NCBI GenBank assembly: GCA_947458145.1 | Contig: CANGYM010000001.1 | Location: 1 to 53,680 of the forward strand | From: Alphaproteobacteria bacterium | GTDB lineage: Bacteria > Pseudomonadota > Alphaproteobacteria > JAJTHO01 > CANGYM01 | Direction of reading: 5' to 3' | DNA: 53,680 bases | Shown: piece by piece, positions 1-53,680 of the stretch | How the letters are laid out: every line of letters begins with the position of its first letter | How positions within the stretch are numbered: position 1 is the first letter of the stretch | The notes under the pieces: model-generated | Told to the model about the DNA's origin: nothing | Seen by the model: the letters and a program-made list of their open reading frames with translations, nothing else | The model's database searches: none | Made by a program: the position numbers and the translations under genes

Positions 1-72
1 CCCGCCTGCGGTTTTTTCGTCTTGTTCCAGACGACGCACCAAAATGCGGTCGTGTAAGGGGCGAAAGTTCAT
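1..72 (-). CDS. groES: Co-chaperonin GroES, first 24 codons only; the gene runs off the left edge
   Basis: The reverse complement of 1-72 reads ATG AAC TTT CGC ... = MNFRPLHDRILVRRLEQDEKTAGG, the conserved GroES N-terminus. An AGAGG Shine-Dalgarno (plus-strand 81-85) lies 8 nt upstream. It is absent from the ORF track because it is truncated. Confidence 0.8.
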   Translation of the reverse strand, partial: MNFRPLHDRILVRRLEQDEKTAGG

Positions 73-98
73 AAATGTAACCTCTATTCATTTGCAAT

Positions 99-121
99 AA
101 AAAACGGTGGCTGATCACCGC
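99..121 (-). terminator. Hairpin plus U-tract downstream of efp, lying inside the putative groES leader
   Basis: The minus strand reads GCGGTG-ATCAGC-CACCGT followed by TTTTTTATT. That is 5 Watson-Crick pairs plus one G-U, a 6-nt loop and a T6 run. Confidence 0.4.
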
Positions 122-129
122 TAAGCCTT

Positions 130-158
130 AGGTAGGCACGCCCCCCTAAGATGTCAAG
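130..158 (-). promoter_or_regulatory. Candidate RpoH (sigma-32)-type promoter for groES
   Basis: The minus strand reads CTTGACA (152-158), an 18-nt gap after CTTG, then CCTACCT (130-136). This is close to the alphaproteobacterial CTTG-N17/18-CYTATNT heat-shock promoter pattern. It lies 57 nt upstream of the groES ATG. Confidence 0.4.
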
Positions 159-198
159 GGCCGTTGCATTTTTTTCCCAGAACTTTACCCCCAGAACC

Positions 199-765
199 TT
201 ACCCTTTGGCTTTTTCCACAAAGCTGCCGTCCCGTGTGTCCACGACCACTCTGGCGCCGGCCTCCAGATACGGGGGCACCATAATTTTTTCCCCGTTGGA
301 AAGAATGGCGGGCTTATAGGACGATGTGGCCGTCTGGCCTTTGATGGTGGGCTCCGCCTCAACAATCTCCAGCACCACTGTTTCCGGCAGGGTGACACTC
401 AGGGGCTTGCCATCGTAAAACAACACCGTCACATCCATGTCATCCTGCAAAAACGGCAAGGCATCACCCAAAATATCGCTGGGCAGGGTGATTTGCTCGA
501 ACGTTTCTTTGTGCATCAGGGTGATCATATCGTCCTGTAAAAACAGGAATTGATAGATTTCTTCGTCCAAACGCACGCGATCAATGCGCTCGGATGACCG
601 AAAGCGCTCGTTCAATTTGGTCCCTTCGAGCAGGGCTTTCATCTCGGCCTGAATGTACGCGCCCCCCTTGCCAGGCTGGGTATGCATAGTTTTTAAGATG
701 ACCCATAATTTGCCCTTATGATTGACAATATTTCCGACTTTTAAATCGTTGGCGTTCACATCCAT
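199..765 (-). CDS. efp: Translation elongation factor P (188 aa)
   Basis: MDVNANDLKVGNIV...HTQPGKGGAYIQAEMK... gives a full-length EF-P-like translation. I chose the internal ATG at 763-765. The 62 extra codons of the ORF-track start (951) overlap thiE and look non-EF-P. Confidence 0.93.
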   Translation of the reverse strand: MDVNANDLKVGNIVNHKGKLWVILKTMHTQPGKGGAYIQAEMKALLEGTKLNERFRSSERIDRVRLDEEIYQFLFLQDDMITLMHKETFEQITLPSDILGDALPFLQDDMDVTVLFYDGKPLSVTLPETVVLEIVEAEPTIKGQTATSSYKPAILSNGEKIMVPPYLEAGARVVVDTRDGSFVEKAKG

Positions 766-1382
766 TGTGGATCCCCATATTGATTGATCAAACCATCCAT
801 GTGCTGCAACGCGGCCCCAACGTCGTCCCAAATGCCGCTGCAAAGGGCAACAGCGCGGGGACCTGCGCTGAGGATATCTGGCACAGCGCTTAGCTGTATG
901 CCACCAATGGCCACACTTGGCAAGGGGGCATGGGCCTGCAGGTGATTCCATTCCCCAAACAGATCCAAAGTGGCGCGGGTTTTTGCCTGTTTCGTCGAAC
1001 TGGGATACAGGGCCCCAAAGGCCACATAACTGGCCCCATCGTCTTTGGCCCGCACCGCCAGGGCAATGTCGTTATAACACGAGGCCCCGATGATGGACCC
1101 CGCAGGCATTTGGGCCCGCGCCGTGGCCACGGGGGTATCCTCTGACCCCAAATGCACCCCATCACAGCCCAAACTGGTGGCCAGAACGGGATCATCATTC
1201 AGAATCAAGGCCACCTGATGCGCCCGACAAAGGGGCTGGACAGCGTGCACAGCCTGTGCAATCGTTGACTGTGGGGCGGATTTCAGGCGAACCTGAAACG
1301 CCGTCACAGCGGGGTGGCTGCAGATCATGGCGATATCCCGCAACGGGGGCAGGACATCGGGCGGAGAGAGAACATAAATCAT
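756..1382 (-). CDS. thiE: Thiamine-phosphate synthase
   Basis: The 208-aa product carries DGVHLGSEDTP, GASCYN, YVAFGALYPSSTK and AIGGI motifs typical of ThiE. Its end overlaps the efp start by 10 nt. Confidence 0.85.
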   Translation of the reverse strand: MIYVLSPPDVLPPLRDIAMICSHPAVTAFQVRLKSAPQSTIAQAVHAVQPLCRAHQVALILNDDPVLATSLGCDGVHLGSEDTPVATARAQMPAGSIIGASCYNDIALAVRAKDDGASYVAFGALYPSSTKQAKTRATLDLFGEWNHLQAHAPLPSVAIGGIQLSAVPDILSAGPRAVALCSGIWDDVGAALQHMDGLINQYGDPQWM

Positions 1383-1438
1383 GTTAAAAAAATACCCAGC
1401 CCTGAATGTGTGTTAACCTTTTTTTTAACAATACCTAG

Positions 1439-2551
<1,113 letters not shown>

Positions 2552-2561
2552 AAACGGCGAA

Positions 2562-2584
2562 GGGGCAGGTTTTTGGCCTGCCCC
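2562..2584. terminator. GC-rich hairpin between convergent mreB and a small minus-strand ORF
   Basis: GGGGCAGG-TTTTTGG-CCTGCCCC is a perfect 8-bp stem. On the minus strand it is followed by TTCGCCGTTTTT. There is no T-run on the plus strand. Confidence 0.5.
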
Positions 2585-2595
2585 CCCTAAAGGGC

Positions 2596-2799
2596 CTATC
2601 CCTTTTGGGTCTCTTGAGGTATATCAAGGGTGATGACCCTTGTTGCAAGGCCACCGGAAGGGGCCACTTGTAGGCATTCCCATCCTTCTGGGACCTCGAT
2701 GGCAATTGAGGCCTCAAAGGGGGAAGATACTTTATGATCCCCTTTACCTAAACTGCCGCGAGTGAACTGGCACTCGAGGCAGAAAGTGATTTGAGCCAT
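2596..2799 (-). CDS. Hypothetical 67-aa protein, no family recognised
   Basis: The ORF sits in an otherwise empty 435-nt gap. Its stop is 12 nt before the 2562-2584 hairpin. The product has 3 Cys (CLEC...C). No clear Shine-Dalgarno. Confidence 0.3.
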   Translation of the reverse strand: MAQITFCLECQFTRGSLGKGDHKVSSPFEASIAIEVPEGWECLQVAPSGGLATRVITLDIPQETQKG

Positions 2800-2830
2800 T
2801 CAAAGAAGTGGCGAGTGTGCCCCCTGATTA

Positions 2831-2878
2831 TGATGTGATGTGATGTGATGTGATGTGATGTGATGTGATGTGATGTGA
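2831..2878. repeat. Pentanucleotide microsatellite (TGATG)x9 plus TGA, equal to (CATCA)n on the minus strand
   Basis: Direct reading shows five consecutive 10-nt blocks tgatgtgatg from 2831, ending tgatgtga at 2878. The last unit plus the flanking sequence forms the palindrome ATGTGA-A-TCACAT (2873-2885). Confidence 0.97.
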
Positions 2879-2986
2879 ATCACATTTTGGAAATTTTTTT
2901 GGGGCGTCCACTGAAAACCACAGGAAAACCATGGCGGCGGGGGCAAGGGTCTTTCCCCATAGGCAACCTTCGCCTATAGTGGCGTT

Positions 2987-4699
2987 ATGACCCTGAACGA
3001 TGATTTTTTGGAACGTTTGCGTGAATCCGTGCGGATCGAGGATGTTATCCGCGCCCGCATCCCCCTGAAAAAAGCAGGACATGAGTATAAGGGGTTATGT
3101 CCGTTTCATACCGAAAAAACCCCGTCCTTTCACGTCATTCCCAGCAAACAATTTTTTCATTGCTTTGGCTGTGGCGCCAGCGGTGATGTGATTAAATTTG
3201 TGAAGGATTTTGATAAGGGGGGATTTTTAGCAGCGGTGAAAACACTGGCGGATCTGGGGGGATTGACGATACCCACAGCGGAAACCGCCCCCGCCCCTGC
3301 TGAGGATACGCGGTATTTTACGCTGTATGAACAGGCCAGTGCCTTTTATCAACATACCTTGGCCAGCGACGGCGCCGCCCAGCGGTATCTGACCCAGCGG
3401 GGCATAACCGCCGCCAGTGTGAAACACTTTTCTTTGGGCTTTGCCCCCGATGCATGGGATGCCCTCAGCCGGTTTTTGATGACCAGAGACCACCGCCCCC
3501 ACGATATGGTGGAAGCAGGGCTGTGCGTTCAAAAGGATCTAAACCGCGCCCCCTTTGACCGTTTTCGGCACCGTTTGATGTTTCCCATCCAAAATCGAAA
3601 AGGGAAAGTTGTGGCCTTTGGGGGCCGAACCCTGCCCGGGGGGGGCGTTACGGATCATGCCGATGCCCCAAAATACCTGAATTCCCCAGAAACAGAGTAT
3701 TTTCAAAAAAACCGGATGCTCTATGGGTTGTTTCAGGCGCTGCCCACGCTGAGAAAAACCCGCCGCGCCACCGTGGTTGAAGGGTATACCGACGTTATCC
3801 TGTTGCACCAACAGGGTTACACCGATGCCGTGGCCCCGCTGGGGACGGCGTTTACGGAAACCCAAATGTCCATCCTGTGGTCCTTGGTGGATCAGATTGT
3901 GGTGTGTTTTGATGGGGATGCCGCCGGCATGCGGGCAGCCGAGCGCTGCATCCAGCGTATTTTGCCGGATTTGCGCCCCGAAAAATCCATCGCCATCATG
4001 ATGATGGATGTCGGCGAAGACCCCGCCAGCCTGATGGCCGCAGGGGGACAGGCCCGCTGGGATCAAATGCAAAATCATCCCCTGTCGATTCTGGATTTTT
4101 GGATGTGGATTCATCGCCAAACCTTGGCCGGATCAGGACACGACCGCGCGGCCCTGATGAAACAGCTGCTTTCGGATTGCGACGTGATTCGGGATCCGGA
4201 CTTAAGGGCTTTTTATAAACAAGATATTCGGGATCGTTTTTACCACGCGCGACGCGTCCCCTCAGCATTGTCAAAAAAACAACCCTTTGCGGGGATGGGG
4301 GGGCCCCTGCCCTCCCCCAAAGCCAATTTGGATCGGATGTGTTGCGCCCTGCTGGCGGATTTGGCCCATCATCCAGAGTGGTTAGAAGATGCCGCGGAAC
4401 TTTTGGGGCATTTGACGTTTCCCAACCCCCTGATTGATGCCATTCGGGGGCGCGTGGTGGACATGGCGGTTCAGGGACTTGACAAAACAACAGACCAACC
4501 CTATATCAATCCATCCCAGTGGATTCAGAATGCGCTTCCGGCGCTGGAACTTTGGAAATCAGACGCTGTCATGCCCCAGTTGTTTTTAAAGCCATCCCAT
4601 GATGTTTATGATCTTTGGCATGAAAGTTGTCTGAAACTGAAACGAAGTTTAGACCTGTCTCAATCTCGGCAAAAAAAGGCCGGAAGGCCCCTGCGATGA
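2987..4699 (+). CDS. dnaG: DNA primase
   Basis: CHC2 zinc finger CPFHTEKTPSFHV...FHCFGCGASGD and TOPRIM motifs (EGYTDV, FDGDAAG). It lies directly upstream of rpoD, the conserved dnaG-rpoD pair. Confidence 0.95.
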   Translation: MTLNDDFLERLRESVRIEDVIRARIPLKKAGHEYKGLCPFHTEKTPSFHVIPSKQFFHCFGCGASGDVIKFVKDFDKGGFLAAVKTLADLGGLTIPTAETAPAPAEDTRYFTLYEQASAFYQHTLASDGAAQRYLTQRGITAASVKHFSLGFAPDAWDALSRFLMTRDHRPHDMVEAGLCVQKDLNRAPFDRFRHRLMFPIQNRKGKVVAFGGRTLPGGGVTDHADAPKYLNSPETEYFQKNRMLYGLFQALPTLRKTRRATVVEGYTDVILLHQQGYTDAVAPLGTAFTETQMSILWSLVDQIVVCFDGDAAGMRAAERCIQRILPDLRPEKSIAIMMMDVGEDPASLMAAGGQARWDQMQNHPLSILDFWMWIHRQTLAGSGHDRAALMKQLLSDCDVIRDPDLRAFYKQDIRDRFYHARRVPSALSKKQPFAGMGGPLPSPKANLDRMCCALLADLAHHPEWLEDAAELLGHLTFPNPLIDAIRGRVVDMAVQGLDKTTDQPYINPSQWIQNALPALELWKSDAVMPQLFLKPSHDVYDLWHESCLKLKRSLDLSQSRQKKAGRPLR

Positions 4700-4764
4700 A
4701 ACGTTTTTTTAATGGTTTTCTGAACTAATCACCCCTGAACCCTTATCGGAGCCTGTAAACCCCA

Positions 4765-6858
4765 ATGGCCGAAAAAAAACATTTGGATACCATGGAAACT
4801 GAAGAGGTTTTGGGATCTTCGGGGATTTTAACCTTTGAAGAATCCTTTAAAAAACTTCGGAAAATTGGAAAGCTCAAAGGCTATATCACCTACGATCAAT
4901 TAAACGATATTTTGCCAACCGAGGCCTTTTCGTCCGAACAAATCGACGAAGTCATCGCCAAAATCGGGGCCGCGGGCATTGATATCGTGGATGATGATGA
5001 TCTGGAGGGTCTGGAGGAAGAAGAAACCGCCAAAAACAAACGGCGCAAACCCACCGACGATGATGATGACGGTGATGGGGGATCTTCAGAGGCCTTTGTC
5101 GGCGAAGAGCGCACATCCGGAAACATCGATGATAGTTCGGTTTCCCACTATGATGACCCTGTTCGGGTGTATCTGTCCGAAATGGGCAATAAGGGCCTGC
5201 TATCCCGCGAAGGTGAGGTCGAAATTGCCAAACGGATCGAGGCTGGTCGTGAACGCATGATCGGCGGGATTTGTGAAAGCCCCCTAACCATGCTGGCCAT
5301 CAGTGCGTGGTATGATGCCTTGACTGAAAACAAAATTATGCTGCGGGATGTTATTGATTTGGAAGCCACCTATGGGGCTGACGGCGAGGCACCGGCAGAG
5401 TTATTGGAAAGCTTGCTGCCCCCTGAAGAATTAAAAAAAGACGATGAATCCCCAGCCACGGAAGATGTGCGTGCTGAGCCCGAGTCTTCCCCTGAATCCC
5501 CCGCGACAGACGAAACCGAAGAAAACGCAGAAAAACCTGCCCGAGACGCTGATGAGGACGAAGACGACGAAGAGGATACCGAGGGTTTTGGTGTGTCCCT
5601 GTCTGCCATGGAAGAGCGTTTAAAACCCCAAGTTTTGGAAACATTCAAAAAAATCAGTCTGGTTTATGAAGATTTACGGGCCCTGCAGGAAAACCGTATT
5701 GAACTGTTACAAAAAGGCCACACGCTGCAACCAACGGAAGAAGAGGCCTATAACACCAAACACAAAGAAATCGTCACGCTGCTGGAAAGCATCCATCTGA
5801 ATAACGAACGTTTGGAACAGTTGGTGGAACAACTGTATGGCATGAACAAATCCCTGATGCAGCAGGAAGGGAAGCTGTTGCGTCTGGCCGAAAAATGCAA
5901 AATCAAACGCAGTGACTTTTTACAAAGCTATTTTGGATCCGAACTGGACCCCACATGGGTGGATCGCATGGCGGATCGCAAATCCAAGCCTTGGCAGATG
6001 TTTATTGAAAAATACTGCGATGAAATTACCGCAACGCGGGAAATGATTTCGGAAATTTCCGCCCAAAGCGGCCTGCCCATTTCGGAATTTCGCCGCGTTG
6101 TCCAAACCGTTCAGCGTGGCGAGCGGGAATCCAACCGTGCCAAAAAAGAAATGATCGAGGCCAACCTGCGCCTTGTCATCTCCATTGCCAAAAAATATAC
6201 GAACAGGGGACTGCAATTTTTGGATCTGATCCAAGAGGGCAACATTGGCCTGATGAAGGCCGTGGATAAATTTGAATACCGCCGAGGCTACAAATTTTCC
6301 ACCTATGCCACATGGTGGATTCGTCAGGCCATCACACGGTCCATCGCCGATCAGGCCCGAACCATTCGGATCCCTGTTCATATGATCGAAACCATCAACA
6401 AAATTGTGCGCACATCGCGCCAAATGATGCATGAAATTGGCCGCGAACCCACACCCGAGGAATTGGCGGTCAAGCTGCAAATGCCGCTGGATAAAGTGCG
6501 CAAAGTTATGAAAATCGCCAAAGAGCCCATCAGTCTGGAAACGCCCGTGGGGGATGAAGAAGACAGCTCCCTTGGGGATTTCATTGAGGATAAAAACACC
6601 ATCATTCCGTTGGATGCCGCCATTCATGCCAACCTGAAGGACACCACCACCAAAATCCTCTCCACCCTGACGGCCCGTGAAGAGCGCGTTTTGCGGATGC
6701 GTTTTGGTATCGGCATGAACACGGATCACACGCTAGAGGAAGTGGGCCAGCAATTCTCGGTCACCAGAGAGCGTATCCGCCAGATCGAGGCCAAAGCCCT
6801 GCGGAAACTGAAACACCCCTCGCGGTCCCGTCAGCTGAGAAGTTTTTTGGATACATGA
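4765..6858 (+). CDS. rpoD: Primary RNA polymerase sigma factor (sigma-70) with a long acidic non-conserved insert
   Basis: Regions 2-4 are recognisable: [52 protein letters not shown] and [28 protein letters not shown]. The acidic D/E-rich stretch spans about residues 215-270. Confidence 0.97.
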
Positions 6859-6946
6859 TCGCGGCCAAAGGACAACAGCAAGGGACAAGGCGCTTGCCCG
6901 TGGAAACATACTCTTGTAGGGTTGTTTTTTTATTGGGATGATCCCC

Positions 6947-8443
6947 ATGGTTGCTCGGGTACGAACCTCTAGTTTTTATGGCATGGATGTGCTGGACATT
7001 GACGTTCAGGTGCATTTGGCCAATGGGGTTCCTGGTTTTCAGATTGTGGGACTGGCGGATAAGGCGGTGGCGGAATCCCGCGAACGGGTACGCTCTGCCC
7101 TGCATGCCATTGGCATGGCCCTGCCCCCCAAACGAATCACTGTTAATTTATCACCGGCGGATGTCCCTAAGGAAGGCAATCACTTTGATTTGCCCATTGC
7201 TTTGGGTCTTTTGGTTGGCATGGGTGTCATTCCCCAGGGGGCCATTGATACCTATTATGCCATGGGCGAGCTGGCCTTGGACGGTCTCCTCACCCCCGTC
7301 AGTGGCATTTTGCCTGCTGCCGTCCATGCCAACGCGCAGGGATGCGGCCTGATTTGTCCTGAAGGCAACGGCAGCGAAGCGGCTTGGGCCGGCGAGCTGT
7401 CCATTTTGGCGCCGGATTCCTTGGTGGCCCTGACCAACCATATCCTGCAGCGCCAACGCCTCAGCCCCCCTCAACCTTTGGCCCAAGATGCCAGAAAACC
7501 CCGCGGGGATTGGCGCGACGTGCGGGGCCAAGAAAGTGCCAAACGGGTCATGGAAATTGCTGCCAGCGGGGGGCACAACGTTTTGCTTTCGGGGCCCCCG
7601 GGGGCGGGAAAATCCCTGCTGGCATCGCGCATGACCACCATTTTACCGCCGCTTTCCCCCGAAGAAGCCCTGGAAGTCAGCATGATCCACAGCATCGCCG
7701 GACAGCTGAAAGAAGGGATGCTGATTATGGAGCGCCCCTACCGTGACCCCCATCACTCGGCGTCCATTCCTGCCCTTGTAGGGGGTGGCATTCGCGCCAA
7801 GCCAGGGGAAATCTCGCTGGCCCACCAAGGCATTTTGTTTTTGGATGAGCTGCCGGAATTTCAGCGGGCGGCCCTTGATTCTTTGCGCCAGCCCCTAGAG
7901 ACCGGATACACCACCGTTTCGCGGGCCAACGCCCATGTGACCTATCCCGCCAACATTCAGTTGGTGGCGGCCATGAATCCCTGTCGCTGCGGCTATTTGA
8001 CGGATGTTGAGCGAGCCTGTTCCCGCGCACCGGCATGCGGAGAGGACTATACGCGCCGCCTTTCAGGTCCCCTGCTGGATCGTATTGATTTGCGTTTGGA
8101 TGTGGAACCCGTGAAGCCCTATGAACTCAGCCGCATTGCCGCGGGGGAAGACAGCGCCACCGTCCGCGCACGGGTCACGCGGGCGCGGGATGTGCAGCGC
8201 CAGCGCTATGCCCCCTATCAAAAAAAATTGAATGCTGACATTGACGGGGATTTGCTGTACGCGCAAACCGCTTTGGATGGCCCAACCGAAACCTTCCTGC
8301 AAAACGCAGCGGAAAAATTGCGCCTGTCGGCACGGGGTTACAACCGCGTTCTGCGCGTGGCCCGCACAATTGCGGATATGGCAGAATCCGAACGCATTGC
8401 CATGCCCCATTTGCAAGAGGCTCTGAGTTACCGACAAGGATAA
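6947..8443 (+). CDS. comM: YifB/ComM-family Mg-chelatase-like AAA+ protein
   Basis: MVARVRTSSFYGMDVLDIDVQV...IVGLADKAVAESRERVRSAL is a Lon-like N-domain. Walker A GPPGAGKS is present, with an MCM/Mg-chelatase-like C-terminus. The start is 6938 or 6947. Confidence 0.88.
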   Translation: MVARVRTSSFYGMDVLDIDVQVHLANGVPGFQIVGLADKAVAESRERVRSALHAIGMALPPKRITVNLSPADVPKEGNHFDLPIALGLLVGMGVIPQGAIDTYYAMGELALDGLLTPVSGILPAAVHANAQGCGLICPEGNGSEAAWAGELSILAPDSLVALTNHILQRQRLSPPQPLAQDARKPRGDWRDVRGQESAKRVMEIAASGGHNVLLSGPPGAGKSLLASRMTTILPPLSPEEALEVSMIHSIAGQLKEGMLIMERPYRDPHHSASIPALVGGGIRAKPGEISLAHQGILFLDELPEFQRAALDSLRQPLETGYTTVSRANAHVTYPANIQLVAAMNPCRCGYLTDVERACSRAPACGEDYTRRLSGPLLDRIDLRLDVEPVKPYELSRIAAGEDSATVRARVTRARDVQRQRYAPYQKKLNADIDGDLLYAQTALDGPTETFLQNAAEKLRLSARGYNRVLRVARTIADMAESERIAMPHLQEALSYRQG

Positions 8444-8446
8444 ACC

Positions 8447-9385
8447 TTAACCCCCTGGCTTTAACCGATCCGATGTCATGATCACTGCCGGTGGTCGTTG
8501 TTGCTTGCCCAACAACCACCGATCATGCAGCCATAGCCAATCCTGCGGCGTTTCGCGAATCCAGCTTTCCATTAATGTGGCCGCCCGCTGAATCAGATCC
8601 ACCCTGCGGTCCCGCCCCTGCAGATCAGGGTTGCCCACCATGGGCGGATATAACGTAATGCGATGATGGGCGGGCCCCAAACGTTCACACCGCGCCGGCA
8701 TCAAGGGCAGGTTATAACGTAAAGCCAGCTCAAACGGGGTAGAGGGAAATTTGGTCTGATGCCCCAAAAACATCACATCATCCCCGTGGCGTGTTTTTTG
8801 ATCAATCAAAAACCCTAGGTTTTCCCCCGCTTTAATACAGGCGACAACCTCCCGCGCGGTGCTCTTGGCCACAAAGCCCCCTGGAATTTGGCTGCGAATC
8901 CGCTGGATCAGGGTTTCTAAAAATGGATTGTTGGACGGTCGATAAAACCGACGAAACGGGGCGCCATAACGCGCCGCCACCGCCGCAAACAATTCCCAAT
9001 TCCCAAAATGCCCGCTGATAAACAAAACGGGGCCATGGCTGGCCACATAGTGAAAATGCTCTTCCCCCACAATCTCTAAATAGGAATCCGGCGTTTCCGG
9101 ATTGAAAAAAGCCTTCCCATGGGGAAATTCCCCCACAACCATACCCAGATTTTCCCAAACGCGACGGGCCATGTCCTGAGGGTTGTCACACTCTGGCAAA
9201 CCAAAAGCCAGATTCCGCAGCAACAGATCCTGCTTTCTGGTGTATGGCCCCAAAGTTTTGGCGATCCACCCCGTGATGCGGGCGGCACGCTGGGGGGACA
9301 ACACCCGCAATCCATAAAGCAAAGAGGCACAAACGCTGCCAAGGGCCGCCTGTAGGATCCGCTGTGCGGGAAGGACGCTGGCCAT
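8447..9385 (-). CDS. Lipid A late acyltransferase family protein (LpxL/HtrB/MsbB-like)
   Basis: The SGHFGNWE (HxxxxD/E-type) acyltransferase motif is present with overall family-like length. I chose the ATG at 9383-9385, 4 nt after the dut stop. The track start 9523 overlaps dut. Confidence 0.75.
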   Translation of the reverse strand: MASVLPAQRILQAALGSVCASLLYGLRVLSPQRAARITGWIAKTLGPYTRKQDLLLRNLAFGLPECDNPQDMARRVWENLGMVVGEFPHGKAFFNPETPDSYLEIVGEEHFHYVASHGPVLFISGHFGNWELFAAVAARYGAPFRRFYRPSNNPFLETLIQRIRSQIPGGFVAKSTAREVVACIKAGENLGFLIDQKTRHGDDVMFLGHQTKFPSTPFELALRYNLPLMPARCERLGPAHHRITLYPPMVGNPDLQGRDRRVDLIQRAATLMESWIRETPQDWLWLHDRWLLGKQQRPPAVIMTSDRLKPGG

Positions 9386-9389
9386 GCCC

Positions 9390-9842
9390 CTAATGCAAAC
9401 CCGTGGACCCAAAGCCACCCGCCCCACGTTCCGTGGGGGGTAAAGTGTCCGTCGGGGCAAAGGCCACCTGAACATAGGGGGCCACCACCATCTGGGCGAT
9501 CCGCATACCGCGGGTGATGACAAAGGGCTCCCCGCCCAAATTGATCAACATGATTTTGATTTCCCCCCGATAATCCGCATCAATGGTCCCAGGGCTGTTT
9601 AAACACGTGATGCCATGCTTTAACGCCAAGCCGGAGCGGGGACGAATCTGGGCCTCAAACCCCTCTGGCAGAGCCATAGCCAAACCTGTCGGGATCAGGG
9701 CGCGTTCCATAGGACGCAGAACAATCTCTTCCCCCTGTCCCACAGCTGCCAGCAAATCCACACCGGCACTATGCGGGGTTGCATACGCCGGCAAGGGCAA
9801 ATCCCGCGCGTGATCCAAAATCTGAAGGGGGATGGTGGTCAC
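9390..9842 (-). CDS. dut: dUTP diphosphatase
   Basis: The 150-aa product has [15 protein letters not shown] and [11 protein letters not shown] dUTPase motifs. Confidence 0.93.
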
Positions 9843-10267
9843 AAAATTTCATCCTCTCGGTGGGTTCTTTCGTGACGTTCGTGACGTTCTTGGGCCTCGA
9901 TACACAGCGTTGCAATGGGACGGGCTAACAGCCGGCGCACCCCAATGGGCTCGCCTGTTTCTTCACAGTATCCATAATCCCCGCTGTCGATGCGGGCAAT
10001 GGCCAGATCAATTTTGCCCAGCAGTTTCCGCTGCCGATCCCGTGTGCGCAGTTCAATTTCCTGCTCGGTTTCCAGTGTGGCGCGATCCGCATCATCGGGC
10101 TGGCGCAGCTCTTCCTGACGCAAGTGATCTAGGGTTTCGGTGGCTTCTCGAATAATCTCTTTTTTCCACAGCAGCAATTTTTCCCGAAAATAGGCGAGCA
10201 TCAGCTCGCTCATGTAAGGTTCTTGATCCGTGGGACTATAATCGGGCGGCAAAAGGGGTTGTGTCAT
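9839..10267 (-). CDS. dksA: RNA polymerase-binding regulator DksA, 2-Cys type
   Basis: It has the coiled-coil with acidic tip region, then a C-terminal [28 protein letters not shown] chose the ATG at 10265-10267. Its stop overlaps the dut start (ATGA). Confidence 0.85.
9871..9888. repeat. Perfect 9-nt tandem duplication (cgtgacgtt x2) inside the dksA 3' end
   Basis: Direct reading. It encodes the in-frame ERH-ERH repeat in ...[13 protein letters not shown]... Confidence 0.9.
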
Positions 10268-10416
10268 AACGTGGCATCCTTTTTTTCCTAAAAAACCATG
10301 CAGGCTATGCCACAAAAAGGACAAAAAAACAAGCCTGCTGTCAAAATCATCCCTTGACCTCAAAAGCCCGTGGTTTATTGTAGGAAAACGTTTTTTTTAA
10401 AGCCATCCCATCGTTT

Positions 10417-10896
10417 ATGACCGTTTCTTTTGAATCCCGCCGCAGCATAGAACAGGTTGAAGAAGGCCATGATTTGGCGCCGAAATTTGACGAACATGGC
10501 CTGATCCCTGTGGTGACCACATCTGCTGACACCGGCGAGGTGTTGATGCTGGGCTATATGAACGCCGAAGCTCTGCAAAAAACCATCGAAACAGGGCAGG
10601 CCCATTATTATAGCCGCAGCCGCAAAATCCTCTGGCATAAAGGCGCCAGCAGCGGCCTTTTGCAACATGTCACAGAAATGCGCATTGACGATGATCAAGA
10701 CGCTGTATGGCTTAGGGTCACCATCGGCGGTAATCTGGGGGAGGCCAGCTGCCACGTCGGTTACCGCAGCTGTTTTTACCGCAGCATTCCCCTAAAACCC
10801 CTTTCAGAAAAAGTCACTCTGACCTTTGAAGAAACAGAGAAAACCTTTGACCCCGTTGCCATTTACGGGGATGTTCCCAATCCCACCATTTTATAA
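10417..10896 (+). CDS. hisI: Phosphoribosyl-AMP cyclohydrolase, monofunctional
   Basis: GLIPVVTTSADTGEVLMLGYMNAEAL...YYSRSRKILWHKGASSG...DDDQDAVW...CHVGYRSCFY matches the HisI signature. Confidence 0.9.
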   Translation: MTVSFESRRSIEQVEEGHDLAPKFDEHGLIPVVTTSADTGEVLMLGYMNAEALQKTIETGQAHYYSRSRKILWHKGASSGLLQHVTEMRIDDDQDAVWLRVTIGGNLGEASCHVGYRSCFYRSIPLKPLSEKVTLTFEETEKTFDPVAIYGDVPNPTIL

Positions 10897-10907
10897 AGGC
10901 TGTCTGT

Positions 10908-12386
10908 ATGCCCCACCAAGGCCTGAACTTTGACGAACCTTTGCTGTTTGAATTGCCGCCGGAATCCTGCGGTGTTGACCTGCCCCACCCGCCTAAGGTG
11001 CAGGATCGTTTGGGGACCATGGCCCGCCTGAATCCCCCTGCCCTGCCCAATGTGTCAGAGCCGCGGGTGGTGAGGCACTTTACCCGTTTGTCCCAAAAAA
11101 ACTTTTCCATTGATTCTGGGTTTTATCCTTTGGGATCATGCACCATGAAGCATAATCCCCGACTAAACGAACAAACCGCCCGTTTGCCAGGGTTTTCCAA
11201 CATTCATCCTTTGCAAGACATAGAGACTGTTCCTGGCGCGGTGGCCCTGATGGGGGAATTGTCCGATTTCCTGAAAAATTTAACGGGGCTGGCGCATGTG
11301 GCCCTGTCCCCCGCGGCGGGGGCGCACGGGGAATTATGCGGAATGCTGACCATCCGCGCCGCCCTGCATCATCACGGCCATCACGAAAAAACCGTTGTTC
11401 TGGTCCCCGAATCCGCCCATGGCACAAATCCAGCAACCGCCGCGGCGTGTGGCTTTACCGTGCGCAACCTGCCCGCCAATGATGGGGGACGATTGGATTT
11501 GCAGGCGTTTTACAACGCCCTGAGCGATGACGTTGCGGCCATCATGCTGACCAACCCCAACACATGTGGGTTGTTTGAAGATGATATTATAAAAATGGCA
11601 GAGGCTCTGCATGCCAAGGGTGCCTATGTGTACTGCGATGGGGCCAACTTTAATGCCCTGGCAGGGGTGGTCCGCCCAGGGGATCTGGGTGTGGACGCCA
11701 TGCATATCAATCTGCACAAAACCTTCTCCACACCACACGGCGGAGGAGGACCTGGCAGCGGTCCCGTTGTGTTTTCCGAAGCGCTCGCCCCCTTTGTCCC
11801 CCTGCCTTGGGTTGTGGGCAATGCCACCGATGGGTATCGCATGCTGAGCACACCCACAGACGAAGCCGCCCATGCCACAGGACGAATCAAGGCATTCTGG
11901 GGACAGTTTGCCACGTTTGTCCGGGCCTTAACCTATATGAAAAGTTTTGGCACTGCGGGGATTGCGCAGGCCTCGAAAGATGCCGTTTTGAACGCCAATT
12001 ATATCCGATCAGGCCTTTCGGATGTTTTGCATCCTTCTTTTGATGGCCCGTGTATGCATGAGGTGTTGTTTGACGAATCCAGCCTGAAACCCCTGGGCCT
12101 GACCACCATGGACGCAGCTAAAGGATTGATCGATAAAGGCTTTCACCCCATGACGGTCTATTTCCCCTTGGTTGTGCAGGGGGCCATGCTGATTGAACCC
12201 ACAGAAAGCGAATCCCAGCAAACCTTGGATGACTTTATGGTTGCCGTGCGGGATGTTCTGGCCATGTCCCCAGAATCCCTGAAACATGCGCCTCAACACA
12301 CCCCACGGCGACGTCTGGACGAGGTTCGCGCCGCCCGAACCCCTGTTTTAACGGCCTCTCGCCGTTCGGCCCCTCAACACGTATAA
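10908..12386 (+). CDS. gcvPB: Glycine dehydrogenase (decarboxylating) subunit 2
   Basis: FYPLGSCTMKHNP, ...SAHGTNPA... and NLHKTFSTPHGGGGPG (PLP-lysine region) are typical of GcvPB. It starts 11 nt after hisI. Confidence 0.9.
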   Translation: MPHQGLNFDEPLLFELPPESCGVDLPHPPKVQDRLGTMARLNPPALPNVSEPRVVRHFTRLSQKNFSIDSGFYPLGSCTMKHNPRLNEQTARLPGFSNIHPLQDIETVPGAVALMGELSDFLKNLTGLAHVALSPAAGAHGELCGMLTIRAALHHHGHHEKTVVLVPESAHGTNPATAAACGFTVRNLPANDGGRLDLQAFYNALSDDVAAIMLTNPNTCGLFEDDIIKMAEALHAKGAYVYCDGANFNALAGVVRPGDLGVDAMHINLHKTFSTPHGGGGPGSGPVVFSEALAPFVPLPWVVGNATDGYRMLSTPTDEAAHATGRIKAFWGQFATFVRALTYMKSFGTAGIAQASKDAVLNANYIRSGLSDVLHPSFDGPCMHEVLFDESSLKPLGLTTMDAAKGLIDKGFHPMTVYFPLVVQGAMLIEPTESESQQTLDDFMVAVRDVLAMSPESLKHAPQHTPRRRLDEVRAARTPVLTASRRSAPQHV

Positions 12387-12464
12387 ACGTAACCGCCAGC
12401 GATCCCGCTTCAAAAGCCATGGGCATAAATCTCTTTTTAACCATCCCTGTGCCATAGCTAAGGA

Positions 12465-14489
12465 ATGAGGGATAACCGTGACCAGCTGCATGCCATTAAA
12501 AAAATTTCCCTGACCGAGGCCGTCACCTTTGGTCAAGGGGATACGGTGGACTTTACCAATCCTTTGCCACCGTTTTCTTTTGATCCGCATATCACCGCCT
12601 ACGCCACGCAGAAACACAACGAAATTGCCTATGTCATGGCGCCGCATATTGTGCCTCGGTTTTCCCTGATGGAGACACAAAACAAAATTGAGAATCCCCA
12701 TCTTCTTCAAGGGTATGCCGCCCATCCTATTCGGGTTCAAGAGACTCCCTACAGCCAAACCCTCATCATCGCCCAAAAACCTGGGGACATTTCTTTAACC
12801 TCACAAGAGGCTCGGAATTTTTTCCAAATTCACAAAAATGTGGCGGAATGGTTGATTAGGCCCATGGTTAAGATTTTGAGGGATTTTGAAGAGCTGAATT
12901 TAACCCATCGGGCTATCCATCCGGCACGCATCACCTTCGATGATTTTTCGTTTCAAAACCTAAACCTCGGATATGGTTTTTTGACACCCCCCGGTTTTTT
13001 ACAACCCGCTTGCTATGAACCTCTGCAAACCTGCTTTGCTGAACCCACAGCCCGTGGGGCAGGCCACCCAAGCTATGATTTGTATGCCTTGGGCGTCACC
13101 ATTCTCTCTTTGTTCAAAGATCCAAAATTTTTACAACCCCTTTCGTTTGCGGACATAAACAAAAGACGGCTCAGCGAAGGAAGCTATGCTTTTTTTCTTG
13201 AAAAACAAATGTTCTCCGAAAGAATTACCGAGCTTCTTAAGGGGCTTATTTGCGATGATCTGAGCCAACGCTGGACCCCTGATGATTTGGAATCTTGGGC
13301 TGATTTTAATAAAGTCCACGCGCGTTACCGCCCCCCACAAAAGAGCGCAACCAAACCTTTTGTATACCAAGGTCAAGAATACAACAGCCCTGCCTTGCTC
13401 ATTCACCAAATGGGCACAGACCACACTTGGGCCCAGGATGTTATTTTTTCTGAAGATTTCCGTGTTTGGATGCGTCGCAATGCCGGCCAACATGAAAACA
13501 CTGTTGGCATCGAAGACGCCAAGGCTTCTGCCTCTCGCACCGAAGCCAGTATACGGCAGGATGCTATTGTCTCTTATTGCCTTATGGCCTTGGATCCTGA
13601 GCGTCCTCTTTATTTTAAGGGCCTTGTCTTCACACCGGACGGGATTGGGGATCATTTGGCGGCCTACTTCTATGACACACAAAAGCGTTCTGATACTGCT
13701 GCTTTGCTCAGCAGCAAAGCCCCCTTGTTCTGGCTTTCTTTAAAAGAGCAAAAGTCCCCCCAGGTTCTGCGTTTTAACAAACTGTATCAAGAATCAGCCA
13801 ATTTTTTATCCAAACGCGGCATAGGATTTGGGATAGAGCGCTGCCTTTATGAACTCAATCCCCATGTCCCATGTCAGAGCCCCCTTTTGAATACAGTAGC
13901 GATGTATGATCGCACTGATATGCTGGAGGCTCTTAATCATTACGCCGCGCATAATCCGGGGCAACTTTCTGCGAAGCTTCCCATAGACCGTCATCTTATG
14001 GCTTATGCCGCCACACACTATGATTTTATTAAAGATGATTTTCTAAACGCCTTTCCCGATGAGAGGGCCCCCAAAGAACAAAAAATCATCGGATGCCTTC
14101 GTTTTCTTTCCTTAATTGAAAAAAACACCAATACTCAACCTTTAAAAGATCTGTATTATTGGGTGCATGATCTTAGTTTACAAAGCATCGGTATTTACCG
14201 ATCAAAAAAACGGCGTGACATGATCCAAAAATTGCTGGAATCTCAGCGCAACCCCTGTCTCATCGATCGTCTTTTGGATTGGATTGACAATACGGCTGAA
14301 AAAAAAGCGGACATGGATGAATTTATGGATGCCAAAAAGCATCATATTTATACGGTCCATAAAATCAAAGAGTGGCAGTTTAAACTGGACAATATCCGAA
14401 GCGTATCCCGTGATATTTGCGATAATTTTTCGATTTTGTTAGCGGCCTTGGGAAGCCTCTTTATGGCCGCCCTTTATCTTTTTGTTTAA
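12465..14489 (+). CDS. Tail-anchored protein-kinase-like protein (predicted pseudokinase), 674 aa, no named family recognised
   Basis: The kinase-fold C-lobe is recognisable: LIRPMVKILRDFEELNLTHRAIHPARITF (HRD loop degenerated to HRA...R), SYDLYALGVTILSLF (subdomain IX) and DDLSQRWTPDDL (subdomain XI). There is no GxGxxG, VAIK or DFG. The extreme C-terminus FSILLAALGSLFMAALYLFV is a single TM helix. The coding sequence is AT-rich. Confidence 0.6.
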   Translation: MRDNRDQLHAIKKISLTEAVTFGQGDTVDFTNPLPPFSFDPHITAYATQKHNEIAYVMAPHIVPRFSLMETQNKIENPHLLQGYAAHPIRVQETPYSQTLIIAQKPGDISLTSQEARNFFQIHKNVAEWLIRPMVKILRDFEELNLTHRAIHPARITFDDFSFQNLNLGYGFLTPPGFLQPACYEPLQTCFAEPTARGAGHPSYDLYALGVTILSLFKDPKFLQPLSFADINKRRLSEGSYAFFLEKQMFSERITELLKGLICDDLSQRWTPDDLESWADFNKVHARYRPPQKSATKPFVYQGQEYNSPALLIHQMGTDHTWAQDVIFSEDFRVWMRRNAGQHENTVGIEDAKASASRTEASIRQDAIVSYCLMALDPERPLYFKGLVFTPDGIGDHLAAYFYDTQKRSDTAALLSSKAPLFWLSLKEQKSPQVLRFNKLYQESANFLSKRGIGFGIERCLYELNPHVPCQSPLLNTVAMYDRTDMLEALNHYAAHNPGQLSAKLPIDRHLMAYAATHYDFIKDDFLNAFPDERAPKEQKIIGCLRFLSLIEKNTNTQPLKDLYYWVHDLSLQSIGIYRSKKRRDMIQKLLESQRNPCLIDRLLDWIDNTAEKKADMDEFMDAKKHHIYTVHKIKEWQFKLDNIRSVSRDICDNFSILLAALGSLFMAALYLFV

Positions 14490-14506
14490 GCAAGGTTGAA
14501 TTCTTT

Positions 14507-14977
14507 ATGTCAAAAGCGAAAACACCGCGTAAAGCGCCCAACTATAAAAAACGAAACCTCATCGTCAAAATTTTGTTTTTTATAGTTGTTTTGATCATTG
14601 GCGGTATTTCTTTTGGGGCCTTTATCATGACACTTTTTGGGGCTCTGCCGACTTTTGCAGCTTGGTATCGCGATAACAACCCGAGAAAATCCCTAGGCTA
14701 CACCGTTGGTTTAACCAACACCACCTGCATTTTTCTGGTCATTAAAGATCTCTTGCCCATGGGACAGCATTTGACGCAGGCTATGCCTTATTTACAAAAC
14801 CCTTGGTATTGGTGCATGATTTATATAGGGGCCGTCGTTGGCTATGGTATCCACAACATGACCCCCAAGATTGTCATCAAAACATTGCGCTGGAATTTTC
14901 AGGGAAAAATTCAGGAACTCAAACGAACCCAACATCAGCTGGTGCAGCAATGGGGGCCGGATGTGGTGGGGGAGTAA
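14507..14977 (+). CDS. Small polytopic membrane protein (about 3-4 TM), unknown family
   Basis: The N-terminus is basic (KTPRKAPNYKKR). Hydrophobic segments follow: ILFFIVVLIIGGISFGAFIMTLFGALPTFAAW, VGLTNTTCIFLVI and WYWCMIYIGAVVGYGI. It starts 17 nt after the previous gene. Confidence 0.55.
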   Translation: MSKAKTPRKAPNYKKRNLIVKILFFIVVLIIGGISFGAFIMTLFGALPTFAAWYRDNNPRKSLGYTVGLTNTTCIFLVIKDLLPMGQHLTQAMPYLQNPWYWCMIYIGAVVGYGIHNMTPKIVIKTLRWNFQGKIQELKRTQHQLVQQWGPDVVGE

Positions 14978-14980
14978 AAA

Positions 14981-15916
14981 ATGGTCAACATGACCCGTAT
15001 CGCTATTCTTCTGCCGTGCTACAACGAAGCGCCAACCATTGACGGTGTGGTTAGTGAATTGCGATCTGTTATGCCTGAGGCAAGCGTTTACGTATATGAC
15101 AACAATTCTCGTGATAACACCGCAGATCTTGCAAAAAAAGCAGGGGCCATTGTTCGATCTGAGAAACGCCAAGGCAAAGGCTATGTGGTGCGGCGTATGT
15201 TTTCGGACATTGAAGCTGATGTTTATGTGATGCTAGATGGGGATGCAACATACAATGTTCATGACCTTCCTAAAATGGTGGCCCTGTTAACCGACGGTTT
15301 TTATGATATGGTGGTTGGCTGCCGTGTGGCCCAAAATAAACTATCTTATCGACAAGGGCATAGCACAGGAAACAAGGTTTTCAATGCTTTGCTGAAAATT
15401 TTTTTTAACAGCCCCTTCACGGATATTTTTTCGGGCTATCGGGTCTTTTCACGTCGGTTTGTAAAATCGTTTGTACAAAACAGCAAAAAATTTGAAATTG
15501 AAACCGATCTCAGTTTGCATGCCCTTGAGCTTAGCATGCCTGTCGCTGAAATCCCCACCCCTTACTATAAACGCCCCGAAGGTTCATTTAGTAAACTAAA
15601 CACCTACAAAGACGGGCTGCGTATTTTACGGCGCATCATCATCCTCCTTAAAGATGTTCGCCCTCTGCTGTTTTACAGCGGCTTTTCGTTTCTTTTTTTG
15701 GTGGGATCCCTATTCATAGGGGTTCCTGTGATTTTAGATTTTTTCCAAACCGGCCTTGTTGAGCGTTTACCTTCGGCAATTTTGGCTGCGTCTTTGATGA
15801 TTCTGTCCCTGCTGAGTTTAACAGCAGGGTTAATTTTGGACAGTGTCGCGAAAATGAGACGAGATGCCAAAAAATTAACCTATCTCAGCATACCCCATCA
15901 GGCTGACACCCCCTGA
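14981..15916 (+). CDS. GT2 polyprenyl-phosphate glycosyltransferase (GtrB/ArnC/DPM1-like) with two C-terminal TM helices
   Basis: IAILLPCYNEAPTI, YDNNSRDNT and the LDGDATY (DxD) GT-A motifs are present. The C-terminal helices are LLFYSGFSFLFLVGSLFIGVPVIL and AILAASLMILSLLSLTAGLIL. A GGGGAG Shine-Dalgarno lies upstream, and the gene starts 3 nt after the previous stop. Confidence 0.8.
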   Translation: MVNMTRIAILLPCYNEAPTIDGVVSELRSVMPEASVYVYDNNSRDNTADLAKKAGAIVRSEKRQGKGYVVRRMFSDIEADVYVMLDGDATYNVHDLPKMVALLTDGFYDMVVGCRVAQNKLSYRQGHSTGNKVFNALLKIFFNSPFTDIFSGYRVFSRRFVKSFVQNSKKFEIETDLSLHALELSMPVAEIPTPYYKRPEGSFSKLNTYKDGLRILRRIIILLKDVRPLLFYSGFSFLFLVGSLFIGVPVILDFFQTGLVERLPSAILAASLMILSLLSLTAGLILDSVAKMRRDAKKLTYLSIPHQADTP

Positions 15917-17709
15917 ATCATCTGCGTATCCACCAAATCGCGGTACAAAGGGCACCGTTCATACAAATCGGCGTGACGTCCGCTGTCCACAATGCGTCCT
16001 TGGTCGATGACCAGAATGCGATCCATGGTTTGAACGGTGGCCAAACGGTGGGCGGCAATCAGAACCGTTTTGTCTTTCCAGTCGGTGCTCAGGATGCTGA
16101 GAAAATGGGCCTCGGATAAACCGTCTAGGGACGATGTGGGCTCGTCAAGCAGGACAATATCGGCATCTTTAAGAATGGCGCGGGACAAATTGATTTTTTG
16201 TTTTTGACCACCCGAAAGATGCAGCCCCCGAGGGCCCACAGGCATCGCAAGCCCTTCTTTATGAGACACAATAAACGGCGTTAGCTGTACATGATCCGCC
16301 GTTTTTTTCAGTGTTTCCACCGAACATGACTCAGACAACGTCATATTGTCTTGCAAACTGGCGGACATCAGAAAGGAATCCTGGGGGACATAGGCAACCG
16401 CGCGGCGCAAATCATGAACCGCCAGATCCTCGATGGGCACCCCAGCCAACGTTATCTGGCCCGATTGGGGGGCATAAAAACGCAATAACAAATCAAACAG
16501 GGATGTTTTGCCCGACCCCGACAGGCCCACCAGGGCCACATGCTCCCCCGCGTTTAAGGTCAGGGAAATCCCCTGCAAAATGGGACGATCTGGGAATTTG
16601 GGATAGGCCAAAACAACATCCGAAAACACAACCGGTACCGCCGGATGGGGCAAAGGTGTGGGCGAAGGACGATCCACAAGCGCCGGCGGGGCGTCCCGCA
16701 AATAAAACAACCGCTCGGCGGCAGCGGCGGCCTTTTGCAGCTCGCCCCCAATATCACTAAAGGCATTCAGGGATCCGGCCAGCACCAGCGCATAAAACAA
16801 AAACGCTGACAAATCCCCTGTGCTCAGGCTTCCCCTCTGCACCTGCATGGCCCCAATCCACAAAACGCCCACCACAGACACCAGAACAATCAGAATAATC
16901 AGGGATGTCATTACACTGCGCCGCGCGTTGCGCTTCACCGCCTGGGCGAACAGGGTTTGAATCAGCCCTTGATACCGATCATAAAGGGCGACTTCTTGGG
17001 TATAGGCCTGAAGGGTTTTCAGACCATGCAAAGATTCCTCAACAAAATCCGTACAATCCGCATGACATTGCTGCACCGTGCGGCTTTGATCCCGAATACG
17101 GGGGCCAAAAACGGCCAAAACCCCAAAAATCAGGGGCACCATCAACACAATAATCAGGGCCAACTGCACACTGGTGATAAACAAAAAAACAAATCCCCCC
17201 ACCACCATAATGCCGTTACGTACCGCGATGGGGATGACGGTGCCCACCACCGTTTGCAGCAGGGTAAGATCATTGCTCAGGCGGGATAATGTCTGTCCCA
17301 CCGAAAGGTTTTCAAAAAACGGGGGGGACTGACGCAAAAGGTTTTTCACCACATCCGCCCGCAGGCCCAAAACAAACGCCTCCCCCAACCAAGACACCCC
17401 GTAGGCGCGAAGAAAACTGGCCGCCGCCAAGGCAATCACCAAGGCCATCAGGCCCAAACTGGCCGGCAGCATGGAAACACCGGCCGCGGCATGAAGTCCC
17501 TTGTCCACAAAATGACGCAGCCCCTGACCCAACAAGAGCACAATAGCCGATGTGACAATGACGGCCACCGTGGCCAGAACAAAACGGCCGCGATGGGGAC
17601 GAAGATACGGCCAGACCTGAGAAAAAAAAGACGAGAGCTTGGCTTTGGCTTGGCTCACAACAGGGCCTTTGATTGGCGGGAAAACAGCCTTTTGAGACAA
17701 AGCCTTCAA
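15898..17709 (-). CDS. Fused TMD-NBD ABC exporter (MsbA/ATM1-like)
   Basis: A six-helix N-terminal domain is followed by Walker A GLSGSGKTS, signature LSGGQKQK and Walker B IVLLDEPTSSLD. The track start is a TTG 3 nt after the rpmB stop, so the true start is uncertain. The 3' end overlaps the convergent GT2 gene by 19 nt. Confidence 0.85.
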   Translation of the reverse strand: MKALSQKAVFPPIKGPVVSQAKAKLSSFFSQVWPYLRPHRGRFVLATVAVIVTSAIVLLLGQGLRHFVDKGLHAAAGVSMLPASLGLMALVIALAAASFLRAYGVSWLGEAFVLGLRADVVKNLLRQSPPFFENLSVGQTLSRLSNDLTLLQTVVGTVIPIAVRNGIMVVGGFVFLFITSVQLALIIVLMVPLIFGVLAVFGPRIRDQSRTVQQCHADCTDFVEESLHGLKTLQAYTQEVALYDRYQGLIQTLFAQAVKRNARRSVMTSLIILIVLVSVVGVLWIGAMQVQRGSLSTGDLSAFLFYALVLAGSLNAFSDIGGELQKAAAAAERLFYLRDAPPALVDRPSPTPLPHPAVPVVFSDVVLAYPKFPDRPILQGISLTLNAGEHVALVGLSGSGKTSLFDLLLRFYAPQSGQITLAGVPIEDLAVHDLRRAVAYVPQDSFLMSASLQDNMTLSESCSVETLKKTADHVQLTPFIVSHKEGLAMPVGPRGLHLSGGQKQKINLSRAILKDADIVLLDEPTSSLDGLSEAHFLSILSTDWKDKTVLIAAHRLATVQTMDRILVIDQGRIVDSGRHADLYERCPLYRDLVDTQMIQGVSA

Positions 17710-17712
17710 AAG

Positions 17713-18003
17713 TTAGCTTTGGGGAGATTCAGCTTTTAACAATTCGGCGCGAAGGGTTTTAAAACGATCCGACAAAACAGACGGGCTGGCTTTTTTCAAA
17801 TAGGCATCAAGACCGCCCACTTTATCCAACGTCCGCAGGGCGTGTGTTGACAGACGCACGGACAGGGAACGCTTTAACCCCTCAATCCGCAGGACTTTCG
17901 TCACCAAGTTGGGCAGAAACACGCGCTTGGTTTTGTTGTTGGCGTGACTGACATTGTTACCCACCAAAGAGCGTTTTCCGGTTAATTCGCAAACCCGTGA
18001 CAT
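17713..18003 (-). CDS. rpmB: 50S ribosomal protein L28
   Basis: [33 protein letters not shown] is the canonical L28 N-terminus. Confidence 0.95.
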
Positions 18004-18098
18004 GATAGGACACCCTTAAAAAAAATTCCAAAGAGGACCGTTTATAGGGGATTTTTTTTCACAATTCAAATGAAAAATCATGCGCCCCCTTTTGGGCC

Positions 18099-18341
18099 TC
18101 AGAGATTTGGCGTGCCCAAACGTCCCTCCAGCGCCATCATGCGTTTTTCTAGGGCCGAGAGACGATCCAAAATTTCTTTTAACGCACCCTCCGCCCCAGA
18201 TACAGAGGCGGAGCTGGGGGTCTGAGACGCCGTCCATGTGCGCATCACGGTTTGCCAAAACAGCGTCATATCGGCCGTCGCCTGCTGGGTTTCCGGCTGG
18301 CTGCGCCATTGTTCGGTATAGGCCTGCATCATGGCCATCAT
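18099..18341 (-). CDS. Hypothetical small protein with a C-terminal leucine-zipper-like helix
   Basis: MMAMMQAYTEQW...ALKEILDRLSALEKRMMALEGRLG. Three frames are open here, so coding status is uncertain. Choosing the internal ATG (18341) avoids overlap with the upstream GT2 gene, whereas the track start 18374 overlaps it. Confidence 0.35.
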   Translation of the reverse strand: MMAMMQAYTEQWRSQPETQQATADMTLFWQTVMRTWTASQTPSSASVSGAEGALKEILDRLSALEKRMMALEGRLGTPNL

Positions 18342-18345
18342 CTCT

Positions 18346-19128
18346 TCAAGTGGGTTTTTTGGGGGGGGCTGCATGATTTTGATCCTTCAGCTCTTGATAT
18401 TTGATATACGACAATAACGGAAACAGACCGGCGCACAGGGCGATACACAGCCCATAAACCCCTTCCTTGTACCCCTGACGTTTGACATAACAGTGAAAAA
18501 AACGGGAAAACAAACGCCGGATGTTGGGCCAAAGGCGGGTCCAATGGGGCGTATCGCCCATATCCAGGGCCTTGGCCGCGCTGTAACGGTTCAAGCGGGC
18601 GATCATGTCGGTGATGTTATCATCCACAAAATGATCAATACCGTGGGATAGGCGGGGACCCGCCAACCCCTGATAGGTCACCTGAGGATGCACCCGCTGA
18701 TCGTGCCAGTGTTTGGTGCCCTTTTGAAACAGACACCATTTGTTGCGAATCCCAAAGGATGCCCCCCAACCCTGTTTCACCAAGCGGGATCCAATATAAT
18801 TGTTGATGGGCACCAAATACCGCTGGGCTGTGGGGTTTTTTAACAGGGCCATAACCTCTTGGGCCATGGCGGGGGTCACGTGTTCATCGGCATCCACCTC
18901 CAAAATCCATGGCCCCTGACAGGCATCGATGCCTGCGTGACGGCGGGGCCCTTCACGGTCCCACGCGCCCTCGATCAATCGGGGGGTAAAGCGGGCGGCG
19001 ATGTCACGGCTGGCATCGGTGCAACGATCCAGCACCACCACAATTTCATCACAAAACCCCAAACGCGATAAACACGCGGCCAAGCGGGATTCTTCGTTAT
19101 GGGCAACAACCAAGGCAGACAGAAACAT
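18346..19128 (-). CDS. GT2 glycosyltransferase, LPS-core type (WaaE/KdtX-like)
   Basis: MFLSALVVAHNEESRL...IVVVLDRCTDAS...LEVDADEH (DxD) identifies the GT-A fold. The start is the ATG at 19126-19128, or alternatively 19167. Confidence 0.8.
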   Translation of the reverse strand: MFLSALVVAHNEESRLAACLSRLGFCDEIVVVLDRCTDASRDIAARFTPRLIEGAWDREGPRRHAGIDACQGPWILEVDADEHVTPAMAQEVMALLKNPTAQRYLVPINNYIGSRLVKQGWGASFGIRNKWCLFQKGTKHWHDQRVHPQVTYQGLAGPRLSHGIDHFVDDNITDMIARLNRYSAAKALDMGDTPHWTRLWPNIRRLFSRFFHCYVKRQGYKEGVYGLCIALCAGLFPLLSYIKYQELKDQNHAAPPKKPT

Positions 19129-19243
19129 AACGGGATCATTAACGCAGAAAGGGGCAGGATACACCAAACCCAGAAAGGGGGGTAGGAAAAAAAGAAAGAT
19201 ATTTTTATGTTAGAGCTTTGTAAAATAGGAGATTCCTATAAAA

Positions 19244-19897
19244 TCAAACAACCCTCTGCCCCGTTTTTGCCCAATCGTCACGAAAGGCCGCCAGACCCTT
19301 TTCTGTCAGGCTGTGGGTGAAGAGTTGATAAAAAATCGACGGGGGGCAGGTCACCACATCGGCGCCGATCAAGCTGGCGCGGCGGACGTGGTCCGTGTGG
19401 CGGATGGAGGCCGCCAGAATTTCGGTTTCAAACCCATAATTGTCATACATATCCCGAATGTCCTGAATCAGGCCCATGCCATCTTGACCCTGATCATCCA
19501 AACGCCCAACAAAGGGGGAAATGTAGCTGGCGCCTGCCTTGGCGGCCAGCAGCGCCTGATTCAAACTGAAACACAGGGTGACATTCACGGGGATATGATC
19601 CTGACGCAACCGGCGACAGGTCATCAGACCGTCAACGGTCAGGGGGACTTTGATGACGATGTTTTTGCCCAGCGTCACCAGTTTTTCAGCCTCCCGCATC
19701 ATGGTGGGGTGGTCTTCGGCGGTGACTTCGGCGCTGATGGGGCCCGGGACGACGGCGGCGATATCCCGGATGACCTCTAAAAAATCCCGCCCCGATTTAT
19801 AAATCAAACTGGGGTTGGTGGTGACACCATCCACCAGACCCATCGCATTCAGCTTTTGAATTTCTGGCAATTCTGCGCTATCAACAAAGAACTTCAT
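19244..19897 (-). CDS. tal: Short-form transaldolase / fructose-6-phosphate aldolase family protein (217 aa)
   Basis: [16 protein letters not shown]...GVTTNPSL...IVIKVPLT...SPFVGRLDD match the type-3B transaldolase motifs. Confidence 0.9.
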
Positions 19898-19925
19898 GAC
19901 ATCTGAACCCATAATGCAGGAAACG

Positions 19926-21908
19926 ATGCATACTTTTGCAGACACTCAGGGCTTCGTCAATGTTTTGCTGCCCATGGTGCTGGATCGGCCCCTGACCTAT
20001 ACCACGTCACAGGATGTCTCGGTGGGGCAGTATGTCCGTGTTCCTTTTCGCAATCGGTCCTTAACCGGCATTGTGTGGGAAACGGATGTACCGCATCCCG
20101 CCCTGAAAACCCTGAAGCCCCTGCTGAAAATCCATGATTTTCCGCCGTTATCCCCAGATTTTATCGCGTTTTTAACATGGTGCGCGGATTATACCGTCAG
20201 CAGTATGGGGAAAATCCTGAAACTGGCCCTGCCGCTGCAGGATGCCTTTCAGGACACCCCCAGCAAGCAAACCTTTGCCCCGCCTCAGGTGGCGCATCGC
20301 TCTGTGGTGTTTGATGATGCCCAAAAAGTCGCCCTGACAAAACTGTTGTCGCTCACCACAGAGCATCCGGACAAAGTGGCCCTGCTGGACGGGGAAACGG
20401 GATCGGGAAAAACAGAGGTGTATCTGGACATTGTGGCCGCCGCGCTGGCACGGGGACAGCAAGCCCTGATCATGCTGCCGGAAATTGCCCTGTCCACCCA
20501 GATGCTGCGCCGGTTTTCGGATCGCTTCGGCGCGGAGCCCGCCCTGTGGCATTCCCATTTAACCCCCGCCAAGCGCCGCGACACGTGGCGGGCCATTGTG
20601 ACGGGACAGGCGCCCTTGGTGCTGGGGGCGCGATCGGCCCTGTTTTTGCCCTATCCCAATTTGGGCGTGATGGTGGTGGATGAGGAACACGAAAGCGCCT
20701 ATAAACAAGACGACGGCGTTTTATACCACGCCCGCGATATGGCGGTGGCGCGGGGGCACAGGGAAAATGTGCCTGTGGTTTTGGTATCCGCCACACCGTC
20801 GCTGGAAACGTGGCACCATGTGGAACGGGGCAAATATCACGGGGTGCGCTTAACCAGCCGGTATCAGGCCACGCTGCCCGACATCACGCTGGTGGATATG
20901 CGGGGCAGGCCCGCATCCCAAGGATGGCTGCATGAAACGGTGATTGATGAAACCCGTCAAACCCTATCCCAAAACAAACAGGCCCTGTTTTTTATGAACC
21001 GGCGGGGTTACGCCCCGATGACATTATGCCGCGGGTGCGGCCACCGCTGGCGATGCCGCGATTGTTCGTCGTATTTATCGGCCCACAAGGCCATCGGCGT
21101 TTTGCAATGTCATCATTGTGGGTATAAACAGCCCATGCCGGAAACCTGCCCCGCCTGCGGCGCGGGGGAAGATGCCCTGATTCCCTGCGGCCCGGGCGTT
21201 GAGCGCATTGCCGAGGAACTGGCCACGCACTTCCCCAACCAAGAGATCGCCATTGTGTCCAGCGATGTGCTGAGCACCCCCAAAAAAATGCACGAAACGG
21301 TACAGCGCATCACACAGGGTGAGGTATCCCTGATCGTGGGCACCCAAATGATCGGCAAGGGCTATCATTTTCCCGATTTGACGTTGGTGAATGTGGTGGA
21401 CGGCGATATGGGCCTGTCGGGGGGGGATTTTCGGGCGGGGGAAAAAACGTGGCAGATGCTGCACCAAATTGCCGGACGGTCCGGACGTGGGCAGCACGCG
21501 GGAAAAGTGCTGATTCAGACCTTTGTGCCGGATCATCTGTTGATGCAAACCCTGCAGCGCCATGATCGCGAAGGCTTTTATCGCGCCCTGATCAAAGAAC
21601 GCACGTTGGGCCACTGGCCCCCGTTTACCCGTCTGGCGGCGTTGATTGTGTCAGGACGGGCGCTGGTTCGGGTGGATGCGGCCTGCCGCACGTTGCTGGG
21701 GAGTGCCCCCAAAACCGATGCGTTTGAGGTTCTGGGCCCCGCCCCTGCCCCGCTGTCGCCGCTGCGCGGGGAACACCGTATGCGATTTCTGGTGCGCTGC
21801 GCCCCGCAAAAACGCCTGTCGGCCTATATGAAAACATGGCTGTCGGCCACCCCCCTGCCCCCCGATGTTCAGGTTCAGGTGGATATGGATCCGGTGTCGT
21901 TTGTGTAA
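19926..21908 (+). CDS. priA: Primosomal protein N' (replication restart helicase PriA)
   Basis: Walker [18 protein letters not shown], and the Cys-rich zinc region [17 protein letters not shown]...CHHCGY...CPACG are present. An AGGA lies 4-5 nt before the ATG at 19926. Earlier in-frame ATGs at 19896 and 19914 would overlap or abut the tal start. Confidence 0.9.
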
Positions 21909-21940
21909 AAGAATCGGCCCCTGAAGGGGTGGGGGATGGG

Positions 21941-22411
21941 TTAGCCGTTTGTATTTCCTTGCCATTGAAGAAATCCTAGGGCTACAGACCCAGAAGACTG
22001 AACAGGTTGGGTGTTGTTTTTTGGTGAATCAGGGCAAAGGACATAAACGGCCCTTTCCATAAAAGACAACACTTTTGGTATATCATGTGATCCGATTGGG
22101 GATAGCAATGCGGGACCCTTTGCATCTCCCTGTGAAGCAACAACTGTTCCTGTTTTGTCAAAGCCCACAGAAAATTTGTTCATCCTGTCGTGATAACGAA
22201 CAGAACTTTGGCCATTAAGAAAGCTGTCACCGTCTGAACATGACCCCCCATGGCGCGTAATTTCACCGTGAATGTCCCTCAGACGCTGGGAATTGGAAAC
22301 ATTCTCCTCGTGCCTAGGATCCTTAAAATATTGTCCCCCCCCCCCCCACACAGCCAACACAGCAGCAACACCAGCAACACCAGCCATCAATTGGCTTCTA
22401 GAAATCCCCAT
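21941..22411 (-). CDS. Secreted hypothetical protein, paralogue A (156 aa), carrying the poly-G tract
   Basis: It has a signal-peptide-like N-terminus MGISRSQLMAGVAGVAAVLAVW and two Cys (SCSDGD, VLCPDS). It shares the 5' control region and motif order with 22517-23086. The coding sequence is AT-rich. Confidence 0.6.
   Translation of the reverse strand: MGISRSQLMAGVAGVAAVLAVWGGGGQYFKDPRHEENVSNSQRLRDIHGEITRHGGSCSDGDSFLNGQSSVRYHDRMNKFSVGFDKTGTVVASQGDAKGPALLSPIGSHDIPKVLSFMERAVYVLCPDSPKNNTQPVQSSGSVALGFLQWQGNTNG
22335..22347. repeat. Homopolymeric tract C13 (G13 on the coding strand) within codons 22-26 of the 21941-22411 gene
   Basis: Direct count gives ttgt + 13 c + aca. The coding strand reads TGG GGG GGG GGG GGA (W G G G G). 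Confidence 0.95.
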
Positions 22412-22473
22412 ACCCCAATCCCCCCATTCAAAAATATAATGCGTTTATCCTACGGTTAAAAAAAGAAAAAATC

Positions 22474-22489
22474 TGTGACGGATGTCACG
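22474..22489. promoter_or_regulatory. TGTGA-N6-TCACG near-palindrome (core GTGAC-N4-GTCAC), copy 1
   Basis: tgtgacggatgtcacg lies 63-78 nt upstream of the ATG at 22411. It is embedded in a 25-nt block (22465-22489) identical to 23137-23161. Confidence 0.5.
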
Positions 22490-22516
22490 TTGTGGGGGCG
22501 CCGCAATGATGGGGGG

Positions 22517-23086
22517 TTACATTTGAAATGTAGGTGGTGCCAAAAGTTGCACAATCACAGGGTAAGAAGGTTCTTCCGATTTTGGCTTACAGGCTTTACT
22601 AACAGCCTCTTCCATGCCGCTCAAAAGTGCCTGATGTGTTTTGGTTGCATGTAAAGAAATATATGGCAATACAACCGTAGGAAGGGGTACTCCTTCCGAA
22701 AGTGGCTCTTCCTGCCCTTGGGGAGTAACCGCATAAGTGGGTATAATAGACACACTCCCATTTCTTAGTAACATAGCCTCAGTTTGAAGGGATAAGTTAT
22801 AGACTGGTGAAACAGGACCAACTGTGCTGGGGCCTTGCCATAAAGTTAGTATTTTTTTTTCGACAACACCGCCTGTTTCATCTGTAGAGACGGTAGTATT
22901 TCCATTTGAACAACGATATTCTGAAGGGCCCTTGATCCTACTCCCGTTTGTACGAATTGTTTGCTCCAACGCCCGAACCCGCTCTGCATCAGTCAAACCC
23001 TGCTGGGCCCCCACAGGCCCCGCCTGAACCAACACACAAGCCGCTGCTGCCGTCGCAACACTCAAGAATCTGTTGAACAACCCCAT
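22517..23086 (-). CDS. Secreted hypothetical protein, paralogue B (189 aa)
   Basis: It has the signal peptide MGLFNRFLSVATAAAACVLVQAGPVGAQQ and two Cys (YRCSNGN, KACKPKS) in the same order as paralogue A. A shared C-terminal motif reads LLSGMEEAVSKAC here and VLSFMERAVYVLC in A. I chose the ATG at 23084-23086, because the track start 23206 includes the upstream operator. Confidence 0.6.
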   Translation of the reverse strand: MGLFNRFLSVATAAAACVLVQAGPVGAQQGLTDAERVRALEQTIRTNGSRIKGPSEYRCSNGNTTVSTDETGGVVEKKILTLWQGPSTVGPVSPVYNLSLQTEAMLLRNGSVSIIPTYAVTPQGQEEPLSEGVPLPTVVLPYISLHATKTHQALLSGMEEAVSKACKPKSEEPSYPVIVQLLAPPTFQM

Positions 23087-23145
23087 ACCCCACCCCCATT
23101 GAAAAACATTATTCCCCCACCATACGGGCATTGTTGGAAAAAATC

Positions 23146-23161
23146 TGTGACGGATGTCACG
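23146..23161. promoter_or_regulatory. TGTGA-N6-TCACG near-palindrome, copy 2
   Basis: The same 16-mer lies 60-75 nt upstream of the ATG at 23086 and 56-71 nt upstream of the divergent dnaB start. Confidence 0.5.
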
Positions 23162-23216
23162 GAATGGGGTTATGCTGAAAAGATAATCGCGCTTCCCCCA
23201 TGACAATGGTTCCAGA

Positions 23217-24740
23217 GTGCCCTATAAACACTTTATGACCGACACGTTATCCCCTTTGCACGCCCAAGGTGCCCTGTCCCGAACCCCGCCCGCAAATTTG
23301 GAGGTGGAGCAAGCCCTGCTGGGCACTCTGCTGGCCAACAACACGGCGTATGAACAGATTGCGGATTTTCTGTTGCCGGACCATTTCGCCCATGGTTTGC
23401 ATGCCACCCTATACAGTGCCATTGTGCGGATGATTGACAAAGGGCAGATGGCCAGCCCCCTGACCCTAAAACCGCTGTTCGAGGATCATGCGGACCTCGC
23501 CCCCTTTGGCGGGGGCGGCGCGTATTTACAGGATTTGGCCGATTCCGTCATATCCAGCATCAATATCCATGATTTCGCCCGCATCATTTACGATTACGCC
23601 CTGCGGCGCAATCTGATTGACGTGGGACAGACGGTGGTGAACAACGCCTTTGATCTGGCCCGCGACGGCACCGCCATGGATCAAATCGCCGAAACGGAAC
23701 ACGCCCTTTACACCTTGGCCACCAAGGGCATGGCCCAAAAAACCTATGTGGCCTTTGGCAGCACCCTGACCCAAACCATGAAAATTATTGAGGCGGCCTA
23801 TAAGAGAGAAGGGGCCCTCAGCGGCCTGTCCTCTGGCTTTACGGACATGGACCGGTTGCTGGGGGGGCTGCAAAATTCCGATTTGATTATTTTGGCGGGG
23901 CGGCCATCCATGGGAAAAACGTCTCTGGTCACCAACATGGCGTTTCATGCATCGTCCCATGCCACCATCAAACGGCAAACCAACGGCGAGGTCAAAGTCA
24001 CCAACGGCGCCGTCGTGGCCTTTTTTTCGCTGGAAATGTCGGCGGAACAGTTGGCGTCCCGTATTTTGTCGGAACGGGCCAACGTGCCATCGGAAAAAAT
24101 CCGTCGGGGGGATTTAACCGATCAAGAATTTCAAAATCTGGCGCAGGCCGCCCGCGATCTGGCGGAAATTCCCCTGTATATTGACGATACGCCGGCCATT
24201 TCCGTATCCAGCCTGCGCACGCGGGCGCGAAAATTAAAACGCCAGCACCAGCTGGGCCTGATTGTCGTGGATTATCTGCAGCTGATGCAGGCCAGCGTGG
24301 GCGGACGCCCCGAAAACCGCGTGAATGAAATTTCCGAAATCACCCGCGGCCTGAAACAAATCGCCAAGGAATTACAAGTTCCTGTCATTGCCCTGTCCCA
24401 GCTGTCGCGGGCCGTGGAAAACCGCGAAGACAAACGCCCCCAACTGGCCGATTTGCGGGAATCCGGATCCATCGAGCAAGATGCCGATGTGGTCATGTTT
24501 GTGTACCGCGAGGAGTACTATCTGCAGCGCAACGAACCCACCCAGCGCCAAGATGAAGGCAAAGACGCCCACCAAAAACGCTATGACGAATGGATGACCC
24601 GACTGGCCGAGGCCGAAAACATCGCCGAAGTGATCATCGCCAAACAACGACACGGCCCCACGGGGAAGGTCAAGCTGTTCTTTGACGGATCCACCACAAA
24701 ATTCAGCGATCTGATGCAGGATGGCGGGCAGAAGGGTTAG
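23217..24740 (+). CDS. dnaB: Replicative DNA helicase
   Basis: PPANLEVEQALLGTLL is the DnaB N-domain. Walker A GRPSMGKTS, VDYLQLM and SQLSRAVENREDKRPQLADLRESGSIEQDADVV are present. There is no intein-sized insert. Confidence 0.95.
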   Translation: MPYKHFMTDTLSPLHAQGALSRTPPANLEVEQALLGTLLANNTAYEQIADFLLPDHFAHGLHATLYSAIVRMIDKGQMASPLTLKPLFEDHADLAPFGGGGAYLQDLADSVISSINIHDFARIIYDYALRRNLIDVGQTVVNNAFDLARDGTAMDQIAETEHALYTLATKGMAQKTYVAFGSTLTQTMKIIEAAYKREGALSGLSSGFTDMDRLLGGLQNSDLIILAGRPSMGKTSLVTNMAFHASSHATIKRQTNGEVKVTNGAVVAFFSLEMSAEQLASRILSERANVPSEKIRRGDLTDQEFQNLAQAARDLAEIPLYIDDTPAISVSSLRTRARKLKRQHQLGLIVVDYLQLMQASVGGRPENRVNEISEITRGLKQIAKELQVPVIALSQLSRAVENREDKRPQLADLRESGSIEQDADVVMFVYREEYYLQRNEPTQRQDEGKDAHQKRYDEWMTRLAEAENIAEVIIAKQRHGPTGKVKLFFDGSTTKFSDLMQDGGQKG

Positions 24741-24848
24741 GGGCGCAGACCCTAAGGACCACGCTGTTTCTTCGCCCTTTTGGTATTAGATTTGCCACTC
24801 TCTTTGTGATAAAGTGCTCCGTTCTTGATAAAACCTTGATTTTTTCTC

Positions 24849-26756
24849 ATGTCCTCCCATGCTTTACCATCGGATTCCGTTGCCTCTAAGGCGTCTTTGA
24901 GGACACTTTTGCTCGGCACCATCGGGGTTGTTTACGGCGATATCGGCACCAGCCCCCTTTACGCCATCAAAGAATCCATTGGCGGGCACCAAAGCCTGCC
25001 CATCGATGAACCCCATGTTTTGGGGGTTTTGTCCCTGATTTTTTGGGCTTTGCTGTTGGTTGTGACGTTCAAATACGTCATTTTGATGATGCGGGCCGAC
25101 AACCATGGCGAAGGCGGAAGCCTGTCCCTGCTGGCCATGCTGGATGAACGAACCAAAAACCCCCGTTTGCATGCTGTGATTGTGGTGATGGGGTTAACCG
25201 CCACCGGCCTGTTTTACGGTGATAGCGTGATTACCCCTGCCATTTCCGTTCTTTCGGCTGTGGAGGGGATTCAACTCGTGGCCCCAGAAATGGGGGGCTG
25301 GATCACCTATATCACCCTGTTTATTCTGGTTGGCCTTTTTCTGTTACAAAGTCGCGGCACAGAAACCATCGGAAAACTTTTTGGCCCCGTGATGGTGGTA
25401 TGGTTTGTGGTGATTGGGGCGTTGGGAATCTTGCAAATCATGGACAATCCTGTTGTTCTGAAGGCGATGAACCCGCTGCATGCCCTCGTGTTCCTGAAAA
25501 TCGAGGGGAAAATTGCCTTTTTGACGTTGGCCTCTGTTGTTCTGGCCGTCACGGGGGCAGAGGCCCTGTACGCCGATATGGGCCATTTTGGCCGCCGTCC
25601 CATCCGCATTGCATGGTACACGTTTGTGTGGCCCGCCCTGATTTTGAATTATTTTGGTCAGGGGGCCCTTTTGCTGATGAATCCCTCGGCCATTCACAGC
25701 CCCCTTTACGGTATGGTTTCCACAGAGTGGCGTTTACCCCTGATCATTTTGGCCACCATGGCCACCATTATTGCATCCCAAGCTGTGATCACCGGTGCGT
25801 TTTCCGTGACGCGACAGGCCATTTTGCTGGGTTATCTGCCGCGGATGCGGATTATTCACACATCCCGCACAGAGCTGGGGCAAATTTACATGCCCACGGT
25901 GAACATGCTGATGCTGCTGGTTGTGGCTGTGTTGGTTTTGGGCTTTGGAAGTTCCACGAACCTCGCCTCGGCCTACGGCATTGCCGTGACCGGAACCATG
26001 GTGTTAACCACCATGATGACCATCCTTTTGATGCGCCTGAAATGGCAATGGAGTTGGGCCCGCGTTGTGCCCTTTATTGTTATTTTCAGCATTGTGGATA
26101 TTACATTGTTTGCGGCGACCACCGTCAAAATTATCCATGGGGGATGGTTTCCGCTGCTGATGGGGGCCGTGCTGTTTATTACATTGACAACATGGAAAAC
26201 AGGTCGCATCAATTTACAGGAAACGGTTGAAAACGAAGGCATCACCGCCGTTGAATTTATCCAACAGAATCAACATCTTCCCCGCGTCCCCGGCGTTGCC
26301 ATTTACATGAGCCGCCCCACACAAGGGGTCCCGCTGGCCATGTACCAAAACGTGAAGCACAACCATATCCTGCACGAAAAAAACATTATTCTTTCTGTGG
26401 TTTCAACAAATGTTCCTTTTGTTTCCGCTGAAAAACAGCTGGATCTGTTGCCCCGTGATGAAAATCTGGTGCGTATCGTTTTACGCAAAGGATTTATGCA
26501 GGATTCCGACGTGCCGGAGGCCCTGAAAAGGCTGCCCGATAGCGTCTTGGGCTTTCATCTGGATCCCCAGACGGCTTCGTACTTTGTCAGTCGTATTCAT
26601 GTCCAGCCCACAGAAAGACACCAAAACCGGCAACCCATGTCCATGTGGCGCAAGTATCTTTTTGCATGGATGGTCCACCGTGCCACAACCGCCCGCGAGT
26701 TTTTTAACCTGCCCCACAACCGCGTGATTGAACTGGGAACGGTAACAGAGTTTTAA
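24849..26756 (+). CDS. kup: KUP/HAK/KT-family potassium uptake protein
   Basis: GVVYGDIGTSPLYA is the hallmark N-terminal motif. About 12 TM helices are followed by a cytoplasmic C-domain. Confidence 0.93.
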   Translation: MSSHALPSDSVASKASLRTLLLGTIGVVYGDIGTSPLYAIKESIGGHQSLPIDEPHVLGVLSLIFWALLLVVTFKYVILMMRADNHGEGGSLSLLAMLDERTKNPRLHAVIVVMGLTATGLFYGDSVITPAISVLSAVEGIQLVAPEMGGWITYITLFILVGLFLLQSRGTETIGKLFGPVMVVWFVVIGALGILQIMDNPVVLKAMNPLHALVFLKIEGKIAFLTLASVVLAVTGAEALYADMGHFGRRPIRIAWYTFVWPALILNYFGQGALLLMNPSAIHSPLYGMVSTEWRLPLIILATMATIIASQAVITGAFSVTRQAILLGYLPRMRIIHTSRTELGQIYMPTVNMLMLLVVAVLVLGFGSSTNLASAYGIAVTGTMVLTTMMTILLMRLKWQWSWARVVPFIVIFSIVDITLFAATTVKIIHGGWFPLLMGAVLFITLTTWKTGRINLQETVENEGITAVEFIQQNQHLPRVPGVAIYMSRPTQGVPLAMYQNVKHNHILHEKNIILSVVSTNVPFVSAEKQLDLLPRDENLVRIVLRKGFMQDSDVPEALKRLPDSVLGFHLDPQTASYFVSRIHVQPTERHQNRQPMSMWRKYLFAWMVHRATTAREFFNLPHNRVIELGTVTEF

Positions 26757-26833
26757 GAGTGGTTTTTTTGGGCTTTGCCTGCCCCGTGAAACACGTTACC
26801 ATTTAAAAACGCACCGCGAGCTGAAGGCCAACC

Positions 26834-28141
26834 ATGTCCCTTTCCAAAGACGACGCCCGTTATCTCTGGCATCCCTTTACGCAGCACGGACATCCCGAAA
26901 CGGCTTTTTTGCCCATCCTTTCCGCCAAAGGATCCTTTCTTTATGACGAAGCGGGAACACCCCTACTGGATTTGATTTCGTCATGGTGGGTGACCACCCA
27001 CGGCCATAGCCATCCAGAATTAATCAAAGCCATGACCACGCAGGCCGCCAAACTGGATCAGGTGATTTTTGCGGGCTTTACCCATGAACCTGCCGTCACG
27101 CTGGGACGGGCCCTGCAAAGCGCATTGGGGCGGCGGGATGTGTGGAAACTTTTTTTTTCCGACAATGGATCCACCGCTGTTGAGGTGGCCCTGAAAATGG
27201 CCCTGCATGCCCAAAGCAACTGGGGCCATCCCGAACGAAAACGATTTCTGGCGTTTGAGGGCGGATACCACGGCGACACCGTGGGGGCCATGTCGGTTGG
27301 GCACAGCAGCGGGTTTTTTGATCCCTATCAAAAACTTTTATTTCCAGTTCAAACCATTTGTTATCCTGAAACTTGGTGGCATGATTCTGATGTTTTACAT
27401 AAAGAAGAGGAGAGCCTCTCAATCTTAAAGCAACACCTGAGCAGTGGAGAGATCGCCGGCATCATTTTGGAGCCTTTGCTGCAAGGGGCCTCGGGCATGA
27501 GGATGTGTCGCCCCACCTTTGTTAACCACGTGGTGCGCCTATGTCAGCAAGCGGGGGCCTTGGTGATTTTTGATGAAGTCATGACAGGCTTTGGGCGAAC
27601 GGGCAGCCTTTTTGCCTTTCACCAACTTTCAGAAACACCGGATATTCTTTGTCTGGCCAAGGGCTTAACAGGCGGCATGATGCCCATGTCTTTAACCTGC
27701 GCCAGCGAGCACGTCTTTGATGCCTTTTTATCCACCGATTTTTACCGCAGCCTGATTCATGGCCATTCCTTTACCGCCAACCCCATCGCCTGCGCCGTAG
27801 CCAACCGCTCTTTGGCCCTTTTTCAGGAGGAAGACACACTCAAAAAAATTGCCGCCCTTGAAAATGTTCATCGCCGCGCCCTTACCGCCCTAGAAAATGA
27901 TGGCTTGGCCCACCGTCCTCGGGTTCTGGGCAGCGTGGCCGCTTTTGATGTGACACATGAATGTATGCCCTATAACACCGAAAAAAATCATTGGCTTAAA
28001 TCATTATTCCTAAAATCTGGCTTTGTGCTGCGCCCCTTGGGCGGGACGCTGTATCTGATGCCCCCGTACTGCACATCGCTAAACGATTTGGAAGAGGCCT
28101 ATGGCCGCATCGCCAAGATCCTTCAGCAGGTTCGCCCATGA
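26834..28141 (+). CDS. bioA: Adenosylmethionine-8-amino-7-oxononanoate aminotransferase
   Basis: YLWHPFTQHG, SSWWVTTHGHSHPEL, YHGDTVGAMSVG and FDEVMTGFGRTGSLFA are class-III aminotransferase features with a BioA-type N-terminus. Confidence 0.8.
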   Translation: MSLSKDDARYLWHPFTQHGHPETAFLPILSAKGSFLYDEAGTPLLDLISSWWVTTHGHSHPELIKAMTTQAAKLDQVIFAGFTHEPAVTLGRALQSALGRRDVWKLFFSDNGSTAVEVALKMALHAQSNWGHPERKRFLAFEGGYHGDTVGAMSVGHSSGFFDPYQKLLFPVQTICYPETWWHDSDVLHKEEESLSILKQHLSSGEIAGIILEPLLQGASGMRMCRPTFVNHVVRLCQQAGALVIFDEVMTGFGRTGSLFAFHQLSETPDILCLAKGLTGGMMPMSLTCASEHVFDAFLSTDFYRSLIHGHSFTANPIACAVANRSLALFQEEDTLKKIAALENVHRRALTALENDGLAHRPRVLGSVAAFDVTHECMPYNTEKNHWLKSLFLKSGFVLRPLGGTLYLMPPYCTSLNDLEEAYGRIAKILQQVRP

Positions 28142-28698
28142 CGGTGTCTTCGGTGGCCTTTAGACTGCTTGGGGTATTGTTTTTGGTGACCCTGTTTTGG
28201 GTGGCTTTGGGGTTGTGGCACCGCGCCCCGCCCCCTTCTCCGGCAGCTTTATGGCTTTCCGGTCCCGAAGCCACCGTTTTGATGCAGACATTGGGGAAAA
28301 ATTTTAAAAAAAATCCAGCCATAGGGGATGATCCTGTTGCCAAAGATTTCTTTTTTCCACCTGTTCGGGGGGAAAAAGATGGATTTTGGGACGGTCTGGG
28401 GATTCTTTATCCCATAGAGCCCCTGCAGCCCATTTATGCCCCCGCGGGTGGACAGGTTTTGTTTAACCGCTCTTTGGCCGATGTTGGCCATGTTTTTATG
28501 ATTCGCCATGACGATCAACGTATCAGCGTCATCACCGGCATGGCGCAGCCGGCATTTCAAGAGGGCGATATCGTTAAAGCCAATCAAATCTTGGGTATCC
28601 CCGCAACACACACCAAAACCGTGTTTTACATGCTTCGCAATCAGGGCAAGGCCGTTGACCCACGCAAAATGTTTGATACAGTAGATTCGCCTTTGTGA
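28138..28698 (+). CDS. Membrane-anchored degenerate LytM (peptidase M23-like) domain protein, EnvC/NlpD-like
   Basis: An N-terminal TM (LLGVLFLVTLFWVALGLW) precedes an M23-like beta-core: IYAPAGGQVLF...VFMIRHDDQRISVITGM...GDIVKANQILG. The HxxxD and HxH metal ligands are not present. The start overlaps the bioA stop (ATGA). Confidence 0.6.
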   Translation: MTVSSVAFRLLGVLFLVTLFWVALGLWHRAPPPSPAALWLSGPEATVLMQTLGKNFKKNPAIGDDPVAKDFFFPPVRGEKDGFWDGLGILYPIEPLQPIYAPAGGQVLFNRSLADVGHVFMIRHDDQRISVITGMAQPAFQEGDIVKANQILGIPATHTKTVFYMLRNQGKAVDPRKMFDTVDSPL

Positions 28699-28734
28699 TA
28701 CAAGGCTGATTTGACTCTTTTGGGACCCTTTTTC

Positions 28735-30132
28735 ATGATCCGCACGCTTTCCGCCCTGTTAACCGTCTCTTTATGCTTTTCCGGCGGAGCGTACGCACAA
28801 GAGCCCAATCCAAAACAACCTGCGCCAATCACACAAGCCGCTCAAGAGACCAACAAAAACGATTCTTTTTACGAACAGCTTAATGTTTTTGGCGAAGTTT
28901 TAGAGCGCATCCGCACAGATTACGTCAAAGATACCGAGGAAAAGGACCTGATCGAGGCCGCCATTAACGGCATGCTGACCAGTCTGGACCCCCACTCGGC
29001 CTATCATAATGCCGAAGATTTCAAAAACATGCAGGTTGAACTCCGCGGTGAATTCGGCGGTTTGGGCATCGAAGTGACCATGGAAAATGGTTTGATTAAA
29101 ATCATGAGCCCCATTGATGACACGCCCGCATCCCGCGCCGGCCTGTTGTCAGGGGATTTCATCACCCACATTGATGACAAACCCGTTGTGGGCATGGCTT
29201 TGGATGATGCCGTTAAAAAAATGCGTGGCCCCGTCAACACCAAAGTGACCTTAACCATTCGTCGGGCGGACCAAGCCCCCTTTGATGTCACGCTGACGCG
29301 GGATACCATCGAAATTCAATCCGTGAAATCAGAGGTGATTGATCAGGTTGGCTATGTGCGCGTGCGCCGCTTTAATGAAAACACCTTTACGTCCCTAAAA
29401 GCCGCTTTGGAAACAATCGAAAAGAAATCCCCCAGCGTTTTGGGATATATTGTGGATTTGCGGAACAATCCAGGGGGGCCCCTGGATCAGGCTGTGTCTG
29501 TTTCGGATGCTTTTTTGGATGAGGGGGAAATTGTCTCCACCCGTGGACGTGACCCCAAGGAAATCCAGCGCTTTTTTGCCAAAAAAGGCGATCTGACAAA
29601 TGGCAAGCCCGTGGTGGTCTTGATTAATGAAGGCTCCGCTTCCGCCTCAGAAATCGTGGCCGGCGCATTAAAAGATCAGGGCCGCGCCATTTTAATCGGG
29701 GAAAAATCCTTTGGAAAAGGGTCCGTTCAATCCATCATTGCTATGCCTGGCCATGGCGCCATCCGTTTGACCACGGCGCTTTATTATACCCCCTCTGGCG
29801 TGTCCATTCAGGCCACGGGCATTACGCCTGATATTATTGTCCCCATCGCCCGCTTGGAAACACTGGATTACAAGGCCAACCGCGAATCCGACCTGATTGG
29901 CGCCATTACAAATGGTGAAACACCCGCCAATGACCAAGAGGCCCCCGAAACCAAAGACACCTTGCCAAAAGAAACACCCAAAGAAGACCAGAACCCCAAA
30001 AAAGATAATGGCAACGACAAAGGCAAGCCAGATGCTTTCACGGCCCCTGAAAAACCCGCTGATGATTATCAGGTGTCCCGTGGTGTGGATCTGGTTAAGG
30101 CGCTGGCCCTGTATAATCGCCAGAAAAAATAG
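28735..30132 (+). CDS. ctpA: Carboxy-terminal processing protease (peptidase S41)
   Basis: It has the signal peptide MIRTLSALLTVSLCFSGGAYAQ, a PDZ domain (GGLGIEV...GLLSGDFI), NNPGGPL and SASASEI...KSFGKGSVQ. I chose the ATG at 28735 over the TTG at 28711. Confidence 0.92.
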   Translation: MIRTLSALLTVSLCFSGGAYAQEPNPKQPAPITQAAQETNKNDSFYEQLNVFGEVLERIRTDYVKDTEEKDLIEAAINGMLTSLDPHSAYHNAEDFKNMQVELRGEFGGLGIEVTMENGLIKIMSPIDDTPASRAGLLSGDFITHIDDKPVVGMALDDAVKKMRGPVNTKVTLTIRRADQAPFDVTLTRDTIEIQSVKSEVIDQVGYVRVRRFNENTFTSLKAALETIEKKSPSVLGYIVDLRNNPGGPLDQAVSVSDAFLDEGEIVSTRGRDPKEIQRFFAKKGDLTNGKPVVVLINEGSASASEIVAGALKDQGRAILIGEKSFGKGSVQSIIAMPGHGAIRLTTALYYTPSGVSIQATGITPDIIVPIARLETLDYKANRESDLIGAITNGETPANDQEAPETKDTLPKETPKEDQNPKKDNGNDKGKPDAFTAPEKPADDYQVSRGVDLVKALALYNRQKK

Positions 30133-30143
30133 GAAAGCACCCC

Positions 30144-31661
30144 GTGCCCGCCACATCCTCGGATGCTGTGGAGAGGGCAACGCGGATGGAATGGCTTTAC
30201 GCCCTGACACTGTACGGCACCGTTCTGGTGTGGTGTCTTTTGCTGGTTTCAACAGAGGACTCTCGAACCATTCCCTACACAGCCCTGATGGCCATGGGGT
30301 TTATTGGGCTTTGGCGTTACGCTTGGCAAGCTTTGCACGCCCTGCGGGCCGTGACATACATTCGGGGACATTTTCCCCTTTATCGTCGGGCTGCTGATGC
30401 CCACAAAAACAACCTTCTTTTGGCTGATTATCCTTCGGTGGGATTCATTGTTCCTTCTTATAAAATGCCCCCCGCGATTTTTCAGGGCGTTTTTTCCAGC
30501 CTTTTGGCAGAAGCCCACGGGTATCCCGGCGCCGTCACCATCATTGCCGCTGTCACCACACAGGAAGAGGCATCGTGGATTCGGTCCCATTTTCTCCCCT
30601 ATTTTGAAAACAAACCGTCCCTAACCTGTGAGATTTTTTTACAAAAAGACACGGGAAAGCGGCAGGCCATGGCGCAGGCCCTATGGCGTTTAAAATCCTG
30701 CAGCCCCGTAGATCGTGTGATTTTGATGGACGGGGATACGGTTATTCGGGCAGGAACTTTGCAAAAATTGGTCGGTTTTTTTGAAACACAACCCGATTTA
30801 GGGGCCATCACCATAGACAATCGCCCCGTTTGCACAAACCATCATCGTCTGATTCAGGCTTGGTATAGCCTTCGGATGATCCAGCGGCACTGGCTGATGG
30901 CATCGATGAGTGTTTCGAGGTGCCTTTTGGTCCTGACGGGTCGATTTTCGGTGTTTCGGGGGCAACTGGCTTATGAAGATGGATTTTTACAGGCCATTGC
31001 CTCGGATAGCCTCCATCACTGGCGGCACGGACGCCTGACCATGTTAACAGGGGACGATAAATCCACGTGGTTTTATACCCTGAAGCAAGGGTGGTCTATG
31101 TTGTATATTCCCGATACCGTTTGTGAATCTATGGAAGAGCCTATTTCCCCCCATTTTCTAACGCATGCCCGCCTTTTGATGACGCGCTGGTTTGGCAATA
31201 TGATCCGCCACAGCAATCAAGCTTTGGCCCTGGGCCCCAAAAAAATCCCCTTTTTTGTATGGTGGTGCCTGCTGGATCAACGGATCTCGCCTTGGACAAC
31301 GATGATTGGCCCCACCGGTGCCTTTTTTTTGGCCCTGATTTACCACAGCGCCCTGATTCCTTTTTACGTGTTATGGGTCCTGATCAGTCGGGCAACGTGG
31401 GCCGGCATCCTGTGTATGATGCGGGGGCCTTTCCACCCGTATTTTCCGGCCCTGCTGTTTTTTGGACAGGTGTACGGGGCGGTGATCAAAATTCACACCA
31501 CCTTTCGCCTGCATCGCCAGCGATGGACACGCCAAAATTCTAGAGAATCCGAAGACACCAAAGAGCAGCGGTGGATGGCTATTGTTCTGGAATCGACCTC
31601 TTATGGGGCGTTTATCCTCGCGGTGGCGGTGGCGTCAAAATTTTTGATTCTGCGGATGTAG
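30144..31661 (+). CDS. Polytopic processive GT2 glycosyltransferase, Alg8 (mannuronan synthase)-like
   Basis: DTGKRQAMAQA, LMDGDTVI (DxD), LTGRFSVFRG, DSLHHWRHGRLTMLTGDDKSTWF, LMTRWFGNMIRHSNQAL (QxxRW-type) and FRLHRQRWTRQ are flanked by N- and C-terminal TM helices. The start is a GTG with an AGGAAA 7 nt upstream. The Alg8 resemblance is from memory of that family. Confidence 0.7.
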   Translation: MPATSSDAVERATRMEWLYALTLYGTVLVWCLLLVSTEDSRTIPYTALMAMGFIGLWRYAWQALHALRAVTYIRGHFPLYRRAADAHKNNLLLADYPSVGFIVPSYKMPPAIFQGVFSSLLAEAHGYPGAVTIIAAVTTQEEASWIRSHFLPYFENKPSLTCEIFLQKDTGKRQAMAQALWRLKSCSPVDRVILMDGDTVIRAGTLQKLVGFFETQPDLGAITIDNRPVCTNHHRLIQAWYSLRMIQRHWLMASMSVSRCLLVLTGRFSVFRGQLAYEDGFLQAIASDSLHHWRHGRLTMLTGDDKSTWFYTLKQGWSMLYIPDTVCESMEEPISPHFLTHARLLMTRWFGNMIRHSNQALALGPKKIPFFVWWCLLDQRISPWTTMIGPTGAFFLALIYHSALIPFYVLWVLISRATWAGILCMMRGPFHPYFPALLFFGQVYGAVIKIHTTFRLHRQRWTRQNSRESEDTKEQRWMAIVLESTSYGAFILAVAVASKFLILRM

Positions 31662-31917
31662 AGTTAAGAAAAAATCCATCCAATACAGACTTTAAATCCA
31701 AAGGCAGATCGCTAGGCAAGGGAACGTGACCAAAAATCATCGCCATCAGCTCTGGTTCGGGGCACTGCAAAAAAGCCTCTAACGCAGGCAAAAGATCAGG
31801 GGGGAGGTGGGGCAGAACCTCCCCCCTGACACGGTTCATCACTTGATCCAGCTCTTTGGTGCCGCGATAGGTTAAACGGTACGCTATTTTTTTTCTAAGA
31901 ACGTCCGCAGAGTCCAT
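31612..31917 (-). CDS. sdhE: FAD assembly factor SdhE (SDHAF2/Sdh5 family)
   Basis: LRKKIAYRLTYRGTKELDQVM... contains the RGxxE motif. It is followed by a ...LLPALEAFLQCPEPELMAMIFG helix pattern. Confidence 0.8.
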   Translation of the reverse strand: MDSADVLRKKIAYRLTYRGTKELDQVMNRVRGEVLPHLPPDLLPALEAFLQCPEPELMAMIFGHVPLPSDLPLDLKSVLDGFFLNSTSAESKILTPPPPRG

Positions 31918-31922
31918 AAGAT

Positions 31923-32321
31923 CTAAGCCACAGCCCGTTTTATCTGGGCATCCAAACGTCCCAAACGCACATAAATATCATTGCTGCGTTTTAACAGGAT
32001 GCGCAGTCCGTCAGGCAAGGTTTCCGAAGCCTCCTCTTCCTGAAAACGGCAAATGTCGTCGTTGGTGATGGTAAATCCCATGGCGGCAGCGTCTTCGCCA
32101 CTCATTTCCCCTTTTTGAACGGCACGTTGGGCCAACAGCCAAGACATCATTTCCAAAAGACGTGACGTTAAACGGGTGGCGTGATAGGTCATGGCCAAAC
32201 GGTCCTGAACCTTGGCGTTCTGGCGCAGTCCTGGCAGGACGAATTTGATGTAATTTTTAGCTTCACAGAGCACGTCATGAACATCTTTGTATGTGTTATC
32301 CAAAAGAAAAGCGATAGCCAT
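31923..32321 (-). CDS. rcdA: DUF1465 / RcdA-like protease adaptor (regulator of CtrA degradation)
   Basis: LAMTYHATRLTSRLLEMMSWLLAQRAVQKGEMS matches the conserved RcdA core as I recall it. An AGGAGA Shine-Dalgarno lies 6 nt upstream. Confidence 0.7.
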   Translation of the reverse strand: MAIAFLLDNTYKDVHDVLCEAKNYIKFVLPGLRQNAKVQDRLAMTYHATRLTSRLLEMMSWLLAQRAVQKGEMSGEDAAAMGFTITNDDICRFQEEEASETLPDGLRILLKRSNDIYVRLGRLDAQIKRAVA

Positions 32322-32340
32322 GAAAAGTCTCCTGATGGTG

Positions 32341-32355
32341 TTAAGGTTTTTTTAA
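32341..32355. promoter_or_regulatory. TTAA-N7-TTAA (CtrA-box consensus) upstream of rcdA
   Basis: ttaaggtttttttaa is read directly, 20-34 nt upstream of the rcdA ATG. The context is AT-rich, so a chance match is plausible. Confidence 0.25.
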
Positions 32356-32400
32356 GTATTCCCTATTAAATCATTTTTTAACTAAAATGTCAACACTTTT

Positions 32401-32901
32401 TTAACCTTTGGTGGGCGCGGCGCTTTTTATTCTTTTGAACACCCAAAGGCCCCAGCCAAGCATGGCCCCAGAAAGCACCATATTCATATCGGCCATACTC
32501 AACCCCGCCAACAAAAAAGCAGGTCGATCGCAGGGCGTCACCGTCGCTTGGCGGATCATCGCCTCCAGCTCCGCAATGCTATCCGCCCCTTGAGAAGAAC
32601 TGGCGCAGGCTGGAAAGGTCCAAAGCCCCGCCTCAACCCCTGCATGATACCCCCCTAGGATCAGGCTGATCGCCCAGACCCCCATCAACAGCAGCGTTAT
32701 TATCTTGCTGTACCCTTTGAATGCAAACCCTGCAACCAAACCTACCACCAAAACAGCAAAATACGGCAACCTTTGGTAAAGACAAAGAGGACAAGGCTGC
32801 AGGTTGAAACCATACTGAGCCACAAAAACCACCAACAGGGCAGCGGCGGCCAAGGTGGCGCTGACGGCAGCATAGGAAGAAGGGTGCAAAAACGATTTCA
32901 T
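32401..32901 (-). CDS. dsbB: Disulfide bond formation protein B family
   Basis: CPLCLYQR (CxxC after TM1), a second Cys pair in the periplasmic loop (PACASS...TPCD), and four TM helices. Confidence 0.85.
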   Translation of the reverse strand: MKSFLHPSSYAAVSATLAAAALLVVFVAQYGFNLQPCPLCLYQRLPYFAVLVVGLVAGFAFKGYSKIITLLLMGVWAISLILGGYHAGVEAGLWTFPACASSSQGADSIAELEAMIRQATVTPCDRPAFLLAGLSMADMNMVLSGAMLGWGLWVFKRIKSAAPTKG

Positions 32902-32960
32902 GACGCCCCATTATGACACAACCGGATGCACGAAACACAAAAAATAAACAACGCCGCCCC

Positions 32961-32988
32961 CTTGAAACCCTAAAAAATTTCCCCATAT
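32961..32988 (+). promoter_or_regulatory. RpoH (sigma-32) promoter for dnaK
   Basis: CTTGAAA (32961-32967), a 13-nt spacer, then CCCCATAT (32981-32988). This is an essentially perfect match to CTTGAAA-N13-15-CCCCATNT, 51 nt before the dnaK ATG. Confidence 0.75.
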
Positions 32989-33038
32989 TCTTTATCAAAC
33001 GGAAATACGTTTACGATGATTTCAAACAGGGAAACACT

Positions 33039-34943
33039 ATGTCAAAGATTATTGGGATTGATTTGGGAACCACGAACTCTTGCGTGGCCTTTCGGGATGG
33101 CAACCAAACGGTTGTGATTGAAAACGCTGAGGGTGCCCGCACAACCCCCTCCATCGTGGCCTTTGCTAAGGGTGAGCGCCTGGTGGGACAACCCGCGAAA
33201 CGCCAAGCCGTCACCAACCACAAAAACACCATTTTTGCGGTCAAACGCCTGATTGGTCGCCGTTTTGACGATCCGTTGACCCAAAAAGATCAGGGGATGG
33301 TCCCCTATAGCATTATTAAGGGCAACAATGGAGATGCTTGGGTTGAGGCCGAAGGCACACCCTATTCCCCCAGCCAAATCAGTGCCTTTATCCTGCAAAA
33401 AATGAAAGACACGGCCGAGCGCTATTTGGGCGAAACCGTGACGCAGGCTGTTATTACCGTTCCCGCGTATTTTAACGATGCCCAGCGCCAAGCCACACGG
33501 GATGCCGGAAAAATTGCCGGTCTGGATGTTTTGCGGATTATTAATGAACCCACGGCCGCTGCTTTGGCCTATGGTCTGGATAAAAAATCCGGCGGCAAAA
33601 TTGTTGTTTATGACTTGGGGGGCGGAACCTTTGATGTTTCCGTTCTGGAAATCGGAGATGGCGTTTTCGAAGTCAAGGCCACCAACGGCGATACGTTCTT
33701 GGGCGGCGAAGACTTTGACAACCGGATTATTGATTATCTGGCGGCAGAGTTTAAAAAAGACAACAGCATTGACTTAAAAGCTGATCCTTTGGCCCTGCAG
33801 CGCCTGAAAGAGGCAGCAGAAAAAGCCAAAATTGAACTGTCCAGCTCGGTGCAAACCGACGTCAACCTGCCCTTTATTACCGCAGACCAAACGGGACCCA
33901 AGCACCTGAATGTGCCCCTAAGCCGCGCCAAATTGGAATCGTTGGTTGAGGACCTTTTGCAGCGCACGATGGAGCCGTGCAAAGCCGCCCTTAAAGATGC
34001 AGACCTGAAACCGTCTGACATTGACGAAGTGATCTTAGTGGGGGGCATGACCCGCATGCCCAAAGTCCAAGAATTGGTCAAAGCCTTTTTCGGCAAAGAA
34101 CCCCACAAAGGCGTCAATCCTGATGAAGTGGTGGCCATCGGCGCCGCCATTCAGGGGGGTGTTCTGCGGGGGGATGTCAAGGATGTGCTGCTTTTGGACG
34201 TCACCCCTCTGTCTTTGGGGATTGAAACCTTGGGCGGTGTGTTCACGCGCCTGATTGAACGCAACACCACCATTCCCGCCAAGAAAGGCCAAGTCTTTTC
34301 CACCGCCGAAGATAACCAGAATGCGGTGACCATCCGTGTATTTCAGGGTGAACGGGAAATGGCTGCTGACAATAAACTGCTGGGGCAGTTTGATTTGATG
34401 GGCATCCCCCCCGCCCCTCGCGGCATGCCACAAATCGAGGTCACTTTTGACATTGACGCCAACGGGATTGTGAATGTTTCGGCCAAAGACAAAGCCACGA
34501 ACAAAGAGCAGCAAATCCGCATCCAAGCGTCCGGCGGCCTGAGCGATGCCGACGTGGAAAAAATGATCAAAGATGCCGAGGCCAACGCAGAGTCCGACAA
34601 AAAAAAACGTGAACTTGTGGAACACCGCAACCAAGCCGAAACCCTGATCCAAACAGCCGAGAAAAACTTGGCAGAGTACGGATCCCACGTTTCAGACGCT
34701 GAAAAACAGGCCATTCAAACGGCCATCACCGATCTGAAAGCGGCGCGGGAAACCGATGATGTGTCTCTGATCACAGAAAAAACCAGCACCTTGGCCCAAG
34801 CCACCATGAAATTGGGCGAAGCCATGTATAAGGACCAGCAAGAGAACGCCTCTTCTGAGCAGCCTTCCAATACCAACCAAGGTGAAAACATCGTTGATGC
34901 TGATTTTGAAGAGGTCAATGAAAACGACAAAAAATCCGCCTAA
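33039..34943 (+). CDS. dnaK: Chaperone DnaK (Hsp70)
   Basis: [27 protein letters not shown] and [14 protein letters not shown] chose the ATG at 33039 with an AGGGAA Shine-Dalgarno; the track start 32913 is upstream of the promoter. Confidence 0.98.
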
Positions 34944-34950
34944 AGATCAA

Positions 34951-34976
34951 GGGGGTCGGAGGGTCCCCTTTTTTTT
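34951..34976 (+). terminator. Rho-independent terminator after dnaK
   Basis: GGGGGTC-GGAG-GGTCCCC forms a 7-bp stem including two G-U pairs. It is followed by T8 (34969-34976). Confidence 0.7.
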
Positions 34977-35004
34977 ACGCCCCTTTTCCCATATTTCTCG
35001 TTTT

Positions 35005-36294
35005 TTGCGGCAAGTGTCGCCCCAGAGCCTTTTGGGGCGGTCTTTTTTAATCATGGCCCTACCCATCATTTTGGCACAGGGCGCCACCAGCTATGTTTTT
35101 TTCAACCATCATTGGGATACACTTGAACGGCGACTGGCCATAACCTTGGCCAACGAAATGGTCATGCTGGTGCAGGCAGAGGCCAAAGCCCATCCCCACG
35201 TCCCCGATATGGCCGCCGCTTTGGATATTGATTTCACTCGCAGCACCCCTTCCTCAAAAACCGATACCCGCCACAGTGTTTTGGGATGGCTGACCTCTCT
35301 GTTTGATCAGGAAGGCATGCTGCGGCGCGAGCTGGAAAGCCGACTTCCTTATCCCCTGACGGTGGAAACCAGCAAAAGCTGGGTCAGGGTTACGGTGTTT
35401 TTACCCCAGCATCAAATCACCCTCAGCACCACGCCCAAAAAGATTTTTTCCAGCACGGTCTTTGTTTATGTTCTGTGGTCTGTTGGGCTGTGCATCCTTC
35501 TGGTTGTGGTGGCTTGGGGGTTTATGCGCAACCAGATGCACCCCATACGCGACTTGGCCATGGCCGCCGAGGCCTTTGGTCAAGAGGGCACCCCCAAACG
35601 CCTAAAACCCCGCGGGGCCTTAGAAGTCCGCAAAGCCACTCGCGCCTTTAACACCATGCAGGACAATATCCTAAAAAACGTGGCCGAGCGCACGGAGATG
35701 CTGGCCGGCATTTCCCATGATCTTCGCACCCCATTAACCCGCCTGCGTCTGGCTCTGGAAATGACACCGGAAGACATTAAGCAGGACATGCTGCCCGATG
35801 TTTTGGAGATGCAGGCCATGATCGATTCCTATCTGGCCTTTGCGCGGGATGATCAGGGGGAAGACTGGCAATGTGTGGAACTGAGATCTTTTTTAGACAC
35901 CTTGGCATCCTCTTTTGAGGTCGAAAAACTAAAGATTTTACCCAGTGATTCTGTCAACGTCCGTGCCAAACCCCTGTTGTTGCGGCGATGTTTGGTAAAT
36001 CTGATCAACAACGCCCTCACCTATGGCACCCTGTGTACCCTCAGCATTCAGGGCCACAAAGGATATGTGGACATCACCGTTGCCGATAATGGCCCAGGCC
36101 TGACCCCAGAGGCCTTTGAGCGAGCCAAAACACCCTTTGTTCGTTTGGAAGATGAGCGTCCCGTTGTGGCGGGCCACGTGGGGCTGGGTTTATCCATTGC
36201 CGAGGATATTGCCAAACGGCACGGACATCCTTTGCGTTTAGAAGCAGAAAACGCCAAGGGCGCCAACATTACCCTGCGGCTTTCCCCATGGTGA
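35005..36294 (+). CDS. EnvZ-like sensor histidine kinase (2 TM, HAMP, HisKA, HATPase_c), orphan
   Basis: H-box MLAGISHDLRTPLTRL, N-box LINNALTYG, G1 DNGPGL and G2 GLGLSIA. The start is uncertain: TTG 35005, GTG 35014 or ATG 35053. The track start 34882 lies inside dnaK and upstream of its terminator, so I rejected it. Confidence 0.85.
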   Translation: MRQVSPQSLLGRSFLIMALPIILAQGATSYVFFNHHWDTLERRLAITLANEMVMLVQAEAKAHPHVPDMAAALDIDFTRSTPSSKTDTRHSVLGWLTSLFDQEGMLRRELESRLPYPLTVETSKSWVRVTVFLPQHQITLSTTPKKIFSSTVFVYVLWSVGLCILLVVVAWGFMRNQMHPIRDLAMAAEAFGQEGTPKRLKPRGALEVRKATRAFNTMQDNILKNVAERTEMLAGISHDLRTPLTRLRLALEMTPEDIKQDMLPDVLEMQAMIDSYLAFARDDQGEDWQCVELRSFLDTLASSFEVEKLKILPSDSVNVRAKPLLLRRCLVNLINNALTYGTLCTLSIQGHKGYVDITVADNGPGLTPEAFERAKTPFVRLEDERPVVAGHVGLGLSIAEDIAKRHGHPLRLEAENAKGANITLRLSPW

Positions 36295-36695
36295 TTCGTC
36301 CACACACTCCAGACGATGGGCCCGCGCTTTGGACTTTACACCAAAAAACGGGCCTGTCCCCCTTTCATCAATCAGAATTTGGAAACTGGCTGAAGCAACA
36401 TATCACTTGGGTTGCCGTGTGGCAGGGGAACCTTGCTGGTTTTGTATTGATCCAAGACACCCTCGATCATCAGGATGTGCTGCTTTTGGCTGTGGATCCC
36501 CTATATCGTCGCCAAGGCATCGCACGCAGCCTGCTGCAAACGCTTTTCCCGCTCAAAAAACCGCTTTTTGTTGAGGTTGAAGACACAAACACCGATGCCA
36601 TGAACCTGTACCAAACCTTGGGCTTTCAACCCATAGGAGGGCGGCACAATTATTATGGTCCCAGCCGCCATGCGTTGGTCATGCGTTTGCAATAA
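36288..36695 (+). CDS. rimI: GNAT N-acetyltransferase, RimI-like
   Basis: LLAVDPLYRRQGIARSLL is the acetyl-CoA Q/RxxGxG/A motif, and ...NTDAMNLYQTLGF follows. It overlaps the kinase stop by 7 nt. Confidence 0.7.
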   Translation: MVIRPHTPDDGPALWTLHQKTGLSPFHQSEFGNWLKQHITWVAVWQGNLAGFVLIQDTLDHQDVLLLAVDPLYRRQGIARSLLQTLFPLKKPLFVEVEDTNTDAMNLYQTLGFQPIGGRHNYYGPSRHALVMRLQ

Positions 36696-36714
36696 ACATC
36701 CCTGCCGCAGCGTC

Positions 36715-38688
36715 TCAAAACAAATTTGAATACTTTGCCGCGATGGTTTCGGTGATGGCTTTGGGGGTTAGGCCGAAATGGTCATAAACGTCGGCAGCGG
36801 GGGCAGACATGCCAAAGGTTTCTATGCCAAAAATCATGCCCCTTTCCCCCACCAAGCGATACCACGACAGGGGCGATGCGGCCTCAATCGCCACAATGGG
36901 CTGGTCTTTGGGGAAAAGGGCTTCTCGATACGATTCGCTTTGGGCCCAGAACAATTCCTGACAGGGCATAGAAATAACCGTGGCCCCTGCCCCATGCTGG
37001 GCCAGCGCGTTTTGAACATCCACGGCCAAAGACACTTCGGATCCTGTGGCCACCAGGGTGATTTTGGGCGGCAAAGACCCTTCAGAAATCACATAAGCCC
37101 CCCGCGCACTGGCGTTGATAGAAAGATCTGCCTCAGGGTTTCTCAGGGTGGGTAAATCTTGACGGCTGAGGGCCAACACGCTGGGGGTATGACGGTTTTT
37201 CAGGGCGATTTCCCAGCACTCTAACGTTTCCAGCGCATCCGCAGGACGAAAATTATGAACATTGGGAATGGCGCGTAGGGCGGCAAGATGCTCTATGGGC
37301 TGGTGCGTGGGGCCATCTTCCCCCAGACCAATGGAATCATGGGTCAAAACATAAATGACGCCTTGCGCCATCAGGGCCGATAAGCGCAGGGCTGGGCGCA
37401 AATAATCACTAAACACCAAAAACGTCCCGCCGTAGGGAACAAACCCCCCGTACAAAGAAAGGCCGTTCATAATGGCCCCCATGGCATGTTCCCGAACGCC
37501 ATAATGGATATAACGTCCCTCTGGGTGGTTGACGGAAAAGGTTTTTTGACTTTTGGCGCGGGTATTGTTGGATCCGGTCAAATCGGCAGATCCCCCGACC
37601 AACGCCGGCACCAAGGGGGCCAATTGATCCAAAACCAAGCCCGAGGCCTTTCGTGTGGCCATGGTGGGGCGATCCGTGAACCATTGCTTTTTATGGGCCA
37701 AAAGGGCGTCTTGGGCATTCTGAGAAAAATCGGCGTTCAACCGGTTTTTCTGTTCGGGGGGAAGCGCCCCCCATTGTTGTTCCCACGCCAGACGGGCAGA
37801 TTTTCCCCGCACGCCCAAATTGCGCCATGCCGTCAAAACATCATCAGGAATCACAAACGGATCATAGGGCCAAGAGAGGTTTTGCCGCATCTGGGCGATT
37901 TCCTCTTTCCCCAAAGGGGATCCATGGGTGGCGGCGGTCCCTGCTTTGGTGGGGGAGCCCCAGCCAATGACGGTGCGACAGGCGATAAACGTGGGTTTAT
38001 CGGACAACAACGCCTGATCCAGCGCCGCCCGTATGGCGGCGGGATCATGACCATCCACCGCCAGCGCGTGCCAGCCGCAGGCGCGAAAACGGGAAATATG
38101 GTTATCCGAACAGCTAAGATCCGTATCTCCATCAATAGAAATATGATTATCATCAAACAAAACCGTGAGCTTACTCAGCCCCAAGTGCCCCGCAAGGGAA
38201 AGGGCTTCCTGACCCACACCCTCCATCAAACACCCATCACCTGCCACGACAAAGGTGCGGTGGGAAATGATGTCTTTGCCCAGTTCCGCACGCATCATAT
38301 GTTCCGCGATGGCCATGCCAACAGCATTGCCTAACCCTTGACCCAAGGGGCCCGTGGTGGTTTCAATACCAAAGCCCAAATCATGTTCAGGGTGCCCAGG
38401 GGTTTTGCTACCCCGCTGGCGAAAGGCTTTGAGTTGATCCAACGTGGCCTCTGGATACCCCAGCAAATAGGCTAGGCTGTAAAGGGCCGCTGATCCATGT
38501 CCGGCGGATAAAATAAACCGGTCCCGATTGGCCCACGTGGGACAAGAGGCATCAAAAGATAAAAATTCAGAAAAAAGAACCGTCAAAACATCCGCCATGC
38601 CCAGCGGCATTCCGGGGTGACCCGAAGCGGCCTTTTCCACCATATCGACACTCAAAAACCGTAACGCAGTGGCCAAAGAAAGAGTCAT
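36715..38688 (-). CDS. tkt: Transketolase
   Basis: SGHPGMPLGMADV, the GDGCLMEGV thiamine-diphosphate motif and ...THDSIGLGEDGPTHQPIEH. Confidence 0.97.
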   Translation of the reverse strand: MTLSLATALRFLSVDMVEKAASGHPGMPLGMADVLTVLFSEFLSFDASCPTWANRDRFILSAGHGSAALYSLAYLLGYPEATLDQLKAFRQRGSKTPGHPEHDLGFGIETTTGPLGQGLGNAVGMAIAEHMMRAELGKDIISHRTFVVAGDGCLMEGVGQEALSLAGHLGLSKLTVLFDDNHISIDGDTDLSCSDNHISRFRACGWHALAVDGHDPAAIRAALDQALLSDKPTFIACRTVIGWGSPTKAGTAATHGSPLGKEEIAQMRQNLSWPYDPFVIPDDVLTAWRNLGVRGKSARLAWEQQWGALPPEQKNRLNADFSQNAQDALLAHKKQWFTDRPTMATRKASGLVLDQLAPLVPALVGGSADLTGSNNTRAKSQKTFSVNHPEGRYIHYGVREHAMGAIMNGLSLYGGFVPYGGTFLVFSDYLRPALRLSALMAQGVIYVLTHDSIGLGEDGPTHQPIEHLAALRAIPNVHNFRPADALETLECWEIALKNRHTPSVLALSRQDLPTLRNPEADLSINASARGAYVISEGSLPPKITLVATGSEVSLAVDVQNALAQHGAGATVISMPCQELFWAQSESYREALFPKDQPIVAIEAASPLSWYRLVGERGMIFGIETFGMSAPAADVYDHFGLTPKAITETIAAKYSNLF

Positions 38689-38757
38689 AAAAATCTCAAA
38701 AATCGGGTTGTTATTTTCGCCTGTTCAAGTGCCTTGCGAAGAGGAAAAAAGTCCCTT

Positions 38758-39165
38758 ATGAATGAAGGTCTGAAACGTGCCACACCATACAGAAACACAC
38801 GGTTTTCGTCAATGACCACCGCCATGGCTTTTGAATCTGATGTTGAATTGCCCAAAACTGAGGCGGCCCTCGAACGCGCCCATTTGGCAATTAGGGAATT
38901 GCAAAGGACTCTGGCTGAACGCCTGCTGGCGGAACAAGAATCCTATCTGGCGCTAGAGCGCGATTATAAAACACTGAAAGCAGAACGGGATGCTTTGACA
39001 GCCCGTTTAAAGCAAAAAGAGGGTGTATCCCCCTCCCCTGCCCCCAGCTCAACAAAGCCTGCCTCGGATCCCACATGGCGCACAGAGGTGGATCAGGCCT
39101 TGGCACTGGTGGATCAGGCGTTGACTCTTCTGGCCCCCGATTCCAAAACCGAGGCCCCCCAATGA
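38758..39165 (+). CDS. Coiled-coil protein upstream of zapA (ZauP/DUF4164-like)
   Basis: The heptad-rich stretch ALERAHLAIRELQRTLAERLLAEQESYLALERDYKTLKAERDALTARLKQ is followed by a P/S-rich tail. Its stop overlaps the zapA ATG (ATGA). The start is 38758 or 38812. Confidence 0.55.
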   Translation: MNEGLKRATPYRNTRFSSMTTAMAFESDVELPKTEAALERAHLAIRELQRTLAERLLAEQESYLALERDYKTLKAERDALTARLKQKEGVSPSPAPSSTKPASDPTWRTEVDQALALVDQALTLLAPDSKTEAPQ

Positions 39166-39539
39166 CCCAAATCGTTGATGTTGAAGTTGTTATCCACGGC
39201 AAGCCCTATACCCTGTCATGCCAACGCGGACAAGAGGGGCATTTAAGAAAACTGGCCGAGGTTGCGGATGAGCGCGTCAACAAAATTTGGCGCCAAGTGG
39301 GCAAAAAGATGGTCCTTTCAGAAACCAAGCTTTTGGTGATGACATTACTGATGTTGGCGGATGAACTGTTCGATGCCAAATCAGGGGCCAGTCCTAAAGA
39401 CGCAGGAACCTTAAATCCTGCCCCCGCCCCGAGCATACGGGATACAGGGGACGACGATGCCCAATACGAACAAAAGATTCAAGCCATCACCGATAAAATT
39501 ACCCTGATCTGCAACAAATTGGCGGTGTCTTCTAACTAG
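39162..39539 (+). CDS. zapA: Cell division protein ZapA
   Basis: VEVVIHGKPYTLSCQRGQEGHLRKLAEVADERV...ETKLLVMTLLMLADEL is the ZapA fold signature. Confidence 0.85.
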   Translation: MTQIVDVEVVIHGKPYTLSCQRGQEGHLRKLAEVADERVNKIWRQVGKKMVLSETKLLVMTLLMLADELFDAKSGASPKDAGTLNPAPAPSIRDTGDDDAQYEQKIQAITDKITLICNKLAVSSN

Positions 39540-39546
39540 GTATGCC

Positions 39547-41463
39547 TCATGCGGGGTTTAAGAGGATCTTCAAAAAATCCTCCTGGGAAAGAGTTTCTGT
39601 TTCTGTGCTGCCCAAACGACGCAGGGTTACGGTGCCCTCTTCGGCCTCTTTCGCGCCGATGATGGCGAGTATGGGGATTTTTTTCAGAGAATGCTCCCGA
39701 ATTTTATAGGACACTTTTTCGCTGCGGGTATCCAGAACGGCCCGCACCCCTGCACCCTTCAGCGTTTCATAAACAGCCAGAGCGGCCGCATCTTGGGCAC
39801 TGGTGATGGTCAAGACAGCCACCTGCGTGGGGGCCAACCACAGGGGCAAATGGCCCGCGGTATTTTCCAGCAGGATCCCGATAAAACGCTCTAAACTGCC
39901 CAAAATGGCACGATGTAACATAACGGGATGAACCTTCTCCCCCGAAGGATCCACATAATGGGCGCCCAAGCGTTCGGGCAAAATAAAATCACATTGCAAC
40001 GTTCCGCACTGCCAATCCCGCCCGATGGCATCGCGCAGGACAAACTCTAGCTTGGGACCATAAAACGCCCCCTCACCCGGATTTAGGGTAAAATCAAGAC
40101 CCGAGGCCACAGCGGCCTCTTTTAACGCCTTTTCCGCCCGATCCCACGTGTCATCACTGCCCGCGCGTTTTTCAGGACGGTCAGAAAATTTGATACGGAC
40201 GTCATGAAAACCAAAATCAGCATAAACCTCTTTCAGCAGGGCGCAAAACGCCACCGCTTCTGCGTTAATTTGATCCGGCGTGCAAAAAATGTGGGCATCG
40301 TCCTGGTGAAAGGTCCGAAGGCGCAGCAACCCGTGCAAAGATCCCGAGGATTCATTCCGGTGCAGGGTATTAAATTCCGTCAGCCGCAACGGCAAATCGC
40401 GGTAACTTTTGATGCCCTGTTTAAAAATTTGAACATGCCCTGGGCAGTTCATGGGCTTGATGGCAAAGGTTTTTTCGTCTTCGCCGTGCTGACAAACAAA
40501 CATATTGTCACGGAATTTATCCCAGTGACCCGATTGTTCCCACAGGGTTTTGTCCACCAGAATGGGGGTGTTGACCTCTTGATAGCCGTGCTGCTGCATT
40601 TTTTTCAAAATATATTGCACAACCCCCTGATAAACGGTCCATCCGGCTGGGTGCCAGAAAATGCTGCCGGGGGCTTCTTCCTGAAAATGGAACAATTCCA
40701 TGGCGCGACCCAGTTTTCGGTGATCGCGTTTCTCGGCTTCCTCCAGCATGGTTAAATAGGCCTTCAGATCGTCTTGGCTGGCCCACGCGGTGCCGTAAAT
40801 CCTTTGCAACATGGGATTTTTGGCATCGCCGCGCCAATACGCCCCCGCCACCCGCTGCAGTTTAAAGGCCATACCCACATGGCCCGTGGTGGGAAAATGG
40901 GGACCGCGACACAAATCCACAAATTCACCTTGACGGTAAAGCGTGATGATCTCGTTTTCGGGCAAATCACGGATGATTTCTGCCTTAAAATGCTCCCCCA
41001 TCCCCTCAAAAAAAGACATGGCTTTGTTGCGTTCCCAGACTTCTCGCACCAGGGGAATCTTAGCCTCAACAATCTGGCGCATTTTGGCCTCGATGGCCGC
41101 CAGATCCTCTTCGCGGAAAGGCTCCGGCGTATGAAAATCATAATAAAACCCATTCTCGATAGAGGGACCAATGGTCACCTGAACATCGGGATACAGGGCC
41201 TTGACCGCCTGCGCCATAATGTGGGCGGCGTCGTGACGCAGCGTGTCCAAAGCTGCGGGATCCTCGACACTCAGAAGACTCACCCGCGCATCCTGCGTAA
41301 TGGTGTGGGAAAGATCATAGAGCGTATCGTTCAGGGACAACAGAACCGACCGCTTGGCCAAGCTTTTGCTGATGGAATTGGCCAGATCAACCCCCGTGAT
41401 CGGGGCATCATAGGTACGCTGGGAAGCATCGGGAAACGTCAGGGTTATGGGCATAACATGCAA
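39547..41463 (-). CDS. thrS: Threonine--tRNA ligase
   Basis: A TGS N-domain, the second additional domain, class II motifs (FRDNMF, ...[26 protein letters not shown]) and an anticodon-binding C-terminus. The start is 41463 or 41454. Confidence 0.96.
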
Positions 41464-41550
41464 AAGAAGTGTGAAAAAATCTTTTTAACAGAGGATGGGC
41501 GAAGACGGTAGAGAAATGTTCAAAGACACCCCCCTGTGATGCATACCCCC

Positions 41551-41579
41551 CTTGCACCTCTCCCCCGCAGCGCTTATAT
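41551..41579 (+). promoter_or_regulatory. RpoH-type promoter for dnaJ
   Basis: CCCTTGCA ... CTTATATA: CTTG (41551-41554), an 18-nt spacer, then CTTATAT (41573-41579). This matches CTTG-N17/18-CYTATNT and lies 35 nt before the dnaJ ATG. Confidence 0.55.
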
Positions 41580-41613
41580 AAAGGCCTGAACGTAGAGAAA
41601 GTTTTTTGACCCT

Positions 41614-42750
41614 ATGGCCGATTATTATCAACTTTTGGGTGTTGACCGCAATGCCAGTGCAGAGGACATCAAAAAGGCCTTTCGCAAACTGGCCATGAAA
41701 TACCATCCCGATAAAAATCCTGGGGATGTCAAGGCAGAGGAAACATTTAAGGAAATCAACCAAGCCTATGAGGTTTTAAGCAACGCTGAAAAGCGCAAAA
41801 CCTATGATCAATACGGCCATGAACATTATCAACGGGCCCAATCAGGGGGGGGTGCGGGGCCTGGGGGCTTTGATTTTTCTTCTGGGTTTTCAGATATTTT
41901 TGACGAGGTTTTCAATGACTTCATGGGCGGCGGGCGCAAACGTCGCGGCGGTGGCTCTATGCAGCAACCGGGCTCGGACCTGCGCTATAATTTGGATATT
42001 ACGTTAGAAGAAGCCTTTAAGGGCAAAAAAACCACCATTAAATTTTCATCCCAGATGGCCTGCGAATCCTGTCAAGGAACCGGCGCCGCCGAGGGGTCAT
42101 CCCAAGTCACCTGTCCTAGCTGTCAGGGGGCAGGGCGTATCCGGTCTCAGCAGGGATTTTTTGCCTTCGAGCGGACCTGTGCCCAATGTCAAGGGGCCGG
42201 CGTCATCATTGAAAAGCCCTGTCGCCCTTGCCAAGGCCAAGGCCGCGTGAACAAACAGCGCACTTTAGAGGTCACCATCCCCGTCGGGGTCGAAGATGGC
42301 ACCCGCATCCGTTTGGCCGGTGAGGGAGAATCCGGCCTGCGCGGCGGCGGTGCTGGGGATTTGTATATTTTTCTTTCCATCAAGGCCCATACATTTTTTG
42401 AACGTCAAGCCGAACATTTGTTTTGCCATGCCACCATCCCCATGGTCACGGCCACTCTGGGCGGGATCATCGAAATTCCGGGGATTGAGGGAAAACGTCT
42501 GAAAGTCCCCATACCCGAAGGCACCCAAGCCGGCCAGAAAATCCGCCTGAAAGGACAGGGGATGCCCAAATTGCGATCCACCCTGCGGGGGGATTTGTAT
42601 ATTGACGTCACCGTAGAAACCCCCGTCAACCTGACGGAGCGTCAAAAAGAGCTGCTGAAGGAATTTTCCGGCATCGGCAACAAAACCAGCCCAAAATCCG
42701 AAGGGTTTTTTGATAAAATCAAGGGATTATGGGGCGATTTGACGGAATAA
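41614..42750 (+). CDS. dnaJ: Chaperone DnaJ (Hsp40)
   Basis: J-domain DYYQLLGV...[10 protein letters not shown], a G/F-rich region, and four CxxCxGxG zinc-finger repeats. Confidence 0.97.
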
Positions 42751-42783
42751 TCCCCAAAATCCCATCCTTAGGAACACCCCAAA

Positions 42784-44049
42784 ATGTCACAACGAAAAAA
42801 AATCGCCATCATTGGGACAGGCATTTCGGGTTTGGGTGCGGCCTCTTTGCTGCACCCCCATCACGACATTACGGTTTATGAAAAAAATGACTATATCGGG
42901 GGCCACAGCCGCACGGTGGATGTGGCCATGCCCGAGGGGCAAATCCCCGTGGATACGGGATTTATTGTGTTTAATCATAAAAATTATCCCCTGTTGACCC
43001 GTTTGTTTGATGCACTGCGGGTTCCCGTCATCAAAAGCAATATGTCCTTTGCCGCCAGCATTAACCAAGGATGGCTGGAATATGGCACTCAGTCGGTGGG
43101 CAGTGTTTTTGCCCAAAAACGCAATCTGCTGCGCCCCTCGTTTTGGCGGATGGTGGCCAACGTATTTCAGTTTAACGCCCGCGCTTTGGCCTATGCAAAC
43201 AAAGATCCCTCAGTCACCCTGAAAGACTGTTTGGATGATCTGGGCATGGGGCCATGGTTTCGTGATTATTTCTTGCTGGCCATGGGCGGGGCCATTTGGA
43301 GCACCCCTCTGTCAGAAATGATGCATTTTCCCGCCCAAACCTTTGTGCGTTTTTTTGAAAATCATGGCCTGCTGAGCCTAAATGACCAGCCGCAATGGTA
43401 CACCGTCCAAGGGGGCAGCCGTGTTTATGTTGCGTTGTTGACAGCGCCGTTTAAAGACCGCATTCGCCTTTCCAGCGGGGTTACCCGATTATGGCGCGAT
43501 GGCGAAGGGGTCGTGGTTCAGGACGTTTCCGGACAGCAGAACCGTTATGATGAAGCCATTCTGGCCTGTCATGCCGATCAGGCATTGGCCATGATGGGGG
43601 ATGCCAACGCCACGGAACAAGAGATTTTGGGGGCTTTTTCCTATCAACCCAACCATGCGGTGCTGCACAGCGATGTTGGGTTTATGCCCAGGCGTCGGGC
43701 CGCGTGGGCCAGCTGGGTTTATCTGTCAGAAAACAAAGCGGATCAGTCCCCCGTTGTGTCCCTAAGTTACTGGATGAACAATCTGCAATCCCTGCCCACA
43801 CCAACCCCCCTGATGGTGACATTAAATCCGGGGAAGCCACCCGCAGAGGCCTTGGTTCATAATGCCTATACCTTTGAACATCCTGTGTTTCATGCAAACG
43901 CCATTAAAAATCAAAGCCGCATCGGCACGCTGCAGGGGCACAACCGCCTGTGGTTTTGCGGGGCCTATCAACGGTATGGATTTCACGAAGACGGTCTGGC
44001 CAGTGCGGTGGCCGTCGCCCAAGCCATGGGAATCGACCCACCATGGTAA
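42784..44049 (+). CDS. Flavin-dependent amine-oxidase/desaturase-like oxidoreductase (UfaD-like partner of cfa clusters)
   Basis: An N-terminal dinucleotide fold, KIAIIGTGISGLGAA...YEKNDYIGGH. It starts 33 nt after the dnaJ stop and overlaps the next gene. Confidence 0.75.
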   Translation: MSQRKKIAIIGTGISGLGAASLLHPHHDITVYEKNDYIGGHSRTVDVAMPEGQIPVDTGFIVFNHKNYPLLTRLFDALRVPVIKSNMSFAASINQGWLEYGTQSVGSVFAQKRNLLRPSFWRMVANVFQFNARALAYANKDPSVTLKDCLDDLGMGPWFRDYFLLAMGGAIWSTPLSEMMHFPAQTFVRFFENHGLLSLNDQPQWYTVQGGSRVYVALLTAPFKDRIRLSSGVTRLWRDGEGVVVQDVSGQQNRYDEAILACHADQALAMMGDANATEQEILGAFSYQPNHAVLHSDVGFMPRRRAAWASWVYLSENKADQSPVVSLSYWMNNLQSLPTPTPLMVTLNPGKPPAEALVHNAYTFEHPVFHANAIKNQSRIGTLQGHNRLWFCGAYQRYGFHEDGLASAVAVAQAMGIDPPW

Positions 44050-44807
44050 AGGGCCCCCAGATTTACACGGCCCGTGTGATGCACAAGCGTCTGTTTCCCA
44101 AAGAAAATACATTTTCCTACGGCGTGTATTACATGGCCCTGCCCTTGCCGGCAGAGACAATATCCAGCGTTTGGGGAACCTTTGATCCCCATGATGTGGG
44201 GTACCGCGATGGTCGCGATCCTTTGGAATGGGTCAGGGATATTCTCAGCGCCCAAGGCCTTTCCGAACACGTACACACCATAATCCTGATCACCATGCCC
44301 AAGGTTTTGGGATATGTATTTAATCCCGTTAGTTTTTATTTATGTCTGGATACCCAAAACGCCCTACGGGCCGTTGTGTGCGAGGTTCATAATACCTTTG
44401 GGGAACAACACAGTTATGTATGTTTCCATGCCGATCATCGACCATTGGATTCGGAAACATGGATCTGTGGCCAAAAGGTGTTTCATGTCTCCCCCTTTTT
44501 GGAAAGAAACGGCACCTATCGCTTTCGGTTCGACTGGCAAGAGGATCGTTTGGGGGTCTGGATTGATTATTATGACGAAAACGACAACAAACAACTGATC
44601 ACCGCCCTTTGGGGCACGTTTTCACCGCTAACCAAAAAAAACTGGCGCTTGGCCTTTTGGCGCCACCCCCTCGTGACCCTGAAAGCGATTGTTCTGATTC
44701 ACAGACAGGCCCTGCGTTTGGCCCTGTATGGCATTGGCTATAAACCCAAGCCCACCCAACGACCAGACACTGTGAGTGTGTGTGAAGGACAAAAAACGGA
44801 TGTTTGA
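44043..44807 (+). CDS. DUF1365-family protein (UfaO-like)
   Basis: IYTARVMHKRLFPKENTFSYGVYYMALPL...FNPVSFYLC... matches DUF1365 as I recall it. The ATG at 44043 overlaps the upstream stop (ATGGTAA). Confidence 0.65.
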   Translation: MVKGPQIYTARVMHKRLFPKENTFSYGVYYMALPLPAETISSVWGTFDPHDVGYRDGRDPLEWVRDILSAQGLSEHVHTIILITMPKVLGYVFNPVSFYLCLDTQNALRAVVCEVHNTFGEQHSYVCFHADHRPLDSETWICGQKVFHVSPFLERNGTYRFRFDWQEDRLGVWIDYYDENDNKQLITALWGTFSPLTKKNWRLAFWRHPLVTLKAIVLIHRQALRLALYGIGYKPKPTQRPDTVSVCEGQKTDV

Positions 44808-44816
44808 TCCGTTTTT
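44791..44816. terminator. Bidirectional rho-independent terminator shared by the convergent lipid-modification operons
   Basis: AAAAAACGGAT-GTTTG-ATCCGTTTTT is perfectly symmetric, with an A-run and a T-run on either side. It overlaps the TGA of the DUF1365 gene (44805-44807) and the TAA of the SDR gene (44815-44817). Confidence 0.75.
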
Positions 44817-45573
44817 ATCCCTTCATCCGTGATGTTATTTTTAAGGAGAGGGCATAGGGTAAGGCCCGAAGAAATTTAAGAAAAAACGTAAATCTTTTGG
44901 GAAAGTGGATTTCAAAACGTTTGGATAACAGGCCATCGGCAATGGCGAGGGCCGCTTGATCTGGCTCGATAATCATGGGCATGGAAAAATTGTTTTTATC
45001 CGTTAGGGGGGTGCGGACAAATCCGGGGCTGATGAGTTTGACATCACAATGATGACCCTCTTCGGCATGCAGACTTTCGGCCAGATTGATGATGGCGGCC
45101 TTGGTTGCGCTATAGGGCTGGCCCTCTGGCAATCCCATATATCCGGCCACACTGCCACACAGGGCGATTTGTCCGTGACTTTCCCGCAAAAAAGGAAGAG
45201 CCGCCTGAATCAGATAAAACGCCCCCATCAGGTTTGTGGTAACAATCTGATGGGTCAGGGGGATATCAAGGGCACTCAGGCGCATGGGATCATAGCCCGC
45301 GGCCATAAAAATCACCCGATCCATGGAACCCATCGTTGTTTTGATGCTATGGGCCACCGTTTGCGTGGCCGCAGGATCCGAAACATCCAAAGGAAAAACA
45401 CGGTGACGATCGGGTCCCAAAGAGGCACAAAGATCCTGCAAAGCCTCAACCCGCCTGCCCGACAGGGCCAATCTGGCCCCCCTTTGCGATAAAACTTTGG
45501 CCAAGGCGGCCCCGATGCCACTGCTGGCCCCCACCAGCCAGACAACTTGACCCCGATAGGTGTTCAAAATCAT
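44815..45573 (-). CDS. Short-chain dehydrogenase/reductase
   Basis: The TGxxxGIG-type motif VWLVGASSGIGAAL and the YSATKAA catalytic motif. Confidence 0.85.
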   Translation of the reverse strand: MILNTYRGQVVWLVGASSGIGAALAKVLSQRGARLALSGRRVEALQDLCASLGPDRHRVFPLDVSDPAATQTVAHSIKTTMGSMDRVIFMAAGYDPMRLSALDIPLTHQIVTTNLMGAFYLIQAALPFLRESHGQIALCGSVAGYMGLPEGQPYSATKAAIINLAESLHAEEGHHCDVKLISPGFVRTPLTDKNNFSMPMIIEPDQAALAIADGLLSKRFEIHFPKRFTFFLKFLRALPYALSLKITSRMKG

Positions 45574-46109
45574 GGGTTTTGCTTTTGCATGAATAACGTC
45601 AGTTCCGCCACCGTAAAGCCAAATTTTTTCAGATAGGACCGATTCACAACCACACCATCATTCATGGCCCACATCCAATCATCAAAACGAATGCGGTATG
45701 TGCTGCCGTCCACATCCAGATCCATCACATAGTTCCAGCGCACGGCGCTGCCCAAGGTTTCCCCTTTGGCGGTGCCCAAAATGTCCGACGCGGTGCCTTC
45801 GTACTGGCCGTTTGCTATTTTTTTAATGTGCCAAATGCGCTGTTGTGTTTTTTGGGTATCATAATACACAAAATTCTCGGTCAGGGTGCCTTCGTCCCCT
45901 TCCCATTTTCCAACCATGGTGACATCAAAACGGCTGACCACGCGGCCGCGCCAGTCTTGGATAATGCCCCAGCCCTTGATGGGGCCGTTAAAATAGGTTT
46001 TGATATCAGCTTGGGGCTTGGTGTCTTTGTAAGTATCCATAGAATGTCCGGCGCATCCACTAAACATAACCAAAATTCCCATCAAGCTTAATAATTTTGT
46101 GACTTTCAT
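45570..46109 (-). CDS. Lipocalin-like lipoprotein (DUF3833-like)
   Basis: A lipobox is present (LVMFSGC). The beta-rich sequence includes ...YFNGPIKGWGIIQDWRGRV... There are ATGA overlaps at both ends. Confidence 0.6.
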   Translation of the reverse strand: MKVTKLLSLMGILVMFSGCAGHSMDTYKDTKPQADIKTYFNGPIKGWGIIQDWRGRVVSRFDVTMVGKWEGDEGTLTENFVYYDTQKTQQRIWHIKKIANGQYEGTASDILGTAKGETLGSAVRWNYVMDLDVDGSTYRIRFDDWMWAMNDGVVVNRSYLKKFGFTVAELTLFMQKQNP

Positions 46110-47404
46110 ACTGTCCTCTTAGACGTTCTGATAAAAAAACCATACAAAAACCCTGCTGCAATCAACTTTAAAAGACAAGGAATAAACGCATAGCCTAGGG
46201 ACAGGACCCCAAGGGCCTCGGGGGTATTGACCGCTTGGGGTTTAAAGCCTGCGGCATCCAACAGCGGCAAAGCCACAACAGAGGCCAGAGCCAAGCTGGC
46301 CTTTGTCATAAAGGCCAAACAGGCATAATGAATCCCCGAAAAACGATGATTTTGATGACGATGAATGTCATCAGACAACAGCGACGGGGGCAACGTCAAA
46401 TCCGCCCCCAGCGCCATCCCCGAAACCACGCACACCACGGCATAGGGCCACACATCCCCCGCCCCCAAGAAAAACGCCCCCACAAATCCAAAAACCGCCA
46501 GAATTTTTGAAAAAAACCACGCCCGATGCTTTCCATAACGCACACTGATTTTTTTCCACAGCGGCATACCCAAAGCGCCGGATAAAAAATACAGCAGCAG
46601 AAACGGCCCTGTTAAATCCTCTGCCCCCAAAAGATCCCGCACATAAAAAATCACCAACACCGCGGGTATGCTGGAGGCCAGCATGCTAACCCCATACACA
46701 AAAAACAACCGCAGACTGGCCACGGGCAACGCGCGTAGCCCAAGGAAGATGGATCCATGCTCAGGGATATCTTTGGTCTGTTGGGCAGTTTGCTGCCTTG
46801 CGCGGCGCAGGGTCGGCGCAACGGTTAAAAAGGCCCAAAGCCCAAGGAGCATCAAAACAACCAAAATGCCGGAATACCACAAAAAGACCGTTTCTTTGGG
46901 AACCGTCTTTGACAAAAGAGAGGGCAGCGACACCGCAATGACCAAACCAATCAGGCCAAAGGCCTCCCGCGCCCCCGCAATACGGGTTTGATCGTTGGGA
47001 TCACGAGTCCACAGCGTGGCCTGCGCCCCCAAAGTAATGCCCAAAAGACTATGAGCCGTCACAGCCAACAGGGTGCACAGCAAAAACCAAACAGGGGCCG
47101 AAATCAAAACAACATTAAAAAGCCCCGCCAAAGCAAGACACAAGACAATTCCCCCAATGATCATAAACAGGCCAAAACGCCCATGCTGACGATCAATCAA
47201 CCACCCCATCAGGGGATCCTGAACGGCATCCACCAACCGAATGGACAGCAGCAACGCCCCCAGAAGGGTCAACGAAACACCGTGCTGGGTGGCATAAAAA
47301 TCAGGGGCCAACACATACAGGGGAAAGCCCGCAAAGGCCATGGGCAACGCCATCAATCCATAAAGCCAAAGGGATTTTGGCGTCACCGCCATGGACGACA
47401 TCAC
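46106..47404 (-). CDS. MFS/GPH-family transporter
   Basis: It is 12-TM-like, with DAVQDPLMGWLIDR, a GPH/MFS loop motif. The start is GTG 47404 or ATG 47401, overlapping the upstream stop. Confidence 0.75.
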   Translation of the reverse strand: MMSSMAVTPKSLWLYGLMALPMAFAGFPLYVLAPDFYATQHGVSLTLLGALLLSIRLVDAVQDPLMGWLIDRQHGRFGLFMIIGGIVLCLALAGLFNVVLISAPVWFLLCTLLAVTAHSLLGITLGAQATLWTRDPNDQTRIAGAREAFGLIGLVIAVSLPSLLSKTVPKETVFLWYSGILVVLMLLGLWAFLTVAPTLRRARQQTAQQTKDIPEHGSIFLGLRALPVASLRLFFVYGVSMLASSIPAVLVIFYVRDLLGAEDLTGPFLLLYFLSGALGMPLWKKISVRYGKHRAWFFSKILAVFGFVGAFFLGAGDVWPYAVVCVVSGMALGADLTLPPSLLSDDIHRHQNHRFSGIHYACLAFMTKASLALASVVALPLLDAAGFKPQAVNTPEALGVLSLGYAFIPCLLKLIAAGFLYGFFIRTSKRTV

Positions 47405-47916
47405 AACCCCAACAATGCTTGACGCAAGTCAGGCTCTGACGTGGTTTCGGCCAACCAAATCCCAAAAAACTGTTGGGCAAAGGCCCTGCCTGCGATGGTG
47501 CCGATGGGGGTTTCTCCATCGTAAAAAGAGGTTCCCTGCTCGGGGCTGTACACAGCGGAAAGCACAGACCCTTTTTTGACGTCAGGAAAAATGGCCTGCA
47601 TTTGTTTTTCCCACTCTGCCAGTGTGGCGATTTCATTAAATCCCTGTTTTTTCATCTCTTCGATGGATCGCTGGGCAATATCTGCACCTTTCAGATCGCG
47701 GTAATATTCCATGGACAAGGCAAACGGCCCGCTCGGATCCCACCGCCCTTGCGGGGCATACAGGGTGGCCTGGTAAACATCCCAAAAGGCGAACGAAAGA
47801 ATCCCTTGGCCAACCGTTTTCCCCTGAGGGACGCGCTGTTGAATAAAAGGGGAGGCCGAGGCCACCAAAGACCCCATCATCAAAAACAAGAGCAAAAGTC
47901 CAAAGGATTTAAGCAT
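47401..47916 (-). CDS. Chalcone-isomerase-like (fatty-acid-binding fold) secreted protein
   Basis: The signal peptide MLKSFGLLLLFLMMGSLVASA is followed by ...FWDVYQATLYAP...LSMEYYRDL... The ATG at 47916 overlaps the cfa-like stop (ATGCTTAA). Confidence 0.55.
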   Translation of the reverse strand: MLKSFGLLLLFLMMGSLVASASPFIQQRVPQGKTVGQGILSFAFWDVYQATLYAPQGRWDPSGPFALSMEYYRDLKGADIAQRSIEEMKKQGFNEIATLAEWEKQMQAIFPDVKKGSVLSAVYSPEQGTSFYDGETPIGTIAGRAFAQQFFGIWLAETTSEPDLRQALLGL

Positions 47917-49069
47917 GGCGCAGTTCCCATTGCACAACATCGGTGCGGCCATTGCGAAACGCCGCAATACAGCATGTCAAATAAAACCGCCAAAGGCGAA
48001 TGAATTTATCATCAAAACCCATGGCTTTGATGTCCTTTAGTTTATTTTCAAAATTCATCAGCCAGTGATTTAACGTCACGGCGTAATCTTGGCCAAACGA
48101 AAAGGCATCGGTGATTTTCAGGCCGGCTTTTTCTGTTTCCTCATGAAAACGCCGCGGAGAGGGCAACATCCCCCCAGGAAAAATAAACGTCCGAATGGCA
48201 TCACCACCCTGACGATAACGATGAAAAAAAGCATCCGCAACGGTGATGCTTTGAATCACCGCTTTTCCTTTTTCTGCCAGCAATTCCTTGATTTTTGAAA
48301 AATAAACCGGCCAAAAGGCTTCGCCCACGGCCTCGAACATTTCAATGGACACGATGTGCTGGTAACGGTCTTTTTGGTGCCTGTAATCCTCTAATGCAAT
48401 ATCCGCATTGTTTCCCACCCGCTGACGGGCAAATGCCTGTTGAGCGGGGGAAAGCGTCAGACCCTTAATGGCATAATCCCCCCGTGTCAGGGCGCGTTCC
48501 ACAAACCCCCCCCAGCCGCAGCCAATTTCCAAAACACTGCCCGACGGGTCCAATCGATCCAGAATGCGGTCATATTTATTGGTTTGGGCCTGTTCTAAGG
48601 ATTCCTGTTGATTCTGAAACAACGCCGAAGAATAGGTCATGCTGGGATCCAGCCACAGGGCATAAAAATCATTGCCCAAATCATAATGGGCCTGAATATT
48701 TTTGGAACTGCCGCGCAGCGTGTTGCGATTCAGCAAATACCCGATACGGGATGCCAGACGTCCCCAGATATTGCCAAAGATATACCGCGCCAAGGCATCT
48801 TGGTTTTGCAATCCAAAAAGGAAAAAAGCGCTGGTGTCCGGCGAATCCCAACGTCCATCCCGATAGGTTTCTGCCAACCCGATATCCCCCCGCTGGATCA
48901 TACAGCGGGCGACATTCCAGTCATGCAGCACAAGATAGGCCTCGGCCCCTGATTGCTTCCCCTGAAAATCATGGCGTTGACCATCGGGGGTTTCCACCGT
49001 GATGGCCCCATAATCAATACGGCTGAGGGCACGTAGAAAGGATTGTGTGATATGGCGATCGAGCATCAT
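47909..49069 (-). CDS. Cyclopropane-fatty-acyl-phospholipid synthase-family SAM methyltransferase
   Basis: AHYDLGNDFY, the VLEIGCGWGGF SAM motif, and SIEMFEAVG. Confidence 0.88.
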   Translation of the reverse strand: MMLDRHITQSFLRALSRIDYGAITVETPDGQRHDFQGKQSGAEAYLVLHDWNVARCMIQRGDIGLAETYRDGRWDSPDTSAFFLFGLQNQDALARYIFGNIWGRLASRIGYLLNRNTLRGSSKNIQAHYDLGNDFYALWLDPSMTYSSALFQNQQESLEQAQTNKYDRILDRLDPSGSVLEIGCGWGGFVERALTRGDYAIKGLTLSPAQQAFARQRVGNNADIALEDYRHQKDRYQHIVSIEMFEAVGEAFWPVYFSKIKELLAEKGKAVIQSITVADAFFHRYRQGGDAIRTFIFPGGMLPSPRRFHEETEKAGLKITDAFSFGQDYAVTLNHWLMNFENKLKDIKAMGFDDKFIRLWRFYLTCCIAAFRNGRTDVVQWELRHA

Positions 49070-49174
49070 AAGGACATCACAGTTTATAAAAAGGGTATAA
49101 GAATGTTTTGGGATTTTTTATACCATTTTCTTAAAAACAAGAAATCTTAAAATCGATGGGAGGACATTTCCCCC

Positions 49175-52100
49175 TCAACTCCCCCATCCCCGCACCAGTT
49201 TCACTTTGTGGGGCCATTGCAAAAGAATCGTCTGGTTTTTCCCCACGACACGAAAAAAAAGGGTTGTTTTTCCCCGTTGCAGCGCTTGGGCGGCCTGATG
49301 CCAGCGGGATAAATCCTCGGTCCGGTTGATGGTCACGGTCATTTCGGTGTGGTGAGACAGGGTGCGCTCCTCTAAACTGGCCACATCCCGAACGATCAGG
49401 CGATAACCATTGTCATCATGGCTGAGGGTGGCGCGGATGAGCAGGGGGGCCCCCTCTTCAATCAAGGGGCGGGCGGCGTCAAGGGCCTCTGAAAAACACG
49501 TCACCTCAAAGGATCCCGTCCAGTCCGAGGCCTGCAAAAACGCATACCGATTCCCCTTGGCCGAGCGTTTTTCTTTTTTGGCGGTAATAACCGCCGCCAA
49601 CGTTAATTCACGATCCCCGCCCGCTGCAACCAAATCAGAAATTTGCGCCGCCGTGGTGATATTGAGCATATCCGCAAACGATGCATACCGGTCCAGAGGG
49701 TGCCCCGAAACGTAACACCCCAAGGCTTGGTATTCATACTGCAACAGATCCGCCTGCCGCCACCGCGGCCCAGATTGATCCAATTTTGGGGTGGCGGGGT
49801 GTAAATCCAAATCCCCCAGCAGGGTCATTTGGCCCCCTTCCCTGCCCTGATCTTGGGCATAATCCAACAGCAAAGGAACATTATGATACAAAATATCCCG
49901 CGCAATGCCAAAACCATCCAGCGCCCCTGAGGCCACCAGATTTTCAAGAAAGCGTTTGTTGATCTGGCCCGTCATGCGCTTAAGGAAGTCAAAAATCGTT
50001 GTAAACGGCCCTTGTTCTTCACGGTTTTTGACCACAAAGGCGGAAAATCCTTCCCCCACACCCTTAATGGCGGCCAGGGCGTAACGGATACTGTGGGAAA
50101 GGGTTTGGCCCCCTACCCCCTCCACCTGAAACAACACCCCAGAGTGCTGGACATCTGGCGGCAGAATGGTTAAGCCCGAGGCCACAACGTCCTGTTTAAA
50201 CAGGGCCAGCTTGTCGGTATTGCTGAGTTCATAACTCATGGTGGCTGCCATAAAAATGGCAGGGTAATGGGCTTTCATCCAAGCCGTCTGATAGGCAATG
50301 AGGGCATACGCCGCCGCATGGGATTTGTTAAATCCATAACCGGCAAACTTGGCCATTTGATGAAAAACCTCCGCCGCCTTGGCTTCAGGCACACCTTTGG
50401 TTTTGGCCCCCTGGGTGAAGCGGGCGCACTGTTGATCCATTTCGGATTTGATTTTTTTCCCCATGGCACGACGAAGAAGATCCGCCTCCCCCAAGCTATA
50501 TCCCCCCATGGCTTGGGCAATTTGCATGACCTGTTCCTGATAGATCATCACCCCAAAGGTTTCTTTTAAAATGGGCTCGCACAAGGGGTGCAGATAATCG
50601 GGAATTTCCCGTCCATGTTTACAGGCCACATAACGGGGGATATTGTCCATGGGACCCGGGCGATACAGGGAAACGAGGGCGATGATTTCCTCAAAACGAT
50701 CCGTCTCCATGGTTTTTAAGACCTCGCGCATGCCCGCACTTTCCAGTTGAAACAGGCCCATGGTTTGACCGGTGGCCAGAAGTTCAAAGGTTTTGGCATC
50801 ATTCAGGGGCAGGGCGTTCAGGTCTATATTTTCCCCTGTTTCCCGCGCAATCATTTCACAGCCCAAACGCAAGATGCTGAGGGTTTTCAGACCCAAAAAG
50901 TCAAACTTAACCAGCCCCGCCTGCTCAACATATTTCATACTGTACTGTGTCACCGGCATATCGGATCGGGGATCACGGTAAAGCGGCACCACCTCTTGCA
51001 ACGGTTGATCCCCAATCACAACACCAGCAGCGTGGGTTGAGGCATGACGATATAACCCCTCCAGCTTCAGCGCGATGGTCATCAGATCCTTGGTTTCTTC
51101 GTCGTTTTTCAGGGCTTTCAGGGCGGGCTCACTGCTAATCGCCTCCGCCAAGGTCACAGGATGCGCGGGATTTTGGGGAACCATTTTGCAAATACGGTCC
51201 ACCTGACCATAGGGCAACCCCAAAACACGCCCCACATCGCGCAGCGCCGCGCGGGCCTGCAGCGTTCCAAAGGTGATAATTTGGGCCACACGATCATACC
51301 CATACCGCTGCTGCACATACCGCAGGACCTCGTCCCGACGATCTTGGCAAAAATCAATATCAAAATCGGGCATGGACACCCGCTCGGGATTCAAAAACCG
51401 CTCAAACAGCAAATTCCAGCGCAGGGGGTCCAAATCTGTAATGTTCAAACACCACGCCACCAACGATCCCGCCCCCGATCCCCGACCTGGGCCCACGGGT
51501 ATGCCATGTTCTTTGGCCCATGTTATAAAATCCGAGACAATCAAAAAATATCCGGAAAATCCCATGCTGATGATGACATCCAGCTCATATCTCAGCCGCT
51601 CTTCATAGACCGAAACCACAACGCCAGCCTCTTTGTCTTCCCCCTGTTGGGGACACTCGGTCAGGCGCTTGTTTAGGCCATCTTGCGCTTTTTGGCGGAG
51701 CATTTCGGCCTCGTCCTGCGCAAAGGCTGGCAGCATCGGGCTGCGCTTTGTGGGCATAAAGGCCGTGCGCTGAGCAAAAACGTGGGTGTTGGCCAACGCC
51801 TCTGGCACATCCGCAAACATTTGGGCATAAACCTCGGGCGATTGCAGCGCGTAATCCTCTCGGGAATGTTGGCGATTGGATTCGGCCAACGTCACCCCCG
51901 CCGCCACACACAACAACGCATCATGGGCGGGGGTGTCTGATGGATCCTCAAACATAACCGCCGGAAACGCCAACAACGGGATATTCTGGGCATAGGCCAG
52001 ATCAATCAGGGCCGTATCTTTGGCCGCGTCTTCATGCTGTCGGTCCAAACCGATAAAAAGACGATTGGGAAAAAGCCCCGCGAGTGTTGACAGATGCGAA

Positions 52101-52498
52101 GCATCCCGCAAAACATGGGAAAACACATAACTGCCCGAAAACCCCGTTACAGCCAGAAGATCCTCGGTATGCAGGGCCAGAGTTTCCAGCGACAGCGCAT
52201 CATCCAGATAATACAGCTTCATCAACTGCAATAAATGTTTAAACCCTGTTTCCGTCTGGGCAAACAACGCCAGCACATCGATTTCTTTCCCCACAGGAAT
52301 CGGCAGCAGGCATCCCATAACAGGCTGAATGCCTTTGGGGGCCAGCGTTCCAGAAAAATCCATGGCCCCAAACAAATTGTAACGATCACACATGCCCAGA
52401 GCCGTATAACCATAACGCTGCGCCAGCTCCGCCAAACGCTTAATGGGCAAGGCCCCCTCGGCCAAGGAATACGGGGTGCGAATGTTCAAAGGAAGCAT
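49175..52498 (-). CDS. dnaE: DNA polymerase III alpha subunit
   Basis: A PHP N-domain, the palm GRGSGAGSLVAWCLNITDLDP...PDFDIDF, fingers, a beta-binding region and an OB-fold C-terminus. I chose the ATG at 52496-52498 (MLPLNIRTPYSLAEGA); the track start 52555 overlaps coq7. Confidence 0.96.
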   Translation of the reverse strand: MLPLNIRTPYSLAEGALPIKRLAELAQRYGYTALGMCDRYNLFGAMDFSGTLAPKGIQPVMGCLLPIPVGKEIDVLALFAQTETGFKHLLQLMKLYYLDDALSLETLALHTEDLLAVTGFSGSYVFSHVLRDASHLSTLAGLFPNRLFIGLDRQHEDAAKDTALIDLAYAQNIPLLAFPAVMFEDPSDTPAHDALLCVAAGVTLAESNRQHSREDYALQSPEVYAQMFADVPEALANTHVFAQRTAFMPTKRSPMLPAFAQDEAEMLRQKAQDGLNKRLTECPQQGEDKEAGVVVSVYEERLRYELDVIISMGFSGYFLIVSDFITWAKEHGIPVGPGRGSGAGSLVAWCLNITDLDPLRWNLLFERFLNPERVSMPDFDIDFCQDRRDEVLRYVQQRYGYDRVAQIITFGTLQARAALRDVGRVLGLPYGQVDRICKMVPQNPAHPVTLAEAISSEPALKALKNDEETKDLMTIALKLEGLYRHASTHAAGVVIGDQPLQEVVPLYRDPRSDMPVTQYSMKYVEQAGLVKFDFLGLKTLSILRLGCEMIARETGENIDLNALPLNDAKTFELLATGQTMGLFQLESAGMREVLKTMETDRFEEIIALVSLYRPGPMDNIPRYVACKHGREIPDYLHPLCEPILKETFGVMIYQEQVMQIAQAMGGYSLGEADLLRRAMGKKIKSEMDQQCARFTQGAKTKGVPEAKAAEVFHQMAKFAGYGFNKSHAAAYALIAYQTAWMKAHYPAIFMAATMSYELSNTDKLALFKQDVVASGLTILPPDVQHSGVLFQVEGVGGQTLSHSIRYALAAIKGVGEGFSAFVVKNREEQGPFTTIFDFLKRMTGQINKRFLENLVASGALDGFGIARDILYHNVPLLLDYAQDQGREGGQMTLLGDLDLHPATPKLDQSGPRWRQADLLQYEYQALGCYVSGHPLDRYASFADMLNITTAAQISDLVAAGGDRELTLAAVITAKKEKRSAKGNRYAFLQASDWTGSFEVTCFSEALDAARPLIEEGAPLLIRATLSHDDNGYRLIVRDVASLEERTLSHHTEMTVTINRTEDLSRWHQAAQALQRGKTTLFFRVVGKNQTILLQWPHKVKLVRGWGS

Positions 52499-52532
52499 AA
52501 AAATCAGATCGCCGAAAACAAAACAATCATAG

Positions 52533-53057
52533 CTAAACCCGCTTGGCCAACGCAATGGCCAGACGGGATCCTGTCTGAATCAGGGCGGAAAGCAGGGGAT
52601 AGCCTGGGGCATCTTGGCCGTGGTGGGCAGAGGCGGTGTCGTGGTGTTCCCGCTCTTCCGCCTGAAATTGCACTAAGGTTTCGCGCAAGGGGTCATTAAG
52701 GGGGAGGGCCTGAATTTGTTCCTGATAATGCTGATCAATCACCGTTTCCACCGCCATGGTACAGGCCATAGCGGTTTTCGGCCCCAAGGCTGCGGTAAAC
52801 ATGCCCAGAACCTGACCGGCCCCATACCACAGGGGGGAGAGGGCAGAGGGGCGGACCCTTTCCTGCACACAGGCCTGCTCAAAAAAACGCAAATGGACAG
52901 ATTCCTGATCCAGCATCTCCTGCAAAACAGGGGCGCAATCGTGATGTTTTAAAACCCGCAGCTGACCCTGATAAATGGATCTGGCCCCATACTCGCCGGC
53001 CAAATTCACGCGCAGCATCTGGGCACGTTCTTCAGGAAAAAGGGGTTTAGAGGTCAT
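52533..53057 (-). CDS. coq7: Demethoxyubiquinone hydroxylase, Coq7/CLK-1 di-iron family
   Basis: LRVNLAGEYGARSIYQGQ, ...DQESVHL... and ...QAEEREHHD are the paired ExxH di-iron motifs. The start is 53057, which overlaps the rpoZ stop by 11 nt, or the internal ATG at 53018. Confidence 0.85.
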   Translation of the reverse strand: MTSKPLFPEERAQMLRVNLAGEYGARSIYQGQLRVLKHHDCAPVLQEMLDQESVHLRFFEQACVQERVRPSALSPLWYGAGQVLGMFTAALGPKTAMACTMAVETVIDQHYQEQIQALPLNDPLRETLVQFQAEEREHHDTASAHHGQDAPGYPLLSALIQTGSRLAIALAKRV

Positions 53058-53436
53058 CCTCGGTGCTGTCCGGCAAATCGGCATCGGCTTCGGCGAAGTC
53101 TTCAGCGTTCAAATCATCCGATTCAATCAAAATCGAGGCAGCTCTGGTGGGGGCCTCAGAGTGCTCTCCGGCCAGCAAGGCCTCCAGCTCTTCTTCATCT
53201 TCGGCCAAGGAAATGTTGCGCTGCATGCCACGAATGCAATCCTCGCGCAGGGTGTCCACGGAAACGTTTTGCACACTGATTTCCCGCAAAGCCAAAACAG
53301 GATTTTTGTCATTGTCACGGGGCAAGGTGACCATGCTGCCCGCCGACAAATCCTTGGCACGTTGGGCCGCCAGCATAACCAGCTCAAAGCGGTTAGGAAT
53401 CACATCAATACAATCTTCAACAGTAACGCGGGCCAT
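53047..53436 (-). CDS. rpoZ: RNA polymerase omega subunit with an acidic C-terminal extension
   Basis: MARVTVEDCIDVIPNRFELVMLAAQRAKDL is the canonical omega N-terminus. I chose the ATG at 53434-53436 over the track start 53604. Confidence 0.92.
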   Translation of the reverse strand: MARVTVEDCIDVIPNRFELVMLAAQRAKDLSAGSMVTLPRDNDKNPVLALREISVQNVSVDTLREDCIRGMQRNISLAEDEEELEALLAGEHSEAPTRAASILIESDDLNAEDFAEADADLPDSTEDDL

Positions 53437-53680
53437 AAGGATCTCTAAAAAAATAGGGTATGAAAAAGAAAAAATCTTTTGGTTGCGGCATACTAACGAT
53501 TTTAAAGGCAGATTGTCAATCCTTTGTATCCGTTTGTAGGAGCAACTTGATAATGTCCTCTTTAGCAAATTAAGAATGTCCGCTTTAGGCTTTTGTTTTG
53601 TCATGAAGCGGGGGTTTAGAGATGGTGGGCTTTGGGGTACGCGAGATGGATCGTTGGTCGGTATTGGAGCGGGTTCGCAG

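Follow-up and report, generated by a model that had tools for sequence, protein, structure and literature searches.

We have analysed here a perfect pentanucleotide repeat that lies between mreB and dnaG on a 53,680-nt stretch of alphaproteobacterial DNA (the window). The tract is a truly length-polymorphic, hypermutable simple sequence repeat, and the reading that we favor, with confidence somewhat better than even, is that it lies within the predicted promoter of a small minus-strand gene (2596-2799) and outside the promoter of dnaG. In that position it would probably serve as a random on/off switch for the small neighbouring gene by way of a moving activator-type site. The comparisons described here establish the anatomy of the region and its conservation, the difference in array length between near-identical strains, and the recurrence of the same arrangement as a multi-locus family.

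The array and its setting

Tandem Repeats Finder returns the array at 2831-2878 as (TGATG)x9.6 with a period of 5, 100% matches and a score of 96, which confirms the perfect repeat reported in an earlier note on this DNA, and all of the distances given there are also correct, with 109 nt from the array end to the dnaG ATG (2987) and 32 nt from the array start to the small-ORF ATG (2799). No other tandem repeat in the 53.7-kb window comes close to it in strength, and a 15-nt piece of this array occurs eight times at two or fewer mismatches, always within the array, where 0.06 occurrences are expected from shuffles. The features of the locus are as follows.

1445-2551, plus strand: mreB
2559-2587, between the mreB stop and the small-ORF stop: G+C-rich hairpin, likely a bidirectional terminator and the left edge of a hypervariable slot
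2596-2799, minus strand: small orphan ORF of 67 aa without a signal peptide, the predicted module-driven gene
2800-2826, minus strand: predicted leader, G-run included (plus-strand CCCCC at 2820-2824, the predicted transcript start)
2827-2832, minus strand: -10-like hexamer CATAAT at the array/flank junction, from a promoter scan
2831-2878: pentanucleotide microsatellite (TGATG)x9.6, which is (CATCA)n on the gene strand, forming the spacer from the CRP-type site to the -10
2869-2884: CRP-type palindrome TGTGA-N6-TCACA, on the gene strand AAATGTGA-TTCACA-TCACA
2873-2885: 13-nt palindrome ATGTGA-A-TCACAT, real, and a by-product of the array phase at the dnaG locus
2885-2910, minus strand: invariant upstream block, on the gene strand TGGACGCCCCAAAAAAATTTCCAAAA
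2975-2980, plus strand: dnaG-proximal -10-like TATAGT, 6 nt before the ATG
2987-4699, plus strand: dnaG (primase; Pfam Zn_ribbon_DnaG, DNAG_N and Toprim), neighbour of the module
4765-6858: rpoD, after dnaG

The gene order across the region is efp and thiE (both on the minus strand), mreB, the hairpin, the 67-aa minus-strand ORF, the array, dnaG, rpoD and a comM-like gene. The hairpin at 2559-2587 is kept in relatives and the sequence to its right is not. No Rfam model matches the window at gathering score, and a search of 2540-3010 at the permissive threshold of E<=1 was likewise empty. Proteins identical to DnaG, MreB and RpoD are encoded on freshwater metagenome contigs, and the nearest genomes are MAGs of uncultured Alphaproteobacteria, Lake Mendota being one of their sources; beyond these, DnaG identity drops to below 45%, which marks this as an isolated lineage.

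A CRP-type site built partly from the repeat

On the gene strand the module consists of an A-tract, N5-8, AAATGTGA-N6-TCACA, the rest of the (CATCA)n array, a -10-like hexamer, a G-run, a leader of 20-35 nt, about 21 nt long in the window, and the ORF. The distal half of the palindrome at 2869-2884 and its AAA flank lie in the conserved flank, and the N6 and the proximal half are array sequence; because spacer and proximal half-site come from the array's first 10 nt, the site is regenerated at any copy number. Of 30 module instances, 28 have the exact TGTGA-N6-TCACA and the remaining two have CGTGA with unchanged spacing (4/5 and 5/5 positions in the two half-sites), and this constancy holds across the 30 instances in spite of unlike array phases and junction bases. 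Exact palindromes occur 14 times in 147 kb of non-redundant clade DNA, all of them at modules, against a shuffle mean of 0.075. The half-site layout is that of the E. coli CRP consensus, AAATGTGATCTAGATCACATTT, and CRP-type TGTGA specificity is not known to be common in Alphaproteobacteria. A tblastn search with E. coli CRP and FNR gave no CRP/FNR-family gene at E<=1 in about 285 kb of clade DNA, which is a small fraction of these genomes.

The earlier note had singled out the 13-nt palindrome, ATGTGA-A-TCACAT, which is indeed present at 2873-2885, although the unit that is conserved is instead the CRP-type 16-mer at 2869-2884. We have rejected the 13-nt palindrome as an operator, as the paralogous modules have different junctions and lack it.

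The flanks are essentially invariant across alleles, with the arrangement CCCC[C/T]GATT[A/G] / array / ATCACATTTTGGAAATTTTTTTGGGGCGTCCA, and the block at 2885-2910 is identical in all dnaG-locus alleles, the most divergent (L082) included. The A-tract (T7 at 2894-2900 on the plus strand) is a UP-element-like candidate docking site for the alpha-CTD of RNA polymerase, and in most of the paralogous modules an A-tract is situated 5-8 nt upstream of AAATGTGA. The window contains no second copy of the flank motif and no short-array copies of the module.

In 2400-3200 there is one sigma-70-like match, which points to the small ORF and places the -10 on the edge of the array. The -10-like position is occupied by CATAAT, CACAAT, CATAGT or TATAGT in every module examined (30 instances and L220), and (C/T)AAT followed by the G-run is seen in nearly all modules, the exceptions being L152 and L091/L094. 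The promoter scan found no good -35 for the small ORF, with 4/6 matches at best. A sigma-32-like reading of the left flank (CCCCAT-like, plus strand) was also considered and dropped, as its -35 would fall in the variable leader of the small gene and the promoter would also fire into the array.

The module recurs at other loci

Stretches with at least six TGATG units number 105 in a scan of 185,579 species genomes, and the 80 of these 105 matches that were listed include at least 13 clade arrays at other loci, in five MAGs. A module-specific pattern search added a sixth clade MAG; the matches of this pattern outside the clade, together with one on a viral contig, share only a repeat of 10-19 nt and were discarded as chance. 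The leftward gene of the paralogous modules is always a small ORF beginning at a distance of 30-50 nt from the array, mostly 50-80 aa long and in some cases encoding a tiny membrane protein. The rightward genes are unrelated to one another and include dnaG, a tetR-like gene and gcvT. The constancy of the small leftward ORF beside unrelated rightward neighbours indicates that the putative switch belongs to the small divergent gene.

Sites of the same type are also found without an array, at two positions in the window.

22474-22489, minus strand: array-less CRP-type site, on the gene strand CGTGACATCCGTCACA, upstream of a secreted-protein ORF (21941-22411), with TAGGAT at class II spacing
23146-23161, minus strand: identical second array-less site, upstream of a paralogous secreted-protein ORF (22517 to about 23086), with TATGGT at class II spacing

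Both sites read TGTGACGGATGTCACG, both have a TAnnnT hexamer at class II spacing on the gene strand, and both genes have signal-peptide-like N-termini. The two sites are kept in relatives although the genes vary, that at 23146-23161 being present in 7/7 relatives, and this bears out the earlier proposal that the TGTGA of the array is shared with an operator of the paralogous secreted proteins.

The small gene occupies a hypervariable slot

The product of the window ORF is identified by phmmer as a stand-alone prealbumin-like beta-sandwich repeat of the SpaA/CnaB type, with matches to 11 repeats in a 3,503-aa DUF11/SpaA protein (E = 2e-25); repeats of this type are part of giant surface proteins. 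The second phmmer match is P0012, a stand-alone protein of 75 aa encoded behind the module at the tetR-adjacent locus, and its location there indicates that module loci have ORF families in common. A homologue in L002 has 42% amino acid identity and a dN/dS of 0.41. The window ORF is the shortest of its kind at 67 aa, and public pipelines called no gene there in L001 or L085. No family for any slot ORF was found in Pfam, PADLOC or PHROGs, and a word-indexed search of 5.8 billion proteins yielded four relatives of the C-type ORF and none of the window ORF. AlphaFold2 models of the slot ORFs are of low confidence (pLDDT 59 and 64) and mostly beta, and since Foldseek returned no matches below E = 0.9 against the PDB, we claim no fold from structure prediction.

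Between strains that share 97-99% identity in mreB and dnaG, the stretch from the mreB terminator to the array is only 40-60% identical and for practical purposes cannot be aligned. In this slot every lineage has a minus-strand ORF (67-117 aa) with its start 29-46 nt from the array, in some cases a GTG or TTG, and these ORFs fall into several families that are weakly linked by sequence. The dN/dS within slot families is 0.3-1.2, compared to about 0-0.1 for mreB and dnaG, and synonymous divergence in the slot is up to ten times that of dnaG (0.45 vs 0.043 for L088 vs L096). This excess of slot dS over that of the flanks suggests that the slot alleles are old and have been exchanged by recombination. 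An informal look at the variable slot, with the idea of an integron-like cassette in mind, noticed no attC-like repeats.

The array differs in length between near-identical strains

We compared 22 records of the mreB/dnaG locus, with the window and L001 among them. All of the arrays are perfect and they range from 2.6 to 11.6 units, with the proviso that counts at n>=10 may be imprecise because arrays of 53-58 nt are near the k-mer lengths of short-read assemblers (k of 55); in L089 a scaffold gap ends inside the array. The earlier note had raised the prospect of a variable repeat number, and this spread, rather than a fixed number among relatives, is what we find. The window and L001 (9.6 units) have no mismatches to L085 (6.6 units) over 5,000 flanking nt, L088 (6.6 units) and L095 (10.6 units) have 6 mismatches in 3,122 nt, and L091 (5.6 units) and L094 (6.6 units) have 30 mismatches in 4,081 nt. 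That pairs from the same lineage are unlike in copy number shows that the tract mutates much faster than the surrounding DNA, and the locus has two of the properties of a simple-sequence contingency locus, a perfect slippable repeat and length polymorphism far beyond the point divergence. Unlike copy numbers in assemblies of one strain, together with the gap at the array of L089, may hint at reversible switching within a clonal population.

Spacing geometry and the proposed switch

With the -10 hexamer set at -12 to -7, an assignment made by consensus only and on which every position number depends, the centre of the palindrome is at -(5n+11.5) for an array of n.6 units. The 22 records are distributed as follows, with the position of the centre given for the lengths considered further.

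n=2: 2 records
n=4: 1 record (L084)
n=5: 3 records, one truncated by a scaffold gap; centre at -36.5
n=6: 9 records, the commonest; centre at -41.5
n=7: 3 records; centre at -46.5
n=9: 2 records (the window and L001); centre at -56.5
n=10: 1 record; centre at -61.5
n=11: 1 record; centre at -66.5

In the modal allele the palindrome centre is 29.5 bp upstream of the first -10 base. The -41.5 spacing is seen in 9/22 dnaG-locus records and in 6/10 of the paralogous instances with an exact site, although the modules are mutually homologous and these repeated values are not fully independent. E. coli CRP bound at -41.5 in class II promoters replaces the -35, it acts in class I promoters from -61.5, and activation has a periodicity of ~10.5 bp (PMC6301791). 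About half of the alleles, the window's included, are at predicted-inactive positions, which would fit phase variation and would equally fit neutral drift, and mutational equilibrium could account for the mode at n=6.

We infer the transcription start, the -10 assignment, the binding of an activator and the effect on expression from the sequence, and propose that slipped-strand mispairing would add or remove 5-bp units, each of which would change the register between the activator site and the -10 by half a helical turn, with the units beyond the first 10 nt of the array making up the entire distance from the site to the -10. At n=6 (-41.5) a CRP-type activator would be at the class II position, in place of a -35, and n=10 (-61.5) would correspond to the class I position, such that perhaps n=10 or 12 would be activatable too. 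At odd offsets, for example that of the window with n=9 (-56.5), the activator would be on the wrong face of the helix and the promoter would be non-activatable. The window allele (n=9) is predicted to be off, and that of the same strain in the other assembly (n=6) is predicted to be on. Expression of the fast-evolving small beta-sandwich protein would thereby switch on and off, or between high and low, at random and in a heritable and reversible manner, with the repeat switch layered on whatever signal the activator senses. The half-turn shift for each 5-bp unit, which the earlier note had put forward, fits this anatomy, although both the gene and the palindrome that it had been tied to were the wrong ones.

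Alternative readings of the array

There are several other models to consider. It is unlikely, in our view, that the repeat modulates the small-gene promoter without class II geometry, either as a distal rheostat of the type seen at nadA, acting through the spacing of an operator or bending site, or as a multi-site TCACA platform with an occupancy that scales with n. The array does present a TCACA half-site every 5 bp, the wide spread of n (2-11) is rheostat-like, and the nadA tract, which is upstream of the core promoter, gives three states (low, medium and high) through a regulator that binds on both of its sides (PMC2791445). However, the array here directly abuts the -10, which leaves no room for a separate downstream core promoter, and there is a single inverted half-site and therefore only one N6-spaced dimer site.

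We consider it quite unlikely that the tract is a neutral mutational hot spot, one that slips while expression is unaffected and the flanks act as an ordinary promoter and operator. Half of the alleles at positions lacking predicted activity is what can be said for it, along with the paralogous TGTGACATCCATCACA-type sites, which suggest that the repeat could have expanded from the site itself. Yet perfect arrays are kept across six MAG species and several loci, in every case placed between the site and the -10, and the commonest spacing is the one at -41.5. The tract moreover fills the whole distance from the activator site to the -10, so that any change in its length alters the geometry of the promoter.

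A classical spacer model, in which the A-tract is followed by a -35 of TTCACA (the flank T and the first unit), a spacer of 5n-4 nt and the -10 CATAAT, is decidedly improbable. It predicts that only n=4, with a spacer of 16 nt, is ON, and that the other alleles are OFF or have weak activity from an in-array ATCACA. Tracts between the -35 and -10 are the commonest layout for promoter-type phase variation (porA, opc and fetA; PMC2791445), and the matches are good, with TTCACA-16-CATAAT of L084 (n=4) scoring 10/12 and the in-array ATCACA-16-CATAAT of the window scoring 9/12. But n=4 is present in 1/22 records and the mode is n=6, and of the two motifs it is the N6 palindrome, and not TTCACA, that is kept in the paralogous modules, where the junctions are different.

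The earlier note took the array as a control element of dnaG-rpoD, and its location between divergent genes, 109-156 nt ahead of dnaG, is in keeping with that idea, but it is very improbable that spacing to the array sets the activity of the dnaG-rpoD promoter or of the two divergent promoters together. The dnaG-proximal -10-like hexamer is kept in all relatives, including L003, where it is TATACT, dnaK is upstream and there is no array. Seven records (L086, L088, L093, L095, L097, L099 and L100) have a highly structured insertion of ~230 nt between the module and the dnaG-proximal region, and the distance from the array to the dnaG ATG is 341 nt in these, compared to 105-111 nt in most records, with TATAGT staying with dnaG downstream of the insertion. 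Retention of the proximal hexamer without the array and tolerance of the insertion indicate that dnaG expression is independent of array spacing. The array is neither between dnaG promoter elements nor at a fixed distance from them, direct reading of the plus strand finds no -10-like hexamer at activator spacing from the site, and the paralogous modules are beside unrelated rightward genes. Judged by these sequence comparisons, dnaG is a bystander of the module and not its target, and the lesson is that too much should not be made of a position next to an essential operon.

Lastly, assembly artefacts are a scarcely credible source of the copy-number differences: all of the data are short-read metagenome assemblies, with the 53-58 nt arrays near a k of 55 and the L089 scaffold gap ending in the array, but most arrays (13-48 nt) are below k-mer and read lengths, that of L085 being 33 nt within a k141 contig, and whole-unit differences are seen across more than 20 independent assemblies from several pipelines (JGI, ENA, NCBI and Logan).

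Comparison with known promoters

The arrangement that we favor, with a CRP-type site carried by the repeat toward and away from the -10 of the small gene, has elements in common with several known systems. Class II CRP promoters of E. coli (e.g. galP1, -41.5) share the TGTGA-N6-TCACA site, the AAA flank, the A/T-rich upstream sequence and the lack of a -35, but they have no microsatellite, whereas here, in an alphaproteobacterium, the geometry would be altered by slippage. In the H. influenzae hifA/hifB promoters the tract of TA repeats is between the -35 and the -10. Changes in repeat length likewise alter promoter geometry at porA, opc and fetA of N. meningitidis (PMC2791445). Alleles of that type cluster at a working spacer of 16-18 bp and a -35 is present; the tract described here is 13-58 nt, mostly beyond sigma-70 spacers, and there is no conserved -35.

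Neisseria meningitidis nadA has a TAAA tract upstream of its core promoter with NadR operators at both sides, and it shares with our proposed switch a multi-nucleotide promoter repeat, states that are set by the spacing of regulator sites and a signal-responsive regulator (PMC2791445). At nadA the core promoter is complete and the tract, distal to it, acts with a repressor and IHF, whereas here the tract abuts the -10 and an activator-like site is at class II spacing. In fimbrial-subunit promoters too, tract length affects transcription, as we propose here, and several paralogous promoters of one genome share a layout (PMC1891110). Those tracts are homopolymers that change in 1-bp steps, in contrast to the 5-bp half-turn steps of the pentamer, and the activator is a response regulator rather than the predicted ligand of a CRP-type palindrome with one half-site from the repeat (PMC1891110). 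They also control fimbrial subunits of a human pathogen, with function demonstrated, whereas the candidates here are small orphan proteins of an uncultured lake bacterium, with function inferred.

Implications

Phase variation through simple sequence repeats in promoters is known, and what stands out here is the half-turn unit, the repeat that doubles as a CRP-type half-site, the multi-locus family in an uncultured freshwater lineage and the hypervariable orphan targets. The design of the predicted switch is unusually legible, in that the 5-bp unit corresponds to half a turn, the half-site is regenerated and the commonest allele is on the class II position.

We regard as plausible, though short of probable, a clade-wide 'phasome' in which CRP-type sites have expanded to (CATCA)n, promoters are gated by a signal together with a half-turn switch, and the genes that they drive are exchangeable, hypervariable and small. 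The slots would each contain one gene between housekeeping genes, with either a tiny membrane protein or a stand-alone beta-sandwich domain as the product. Nearly all known cases of repeat-driven phase variation are from host-adapted pathogens, there are hardly any descriptions of contingency loci in planktonic bacteria, and our literature search found no paper joining simple sequence repeats, phase variation, metagenomes and freshwater. If confirmed, the switch would mean that contingency loci are in use by uncultured lake bacteria, and the signature of a CRP-type site, a pentamer array and a -10 would provide for their detection in metagenomes. It would also mean that tiny hypervariable proteins are targets of strong fluctuating selection, and if the 'phasome' reading is true, these loci may represent bet-hedging of a target of diversifying selection, for example in phage or predator interaction, by planktonic bacteria.

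A hypervariable slot between mreB and the array

The (TGATG)n array at 2831-2878, within the predicted promoter of the small minus-strand ORF 2596-2799, is bordered on its mreB side by a stretch that behaves very differently from its surroundings in the relatives' contigs (L002 and L082-L102).
2588-2830: hypervariable single-gene islet, or slot, from the mreB terminator to the array

The small ORFs in this slot range from 67 to 117 aa, belong to several families, and cannot be aligned between strains even though mreB and dnaG are 97-99% identical. Their dN/dS values are 0.3-1.2 and dS in the slot can be as much as 10 times the flank value, a pattern suggesting that the slot alleles are old and have been passed between strains by recombination. 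We also note that the relative's contig L089 carries a 100-N scaffold gap (1485-1583) that starts where mreB ends and reaches into the array; its edges coincide exactly with the slot borders, as expected if several slot alleles co-occur in the sample from which L089 derives.

Different ORF families share a conserved leader, TAATCAGGGGG..CTTACCAGCCCCGTTGCTGGTTGCTCC-ATG on the gene strand (L084, L086, L088 and L091-L099; in L088, 46 nt separate the array from the ATG), which contains a 6-bp hairpin, ACCAGC/GCTGGT, with the stem variant CCAGCC/GGCTGG in L084 and L099. No Shine-Dalgarno sequence is present near the start codon in these shared leaders. In the L083/L102-type leader, the stem CCACT/AGTGG is replaced by TCACT/AGTGA, a compensatory change.

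Very long (TGATG)n arrays, of up to hundreds of nt, were also seen in one Metamycoplasmataceae MAG and one Pseudomonadales MAG (loci L113, L123, L131, L133, L141, L149, L164 and L165 of the species-genome scan); these are unrelated to the alphaproteobacterial promoter module.

The region upstream of dnaG

Two features lie on the dnaG side of the array.
L088 1426-1665: highly structured inserted element of ~230-240 nt, separating the array module from the dnaG-proximal promoter
2975-2989 (region): −10-like TATAGT, 6 nt upstream of the dnaG ATG

The structured element is found in seven records (L086, L088, L093, L095, L097, L099 and L100) at 98-100% identity, with an MFE of −93.5 kcal/mol. It has no match in Rfam and no further copies in the sequences retrieved for this analysis, and resembles either a MITE or a structured RNA. 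The dnaG-proximal arrangement is conserved across all relatives, including L082 and the array-less L003, and the closeness of TATAGT to the ATG, with no Shine-Dalgarno sequence between them, together with this conservation, suggests that the dnaG mRNA is leaderless.

Array-less CRP-type sites and a second hypermutable tract

Elsewhere in the window, two paralogous genes with signal-peptide-like N-termini are preceded by identical CRP-type sites.
22474-22489: TGTGACGGATGTCACG, upstream of minus-strand gene 21941-22411; hexamer TAnnnT at class II spacing
23146-23161: TGTGACGGATGTCACG, identical copy, upstream of minus-strand gene 22517 to ~23086; hexamer TAnnnT likewise at class II spacing
22335-22347: homopolymeric C13 tract (coding strand: G13), encoding a Gly run within the 156-aa secreted-protein ORF

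The homopolymer is a second hypermutable tract of the window, besides the array; it is C9, C12 or missing in relatives, and in the single case checked a neighbouring 2-nt difference offsets the length change and preserves the frame. The 16-mer of both array-less sites is kept in relatives, with downstream genes that vary from 150 to 236 aa, and these sites and the array modules probably belong to the same regulon.

Follow-up and report, generated by a model that had tools for sequence, protein, structure and literature searches.

A pseudokinase-like protein, a small membrane protein and a glycosyltransferase in one gene block: a probable composite of an old gene pair and an exchangeable third gene

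What brings the genes for a kinase-like protein, a small membrane protein and a glycosyltransferase together in one tightly packed block, and do the three products work as one system? This question is raised by part of a 53,680-nucleotide stretch of alphaproteobacterial DNA, which was analyzed at its full length and is referred to here as the window. The 674-aa, 156-aa and 311-aa proteins of the block are abbreviated PK, SM and GT2a, respectively. We assign a probability of about 0.6 to the reading that the block is composite: a fast-evolving copy of an ancient PK-SM unit, joined by a lineage-specific, exchangeable gene for a polyprenyl-phosphate hexose synthase.

The coordinates of the open reading frames (Table 1) leave gaps of 17 nt between PK and SM and of 3 nt between SM and GT2a, and the 3' end of GT2a overlaps the convergent MsbA-like gene by 19 nt, just as a sequence-only reading of this DNA had described. 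Its impression that the block resembles an operon also stands, since the spacing is tight and neither intergenic junction carries a terminator-like site. Upstream of the block lies gcvPB (Pfam GcvP2_C match). The convergent exporter, which matches MsbA_rel (TIGR02204, E 1.7e-169), is a flank of normal GC content and not a member of the module. All three block genes are under purifying selection, with dN/dS values of 0.07-0.23 against relatives and of about 0.1 for PK.

Table 1. Coordinates in the window of the block (12465-15916), its features and its right-hand neighbor
Feature	Position	Strand	Description
PK ORF	12465-14489	+	674 aa; family of about 660-790 aa, window copy diverged
Kinase-fold domain of PK	12486..13334	+	residues ~8-290; boundaries approximate, from secondary structure of the model
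All-helical C-terminal domain of PK	13335..14390	+	residues ~291-642, roughly 350 aa
Predicted transmembrane tail anchor of PK	14424..14486	+	residues 654-674, nothing beyond; from hydropathy
SM ORF	14507-14977	+	156 aa
SM gene 3' end	14903..14977	+	left anchor of cassette exchange; duplicated in locus L011
GT2a ORF	14981-15916	+	311 aa
MsbA-related ABC exporter	15898-17709	-	603 aa, convergent; GC 0.543; right border of variable slot

The kinase-fold protein and its tail anchor

The AlphaFold model of PK (pLDDT 88, pTM 0.83) recovers a kinase fold. Kinases are the top Foldseek matches to this model (probability 1.00), and the JH2 pseudokinase domain of TYK2 is among them. The PK family profile matches MAPKAPK3 and MAPKAPK2 in the PDB with an E value of about 2e-11 (1.8e-11) over profile positions 55-295; the window sequence alone reaches PF00069 with an E value of only 0.17. 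A homology search gave 238 homologues. At E<=1e-30 the family comprises 1,292 clusters, whose architecture is uniform, and no fusions were found among the best 150 family matches.

The residues on which Hanks-type catalysis depends were tallied in 189 family sequences. None of the 189 has Lys or Asp at the HRD-Asp position (A, N, S, E, G or R) or at the DFG-Asp position (V, A, M, I, Q or L), and neither is among the six most frequent residues at the beta3 position (C, L, M, S, A and G, which cover 179 of 189 sequences). The catalytic loop of the family reads H-R-[A/N/S/G]-I-R-P-x-N. In the window protein, the beta3, HRD and DFG positions lie in ...YVMA..., HRAIHPAR and NLG, respectively, and its clade additionally lacks the catalytic-loop Asn (N155) and an acidic residue at position 170. 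To judge from these sequences, PK is a kinase fold that lacks the residues for Hanks-type Ser/Thr catalysis throughout its family. Hydropathy predicts a single hydrophobic helix at the C terminus; long terminal helices are present in the model, and the aligned family members share a hydrophobic stretch at the C terminus. The proposal that PK is a tail-anchored pseudokinase is thus borne out by profile and Foldseek matches, by the missing catalytic residues and by the hydrophobic helix.

The all-helical C-terminal domain was also modeled separately (pLDDT 91.5). No fold neighbor was found in the PDB (best Foldseek E 1.7), and Pfam and NCBIfam offer no family that spans the domain, only sub-threshold matches over short stretches of it. 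Most of the invariant polar residues of the PK family are located here. They form a cluster consisting of G454-x-G456-x-E458-R459-x-L461-Y462-E, C470, S472, D508-R-H510 and D616; E458, R459, Y462, S472, D508 and D616 are invariant among the 189 sequences, and C470 and H510 are near-invariant. With such a cluster, PK could be an enzyme and not a scaffold.

Could PK therefore be active in a non-canonical way? Repurposing of the kinase fold is on record for SelO and SidJ (PMC12599244), and PK might follow this precedent or might carry a new C-terminal enzyme that uses the invariant Glu, Arg, Tyr, Ser, Cys, Asp and His residues, with SM serving as a membrane receptor. The polar constellation fits this idea, as does the acidic residue at position 170 (LG[D/E]C), which is kept in 172 of 189 sequences. 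We nevertheless regard an active enzyme as distinctly unlikely, because the nucleotide site has no conserved Lys or Asp, because purifying selection persists in the window clade even though N155 and the acidic residue are lost, and because the C-terminal domain has no structural match to any enzyme in a Foldseek search of the PDB.

Membrane-anchored pseudokinases of the Hanks type are known from bacteria. They include the families GLW, ActPs1-3, CP1, DYD and DLHK from the 2025 bacterial STK atlas, EssB of type VII secretion, and the pseudokinase domain of mycobacterial MviN/MurJ (PMC12599244; bioRxiv 10.1101/2025.01.12.632604). These proteins share with PK a kinase fold in which the VAIK, HRD and DFG motifs are degraded, and a presumed role as a non-catalytic scaffold or switch. 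Compared with the text descriptions of the seven named atlas families, the motifs of PK look different: the catalytic loop reads as given above, and the GLW motif and the poly-Leu beta3 strand are not seen. Unlike these bacterial pseudokinases, PK has a helical domain of ~350 aa without a PDB match between kinase domain and anchor, has no periplasmic part at all, is followed directly by a gene for a small membrane partner in nearly all loci, and has a distribution centered on Rhodospirillales-type alphaproteobacteria.

The small membrane protein and the glycosyltransferase

SM has a basic N terminus, hydrophobic segments at residues ~18-53, 64-82 and 101-120, and a conserved C-terminal helix that ends in W149-G150. 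Four membrane segments in an N-in/C-in arrangement would be consistent with its hydropathy and loop charges; the topology itself is suggested by the loop charges only. Five residues are invariant in the family alignment (P48, N71, G112, P120 and W149), and searches for Pfam or PDB relatives returned none. The sequence-only reading had likened the last two genes to a gtrA/gtrB pair, which would make SM the GtrA-like member. This likeness does not hold for SM. PF04138 (GtrA) is not matched at E<=1 by the window protein or at E<=0.01 by any of 38 family members, and an hhalign comparison of the SM family profile with a true GtrA (from locus L089) gave a probability of 0.2%, so that SM is unlike GtrA in sequence. 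Of 82 distinct loci that could be evaluated, 80 have an SM homologue directly after PK in the same orientation, at a median distance of 11 nt. As far as gene order and sequence can tell, the conserved and near-obligate partner of SM is PK, not the glycosyltransferase.

The other half of that comparison fared better. GT2a has an N-terminal GT-A domain (PF00535, E 9e-20) with a DxD motif in LDGDATY, and hydropathy places two C-terminal transmembrane helices at residues 228-260 and 262-290. Its closest sequence relatives in the PDB are Dol-P-Man synthase (5mlz, 1.8e-8) and ArnC (9hwj, 9bhc, 8vxh), and it is 55-60% identical to 311-aa GT2 proteins of Bradyrhizobium. These data uphold a GtrB/ArnC-like GT2 with two C-terminal helices, and by sequence GT2a is a polyprenyl-phosphate glycosyltransferase of the DPM1/ArnC/GtrB class. 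C-terminal membrane helices are common to its best sequence relatives, namely Dol-P-Man synthase, ArnC and AglJ (TIGR04182). The best NCBIfam match, over the full length, is to the AglJ-type family TIGR04182 (199 bits, where the cut-off is 325). GT2a falls under this and every other NCBIfam equivalog cut-off, the level at which a known sugar and acceptor lipid would be implied.

GtrA/GtrB/Gtr(type) clusters for O-antigen glucosylation resemble the block in the class of GT2a (GT-A domain plus two C-terminal helices) and in the gene for a small polytopic protein directly upstream. They differ in that SM is not a GtrA homologue, that its partner is PK, and that the window contains no GT-C-type protein. 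No GT-C-like protein was found among the Pfam-scanned polytopic proteins of the window (Kup, MFS, the MsbA-like exporter and GT2). The window also has no GtrA homologue, and hence GtrA, GtrB and a polytopic GT-C are not encoded together there.

An older pair and its probably exchanged neighbor

At least 361 species of Rhodospirillales-type alphaproteobacteria carry the PK-SM pair. Its genomic context was examined in the best 80 of the 361 matches, which are not a random sample. In the usual arrangement, serA-hisZ-purA-PK-SM is followed by a convergent gene for an rpoH-like sigma factor and by one for an rluD-like pseudouridine synthase; these neighbors of the pair have housekeeping functions. 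The position next to purA is syntenic in about half of the examined loci, and usually there is no glycosyltransferase nearby. Glycan genes adjoin the pair in the two nearest outgroup loci (L001 and L006). Comparative sequence data thus mark PK-SM as an old, widespread and undescribed two-gene unit that is inherited mostly vertically in this group.

This distribution also bears on the idea that PK-SM is an anti-phage defense or toxin-antitoxin-like system with a kinase-like sensor. Weak sub-threshold matches do link PK to the kinase domains of MADS6 (NCBIfam, 19.7 bits where the cut-off is 460, E 2.5e-4) and PD-T4-6 (PADLOC, E 1e-3). These are generic kinase-fold similarities. PADLOC has no match for SM or GT2, and its single match for PK reaches 16 bits to the kinase-like part of PD-T4-6. 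Synteny next to purA in roughly half of the examined loci, together with occurrence in hundreds of species, is unlike the pattern of defense islands, and we consider a defensive role very improbable.

A GT2 gene directly downstream from the pair is confined to the clade of the window (L004/L005 and L007-L012). The trio recurs in six species-level relatives and in a sister lineage, where PK is 58% identical and the chromosomal context differs. Five of the relatives, those whose contigs reach a flank, have it at the same chromosomal site, and in four of them both flanks (hisI-gcvPB and msbA-rpmB) can be seen. The MsbA-like exporter is 87-98% identical in relatives whose PK is 76-95% identical. 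Between SM and msbA, the contents of the slot vary: GT2a alone, galE with a second synthase gene (GT2b), or a hybrid with recombination scars. The galE product is a true GalE (405 bits), and GT2b likewise belongs to the AglJ/DPM class, so that every slot variant in the clade encodes a polyprenyl-phosphate sugar synthase and two different enzymes are involved. The scars are visible in L011, where a second copy of the ~75-nt SM 3' segment lies directly before GT2a and after galE and a GT2b fragment. O-antigen and capsule loci likewise hold alternative cassettes between conserved flanks, which here are the SM 3' end, with its scars in L011, and msbA. They differ from the slot of the window, which is very small, with one or two genes, and which provides the lipid-linked donor step only rather than a full glycan pathway.

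We conclude that the GT2 gene is probably a lineage-specific, replaceable addition behind the older pair. It had been suggested that the kinase-like protein takes the position of a GT-C transferase; this does not hold if, as is probable, the GT2 was added to an older pair. One further observation is that the trio is kept together in a second context (L004) and that the slot is always filled with a synthase gene. Both facts hint that the GT2 may be tied functionally to the pair more closely than its reading as an addition allows for.

A stronger version of such a tie would be a single envelope-glycosylation module, in which GT2 makes the sugar lipid, SM flips it as a GtrA analogue, and PK regulates or replaces the GT-C. 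Tight spacing, junctions free of terminator-like sites, an intact trio in two chromosomal contexts and a polyprenyl-phosphate sugar synthase in all slot variants speak for this model. SM is also small and polytopic, with a GtrA-like size and a putative N-in/C-in topology, and GT2a orthologues elsewhere (L089, L094 and L095) have true GtrA genes and genes for large polytopic proteins as neighbors, both of which are absent from the window. We find the model doubtful all the same. No homology between SM and GtrA could be detected, SM accompanies PK rather than GT2 in >70 loci of housekeeping context, and the GT2 is swapped while PK-SM stays. Moreover, a cytoplasmic kinase fold could not carry out a periplasmic GT-C reaction.

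The base composition of the block is unlike that of its surroundings. Recomputed values for single 60-nt lines are 48.3, 25.0 and 41.7% GC within 14041-14220 and 61.7% at 20401-20460, as had been reported, and a windowed analysis confirms the contrast. The block has 45.0% GC versus 52.9% in the remainder of the window; segments of the same size outside it average 52.8% (sd 1.5, minimum 50.1), which makes the block the lowest-GC 3.45-kb segment of the window, about 5 sd under the mean. GC3 values are 0.46, 0.52 and 0.45 for PK, SM and GT2a, and 0.56-0.68 for most other genes of the window.

Does this anomaly mean recent horizontal acquisition, for instance of an island from a lower-GC relative, with a base composition that reflects foreign origin rather than function? 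Besides the GC deviation itself, several features of the pair point in this direction. PK-SM lies 7-11 GC points under its flanks in all six close relatives, against a family-wide median difference of 1.4 points; it is no longer at the ancestral purA position; and in close relatives PK and SM are 76-85% identical, compared with 87-96% for the flanks. A possible donor type is the sister lineage, whose genome has a GC content of about 40% and whose trio has 37%. On the other side, no integrase or other mobility genes accompany the block, no tRNA genes are present in the window, no flanking repeats were found around the block, and its 3' end overlaps msbA. A single insertion site is shared by the five relatives with contigs that extend into a flank. 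The sister lineage has the trio too, and in the samples where it occurs there is also a ThrRS with 78% identity to that of the window. The drop from 78% for ThrRS to 58% for PK fits the fast evolution that is general to the PK family: the other 38 aligned members have a mean pairwise identity of 36%, whereas the ThrRS of the window still has ~63% identity to that of its nearest named (Rhodospirillaceae) relatives. Overall, inheritance of the family looks vertical. The compositional part of the earlier proposal is therefore real, whereas a recent arrival of the block as an island seems rather unlikely.

A possible role at the inner membrane

Under the composite reading, PK would be a cytoplasmic protein held by its C-terminal helix and would form an inner-membrane complex with SM. 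In such a complex, the dead kinase domain may be a scaffold or a switch, with the actual binding or catalytic activity possibly residing in the conserved C-terminal domain. GT2a would make a lipid-linked sugar at the cytoplasmic face for later decoration of a glycan, presumably in the periplasm, and the flippase and GT-C transferase for its product would lie outside the window. The slot between SM and msbA would be exchanged among relatives by homologous recombination. Alternation of GT2a, galE with GT2b, and the hybrid in this slot is as expected for diversification of surface glycans.

A further proposal, which we put forward as a speculation with low odds, is that PK-SM might be an undescribed inner-membrane machine of Rhodospirillales-type (spirillum-group) alphaproteobacteria that acts on polyprenyl-phosphate-linked envelope precursors. 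The C-terminal domain would then be a new enzyme or a lipid-carrier-binding module, and SM a transporter- or flippase-like partner. A coupling of a pseudokinase to a flippase for lipid-linked glycans is described for MviN (PMC12599244; bioRxiv 10.1101/2025.01.12.632604). If the proposal is true, then it explains why interchangeable polyprenyl-phosphate sugar synthases are wired behind PK-SM in the lineage of the window, and PK-SM would be a Gram-negative counterpart of the connection between MurJ (MviN) and a pseudokinase.

Gene layout and composition of the block

Three genes lie downstream of gcvPB and form the block at 12465-15916. They encode a tail-anchored pseudokinase (PK), a small membrane protein (SM) and a polyprenyl-phosphate glycosyltransferase (GT2a), and they are followed by a convergent MsbA-like exporter gene (msbA). 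The PK and SM genes are separated by 17 nt and the SM and GT2a genes by 3 nt, and the GT2a and exporter genes overlap by 19 nt. These ORFs, spacings and flanks are exactly as a sequence-only reading had described them, and its GC counts on single 60-nt lines were reproduced on recount. Shine-Dalgarno-like motifs precede the PK and GT2a starts, and a weaker AAGG precedes that of SM. No terminator-like site was found at the PK-SM or SM-GT2a intergenic junction.

The GC content of the block is 45.0%, compared to 52.9% for the remaining window. Same-size windows outside the block have a mean of 52.8% (sd 1.5) and never fall below 50.1%, so the block has the lowest GC content in the window and the deviation first noticed from spot counts is real. 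The GC3 values of the PK, SM and GT2a genes are 0.46, 0.52 and 0.45, respectively, versus 0.56-0.68 in most window genes. Measured against relatives, dN/dS is 0.07-0.12 for PK, 0.12-0.23 for SM and 0.10-0.12 for GT2a. These low values indicate that all three are functional genes.

An inverted repeat of 18 bp in the 5' part of the SM gene is 94% complementary and folds at -16.4 kcal/mol (z -5.8). This hairpin was dropped as a candidate regulatory element because its outer stem lacks conservation in the relatives compared (L007, L011, L009 and L004). It probably arises from runs of Lys and Phe codons. Elsewhere in the window, a second low-GC patch consists of two adjacent genes with a GC of 0.47 and a GC3 of 0.40, the lowest GC3 of the window. 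A further set of co-oriented genes is another envelope-related cluster.

Coordinates of features in the window and in compared loci
Feature	Sequence	Position	Strand	Description
PK gene	window	12465-14489	+	674 aa ORF
SM gene	window	14507-14977	+	156 aa ORF
GT2a gene	window	14981-15916	+	311 aa ORF
ABC exporter gene	window	15898-17709	convergent	603 aa; TIGR02204 (MsbA-related), E 1.7e-169
Hairpin	window	14539-14588		inverted repeat in SM gene
Low-GC patch, first gene	window	21941-22411	-	156 aa; one predicted TM helix; no Pfam match
Low-GC patch, second gene	window	22517-23206	-	229 aa; one predicted TM helix; no Pfam match
Envelope-related cluster	window	28138-31661		M23 peptidase, S41 (CtpA-like) peptidase, 505-aa membrane GT2 (Glyco_tranf_2_3)
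Genes 3' of PK	L044	8087-9590		RadC/JAB fragment and 431-aa phage-type integrase
Nucleotidyltransferase and substrate-binding pair	L090	4921-5651		PF08780 with PF01909/PF18765; toxin-antitoxin-like
Slot scars	L011	9447-9684		GT2b fragment and SM 3'-end duplicate
Polytopic proteins	L089	3686-6918, 11628-13253		501-628 aa and 5-10 predicted TM helices across L089, L094 and L095
Polytopic proteins	L094	2976-4862		as for L089
Polytopic proteins	L095	31-4943		as for L089

A pseudokinase family with an adjacent membrane partner

When searched alone, the window's PK matches the Pfam kinase model only at E 0.17. However, a profile built from 45 family members matches MAPKAP kinases in the PDB at E of about 2e-11. 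The AlphaFold model of PK (pLDDT 88, pTM 0.83) likewise gives kinases as its top Foldseek matches, including the TYK2 JH2 pseudokinase domain. A search with the whole model yields kinases only, which masks other similarities. The 238 homologues are about 660-740 aa long and align end to end, and many of them, from Rhodospirillales and related groups, are annotated at source as Ser/Thr kinases.

The residues required for catalysis are substituted throughout. The β3 Lys position is occupied by C, L, M, S, A or G in 179 of 189 distinct members, and neither Lys nor Asp is among the six commonest residues there. Asp is found in 0 of 189 members at the HRD position (A, N, S, E, G or R instead) and in 0 of 189 at the DFG position (V, A, M, I, Q or L). 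Because all three positions are substituted across the alignment, the entire family consists of pseudokinases, as had been proposed for the window protein. The window's clade has further lost the catalytic-loop Asn, which is replaced by Arg, and the acidic residue that follows DFG-Gly.

Between the kinase fold and the membrane anchor lies an all-helical domain of roughly 350 aa, which is modeled with a pLDDT of 91.5 when taken alone. Foldseek detected no structural neighbor of this domain in the PDB (best E 1.7), and no Pfam or NCBIfam family covers it, there being only sub-threshold matches to short stretches. The sharpest conservation of the family is nevertheless located here: G454, G456, E458, R459, L461, Y462, S472, D508 and D616 are invariant, and C470 and H510 are conserved at 97%-99%. 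Hydropathy places a hydrophobic helix at the extreme C-terminus (residues 654-674), which is the predicted tail anchor and agrees with the single C-terminal TM helix originally assigned to this protein.

An HMM search that covered 1.84 billion representatives exhaustively returned 1,292 clusters (50% identity) at a threshold of E≤1e-30. The best 150 of these are all 614-788 aa long and match the whole profile, with matches ending at the C-terminus. Thus, there are no fusions among these 150 clusters. Named bacterial pseudokinase families, compared by description only, have motifs that differ from those of the PK family (e.g., GLW replacing HRD), and no description of the PK family or of its SM partner was found in the literature searched. 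To our knowledge, the cataloguing of bacterial pseudokinases has only just begun, and function is known for almost none of them. We rate PK as a membrane-anchored bacterial pseudokinase whose extra domain matches no fold in the PDB and whose membrane partner is dedicated to it.

The association with SM was assessed at 86 loci, of which 80 were the best-scoring of 361 species matched in a one-genome-per-species scan and six came from contig look-ups. ORFs of the scanned loci were called mechanically, and the ORFs of all loci were searched for SM with iterated profiles. After removal of two near-duplicates and two contigs ending at PK, 82 loci were evaluable. An SM homologue lies downstream of PK on the same strand in 80 of them, with a median gap of 11 nt. 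At one exception, L059, the gene downstream of PK lies on the opposite strand and encodes a polytopic membrane protein of 250 aa. The other, L044 from a Rhodospirillaceae MAG, carries an integrase gene and a RadC fragment at the SM position, which suggests that a mobile element inserted behind PK.

The pair is present in at least 361 species. Carriers include Magnetospirillum, Phaeospirillum, Rhodospira, Rhodocista, Thalassospira-type bacteria, SAR116, Terasakiella, Kiloniellales, Dongiaceae, Stellaceae and Azospirillaceae. The window organism is an uncultured freshwater alphaproteobacterium whose nearest named relatives are Rhodospirillaceae (ThrRS about 63% identical). About half of the examined loci have the order serA-hisZ-purA-PK-SM, and beyond SM come a convergent gene for an rpoH-like sigma factor and a gene for an rluD-like pseudouridine synthase. 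This is a housekeeping neighborhood that is uninformative on function. Most Rhodospirillales have purA and then the pair, unlike the sister-lineage locus L090, where a toxin-antitoxin-like pair separates thrS from the 3' end of purA, which is transcribed convergently.

In distant genomes, the small ORF directly 3' of the PK homologue is homologous to SM (BLASTP E about 1e-13). Scans of Pfam, NCBIfam, PADLOC and the PDB found no relatives of SM, and its profile has no PDB match below E 0.16; PADLOC, Pfam and NCBIfam scans likewise assigned no family to the PK C-terminal domain. The family alignment has a basic N-terminus, hydrophobic segments, invariant P48, N71, G112, P120 and W149, and a conserved C-terminal helix ending in EEWG. 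Judged from hydropathy and loop charges, SM would have four segments in the membrane and both termini in the cytoplasm. The proposal that SM is GtrA-like did not hold up at the sequence level: There is no Pfam match, and hhalign of the SM family profile with a genuine GtrA gave a probability of 0.2%, a low-sensitivity comparison with a single template sequence.

A variable glycosyltransferase slot

GT2a matches PF00535 at E 9e-20 and, over its full length, the AglJ-type model TIGR04182 (199 bits, below cut-off). Its nearest solved structures by sequence are Dol-P-Man synthase and ArnC. A DGD motif is present, and two membrane helices lie at the C-terminus. Full-length identity to 311-aa GT2 proteins, among them those of Bradyrhizobium, is 55%-60%. 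Orthologues of GT2a adjoin large polytopic proteins with 7-10 predicted helices and without a Pfam family in three of five unrelated contexts examined, and two of these three also have genuine GtrA genes (PF04138) adjacent. The large neighbors may be unclassified GT-C-type transferases. No GtrA or GT-C partner of GT2a was found within the window. Family, structural relatives, motif, helices and orthologue context together place GT2a in the lipid-linked sugar donor class, as first suggested, and it is an ordinary new member of this known class.

Among the loci examined, those with a GT2 gene directly 3' of SM all belong to the window's own clade, which comprises six species-level relatives (PK 76%-95% identical) and a sister lineage (PK 58%, SM 55% and GT2 71% identical to the window). 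The three genes therefore do co-occur in relatives and in the sister lineage, but elsewhere the pair runs without a GT2 behind it. Five relatives have contigs that reach a flank, and all share the window's insertion site; in four of them both flanks are visible (hisI-gcvPB / PK-SM-slot / msbA-rpmB, the slot being the variable segment between SM and msbA). In the sister lineage, topA and an auxin-efflux-family gene flank the trio, and purA no longer adjoins PK.

GT2a fills the slot in the window, in L007 and in the sister lineage. Four other relatives (L008, L009, L010 and L012) instead have a true galE (405 bits) and a different, longer GT2 of the AglJ class (GT2b). The slot of L011 contains, in order, galE, a 66-codon GT2b fragment, a duplicate of roughly 75 nt (24 codons) of the SM 3' end, and GT2a. 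Its last junction, between the duplicate and GT2a, matches that of the window. These variants are the trace left by homologous recombination that replaced one cassette with another, and the SM 3' end served as one of the anchors.

Origin of the block and possible roles of the pair

The low GC content had been taken as a sign of horizontal acquisition. The GC content of the pair falls 7-11 points short of its flanks in the close relatives, compared with a median difference of -1.4 points across the family. In the sister lineage, GC is about 40% genome-wide and 37% in the trio. Across window positions 10417-19167, PK and SM of L007-L012 are 74%-88% identical to the window, versus 87%-99% for hisI, gcvPB, msbA and rpmB; for L008, the values are 85% for PK and 88% for SM versus 95%-98% for the neighbors. 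Despite this lower conservation, dN/dS of PK and SM in L007-L012 is near 0.1-0.2. Low GC and low conservation fit two origins alike, namely transfer from a relative of low GC or rapid, AT-biased evolution of a native block. Several points argue against a recent horizontal island, however: tRNA genes, integrases and flanking repeats were looked for around the block and none were found, the site is common to the five relatives, and the sister lineage carries the trio, with the same samples carrying a ThrRS 78% identical to that of the window.

The favored reading is that PK and SM would assemble into a complex at the inner membrane, with the pseudokinase domain as its scaffold or conformational switch and the specific activity residing in the C-terminal domain. 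In the window's lineage, the operon of the pair may have gained the GT2 cassette, whose product would make a lipid-linked sugar with which periplasmic glycans are decorated. The sequence-only reading had proposed an integrated three-gene glycosylation module, in which SM would be a flippase and the pseudokinase a regulator. Polyprenyl-phosphate sugar synthases are encoded by all variants of the slot, the three genes stay together, and glycan genes adjoin the pair in the two nearest outgroup loci, all of which are consistent with such a module. It is the less likely reading because the pair is widely distributed without any GT2.

The PK family is a well-defined target. It is large, uniform and, in about half of the loci examined, syntenic beside purA, with an adjacent partner in nearly every locus, a confidently modeled but PDB-unmatched domain and invariant polar residues, and it is accessible in the tractable models Magnetospirillum, Azospirillum and Rhodospirillum. 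The window's lineage provides a natural experiment in which the pair moved, sped up, lost more kinase residues and became coupled to swappable sugar-lipid synthases. These changes may point to the envelope as the field of action of the pair.

Follow-up and report, generated by a model that had tools for sequence, protein, structure and literature searches.

Organization of the dnaB-priA locus

The stretch of DNA analyzed here (the window) comprises 53,680 nucleotides from an uncultured freshwater alphaproteobacterium. A small gene encoding a protein of 156 amino acids, hereafter called the host gene, lies on the minus strand between priA and dnaB, and a tandem paralogue is located directly upstream of it. 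The relevant features are:

19896-21908, plus strand: priA, assigned by Pfam
21941-22411, minus strand: host gene, open reading frame of 156 aa, in no described family
21941-22006, minus strand: conserved 3' end, approximately the last 66 nt of the host gene (approximate coordinates), 98-100% identical even to alleles with unalignable bodies
22335-22347, minus strand: tract of 13 consecutive G (C13 on the plus strand)
22348-22411, minus strand: ATG and putative signal-peptide coding segment (codons 1-21 and the T of codon 22), rich in GCT, GGT and GTT
22412-22497, minus strand: leader and promoter region upstream of the host gene
22465-22497, minus strand: conserved 33-nt element with the palindrome GTGAC-N4-GTCAC (22475-22488), followed by a T-rich run
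22517-23086, minus strand: tandem paralogue, 189 aa from the conserved ATG at 23086
23137-23169, minus strand: second copy of the 33-nt element (palindrome at 23147-23160), upstream of the paralogue in the divergent intergenic region adjoining dnaB
23217-24740, plus strand: dnaB, assigned by Pfam

The host gene and the paralogue form a low-GC pocket, with values of 0.44-0.50 compared to 0.55-0.63 in the flanks. The ATG of the host gene is preceded by the G-rich ribosome-binding context GGGGGGATTGGGGT. The palindrome of the upstream element occurs twice in the window, against 0.01 copies expected. Its combination with a T-rich run raised the possibility of an intrinsic terminator, but the stem spans a mere 5 bp, and the copy at 23147-23160, which is located between divergent genes, has nothing upstream of it to terminate. 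The palindrome is more likely a putative operator or promoter element, and GTGACATCCGTCAC may be a factor-binding sequence. A search against Rfam gave no match at the gathering threshold anywhere in the window.

Public gene callers start the paralogue at 23131, which gives a protein of 204 aa. It shares the upstream element, the start context and the motifs CSNG and LSxMExAxxxC with the host gene, and carries an A9 run at 22852-22860. Alignment of the paralogue to the host gene family with hhalign matched just 17 columns with a probability of 61%, and the direct repeats D1 (the upstream element) and D2 are spaced 672-675 nt apart. The designation as a paralogue therefore relies chiefly on the duplication of the upstream element and of the start context, and also on the shared short motifs.

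The G13 tract and its effect on the reading frame

On the coding strand the host gene starts with the codons ATG GGG ATT TCT AGA AGC CAA TTG ATG GCT GGT GTT and continues with GCT GGT GTT GCT GCT GTG TTG GCT GTG up to the tract, behind which CAA TAT TTT AAG follows. The immediate context of the tract reads GCT GTG TGG GGG GGG GGG GGA CAA, and the 13 consecutive G thus occupy codons 22-26 (TGG GGG GGG GGG GGA). This agrees with an earlier note on this DNA, which had located a G13 homopolymer at 22335-22347 in these codons and proposed it as a candidate slipped-strand phase-variation switch. A census of all homopolymers in the 53.7-kb window returned the G13 tract as the single G/C run longer than 8 nt, while about 0.002 runs of 13 nt or more would be expected in i.i.d. 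sequence of the same composition. Its description as a clear outlier was therefore correct. The accompanying list of 8-nt runs was mostly right, except that the run in dnaG is found at 3638-3645 instead of 3648-3655 and that a sixth run, G8 at 21419-21426 in priA, had been omitted. Since only one long tract is present in 53.7 kb, there is no sign of a multi-locus phasome in the window; such a phasome is typical of classic phase-variable organisms, yet not required.

The codon composition of the tract is unusual for a glycine run. In the 26 long open reading frames of the window GGG accounts for 34% of the glycine codons. The long genes contain 11 further runs of at least three glycines, all of which include codons other than GGG. 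A linker selected at the protein level alone should mix glycine codons, so the pure homopolymer counts against a plain poly-glycine linker.

The consequences of length changes were simulated with the window gene. Tracts of 7, 10, 13 or 16 G gave the full-length protein of 156 aa, in line with the proposal that the tract of this assembly is in frame with the ATG, in the ON state. All other simulated lengths gave products of 27-44 aa because both alternative frames meet stop codons, a TAA four codons past the tract and a TGA after eighteen. For a gain of one nucleotide the product is 29 aa (G14), as expected from the predicted truncation at roughly 25-30 residues; for a loss of one nucleotide it is 43 aa (G12), for which that estimate was somewhat short.

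Tract length and frame in related loci

The DNA encoding homologues of the host gene was compared across assemblies from ENA, JGI, NCBI and Logan. A metagenome scan with a conserved 24-mer contributed three contigs, one of them unreliable (L015). The related loci come from freshwater metagenomes or from metagenome-assembled genomes labelled 'Alphaproteobacteria bacterium'. One of these (L001) is a Lake Mendota TYMEFLIES bin, and several JGI relatives probably also derive from the Lake Mendota metagenome time series. All loci with sufficient flanking sequence are syntenic, with the order dnaB, sometimes the paralogue, the gene, sometimes a HigBA-like pair, and priA. The reading frame can be traced in every locus because the ATG, the G-rich ribosome-binding context and the upstream 24-mer, which is exact in all loci compared, are conserved.

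At least 10 independent contigs, which represent the four data sources and at least four types of gene body, have a tract at the position that it occupies in the window. The orthologous tract lengths are 9, 9, 9, 10, 10, 11, 13, 13, 13 and 17 nt. By locus, the tract and the frame read from the conserved ATG are:

Window (= L002): G13, ON, 156 aa
L005: G10, ON
L009: G9, ON
L011 and L012: G9, ON
L016: G17, ON as far as the partial contig reaches
L001: G11, OFF, stop at codon 34
L003 = L004 (two different JGI samples, identical): G10, OFF, stop at codon 26
L006: G13, OFF, stop at codon 31
L017: G13, contig ends 4 nt upstream of the tract
L015: approximately G23, garbled G-rich stretch, unreliable and set aside
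L007 = L008, L010 and L013: no tract (in L007/L008 GGGGAAACC), ON

Among the tract loci L015 is the only one that looks like an artefact.

Counted as distinct alleles and by the frame of the conserved ATG, six are ON and three are OFF. Across the assemblies, lake populations of this alphaproteobacterium thus hold both alleles predicted to be expressed and alleles predicted not to be. The body of the gene (130-142 codons) is open in every OFF allele, and a second disabling mutation was found in none of the three. Because the body is uninterrupted, gene callers still predicted proteins from alternative starts in the OFF alleles; the odd N-termini LLLVLLLLCWLWGG of the predicted proteins P0003 and P0004 are signal-peptide DNA read in the +1 frame. 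Three types of tract-less allele are in frame, which indicates that the switch is dispensable to the gene.

The most direct comparison is provided by the near-isogenic pair L006/L009, in which the gene bodies are identical at 317 of 319 positions (99.4%) and the promoter and leader at 67 of 67. In this pair the tract is G13 (OFF) in the one and G9 (ON) in the other. The signal-peptide segments are 67% identical and the 3' ends about 50%, and this patchy identity indicates that the alleles are mosaic, with the tract at a junction. Control runs of 7-8 nt, which are shorter than the tract, were constant: a C8 in priA (window 21419-21426) has 8 nt in all seven loci and a C7 in dnaB has 7 nt in all six. 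All four contigs that encode exactly the window protein carry G13; this set was chosen by identity of the protein and necessarily has that length.

Strict invariance of the tract across related genomes, which the earlier note had named as the outcome that would speak against a switch, was not seen: lengths range from 9 to 17 nt, differ by numbers that are not multiples of three, and occur in both ON and OFF states. The polymorphism in length and frame, together with the intact open reading frame of the body, supports the locus as a candidate slipped-strand phase-variation switch, and on the evidence between assemblies it is a very well supported candidate. In every tract-bearing allele the tract is a pure homopolymer, across body types in which the adjacent DNA has diverged. 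This purity is a suggestive argument against a mere linker; the alleles share ancestry, and no formal probability is attached to it.

In relatives the paralogue carries tracts as well, in the middle of the gene. They are a G10 in L003/L004 and a G7 in L014, and both keep the reading frame. The paralogue is absent from L005 and L009.

Properties of the encoded protein

The N-terminus of the host protein, MGISRSQLMAGVAGVAAVLAVWGGGGQYFKD, has one basic residue (Arg5) followed by a hydrophobic stretch of 14-15 residues, with a Kyte-Doolittle mean over 11 residues of up to 2.45, and then the glycine run. It resembles a Sec signal peptide or signal anchor, and the glycine run may serve as a linker or cleavage region. 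The product would then be exported and exposed at the cell surface. Short in-frame repeats in the 5' segment of the gene differ in copy number between alleles, with for example seven consecutive GCT codons in L006 and five in L007, and the family member P0024 has a run of 12 alanines.

Searches of two large protein collections yielded 32 family members. Most full-length members have the leader and, in most of these, the glycine run. Residues G55, C58, C126 and P136 (window numbering) are invariant, and the C-terminus is conserved as GSVALGF(L/F)xxQGxxNG. Between the conserved 5' and 3' ends, the middle sections fall into at least five body types that are mutually unalignable.

The host protein, the paralogue and three other family members gave no meaningful match in Pfam, NCBIfam, PADLOC or PHROGs. 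A 12-bit match to CglE is not meaningful as a functional clue, and a match of an Rz-like spanin to the N-terminus of the family member P0017 (E = 0.001) is weak and was attributed to the hydrophobic leader. AlphaFold2, run with an alignment of 11 sequences, gave a model with a mean pLDDT of 59.5, the other four models being at about 40. The core in this moderate model, residues 40-128, is predicted to have an alpha-beta5-alpha arrangement with a pLDDT of 70-81. Foldseek detected no significant fold neighbour in the PDB, the best hit having E = 0.11.

Diversification of the gene

The flanking genes of the related loci are 95-98% (dnaB) and 92-98% (priA) identical to those of the window. The bodies of the host gene are either partly alignable to the window, at 74-86% identity, or alignable over the last 66 nt alone. 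Over these 66 nt the identity is 100% for L011 and 98.5% for L012, and identical C-terminal peptides occur in the family. This end may thus act as a recombination anchor. The signal-peptide DNA adjoining the tract has diverged to 67-87% identity among body types.

The dN/dS ratio of the host gene is 0.68-7.5, with most pairs above 1 and several at 2.4-7.5. On the same contigs the ratios are 0.01-0.05 for dnaB, 0.11-0.17 for priA and 0.56-0.78 for the paralogue. These values were obtained with our own Nei-Gojobori script on short recombining sequences and are approximate. The high ratios in combination with the invariant Cys, Gly and Pro residues would be more readily explained by diversifying selection acting on a functional protein than by decay. 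The comparisons show that amino acid substitutions have diversified the gene, as has mosaic recombination between its conserved 5' module and its conserved 3' end. Silent donor cassettes were not found in the 53.7-kb window, where a search that allowed up to three mismatches located a single copy of the conserved 3' 24-mer and a single copy of the 22-mer that precedes the tract on the 5' side. Gene conversion from cassettes of the pilE/pilS type was therefore rejected: there are no silent copies in the window, and the mosaicism is between genomes instead of within one.

Proposed mechanism and alternative explanations

We consider it probable that the G13 tract is a working translational ON/OFF switch in a small, probably exported and rapidly diversifying gene. 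Slipped-strand mispairing during replication would add G residues to the tract or remove them, which would bring the body into the reading frame of the conserved ATG or take it out of that frame. By analogy to established SSR contingency loci, such length changes should be frequent and reversible and yield mixed ON/OFF populations. Changes that maintain the frame would merely add or drop glycines in a tolerant linker or cleavage region past the hydrophobic segment. The evolutionary pattern suggests as selective agent something that recognizes the exposed protein, for example phage, grazers or competitors, and such recognition would make expression alternately useful and costly.

A more extensive reading, which we put forward tentatively and regard as possible rather than probable, sees here a contingency locus of a free-living bacterium of the lake plankton. 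Variation at its fixed dnaB-priA site would have two layers, the poly-G switch and modular allele replacement. In the second layer a 5' module, consisting of the palindrome-bearing promoter, the signal peptide and the tract, and the 66-nt 3' end would flank at least five unrelated bodies under diversifying selection. Both layers would be maintained by pressure from phage, grazers or competitors and not by host immunity.

The strongest competing explanation holds that the tract is a mutational hotspot without a switching role, a by-product of a poly-glycine linker in a dispensable, fast-evolving gene, and that the out-of-frame alleles are young pseudogenes. Intact alleles without a tract (L007/L008, L010 and L013) would be expected if this were so. 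The loss of the paralogue in L005 and L009 indicates that the island tolerates gene loss, and the protein matches no family of known function in Pfam, NCBIfam, PADLOC, PHROGs or the PDB. A dN/dS near or above 1 is compatible with relaxed constraint too, but the values of 2.4-7.5 in several pairs occur together with invariant Cys, Gly and Pro residues, and no second lesion has appeared in any of the three OFF alleles over 130-142 codons. A hotspot in a linker is also at odds with the mixed codons of the other 11 glycine runs of the window, and with the retention of a pure homopolymer in at least four body types despite 67-87% identity of the adjacent signal-peptide DNA. These counterarguments all draw on alleles that share ancestry and are not independent samples. 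We regard the hotspot explanation as rather unlikely. A still smaller probability is given to the view that the length differences, especially those that are out of frame, reflect miscalled homopolymers or the choice of consensus when short-read metagenomes were assembled. Homopolymers of 10-17 nt in such assemblies can be off by one, and each OFF allele is 1 nt from an ON length (L003/L004 and L006 by +1, L001 by -1 or +2); differences of at least 3-4 nt (9, 13 and 17), however, are too large for miscalls, and G13 and G9 were found on the 99.4% identical bodies of L006 and L009. The G10 OFF length was assembled from two different JGI samples, and on the same contigs the priA and dnaB control runs of 7-8 nt are constant, though shorter than the tract. 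The garbled sequence around the tract in L015 and the end of the L017 contig 4 nt from it could point to assembly trouble, but heterogeneous tract lengths in a population would equally cause assemblers to break or wobble. A poly-G artefact from two-colour chemistry or polishing was rejected because the tract has unique conserved flanks and occupies the same codon position in the ENA, JGI, NCBI and Logan assemblies. The artefact alternative raised in the earlier note is accordingly judged improbable, given the unique conserved flanks, the invariant control runs and the G10 OFF allele that is identical in two samples.

The locus could also act as a rheostat instead of a binary switch if RNA polymerase slippage or alternative starts provided some full-length or N-terminally altered protein from OFF alleles. 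Transcriptional slippage is known to occur on long homopolymers. Read in the frame that runs on into the body, the DNA upstream of the tract in L003/L004 and L006 encodes LLLVLLLLCWLWGGG, and starts in this frame were accepted by gene callers. Such starts include a TTG preceded by GAGGA in L003, from which a Leu-rich hydrophobic N-terminus would result, and a GTG directly in front of the tract. With such a shifted frame and TTG start, the OFF state of these alleles is perhaps leaky or altered at the N-terminus. However, a Leu-rich frame is the automatic outcome of GCT/GTT-rich DNA, and in L001 the OFF frame offers no start codon ahead of the tract, where the sequence that follows a stop is RTIDCCWCCFTCGGGG. 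A rheostat is accordingly very improbable in our view, and the translational ON/OFF switch remains the preferred reading of the locus.

Relation to known phase-variable loci

The locus shares three defining properties with the SSR class of contingency loci, namely repeat length, a position that controls expression, and polymorphism between strains. Slippage of poly-G/C is frequent from about 8-9 nt upward, and the tract has 13 nt in the window and 9-17 nt in relatives. Its placement in codons 22-26 would alter expression, as lengths that are not 1 modulo 3 give products of 27-44 aa, and the six ON and three OFF alleles with an intact gene constitute an ON/OFF polymorphism between strains. With its signal-like N-terminus, its invariant Cys pair and a dN/dS mostly above 1, the gene also has a profile that is typical of contingency genes, though the product is only putatively exposed. 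In established SSR loci tract length is heterogeneous within a clonal population, and switching is reversible and occurs at about 1e-5 to 1e-2 per division.

The closest parallel is pilC of Neisseria gonorrhoeae and N. meningitidis, for which poly-G phase variation was reportedly described by Jonsson et al. in 1991. The pilC tract lies within the signal-peptide coding region. Both cases have an in-frame poly-G of strain-variable length near the 5' end of a gene for a probably exported protein. In pilC frameshifting slippage switches translation, whereas the switch described here is a candidate proposed from assemblies; furthermore, the host is an uncultured freshwater alphaproteobacterium and not a human-restricted betaproteobacterium. 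Membership of the PilC family was rejected, as there is no Pfam or NCBIfam match and no significant PDB fold match, and the likeness is in mechanism alone. A second parallel within Neisseria is found in Opa, where the CTCTT repeats are located within the leader-peptide coding region. The Opa repeat is a pentamer and the present one a homopolymer, and the Opa proteins are multi-copy beta-barrel outer-membrane proteins, in contrast to a single locus with a tandem paralogue, a predicted alpha-beta5-alpha core and neither silent nor additional copies within the window. What is shared with Opa is the combination of a repeat switch in the leader region with hypervariable alleles that recombine as mosaics (Opa tract range in PMC5953494). 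Experimentally established tracts within Neisseria genes include pilC G(9-20), pglA G(9-21), lgtA G(9-20) and nalP C(9-13) (PMC5953494), and the present in-frame G/C homopolymer matches these in type and length range. The searches gave no homology that would place the host protein in any of these protein families.

In Campylobacter jejuni, G/C homopolymers of about 8-13 nt likewise lie in the reading frames of surface-related genes and give ON/OFF differences between strains, and there also within strains. Campylobacter has some tens of tracts per genome, compared to one in 53.7 kb and a paralogue tract in some relatives here. Phase variation of the Campylobacter jejuni capsule leads to phage escape and involves glycan-modifying products, whereas the present gene encodes a small protein of no described family. 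Phage have been documented as a selective agent on phase-variable genes of Campylobacter jejuni (PMC6321876, PMC8224891, and references in PMC11868660).

A further case of frameshifting homopolymers in an organism that is not classically deemed phase-variable is that of Mycobacterium tuberculosis. The M. tuberculosis tracts are shorter than the one described here. Frameshift indels in its coding homopolymers, for example ESX-1-associated ones, were proposed to be reversible and adaptive (PMC11898584). The evidence for this pathogen includes clinical isolates and experiments, compared to environmental assemblies in our case.

Ecological setting

The mechanism proposed here is already known, both as SSR phase variation and as the classic in-frame poly-G switch; it is the ecological setting that is unusual. 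Almost all known cases of repeat-mediated phase variation are from pathogens and commensals adapted to a host. A review states that multi-locus phase variation is seemingly restricted to pathogens, possibly due to database bias (PMC11868660). A full-text search found, within the literature searched, no paper that joins phase variation, homopolymeric tracts and freshwater metagenomes, and none that describes such a locus in Alphaproteobacteria. If the proposed switch is real, free-living bacterioplankton would join the organisms that hedge their bets by means of hypermutable repeats, and a new hypervariable, putatively exported protein family would stand out as a probable point of contact with phage or predators.

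Owing to the Lake Mendota origin of L001, and probably of JGI relatives, the switch can be tested on existing reads. The Lake Mendota series, with its TYMEFLIES metagenomes under PRJNA1056043, covers 20 years and 471 samples, and if several of the alleles stem from it, the dynamics of the ON/OFF states and of the alleles would be traceable in nature.

Gene content and sequence variation at the site

The gene and its paralogue, the tandem small ORF upstream of it on the same strand, form an island (window 21800-23200) with a GC content of 0.44-0.50, versus 0.55-0.63 in the flanking priA and dnaB. Alleles of this two-gene island are mosaic and have dN/dS ratios that are mostly >1, while differences in the priA and dnaB flanks are almost exclusively synonymous, with a dN/dS of 0.01-0.05 for dnaB. 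Some of the related loci from other assemblies (L003:3486-3803, L006:1234-1551 and L009:687-1348) have extra sequence inserted between priA and the gene, which is absent from the window and adds to the evidence for a hotspot of gene-content change here. In all three the insertion encodes a dnstrm_HI1420-family protein (PF21716). The L009 insertion additionally encodes a Gp49-like protein (PF05973, weak match), and the combination suggests a HigB/HigA-type toxin-antitoxin pair.

The paralogue is entirely absent from L005 (2850-3000) and L009 (1-204), where the dnaB-adjacent sequence runs straight into the promoter element of the gene. Such a pattern would be expected of deletion via recombination between the direct copies of a 33-nt element.

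The shared upstream element

The copies of this element in the window are:

22465-22497, copy 1, upstream of the gene, palindrome at 22475-22488
23137-23169, copy 2, upstream of the paralogue, palindrome at 23147-23160

The element comprises the perfect palindrome GTGAC-ATCC-GTCAC and then AGATTTTTTC. The palindrome was observed twice in the window against an expectation of 0.01, and a 24-nt core of the element was identical in all related loci examined. The element is probably an operator or promoter element common to both small genes. A terminator with a 5-bp stem is unlikely because one copy sits in a divergent intergenic region. An Rfam scan of the whole window (1-53680, 53.7 kb) returned zero families at gathering score, and thus tRNA, rRNA and riboswitches were undetected at that threshold.

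Homopolymer runs in the paralogue and assembly at the tract

The paralogue carries runs of its own:

22517-23131 (-), paralogue in the window, A9 run (T9 on the plus strand at 22852-22860)
L003:2637-2646 and L004:2302-2311, mid-gene G10, in frame
L014, about 700-706 (minus strand), mid-gene G7, in frame

The window paralogue has no mid-gene G tract, and the sequence at that place differs from that of the relatives. Its A9 run is interrupted in L014. The run in the paralogue is a possible second site of slippage, and a weaker one.

Two related loci showed assembly trouble at the tract of the gene itself. L015 (reverse strand, about 300-430) contains a garbled G-rich stretch ending in ~23 G, at the junction of a paralogue-like 5' part and a type-D body, one of the mutually unalignable middle sections of the gene. 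The L017 contig (1-17) ends 4 nt upstream of G13. Both length heterogeneity among reads and poor sequencing through G runs fit these observations.

Shifted frames and the signal-peptide segment

In the OFF alleles L003 (3001-3045) and L006 (730-790), in which the gene body is out of frame with the conserved ATG, the body-continuous frame upstream of the tract encodes a Leu-rich hydrophobic peptide, LLLVLLLLCWLWGGG. This peptide has a TTG start, preceded in L003, the allele inspected for this feature, by GAGGA 7 nt upstream, so that a membrane-targeted product could still arise from the shifted frame. Alternatively, the Leu-rich peptide may be a mere side effect of GCT/GTT-rich DNA.

The signal-peptide coding segment is itself repetitive:

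22348-22411 (-), GCT/GGT/GTT codons in short in-frame repeats

Repeat copy number varies among alleles, with seven consecutive GCT codons in L006 (708-778) versus five in L007, and a change in repeat number alters the length of the hydrophobic region while keeping the frame. The window and L011 contain GCTGGTGTT units in this segment, and the family member P0024 has a 12-Ala run in its signal-peptide region.

Follow-up and report, generated by a model that had tools for sequence, protein, structure and literature searches.

Diverged paralogous genes for putatively exported two-cysteine proteins, one with a length-variable poly-G tract, between priA and dnaB of a freshwater alphaproteobacterium

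What are the two small genes that lie between priA and dnaB in an uncultured lake alphaproteobacterium, and what could be the role of the run of 13 G within the beginning of one of them? The window analyzed here is the whole stretch of 53,680 nucleotides from contig CANGYM010000001.1. A first-pass annotation described the two genes as a tandem pair encoding diverged, secreted two-cysteine proteins of unknown family, and interpreted the pair as an inserted, duplicated and rapidly evolving locus, as expected of surface or host-interaction factors. The two adjacent ORFs, both starting with MG, are present as claimed:

21941-22411, minus strand: gene A, ORF of 156 aa (MGISRS...), predicted exported two-Cys protein
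22517-23086, minus strand: gene B, ORF of 189 aa from the ATG at 23086 (MGLFNR...), predicted exported two-Cys protein

The ORF of gene B extends mechanically to a TTG at 23206, and many gene calls start at the ATG at 23131, which yields a protein of 204 aa. We rejected the 204- and 229-aa versions: an in-frame stop interrupts the homologous stretch upstream of gene A, and gene B has its predicted -10 element and transcription start downstream of the ATG at 23131. Because this alternative ATG lies upstream of the predicted transcription start, the 189-aa model appears preferable.

The pair is AT-richer than the adjacent replication genes, with 47.2% GC vs 52.4% in the window, 58.8% in priA and 56.2% in dnaB; the line 22741-22800 contains 35% GC, the same as in the earlier count. 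The GC3 of the pair is 0.39, against a comparison value of 0.68. Given this atypical GC3 and a dnaB-priA interval that differs in gene content among strains, with genes lost or replaced in some of them (L010 and L011), the proposed insertion is plausible. Within the window, tblastn detected no additional copies or silent cassettes of A or B. When genome contigs were searched with the single proteins, the only matches came from two pieces of one Lake Mendota MAG, and the relatives of the locus come from lake metagenomes. Among the matches listed in a scan with DnaB, the relatives (Kiloniellaceae, Pelagibius) were distant, with identities of 56% at most, so the lineage is described here as uncultured Alphaproteobacteria. 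There is no sign of a host, which leaves the suggestion of a host-interaction factor without support.

Genes A and B are diverged paralogs. The pairwise comparison, for which the first-pass annotation called, gives E=0.015 in BLASTP, and for the mature parts, z=3.2 in a shuffle test, with the observed score reached in 20 of the 2000 shuffles. In a profile-profile comparison, the segments that include the C-terminal helix and Cys match with E=4.5e-6 (probability 87%), and cross-searches with the A and B HMMs yield collinear, two-segment matches. All the common motifs noticed originally were recovered, namely, QRLR/ERVR, C-S-D-G-D/C-S-N-G-N and VLSFMERAV..LC/LLSGMEEAV..AC. A mosaic natural allele (P0045) combines a B-type N-terminus with an A-type C-terminal motif. 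The AlphaFold2 (AF2) models agree in their predicted topology, in which a helix and a beta-meander are followed by a C-terminal helix, with the second Cys at its end. Protein A is modeled as a helix, five strands and a helix (core pLDDT 75-80), and protein B as a helix, six strands and two helices (mean pLDDT 77, core about 90). The Cys residues occupy equivalent positions in the two models, and the genome encodes DsbB:

22238-22240, minus strand: Cys58 of gene A (coordinates checked)
22034-22036, minus strand: Cys126 of gene A (coordinates checked)
22910-22912, minus strand: Cys59 of gene B
22589-22591, minus strand: Cys166 of gene B
23036-23038, minus strand: Cys17 of gene B, within the signal peptide
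32401-32901: DsbB gene

The two mature-domain Cys residues are invariant among the homologs of both A and B and probably form a disulfide.

No known family could be assigned to these proteins. In searches with A and B against Pfam, NCBIfam, PHROGs and PADLOC, the best E-values were 0.11-0.19, far short of the curated cut-offs; the best hit in a PDB profile search had E=0.09. Foldseek comparisons of A and B with PDB, and of B with BFVD, yielded only weak matches (TM of at most 0.3), none of these at E<=0.001. The DUF4468, RAD52, ssRNA-phage coat protein, PR-10 and BPI-like matches (TM<=0.3) were discarded as generic likeness of the helix on antiparallel sheet kind. A type IV pilin or pseudopilin was also rejected, with no prepilin motif in A or B and no pilin match in Pfam. 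The homologs of gene A form 10 clusters, all of them unnamed or annotated as 'hypothetical protein', those of gene B form 25 clusters, and a profile search over 1.84 billion proteins returned 10 matches only. Thus, the 'unknown family' of the first-pass annotation holds across Pfam, NCBIfam, PHROGs, PADLOC, PDB and BFVD, and as far as sequence searches can tell, A and B represent a new, lineage-restricted family.

Both proteins start with what looks, by inspection, like a typical signal peptide:

22334-22411, minus strand: signal-peptide coding part of gene A, MGISRSQLMAGVAGVAAVLAVWGGGG, with n/h/c anatomy in translation
23006-23086, minus strand: signal-peptide coding part of gene B, MGLFNRFLSVATAAAACVLVQAGPVGA, with n/h/c anatomy in translation

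The predicted n-, h- and c-regions (the arrow denotes the predicted cleavage site) are MGISRSQ / LMAGVAGVAAVLAVW / GGGG↓Q in protein A and MGLFNR / FLSVATAAAACVLVQAG / PVGA↓Q in protein B, so that each N-terminus includes one Arg in the n-region, a hydrophobic stretch of 15-21 residues and a small-residue c-region. The charged n-region, the h-region and the small residues at -3/-1 that are expected of Sec/SPase I substrates are recognizable in both, with the predicted cleavage contexts LAVWGGGG↓QYF in A and AGPVGA↓QQG in B. This c-region is maintained from allele to allele; in gene B, VGA, ALG or AWG precedes Gln in all alleles. In the AF2 models, pLDDT is below 50 for residues 1-37 of A and 1-28 of B. 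Judged by this anatomy alone, the original claim of secreted proteins with hydrophobic signal peptides is supported, and we infer that A and B carry a cleavable Sec-type signal peptide and are exported. The presence of Cys17 in all full-length B alleles raises an alternative, namely, that B, and perhaps the whole family, are outer-membrane lipoproteins in which the signal-peptide Cys is the lipidated +1 residue; 13 of the 31 B alleles, including the one in the window (AAAA-C), fit a PROSITE-like lipobox rule. In bacterial lipoproteins processed by SPase II, the lipobox [LVI][ASTVI][GAS]-C closes the signal peptide. However, only 5-10 hydrophobic residues precede Cys17, some alleles have Val at -1, none of the 11 gene A alleles contains a lipobox, and in all alleles an SPase-I-type c-region (G-P-V-G-A↓Q, A-L-G↓Q or A-W-G↓Q) follows 10 residues downstream. 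We therefore regard lipidation as improbable and prefer cleavage by SPase I.

How the two genes would be expressed is suggested by the DNA in front of them. The approximately 85-95 nt upstream of A and of B form a direct repeat with a spacing of 672-675 nt, within which we identified the following elements:

22412-22497, minus strand: promoter/leader module of gene A, direct repeat of the B module
22475-22488, minus strand: palindrome GTGA-N6-TCAC of module A, followed by a T-run
22447-22452, minus strand: -10-like element TAGGAT of module A, with a predicted +1 near 22440
22412-22440, minus strand: G-rich leader of module A
23087-23169, minus strand: promoter/leader module of gene B, direct repeat of the A module
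23147-23160, minus strand: palindrome of module B
23119-23124, minus strand: -10-like element TATGGT of module B, with a predicted +1 near 23112

The repeat includes an exact 23-mer that occurred twice in none of the shuffles. Along with the profile-level match of the proteins, their common predicted topology and the mosaic allele, this DNA repeat substantiates the duplication that had been proposed. The module is nearly invariant among 15 copies from 9 contigs, being more conserved than the neighboring housekeeping genes. Within the palindrome, these copies differ by two substitutions only, both in the N6 spacer, one of which would break the alternative hairpin discussed below. In the textbook geometry (Busby and Ebright), class II CRP/FNR promoters combine a palindrome centered near -41.5 with a -10 element and have no -35 element. 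Here, cGTGA-N6-TCACa is equal to TGTGA-N6-TCACA in 9 of the 10 positions, the palindrome is centered 41.5 nt ahead of the predicted start, a spacing that fits the two modules and all of the 15 aligned copies, the -10 hexamer TAnnnT is invariant, and a -35 element is missing. The module is thus a putative class II CRP/FNR-type promoter, with the architecture deduced from sequence and spacing, and the start site being a prediction. Unlike class II CRP/FNR promoters, the A/B palindrome can also fold into a 5-bp hairpin followed by the T-run, which scores as a weak intrinsic terminator. We retain termination as a minor alternative only: the stem consists of just 5 bp, one natural variant loses a stem pair although GTGA/TCAC persists, and one copy of the module follows no gene on its strand whose transcription it could end. 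The scanned ORFs of the window include no CRP/FNR-family regulator. A 29-nt match to the palindrome in an unrelated, conjugation-like contig (L006) was judged coincidental. A search of Rfam with the whole window at gathering thresholds detected no RNA family, so that none of the known riboswitches or sRNAs accounts for the conserved leader.

The two genes include the following homopolymeric tracts:

22335-22347, minus strand: poly-G tract, G13 on the coding strand (C13 on the plus strand), coding for the Gly run that ends signal peptide A
22852-22860, minus strand: A9 tract of gene B, coding for KKK in EKKIL

The G13 tract, mentioned in the first-pass annotation as present in one copy of the pair, is real and spans codons 22-26 of gene A. 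It was underrated there, being the most informative feature of the locus and a probable ON/OFF switch. No other G/C homopolymer in the 53.7-kb window is as long, the runner-up having 8 nucleotides. Across 11 independent contigs including the window, the length at the homologous site is G9 in three, G10 in three, G11 in two, G13 in two and G17 in one, and the tract stays at the same codons throughout the range of 9 to 17. In 7 of the 11 contigs, gene A is in frame, or ON (G13 in the window, G11 in L009, G10 in L011, G17 in L008 and G9 in L095, L096 and L097). In the other four, the ATG is out of frame, or OFF (G10 in L003=L004, G10 in L012, G11 in L001 and G13 in L094). All four OFF alleles are disrupted at the tract alone, and the shifted downstream frame is open up to the conserved C-terminus; two database 'proteins' (P0028 and P0029) are frame-shifted calls of such alleles. 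A mutable tract of about 8 units or more within an ORF, its length polymorphism and a frame switch in an otherwise intact ORF are the hallmarks of a contingency gene, established here by comparison of assemblies. Together, they appear to be the signature of slipped-strand phase variation, by which gene A would switch reversibly within a strain. Several alleles (L013, P0027, P0030, P0033 and P0034) contain no tract, so switching is not universal. In gene B, no variable tract was found in the window, and A9 has the same length in the three contigs compared, which makes a switch at this tract improbable.

These tract lengths come from consensus metagenome assemblies, in which homopolymer length can be mis-assembled, and the OFF state is known from such assemblies only. 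The frameshifts could accordingly be assembly errors or an early stage of pseudogenization of decaying orphan genes under relaxed selection. Genes A and B indeed evolve far faster than their surroundings, as the first-pass annotation had proposed. Across related contigs in which DnaB is 97-100% and PriA 92-98% identical, the identity is 40-66% for A and 38-69% for B (tblastn), about 38-70% for the pair overall. The dN/dS is 0.05 for dnaB and 0.16-0.17 for priA vs 0.58-0.72 for B and 0.99-1.66 for A, with an overall range of 0.58-1.66 for the pair against 0.05-0.16 for the flanks. Gene A carries about 46 non-synonymous and about 9 synonymous changes, an excess over 1 that is not significant on its own; dN/dS near 1 fits relaxed constraint as well. 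Low GC3, dN/dS of 0.6-1.7 and the loss or replacement of the genes in L010 and L011 are all compatible with decay. Against it, more than 40 alleles retain an open frame, both Cys and the signal peptide, no second lesion accompanies the OFF tracts, the position of the tract is maintained through all changes of length, and the same G10 was recovered in L003 and L004 from two separate samples. The conservation of the promoter module above that of the housekeeping neighbors is not expected of dead genes either. Decay, with or without assembly errors, seems unlikely to us, and phase variation of a functional gene is the reading that we adopt.

The divergence itself is patchy: blocks at 96-100% identity alternate with blocks at 40-55%, and the variable patches adjoin both Cys. 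In L011, a single gene is left, with a hybrid promoter module, which points to recombination at the module. The locus thus shows accelerated mosaic divergence and variable gene content. The only repeats at the locus are the promoter modules, with no template repeat among them, and in none of the loci does the dnaB-priA interval encode a reverse transcriptase or a recombinase. For these reasons, we rejected a diversity-generating retroelement or an invertible cassette. Arrays of diverged 'orphan immunity' genes in tandem, with signal peptides, are common and evolve rapidly. Small proteins with signal peptides, encoded by tandem diverged paralogs, hypervariable within a species and with variable patches consistent with an interaction surface could, likewise, confer immunity in the periplasm, or else inhibit incoming toxins or lytic enzymes (T6SS or contact-dependent effectors, lysozyme-type). 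We consider this quite improbable, given that toxin, Rhs, VgrG, PAAR and CdiA genes are absent nearby in all loci, that Pfam, NCBIfam and PADLOC return no match, that the structural comparisons retrieved no known immunity or inhibitor fold, and that a cell losing an immunity protein by phase variation would pay a high price.

It appears fairly likely that the pair is a two-gene contingency locus for lineage-restricted, small, Sec-exported proteins of a freshwater alphaproteobacterium. Each gene would be a separate transcription unit driven by its own copy of the module of about 85 nt. In the mature domain, an antiparallel beta-meander would connect an N-terminal helix with a C-terminal one, and the disulfide between the invariant Cys would staple the C-terminal helix onto the first hairpin. 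Slipped-strand mispairing during replication would alter the length of the poly-G tract in gene A: changes by 3 nt would add or remove one Gly in the tolerant c-region, whereas other changes would put the ATG out of frame, with translation stopping about 26-39 codons in. As tract length alters the frame, gene A is proposed to toggle between ON and OFF, heritably but reversibly. The mature domains would diversify rapidly in the patches adjoining Cys and in the C-terminal tails, and recombination would reshuffle them by way of the 5' modules and further blocks that are conserved. The purpose could be to keep the population heterogeneous for a protein, exported or surface-exposed, that is recognized by an antagonist, for which, in the case of lake plankton, a phage, a grazer or a competitor's toxin are the candidates.

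In Neisseria pilC, a poly-G tract in the signal-peptide sequence confers phase-variable expression (PMC13017665). Gene A resembles pilC1 and pilC2 of N. gonorrhoeae and N. meningitidis in the location of poly-G in signal-peptide codons and in the frameshifting between ON and OFF (PMC13017665), and the two systems have in common a pair of exported paralogs, which in the case of pilC switch independently. There is no relation in sequence or fold: PilC/PilY1 are pilus-tip adhesins of about 110 kDa, the mature A and B proteins are of 13-17 kDa, and no PilC/PilY1 match to A or B was obtained with Pfam and NCBIfam even at E<=10. Neisseria is a host-restricted pathogen, whereas here the bacterium is an uncultured lake alphaproteobacterium, with switching deduced from comparison of assemblies. 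Gene A is also similar to the simple sequence repeat (SSR) loci of Campylobacter (poly-G), the Haemophilus/Neisseria 'phasome' and Bartonella, with at least 8-9 G in an envelope-related ORF, tract polymorphism between strains, and local hypermutation combined with fast protein evolution (PMC8437040, PMC5953494, PMC11466379). In contrast to those bacteria, which have tens of loci with mostly known targets (LOS/capsule enzymes, adhesins, R-M methylases), there is a single such tract of at least 9 in 53.7 kb, and its product belongs to a new family. As in the PilE D-region and Opa HV loops, a conserved 5' part, comprising promoter and signal peptide, and conserved blocks accompany mosaic hypervariable patches, in A/B next to the conserved Cys pair, and the topology of a helix followed by an antiparallel sheet recalls the type IV pilin PilE. 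Unlike PilE, A and B lack the prepilin-peptidase motif (G↓F/M-T-L-I-E) and, in the models, the long hydrophobic N-terminal helix; unlike PilE/Opa, there is no silent cassette store within the window and no opa-type pentamer repeat. The A/B modules match class II CRP/FNR promoters in palindrome sequence and spacing, relative to a predicted start only.

Thus, the mechanism is known, and the family and the setting are new. To our knowledge, almost all that is understood of simple-repeat phase variation comes from host-adapted pathogens and commensals, and a full-text literature search found no paper that combines homopolymeric phase variation with freshwater metagenomes. Here, in a lake alphaproteobacterium that is abundant but uncultured, a locus that displays every comparative hallmark of contingency genes is located inside a core replication-gene neighborhood, and gene B is confidently predicted to encode a new small alpha/beta fold (core pLDDT about 90). 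In long lake time series, such as that of Lake Mendota, tract length and allele type could be tracked as a marker of the arms races that strains wage with phages or grazers. Moreover, hypothetical proteins that appear 'frameshifted' or have odd starts in MAG catalogs can be OFF-phase alleles. A bolder and rather doubtful extension is that free-living freshwater Alphaproteobacteria run a genuine contingency locus, with a pair of cassette-like genes flanked by promoter modules, a new disulfide-stapled exported fold, a poly-G toggle and Cys-proximal diversity driven by phages or grazers. If true, this would make stochastic surface variation of the kind employed by pathogens a strategy of lake bacterioplankton as well, and the A/B family would mark a targeted surface structure.

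Genes A and B, two adjacent minus-strand open reading frames (ORFs), lie between priA and dnaB:

19896-21908 (+), priA, one flank of the pair
21941-22411 (-), gene A, 156 aa, MGISRS...
22335-22347, G13 tract in gene A; no other G/C homopolymer in the 53.7-kb window is as long
22517-23086 (-), gene B, 189 aa from the ATG at 23086, MGLFNR...
23217-24740 (+), dnaB, the other flank

Both N-termini comprise a short n-region with one Arg, a hydrophobic stretch and a small-residue c-region preceding Gln; the putative signal-peptide c-regions, as read from the translations, are LAVWGGGG/QYF in A and AGPVGA/QQG in B. All the shared motifs listed in the first-pass annotation were found in both proteins, namely, the (Q/E)R(L/V)R helix (QRLR in A, ERVR in B), the first-Cys motif (CSDGD and CSNGN) and the C-terminal motif (VLSFMERAVYVLC and LLSGMEEAVSKAC). 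The AT-richness ascribed to this region is also borne out, with a GC content of 47.2% for the pair against 58.8% for priA and 56.2% for dnaB; GC3 is 0.39 versus 0.68.

The remainder of the window is core chromosome, encoding EF-P, MreB, DnaG, RpoD, an LpxL-type acyltransferase, DksA, Kup, CtpA, DnaK/DnaJ, ThrRS and DnaE, among others. A DsbB homologue is encoded at 32401-32901 (-; Pfam E=7.5e-26), so that the organism is equipped with the periplasmic pathway for disulfide formation on which exported two-Cys proteins would depend. A 674-aa ORF at 12465-14489 (+) has no Pfam domain. GC falls to its minimum for the window in this part (0.42 around 13751), and the gene may likewise be atypical or acquired. 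At its 5' end, the priA ORF shares 50 nt (19896-19945, +) with the longest mechanical ORF of a divergent transaldolase-like gene (19244-19945, -, GTG start); one of the two genes probably starts further in.

The first-pass annotation noted the G13 tract, which is indeed present in A, but omitted its role as the functional key. The second-longest G/C homopolymer in the window has a length of 8. We surveyed the homologous locus in 11 independent tract-bearing contigs (L003 and L004, from two samples, have the same sequence), reading the frame from the conserved ATG:

In frame with the downstream ORF (ON): window, G13; L009, G11; L011, G10; L008, G17 (in frame up to the contig end); L095, L096 and L097, G9
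Out of frame (OFF): L003 and L004, G10; L012, G10; L001, G11; L094, G13

In all OFF alleles, translation from the ATG ends 26-39 codons in, and the shifted frame is open through to the conserved C-terminus (...GFFRPQGNTNG and similar), which makes the tract the sole lesion. Two database 'proteins' with odd poly-Leu N-termini, P0028 and P0029, are gene-caller rescues of OFF alleles. The tract encodes the Gly run that ends the signal peptide of A, where gain or loss of Gly should be harmless; other length changes should abolish the protein. The tract appears to behave as a switch, and we infer within-population mixtures and reversibility from consensus assemblies, the source of all the tract data. 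That A and B are instead decaying orphan genes, or the frameshifts at the tract assembly errors, is unlikely, given that the ORFs are intact in more than 40 alleles, that each OFF allele carries a single lesion and that the promoter modules are highly conserved.

Some alleles (L013, P0027, P0030, P0033 and P0034) lack the tract, and gene B in the window contains only an A9 run of constant length. The gene B homologue of L003 has a mid-gene G10 tract of its own (5637-5646, coding RGGGD), and the rearranged A-type gene of L007 (minus strand) carries G9 and G23 tracts at CDS positions 243 and 277 and is out of frame. Comparison of the window with the homologous positions in L094, L003 and L009 showed that the number of GCT/GGT triplet repeats in the signal-peptide hydrophobic core of gene A (window 22350-22390) differs between alleles, with seven consecutive GCT in L094, altering the poly-Ala length in frame.

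Pairwise similarity between A and B is by itself weak (BLASTP E=0.015; in the shuffle test on the mature domains, z=3.2, with the observed score reached in 20 of 2000 shuffles). We nevertheless accept the two as paralogues, as first proposed, because four other lines of evidence concur. A direct repeat of ~85-95 nt precedes both start codons at a spacing of 672-675 nt; within it, the 23-mer GTGACATCCGTCACAGATTTTTT is repeated exactly, and in none of the shuffles did it arise twice. When the two families were compared profile to profile, the C-terminal helix and the second Cys aligned (E=4.5e-6), and in HMM cross-searches most members were matched collinearly in both their N-terminal and C-terminal parts. 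The AlphaFold2 models show an identical order of elements: helix 33-47, six strands and helices 137-165 in B (mean pLDDT 77, core ~90), and helix 40-53, five strands and helix 108-125 in A (mean pLDDT 59.5, core 75-80), with the first Cys in the first hairpin and the second immediately after the last helix in both. Finally, a natural allele, P0045, is B-type at its N-terminus and in its tail and carries the A-type segment 'KVLTYMEQNVGRFCKNTPSPS' in between.

The promoter/leader module within the repeat is almost unchanged across 15 aligned copies from nine contigs. It reads ...C GTGA CATCCG TCAC AGATTTTTTC, 12 variable nt, an invariant T-A-n-n-n-T (TAGGAT, TATGGT, TACAAT or TAGGGT) and AAT(G/A)GGG...TGGGGT ATG, with no -35 element. 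If TAnnnT is the -10 hexamer, transcription is predicted to start at an A at ~22440 for gene A and ~23112 for gene B, and the palindrome is centred at exactly -41.5 in both modules, the arrangement typical of class II CRP/FNR-type activation. Only two substitutions occur in the palindrome, both within the N6 spacer; CATCCG to CATCCA would break an alternative 5-bp hairpin, leaving GTGA and TCAC intact. A class II CRP/FNR-type promoter is likely but unproven. The palindrome also scores as a weak terminator, which could be relevant for the copy that follows the gene B stop codon. The promoter model argues against a 204-aa form of B starting at ATG 23131, which lies upstream of the predicted transcript; the equivalent stretch upstream of A contains an in-frame stop. 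On the mRNA strand, the leaders (23087-23112 and 22412-22440) bring three or four close G runs (GGGGG-T-GGGG-TAT-GGGG) around the start codon, which may form an unusual ribosome-binding region or a G-quadruplex-like structure. A 29-nt near-identical match to the palindrome and T-run, upstream of a traA-like ORF in an unrelated metagenome contig with conjugative-transfer-like ORFs (L006, 8970-8998), probably arose by chance or represents a comparable regulatory or terminator element.

The rapid evolution suspected in the first pass is evident within a single set of contigs: identity to the window is 97-100% for DnaB, 98-99% for Kup and 92-98% for PriA, against 40-66% for A and 38-69% for B. The dN/dS ratio (Nei-Gojobori) is 0.05 for dnaB and 0.16-0.17 for priA but 0.58-0.72 for B and 0.99-1.66 for A. 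Along the alignment of the window with L003, identity swings between 96-100% in some blocks and 40-55% in others; the latter follow directly on each conserved Cys or occupy the C-terminal tails. Such a mosaic pattern suggests segmental exchange, localised diversifying selection or both. The gene content of the dnaB-priA gap varies as well:

B and A: window, L009, L013, L096, L097
B and A with a HigB/HigA-like toxin-antitoxin insertion: L003, L012
Antitoxin gene adjoining A, on shorter contigs: L094, L095
B and a rearranged A-type gene: L010
A alone: L011

The HigA-like antitoxin gene (dnstrm_HI1420) lies between A and priA (L003, 6486-6803; L012, 5171-5488; L094, 1234-1551; L095, 687-1348) and is absent from the window; its insertion in several strains marks the gap as an insertion hot spot. 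In L095, it is accompanied by a Gp49/HigB-like toxin gene. The L011 module (3895-4020) is a hybrid, B-type 5' of the palindrome and A-type 3', as expected from recombination between two repeated modules, and in this single-gene strain indicates deletion or duplication by that route. We found no reverse transcriptase, invertase or silent cassette.

The homologues form 25 clusters for gene B and 10 for gene A, all from metagenomes or metagenome-assembled genomes (MAGs), with no name beyond 'hypothetical protein' and no Pfam domain. Run against the full set of 1.84 billion representative proteins, the B profile retrieved only 10 at E<=0.001. No match was present in Pfam, NCBIfam, PHROGs or PADLOC, a PDB profile search was negative, and Foldseek against PDB and BFVD gave TM of at most 0.3 and no match at E<=0.001, in agreement with the original assignment to no recognised family. 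By these searches, the family is lineage-restricted and uncharacterised. The genome-collection matches are Lake Mendota MAGs of Alphaproteobacteria, and the nearest named DnaB relatives among the matches listed are ~55% identical. In the mature domains, invariance is confined to the two Cys and a few core positions. A role as periplasmic immunity proteins or inhibitors is quite improbable, toxin context having been found in no locus.

We consider it fairly probable that A and B form a contingency locus, with A phase-switched, and that their small paralogous products belong to a new family, are Sec-exported and are probably disulfide-stapled. Slipped-strand changes in the poly-G tract would turn gene A ON and OFF, both genes would diversify fast in patches near the putative disulfide, and the conserved modules would offer a route for their reshuffling. 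Should B be a lipoprotein, which seems unlikely, only its localisation would change, compatibly with the contingency-locus model. The first-pass description and interpretation were essentially right overall, except for the suggested 'host interaction', which is without support. Like pilC, the A locus would be an SSR contingency gene with the tract within signal-peptide codons, and by this analogy the mechanism is already known; a full-text literature search combining phase variation, homopolymeric, metagenome and freshwater found no paper. What is new is the family, the fold predicted for it and its ecological setting, a core replication-gene neighbourhood in an uncultured freshwater alphaproteobacterium. 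The presumed benefit would be that an exposed protein, the target of some antagonist, varies across the population; in lake plankton, phages, grazers and competitor toxins are the obvious candidates for that antagonist.

Follow-up and report, generated by a model that had tools for sequence, protein, structure and literature searches.

Judged by its sequence, the 505-aa glycosyltransferase encoded at positions 30144–31661 of a 53.7-kb stretch of DNA from a freshwater alphaproteobacterium (the whole of which we call the window) is a member of the Alg8 family of polysaccharide synthases, and it has no Alg44-like co-polymerase gene beside it. This orphan state is conserved in a clade of lake bacteria and is exceptional for the family. 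We put at somewhat under an even chance the reading that the protein, here termed GT2, is a functional synthase-translocase of the Alg8 family and operates without a classical Alg44 encoded in cis. Below, we set out its sequence, genomic setting, selection, predicted fold and relatives, and weigh at each point the other explanations that the data would allow.

Identification of an Alg8-family glycosyltransferase

The initial annotation described a polytopic GT2 enzyme at this position, and the open reading frame is indeed intact, lies on the + strand and opens with a GTG start codon. Pfam recognizes its product through generic membrane-GT2 models only (Glyco_tranf_2_3, 8.6e-21, residues 97–351; Glyco_trans_2_3, 6e-11). 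All NCBIfam matches are below threshold (NodC, 28.1 against a cut-off of 550; PgaC, 25.5 against 422; TIGR03111, an XrtG-associated GT2, 26.7 against 364) and, with NodC and PgaC at 25–28 bits against cut-offs of 422–550, no other GT2 subfamily emerges as a best profile match. The same library gives no match even for authentic Pseudomonas syringae Alg8. Because NCBIfam holds no model that recognizes Alg8, we used BLASTP against an authentic Alg8, together with a phylogenetic tree, in place of an Alg8 HMM. Authentic alg8 loci were fetched from Pseudomonas genomes, with an Alg8 sequence serving as bait only, and the P. syringae gene at 9878–11359 of locus L113, flanked by algD and alg44 in the order algD-alg8-alg44-algK-algE-algG-algX-algL, was taken as the reference. 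GT2 aligns with this protein over 458 aa at 32% identity and 53% positives (E 1e-78, 13 gaps), and the alignment is collinear from the first transmembrane helix to a C-terminal FRLxRQxWTRQ string. The resemblance to Alg8, which the initial annotation had proposed, is thus borne out against an authentic sequence.

Alg8 (KEGG K19290), the GT2-family mannuronan synthase of Pseudomonas and Azotobacter alginate operons, has the same length as GT2 and a collinear sequence, and the two share the TGKR, DxD, TGDDKS and RW(F/Y)GN motifs as well as the C-terminal string. In contrast to Alg8 of the alginate operons, GT2 sits in what appears to be a housekeeping operon. Orthologues of GT2 already carry the label ‘glycosyltransferase Alg8’ in JGI.

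Catalytic motifs and clade-specific substitutions

Every string that the initial annotation had quoted is found in the protein: GLWRY (residues 55–59), DTGKR (169–173), LMDGDTV (194–200), LTGRFSVFRG (264–273), DSLHHWR (288–294), LTGDDKSTWF (301–310), LMTRWFGN (345–352) and FRLHRQRWTRQ (454–464). The D, DxD, D, QxxRW motif set read from them needs one amendment: the DxD, TGDD and RW elements stand, whereas the first ‘D’ is a glutamate in the group of eight lake sequences to which GT2 belongs, which we denote the lake clade. Four motifs, all encoded on the + strand, are placed by the alignments: TGKR (T170–R173; 30651–30662), DxD (D196-G197-D198; 30729–30737), TGDDKS (T302–S307; 31047–31064), which covers the region of the catalytic base and corresponds to TED of BcsA, and R348-W349 of the QxxRW-type motif in LMTRWFGN (31185–31190). 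In alignments of 72 and of 87 sequences, G171, K172 and R173, D196 and D198, D305, K306 and S307, and R348 and W349 are invariant. Of 89 positions with at least 90% conservation among partner-linked homologues in the 87-sequence alignment, the lake clade retains 80, all catalytic motifs included.

The glutamate in question, E142 (30567–30569, + strand), aligns with the first conserved aspartate of the family, D132 of P. syringae, both in the 87-sequence alignment and by BLASTP. At this position all eight lake-clade sequences have Glu and 92% of the others in the 87-sequence alignment have Asp. A +1 offset makes the counterpart in P. aeruginosa D133, a residue that Remminghorst and colleagues are said to have reported in 2009 to be essential for Alg8. 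In sequence terms, the replacement of Asp by Glu is a conservative change.

E142 is one of eight family-conserved positions that are altered in the lake clade (D142E, A273G, P334V/I, N357S, G369P, R359Q, V134I and L387M). R359Q and L387M each occur in half of the lake-clade sequences, and V134I is conservative. N357S, G369P and R359Q cluster directly past the RW motif. A nearby segment also differs from that of P. aeruginosa Alg8, in which the stretch E322-H323-P-P-E326 has been mutated (PMC4436075); its equivalent in GT2 is E331-E332-P-I-S335.

Position at the end of a housekeeping gene block

GT2 is the last gene of a tightly packed block on the + strand. The block begins with bioA (26834–28141), encoding adenosylmethionine-8-amino-7-oxononanoate transaminase (NCBIfam TIGR00508, 495 bits against a cut-off of 405), continues with a gene for a short, membrane-anchored M23/LytM-domain protein of 186 aa (28138–28698; Pfam PF01551) and then with ctpA (28711–30132), which encodes an S41 C-terminal processing protease with a PDZ domain (Pfam, NCBIfam) and is the conserved upstream neighbour of GT2 across loci L001–L006. 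The end of bioA and the start of the M23 gene share 4 nt, and the next two junctions are gaps of 12 nt and 11 nt. GT2 had been placed 12 nt behind ctpA; it does follow ctpA directly, with a spacer of 11 nt (30133–30143, + strand; GAAAGCACCCC), and a Shine-Dalgarno-like AGGAAAG overlaps the ctpA stop codon. It had likewise been described as converging on sdhE (31612–31917, − strand; Sdh5 flavinator, Pfam PF03937, gene call in L081), which is correct with the addition that the two 3′ ends overlap by 50 nt. We regard sdhE as outside the system and as marking its downstream limit. All genes of the window are of housekeeping character, comprising priA, dnaB, kup, bioA, M23, ctpA, GT2, sdhE, rcdA, dsbB, dnaK, an EnvZ-like kinase gene, rimI, tkt, thrS, dnaJ, dnaE and others.

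A promoter and terminator scan gave nothing convincing within the bioA–GT2 block or 3′ of GT2. Metatranscriptome contigs from lakes, derived from strains 90–97% identical, cover ctpA; several fall inside GT2 and one spans the ctpA/GT2 junction (29115–30265). These contigs, which are unstranded, of low depth and possibly affected by DNA carry-over, suggest that GT2 is expressed and that it is co-transcribed with ctpA. The window corresponds to a contig in the freshwater metagenome ENA ERZ27280167, and the same sequence is present in many lake metagenomes.

Conservation in the lake clade

Orthologues of GT2 with 67–91% identity are encoded in six species-level MAGs named ‘Alphaproteobacteria bacterium’, most of them recovered from Lake Mendota. 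All six share the order bioA-M23-ctpA-GT2, and the gene downstream varies between sdhE, enolase and rplA. Outside the six MAGs, no CtpA comes closer than roughly 50% to that of this lineage, which argues that the lineage is deep-branching and uncultured. A 53%-identical relative of GT2 (P0011), on a 404-kb contig, is an orphan as well, with no partner within 10 kb; it lies directly upstream of a kinase–rimI pair, and in the window the same pair lies 3 kb downstream.

The reading frame is intact in all eight lake lineages. Pairwise dN/dS among the GT2 orthologues ranges from 0.07 to 0.25 at dS values of 0.17 to more than 1.6, and such ratios, at synonymous divergence up to and beyond saturation, indicate that GT2 has long been kept by purifying selection. 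These data bear directly on the notion that GT2 is a functionless, decaying remnant of a lost alginate-like cluster. GT2 does evolve faster than its neighbours (67–91% identity against 85–97% for CtpA) and its nucleotide-binding Asp has been replaced by Glu, as might be expected of a gene in decay, but the uninterrupted frames, the dN/dS ratios across saturated dS, the invariant catalytic motifs and the detection of transcript fragments all run counter to it. We consider such decay extremely improbable: on dN/dS and motif conservation we reject a pseudogene or relic, and that reading is largely refuted.

Predicted structure of GT2

The AlphaFold2 model of GT2, built with 72 homologues, has a mean pLDDT of 89.8 and a pTM of 0.89. 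It comprises a GT-A domain with two helices on its N-terminal side, a long helix that bears the RW motif and four more helices towards the C-terminus, so that in the model the fold of a membrane-embedded synthase is present, with its N-terminal transmembrane helices, GT-A domain, interface helix and C-terminal transmembrane bundle. Foldseek ranks the hyaluronan synthases 8smm, 8smp and 7sp7 (TM 0.60–0.63) first among PDB entries, followed by BcsA, chitin synthases and plant cellulose synthases, all with a probability of 1.00. Taken together, the model and these matches predict for GT2 the architecture of a synthase that polymerizes and translocates its product. No Alg8 structure was found in PDB searches by sequence (phmmer) or by fold (Foldseek), and the ranking of hyaluronan synthase as the top fold match is probably general to Alg8 proteins and not specific to the lake clade. 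The phmmer search of PDB sequences with GT2 as query returned a chance match to LacI as its sole result and no hyaluronan synthase at E ≤ 1.

Hyaluronan synthases (HAS) are established GT2 enzymes that polymerize and translocate without a partner subunit. The class I enzymes (Chlorella virus HAS and Xenopus HAS1) are similar in size to GT2 and match it at TM 0.60–0.63 over about 500 residues, with an identity of 13–16% in the structural alignment, a likeness in fold only and without family membership at the sequence level. Nothing indicates alternating-sugar chemistry for GT2. BcsA and GT2 share the GT-A domain, interface helices, a transmembrane channel and equivalents of the D, DxD, TED and QxxRW motifs, at a query-normalized TM-score of only 0.44–0.53. 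Unlike BcsA, lake-clade GT2 lacks both a C-terminal PilZ domain and a BcsB-like partner.

The structural comparison also helps to judge whether GT2 might make no polymer at all and instead produce short oligosaccharides, or glycosylate a lipid or other envelope acceptor, in the manner of NodC or of a glycolipid synthase. Its weak profile similarity to NodC and PgaC would agree with such an activity, as would the non-processive membrane mannosyltransferase 6yv7 among the fold matches, the operonic position with envelope maintenance genes and the lack of any outer-membrane export or modification gene nearby. However, the NodC and PgaC scores fall far under their cut-offs, the full-length fold matches are processive synthases, and both the RW-type acceptor motif and the C-terminal transmembrane region in its entirety are conserved and align collinearly with Alg8. 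An enzyme of this non-polymerizing kind seems improbable to us.

Absence of alginate partner genes nearby

In alginate clusters (algD-8-44-K-E-G-X-L-I-J-F-A), alg8 is linked to the genes for AlgD, AlgG, AlgX, AlgL, AlgK and AlgE, none of which was found around GT2 in the window. The initial annotation had noted that no alginate partner gene lies nearby, and by tblastn, Pfam and an Alg44 HMM this holds for the entire window: Pseudomonas AlgD, Alg44, AlgK, AlgE, AlgG, AlgX and AlgL as tblastn queries have no match across its 53.7 kb, and Pfam finds no PilZ, BSH, AlgD, AlgK, AlgE, AlgG, AlgX or AlgL among its genes. In the same tblastn comparison AlgD was matched in 54 other loci and in none of the window and L001–L006. 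Nothing indicates that the product is alginate: AlgD and the modification, lyase and export genes are absent locally and the nucleotide-binding Asp is changed.

The polymerase pair of alginate producers consists of Alg8 and Alg44, the latter a PilZ-TM-BSH co-polymerase encoded by an adjacent gene that has no counterpart beside lake-clade GT2. Because many partners escaped tblastn when Pseudomonas Alg44 was the sole query, we turned to an HMM derived from 63 partners that lie adjacent to other members of the family. With this model, an Alg44-like ORF lies directly adjacent to the synthase gene and on the same strand in 77 of the 79 non-lake Alg8-like loci, and in none of the eight lake-clade loci, the window included. 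The two non-lake exceptions are a locus that ends 132 nt past the synthase (L079) and one in which an unrecognized 324-aa ORF occupies the partner position (L024).

Pseudomonas Alg8 is inactive without Alg44, and the two proteins interact physically (PMC4436075, PMC3815931); this argues for a partner, and a synthase able to do without Alg44 would break with the family pattern. GT2 could accordingly belong to an ordinary split system, one of the two alternatives raised in the initial annotation, in which the chromosome encodes a PilZ co-polymerase of the Alg44 type at another site, perhaps along with AlgD and the export and modification proteins, and only the gene order is odd. We treat this as a serious possibility, to which we assign appreciably less than an even chance. 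Besides the dependence seen in Pseudomonas, the coupling in 77 of 79 loci argues that the Alg8–Alg44 pair is functionally obligatory, the 80 of 89 retained positions may include interface residues, and the MAG contigs examined make up a small part of each genome. Against this, adjacency is so nearly universal in the family that an arrangement in trans would itself be exceptional, two lineages that are 53% identical both have no partner within 10–30 kb, and otherwise near-invariant positions past the RW motif are altered (N357S, G369P and, in half of the sequences, R359Q). The uniqueness and ancient conservation of the loss of linkage, combined with the substitutions near the RW motif, argue for a GT2 that works independently of Alg44.

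Evolutionary origin of the orphan synthase

Of the homologues that are 34–41% identical to GT2, most lie in clusters of the alginate type, where algD precedes the synthase gene, an alg44-like gene follows it and algG, algX or algL is nearby; such clusters are carried by, among others, Rhizobium, Allorhizobium, Roseibium, Devosia, Cohaesibacter and Rhodobacterales. Neighbour-joining recovers the lake clade as monophyletic in 200 of 200 bootstraps, and in 175 of the 200 the group nearest to it is made up of sequences from among Grimontia, Enterovibrio, Parasalinivibrio, Bacterioplanes, Roseomonas and Halioxenophilus. The synthases of this nearest group belong to two-gene modules, in which a gene for a PilZ(+BSH) protein of 511–576 aa lies immediately upstream of the synthase gene and overlaps or abuts it. 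By tblastn, the alg8-like products of these minimal alg44-like→alg8-like modules (Grimontia, Enterovibrio, Halioxenophilus, Roseomonas, Bacterioplanes) are 37–40% identical to GT2, no AlgK, AlgE, AlgG, AlgX or AlgL is found at the modules, and AlgD is matched at the Bacterioplanes locus only. We know of no characterized example of such a module. The Roseomonas synthase gene is adjoined by a gene for a family-14 polysaccharide lyase.

Whereas the two-gene modules keep the PilZ(+BSH) gene upstream of the synthase, the lake clade has ctpA in that place. That the nearest relatives are two-gene modules points to loss or relocation of the upstream partner; in the simplest history, the lake lineage began from such a module.

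The slot that the synthase came to occupy can be traced in other Alphaproteobacteria. A Sphingomonadales MAG and two Devosia genomes have, in order, a gene for a long, coiled-coil, EnvC-like M23 protein, ctpA, a gene for a PF04748 divergent polysaccharide deacetylase (YibQ-like) and a NUDIX gene. In the lake clade GT2 fills the slot of the YibQ-like deacetylase gene, which suggests that the synthase is tied to an envelope-maintenance transcription unit and not to a regulated exopolysaccharide locus. The M23 homologues of other Alphaproteobacteria are 419–715 aa long and that of the lake clade is reduced to 186 aa. One might speculate from the synteny that this short M23 protein serves as a substitute periplasmic partner of the synthase; its LytM motif looks degenerate by eye.

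Proposed mechanism

In the mechanism that we propose, GT2 would be a membrane-embedded inverting synthase whose cytoplasmic GT-A domain binds a nucleotide sugar through E142, TGKR and the DxD motif. The Asp of TGDD would act as the catalytic base while the acceptor end is held on the tryptophan of the RW motif, and sugars would be added singly to a growing beta-linked chain. The chain would then be extruded through the transmembrane channel of GT2 itself into the periplasm, as in hyaluronan synthase and BcsA. Processivity, translocation and the nature of the product are expected here by analogy, from the family and from the structures of those two enzymes. In the history of the lineage, the GT2 gene would have separated from that of Alg44 and come to stand last in the envelope-maintenance block bioA-M23(LytM)-ctpA; it would be expressed together with ctpA, and its product may be a periplasmic or envelope-associated glycan, which need not be alginate. 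With no classical cis-encoded Alg44, gating by PilZ and c-di-GMP would probably be absent.

In its fullest form, this proposal makes the lake-clade enzyme an Alg44-independent, self-sufficient, HAS-like synthase-translocase, ungated by PilZ and c-di-GMP and constitutively co-expressed with CtpA and the LytM factor, that builds, in a widespread freshwater lineage, a periplasmic or envelope glycan not described before. We regard this full combination as rather unlikely to hold in every part. Should the genome encode a partner at another site, the finding would shrink to an unusual gene order.

How Alg44 activates Alg8 has been described as unclear in mechanism (PMC3815931, PMC4436075). A natural Alg8 relative that has long been without a neighbouring Alg44 would offer a useful comparison for asking where in the synthase the dependence on the co-polymerase lies. 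GT2 could also be a simpler, single-subunit enzyme for in vitro study or for the production of uronic-acid-type polymers, and it points to a new envelope glycan in a lake lineage that is present in many freshwater metagenomes.

Genomic contexts of Alg8-like synthases

Alg8-like synthases of other bacteria occur in alginate-type clusters, in minimal two-gene modules and as fusion proteins. Clusters of the first kind (L019–L075, for example L042, L049, L062 and L067), in which algD-alg8-alg44 is accompanied by algG, algX and algL, are common in Rhizobium/Allorhizobium, Roseibium, Devosia, Cohaesibacter and Rhodobacterales, and their AlgD proteins share about 47–50% identity with P. syringae AlgD.

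The two-gene modules were found in Grimontia/Enterovibrio, Halioxenophilus, Bacterioplanes and Roseomonas (L165, 8418–11509; L166, 8357–11515; L167, 7833–11296; L008–L014 and L018). Each consists of a gene for a PilZ(+BSH) Alg44-like protein of 511–576 amino acids followed immediately by the Alg8-like synthase gene, an order inverted relative to the alg8-alg44 arrangement of Pseudomonas. Searches of these loci with tblastn returned no match to AlgK, AlgE, AlgG, AlgX or AlgL, and matched AlgD solely at the Bacterioplanes locus, L018; a family-14 polysaccharide lyase adjoins the Roseomonas gene. To our knowledge, none of these modules has been characterized.

Certain Alg8-like synthases carry a fused C-terminal extension of about 300–400 amino acids, giving proteins of 796–922 amino acids in total (L007, 958–3708; L056, 9962–12685; L065, 9830–12544; L077, 9890–12658; L078, 4814–7204; also the homologues P0022 and P0036). 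P0022 has a precomputed Pfam match to PF12708 (pectate lyase superfamily), to which AlgG-type epimerases and lyases belong. The hosts are Thermoleophilia, Leptolinea, Desulfovibrionaceae and one alphaproteobacterial metagenome-assembled genome, and at every such locus an Alg44-like gene also lies beside the synthase.

Low-GC stretch of the window

GC content falls to 43% at 14–16 kb of the window, compared with about 52% elsewhere. The low-GC region (12465–15916; also 15898–17709 (−) and 18346–19167 (−)) encodes a 674-amino-acid protein that matched no Pfam family, a 156-amino-acid protein of no known kind and a GT2 whose closest models, AglJ and a dolichyl-/polyprenyl-phosphate hexose transferase, scored 199 bits, below the cut-off of 325. 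Its neighbours are an MsbA-related ABC exporter and a second small GT2. At the same place, contig L162 from a close relative holds another gene set, an NAD-epimerase and a GT2 with GT2_TM_C, and the low-GC region looks like a strain-variable glycan island.

Genes flanking the synthase

The gene 5′ of ctpA (window 28138–28698) encodes an M23/LytM protein, which in the lake clade (eight freshwater alphaproteobacterial Alg8-like sequences without an adjacent Alg44-like gene) has only 186 amino acids, comprising a transmembrane helix and a LytM domain. The EnvC-like M23 proteins of other Alphaproteobacteria (L173, 2718–3977; L176, 2111–3658; L194, 1781–3928), by contrast, have 419–715 amino acids and contain coiled coils. 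Read by eye, the metal-binding His residues of LytM appear to be substituted in the lake-clade sequence. The YibQ-like PF04748 gene, the usual 3′ neighbour of ctpA in other Alphaproteobacteria, is missing from that position in the lake clade.

On the sdhE side, a single metatranscriptome contig (X26, 1,023 nt; window 31324–32343) runs from within the 3′ end of the synthase gene through sdhE into rcdA. In these unstranded data, X26 fits either an sdhE-rcdA transcript reaching antisense into the synthase gene or read-through of a synthase transcript. A terminator scan also located a G/C-rich 14-bp hairpin (GTCAGGGGGGAGGT...ACCTCCCCCCTGA; window 31795–31830 (−)) within the sdhE coding region.

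In the 53%-identical relative (L163, 10001–13190), the synthase gene abuts a gene for an EnvZ-like HAMP-HisKA kinase, with rimI next in line. The window has this kinase-rimI pair as well (34882–36695), 3 kb downstream of the synthase gene and beyond dnaK. Its proximity to the synthase in both loci may be a relic of an older linkage between the synthase and the kinase.
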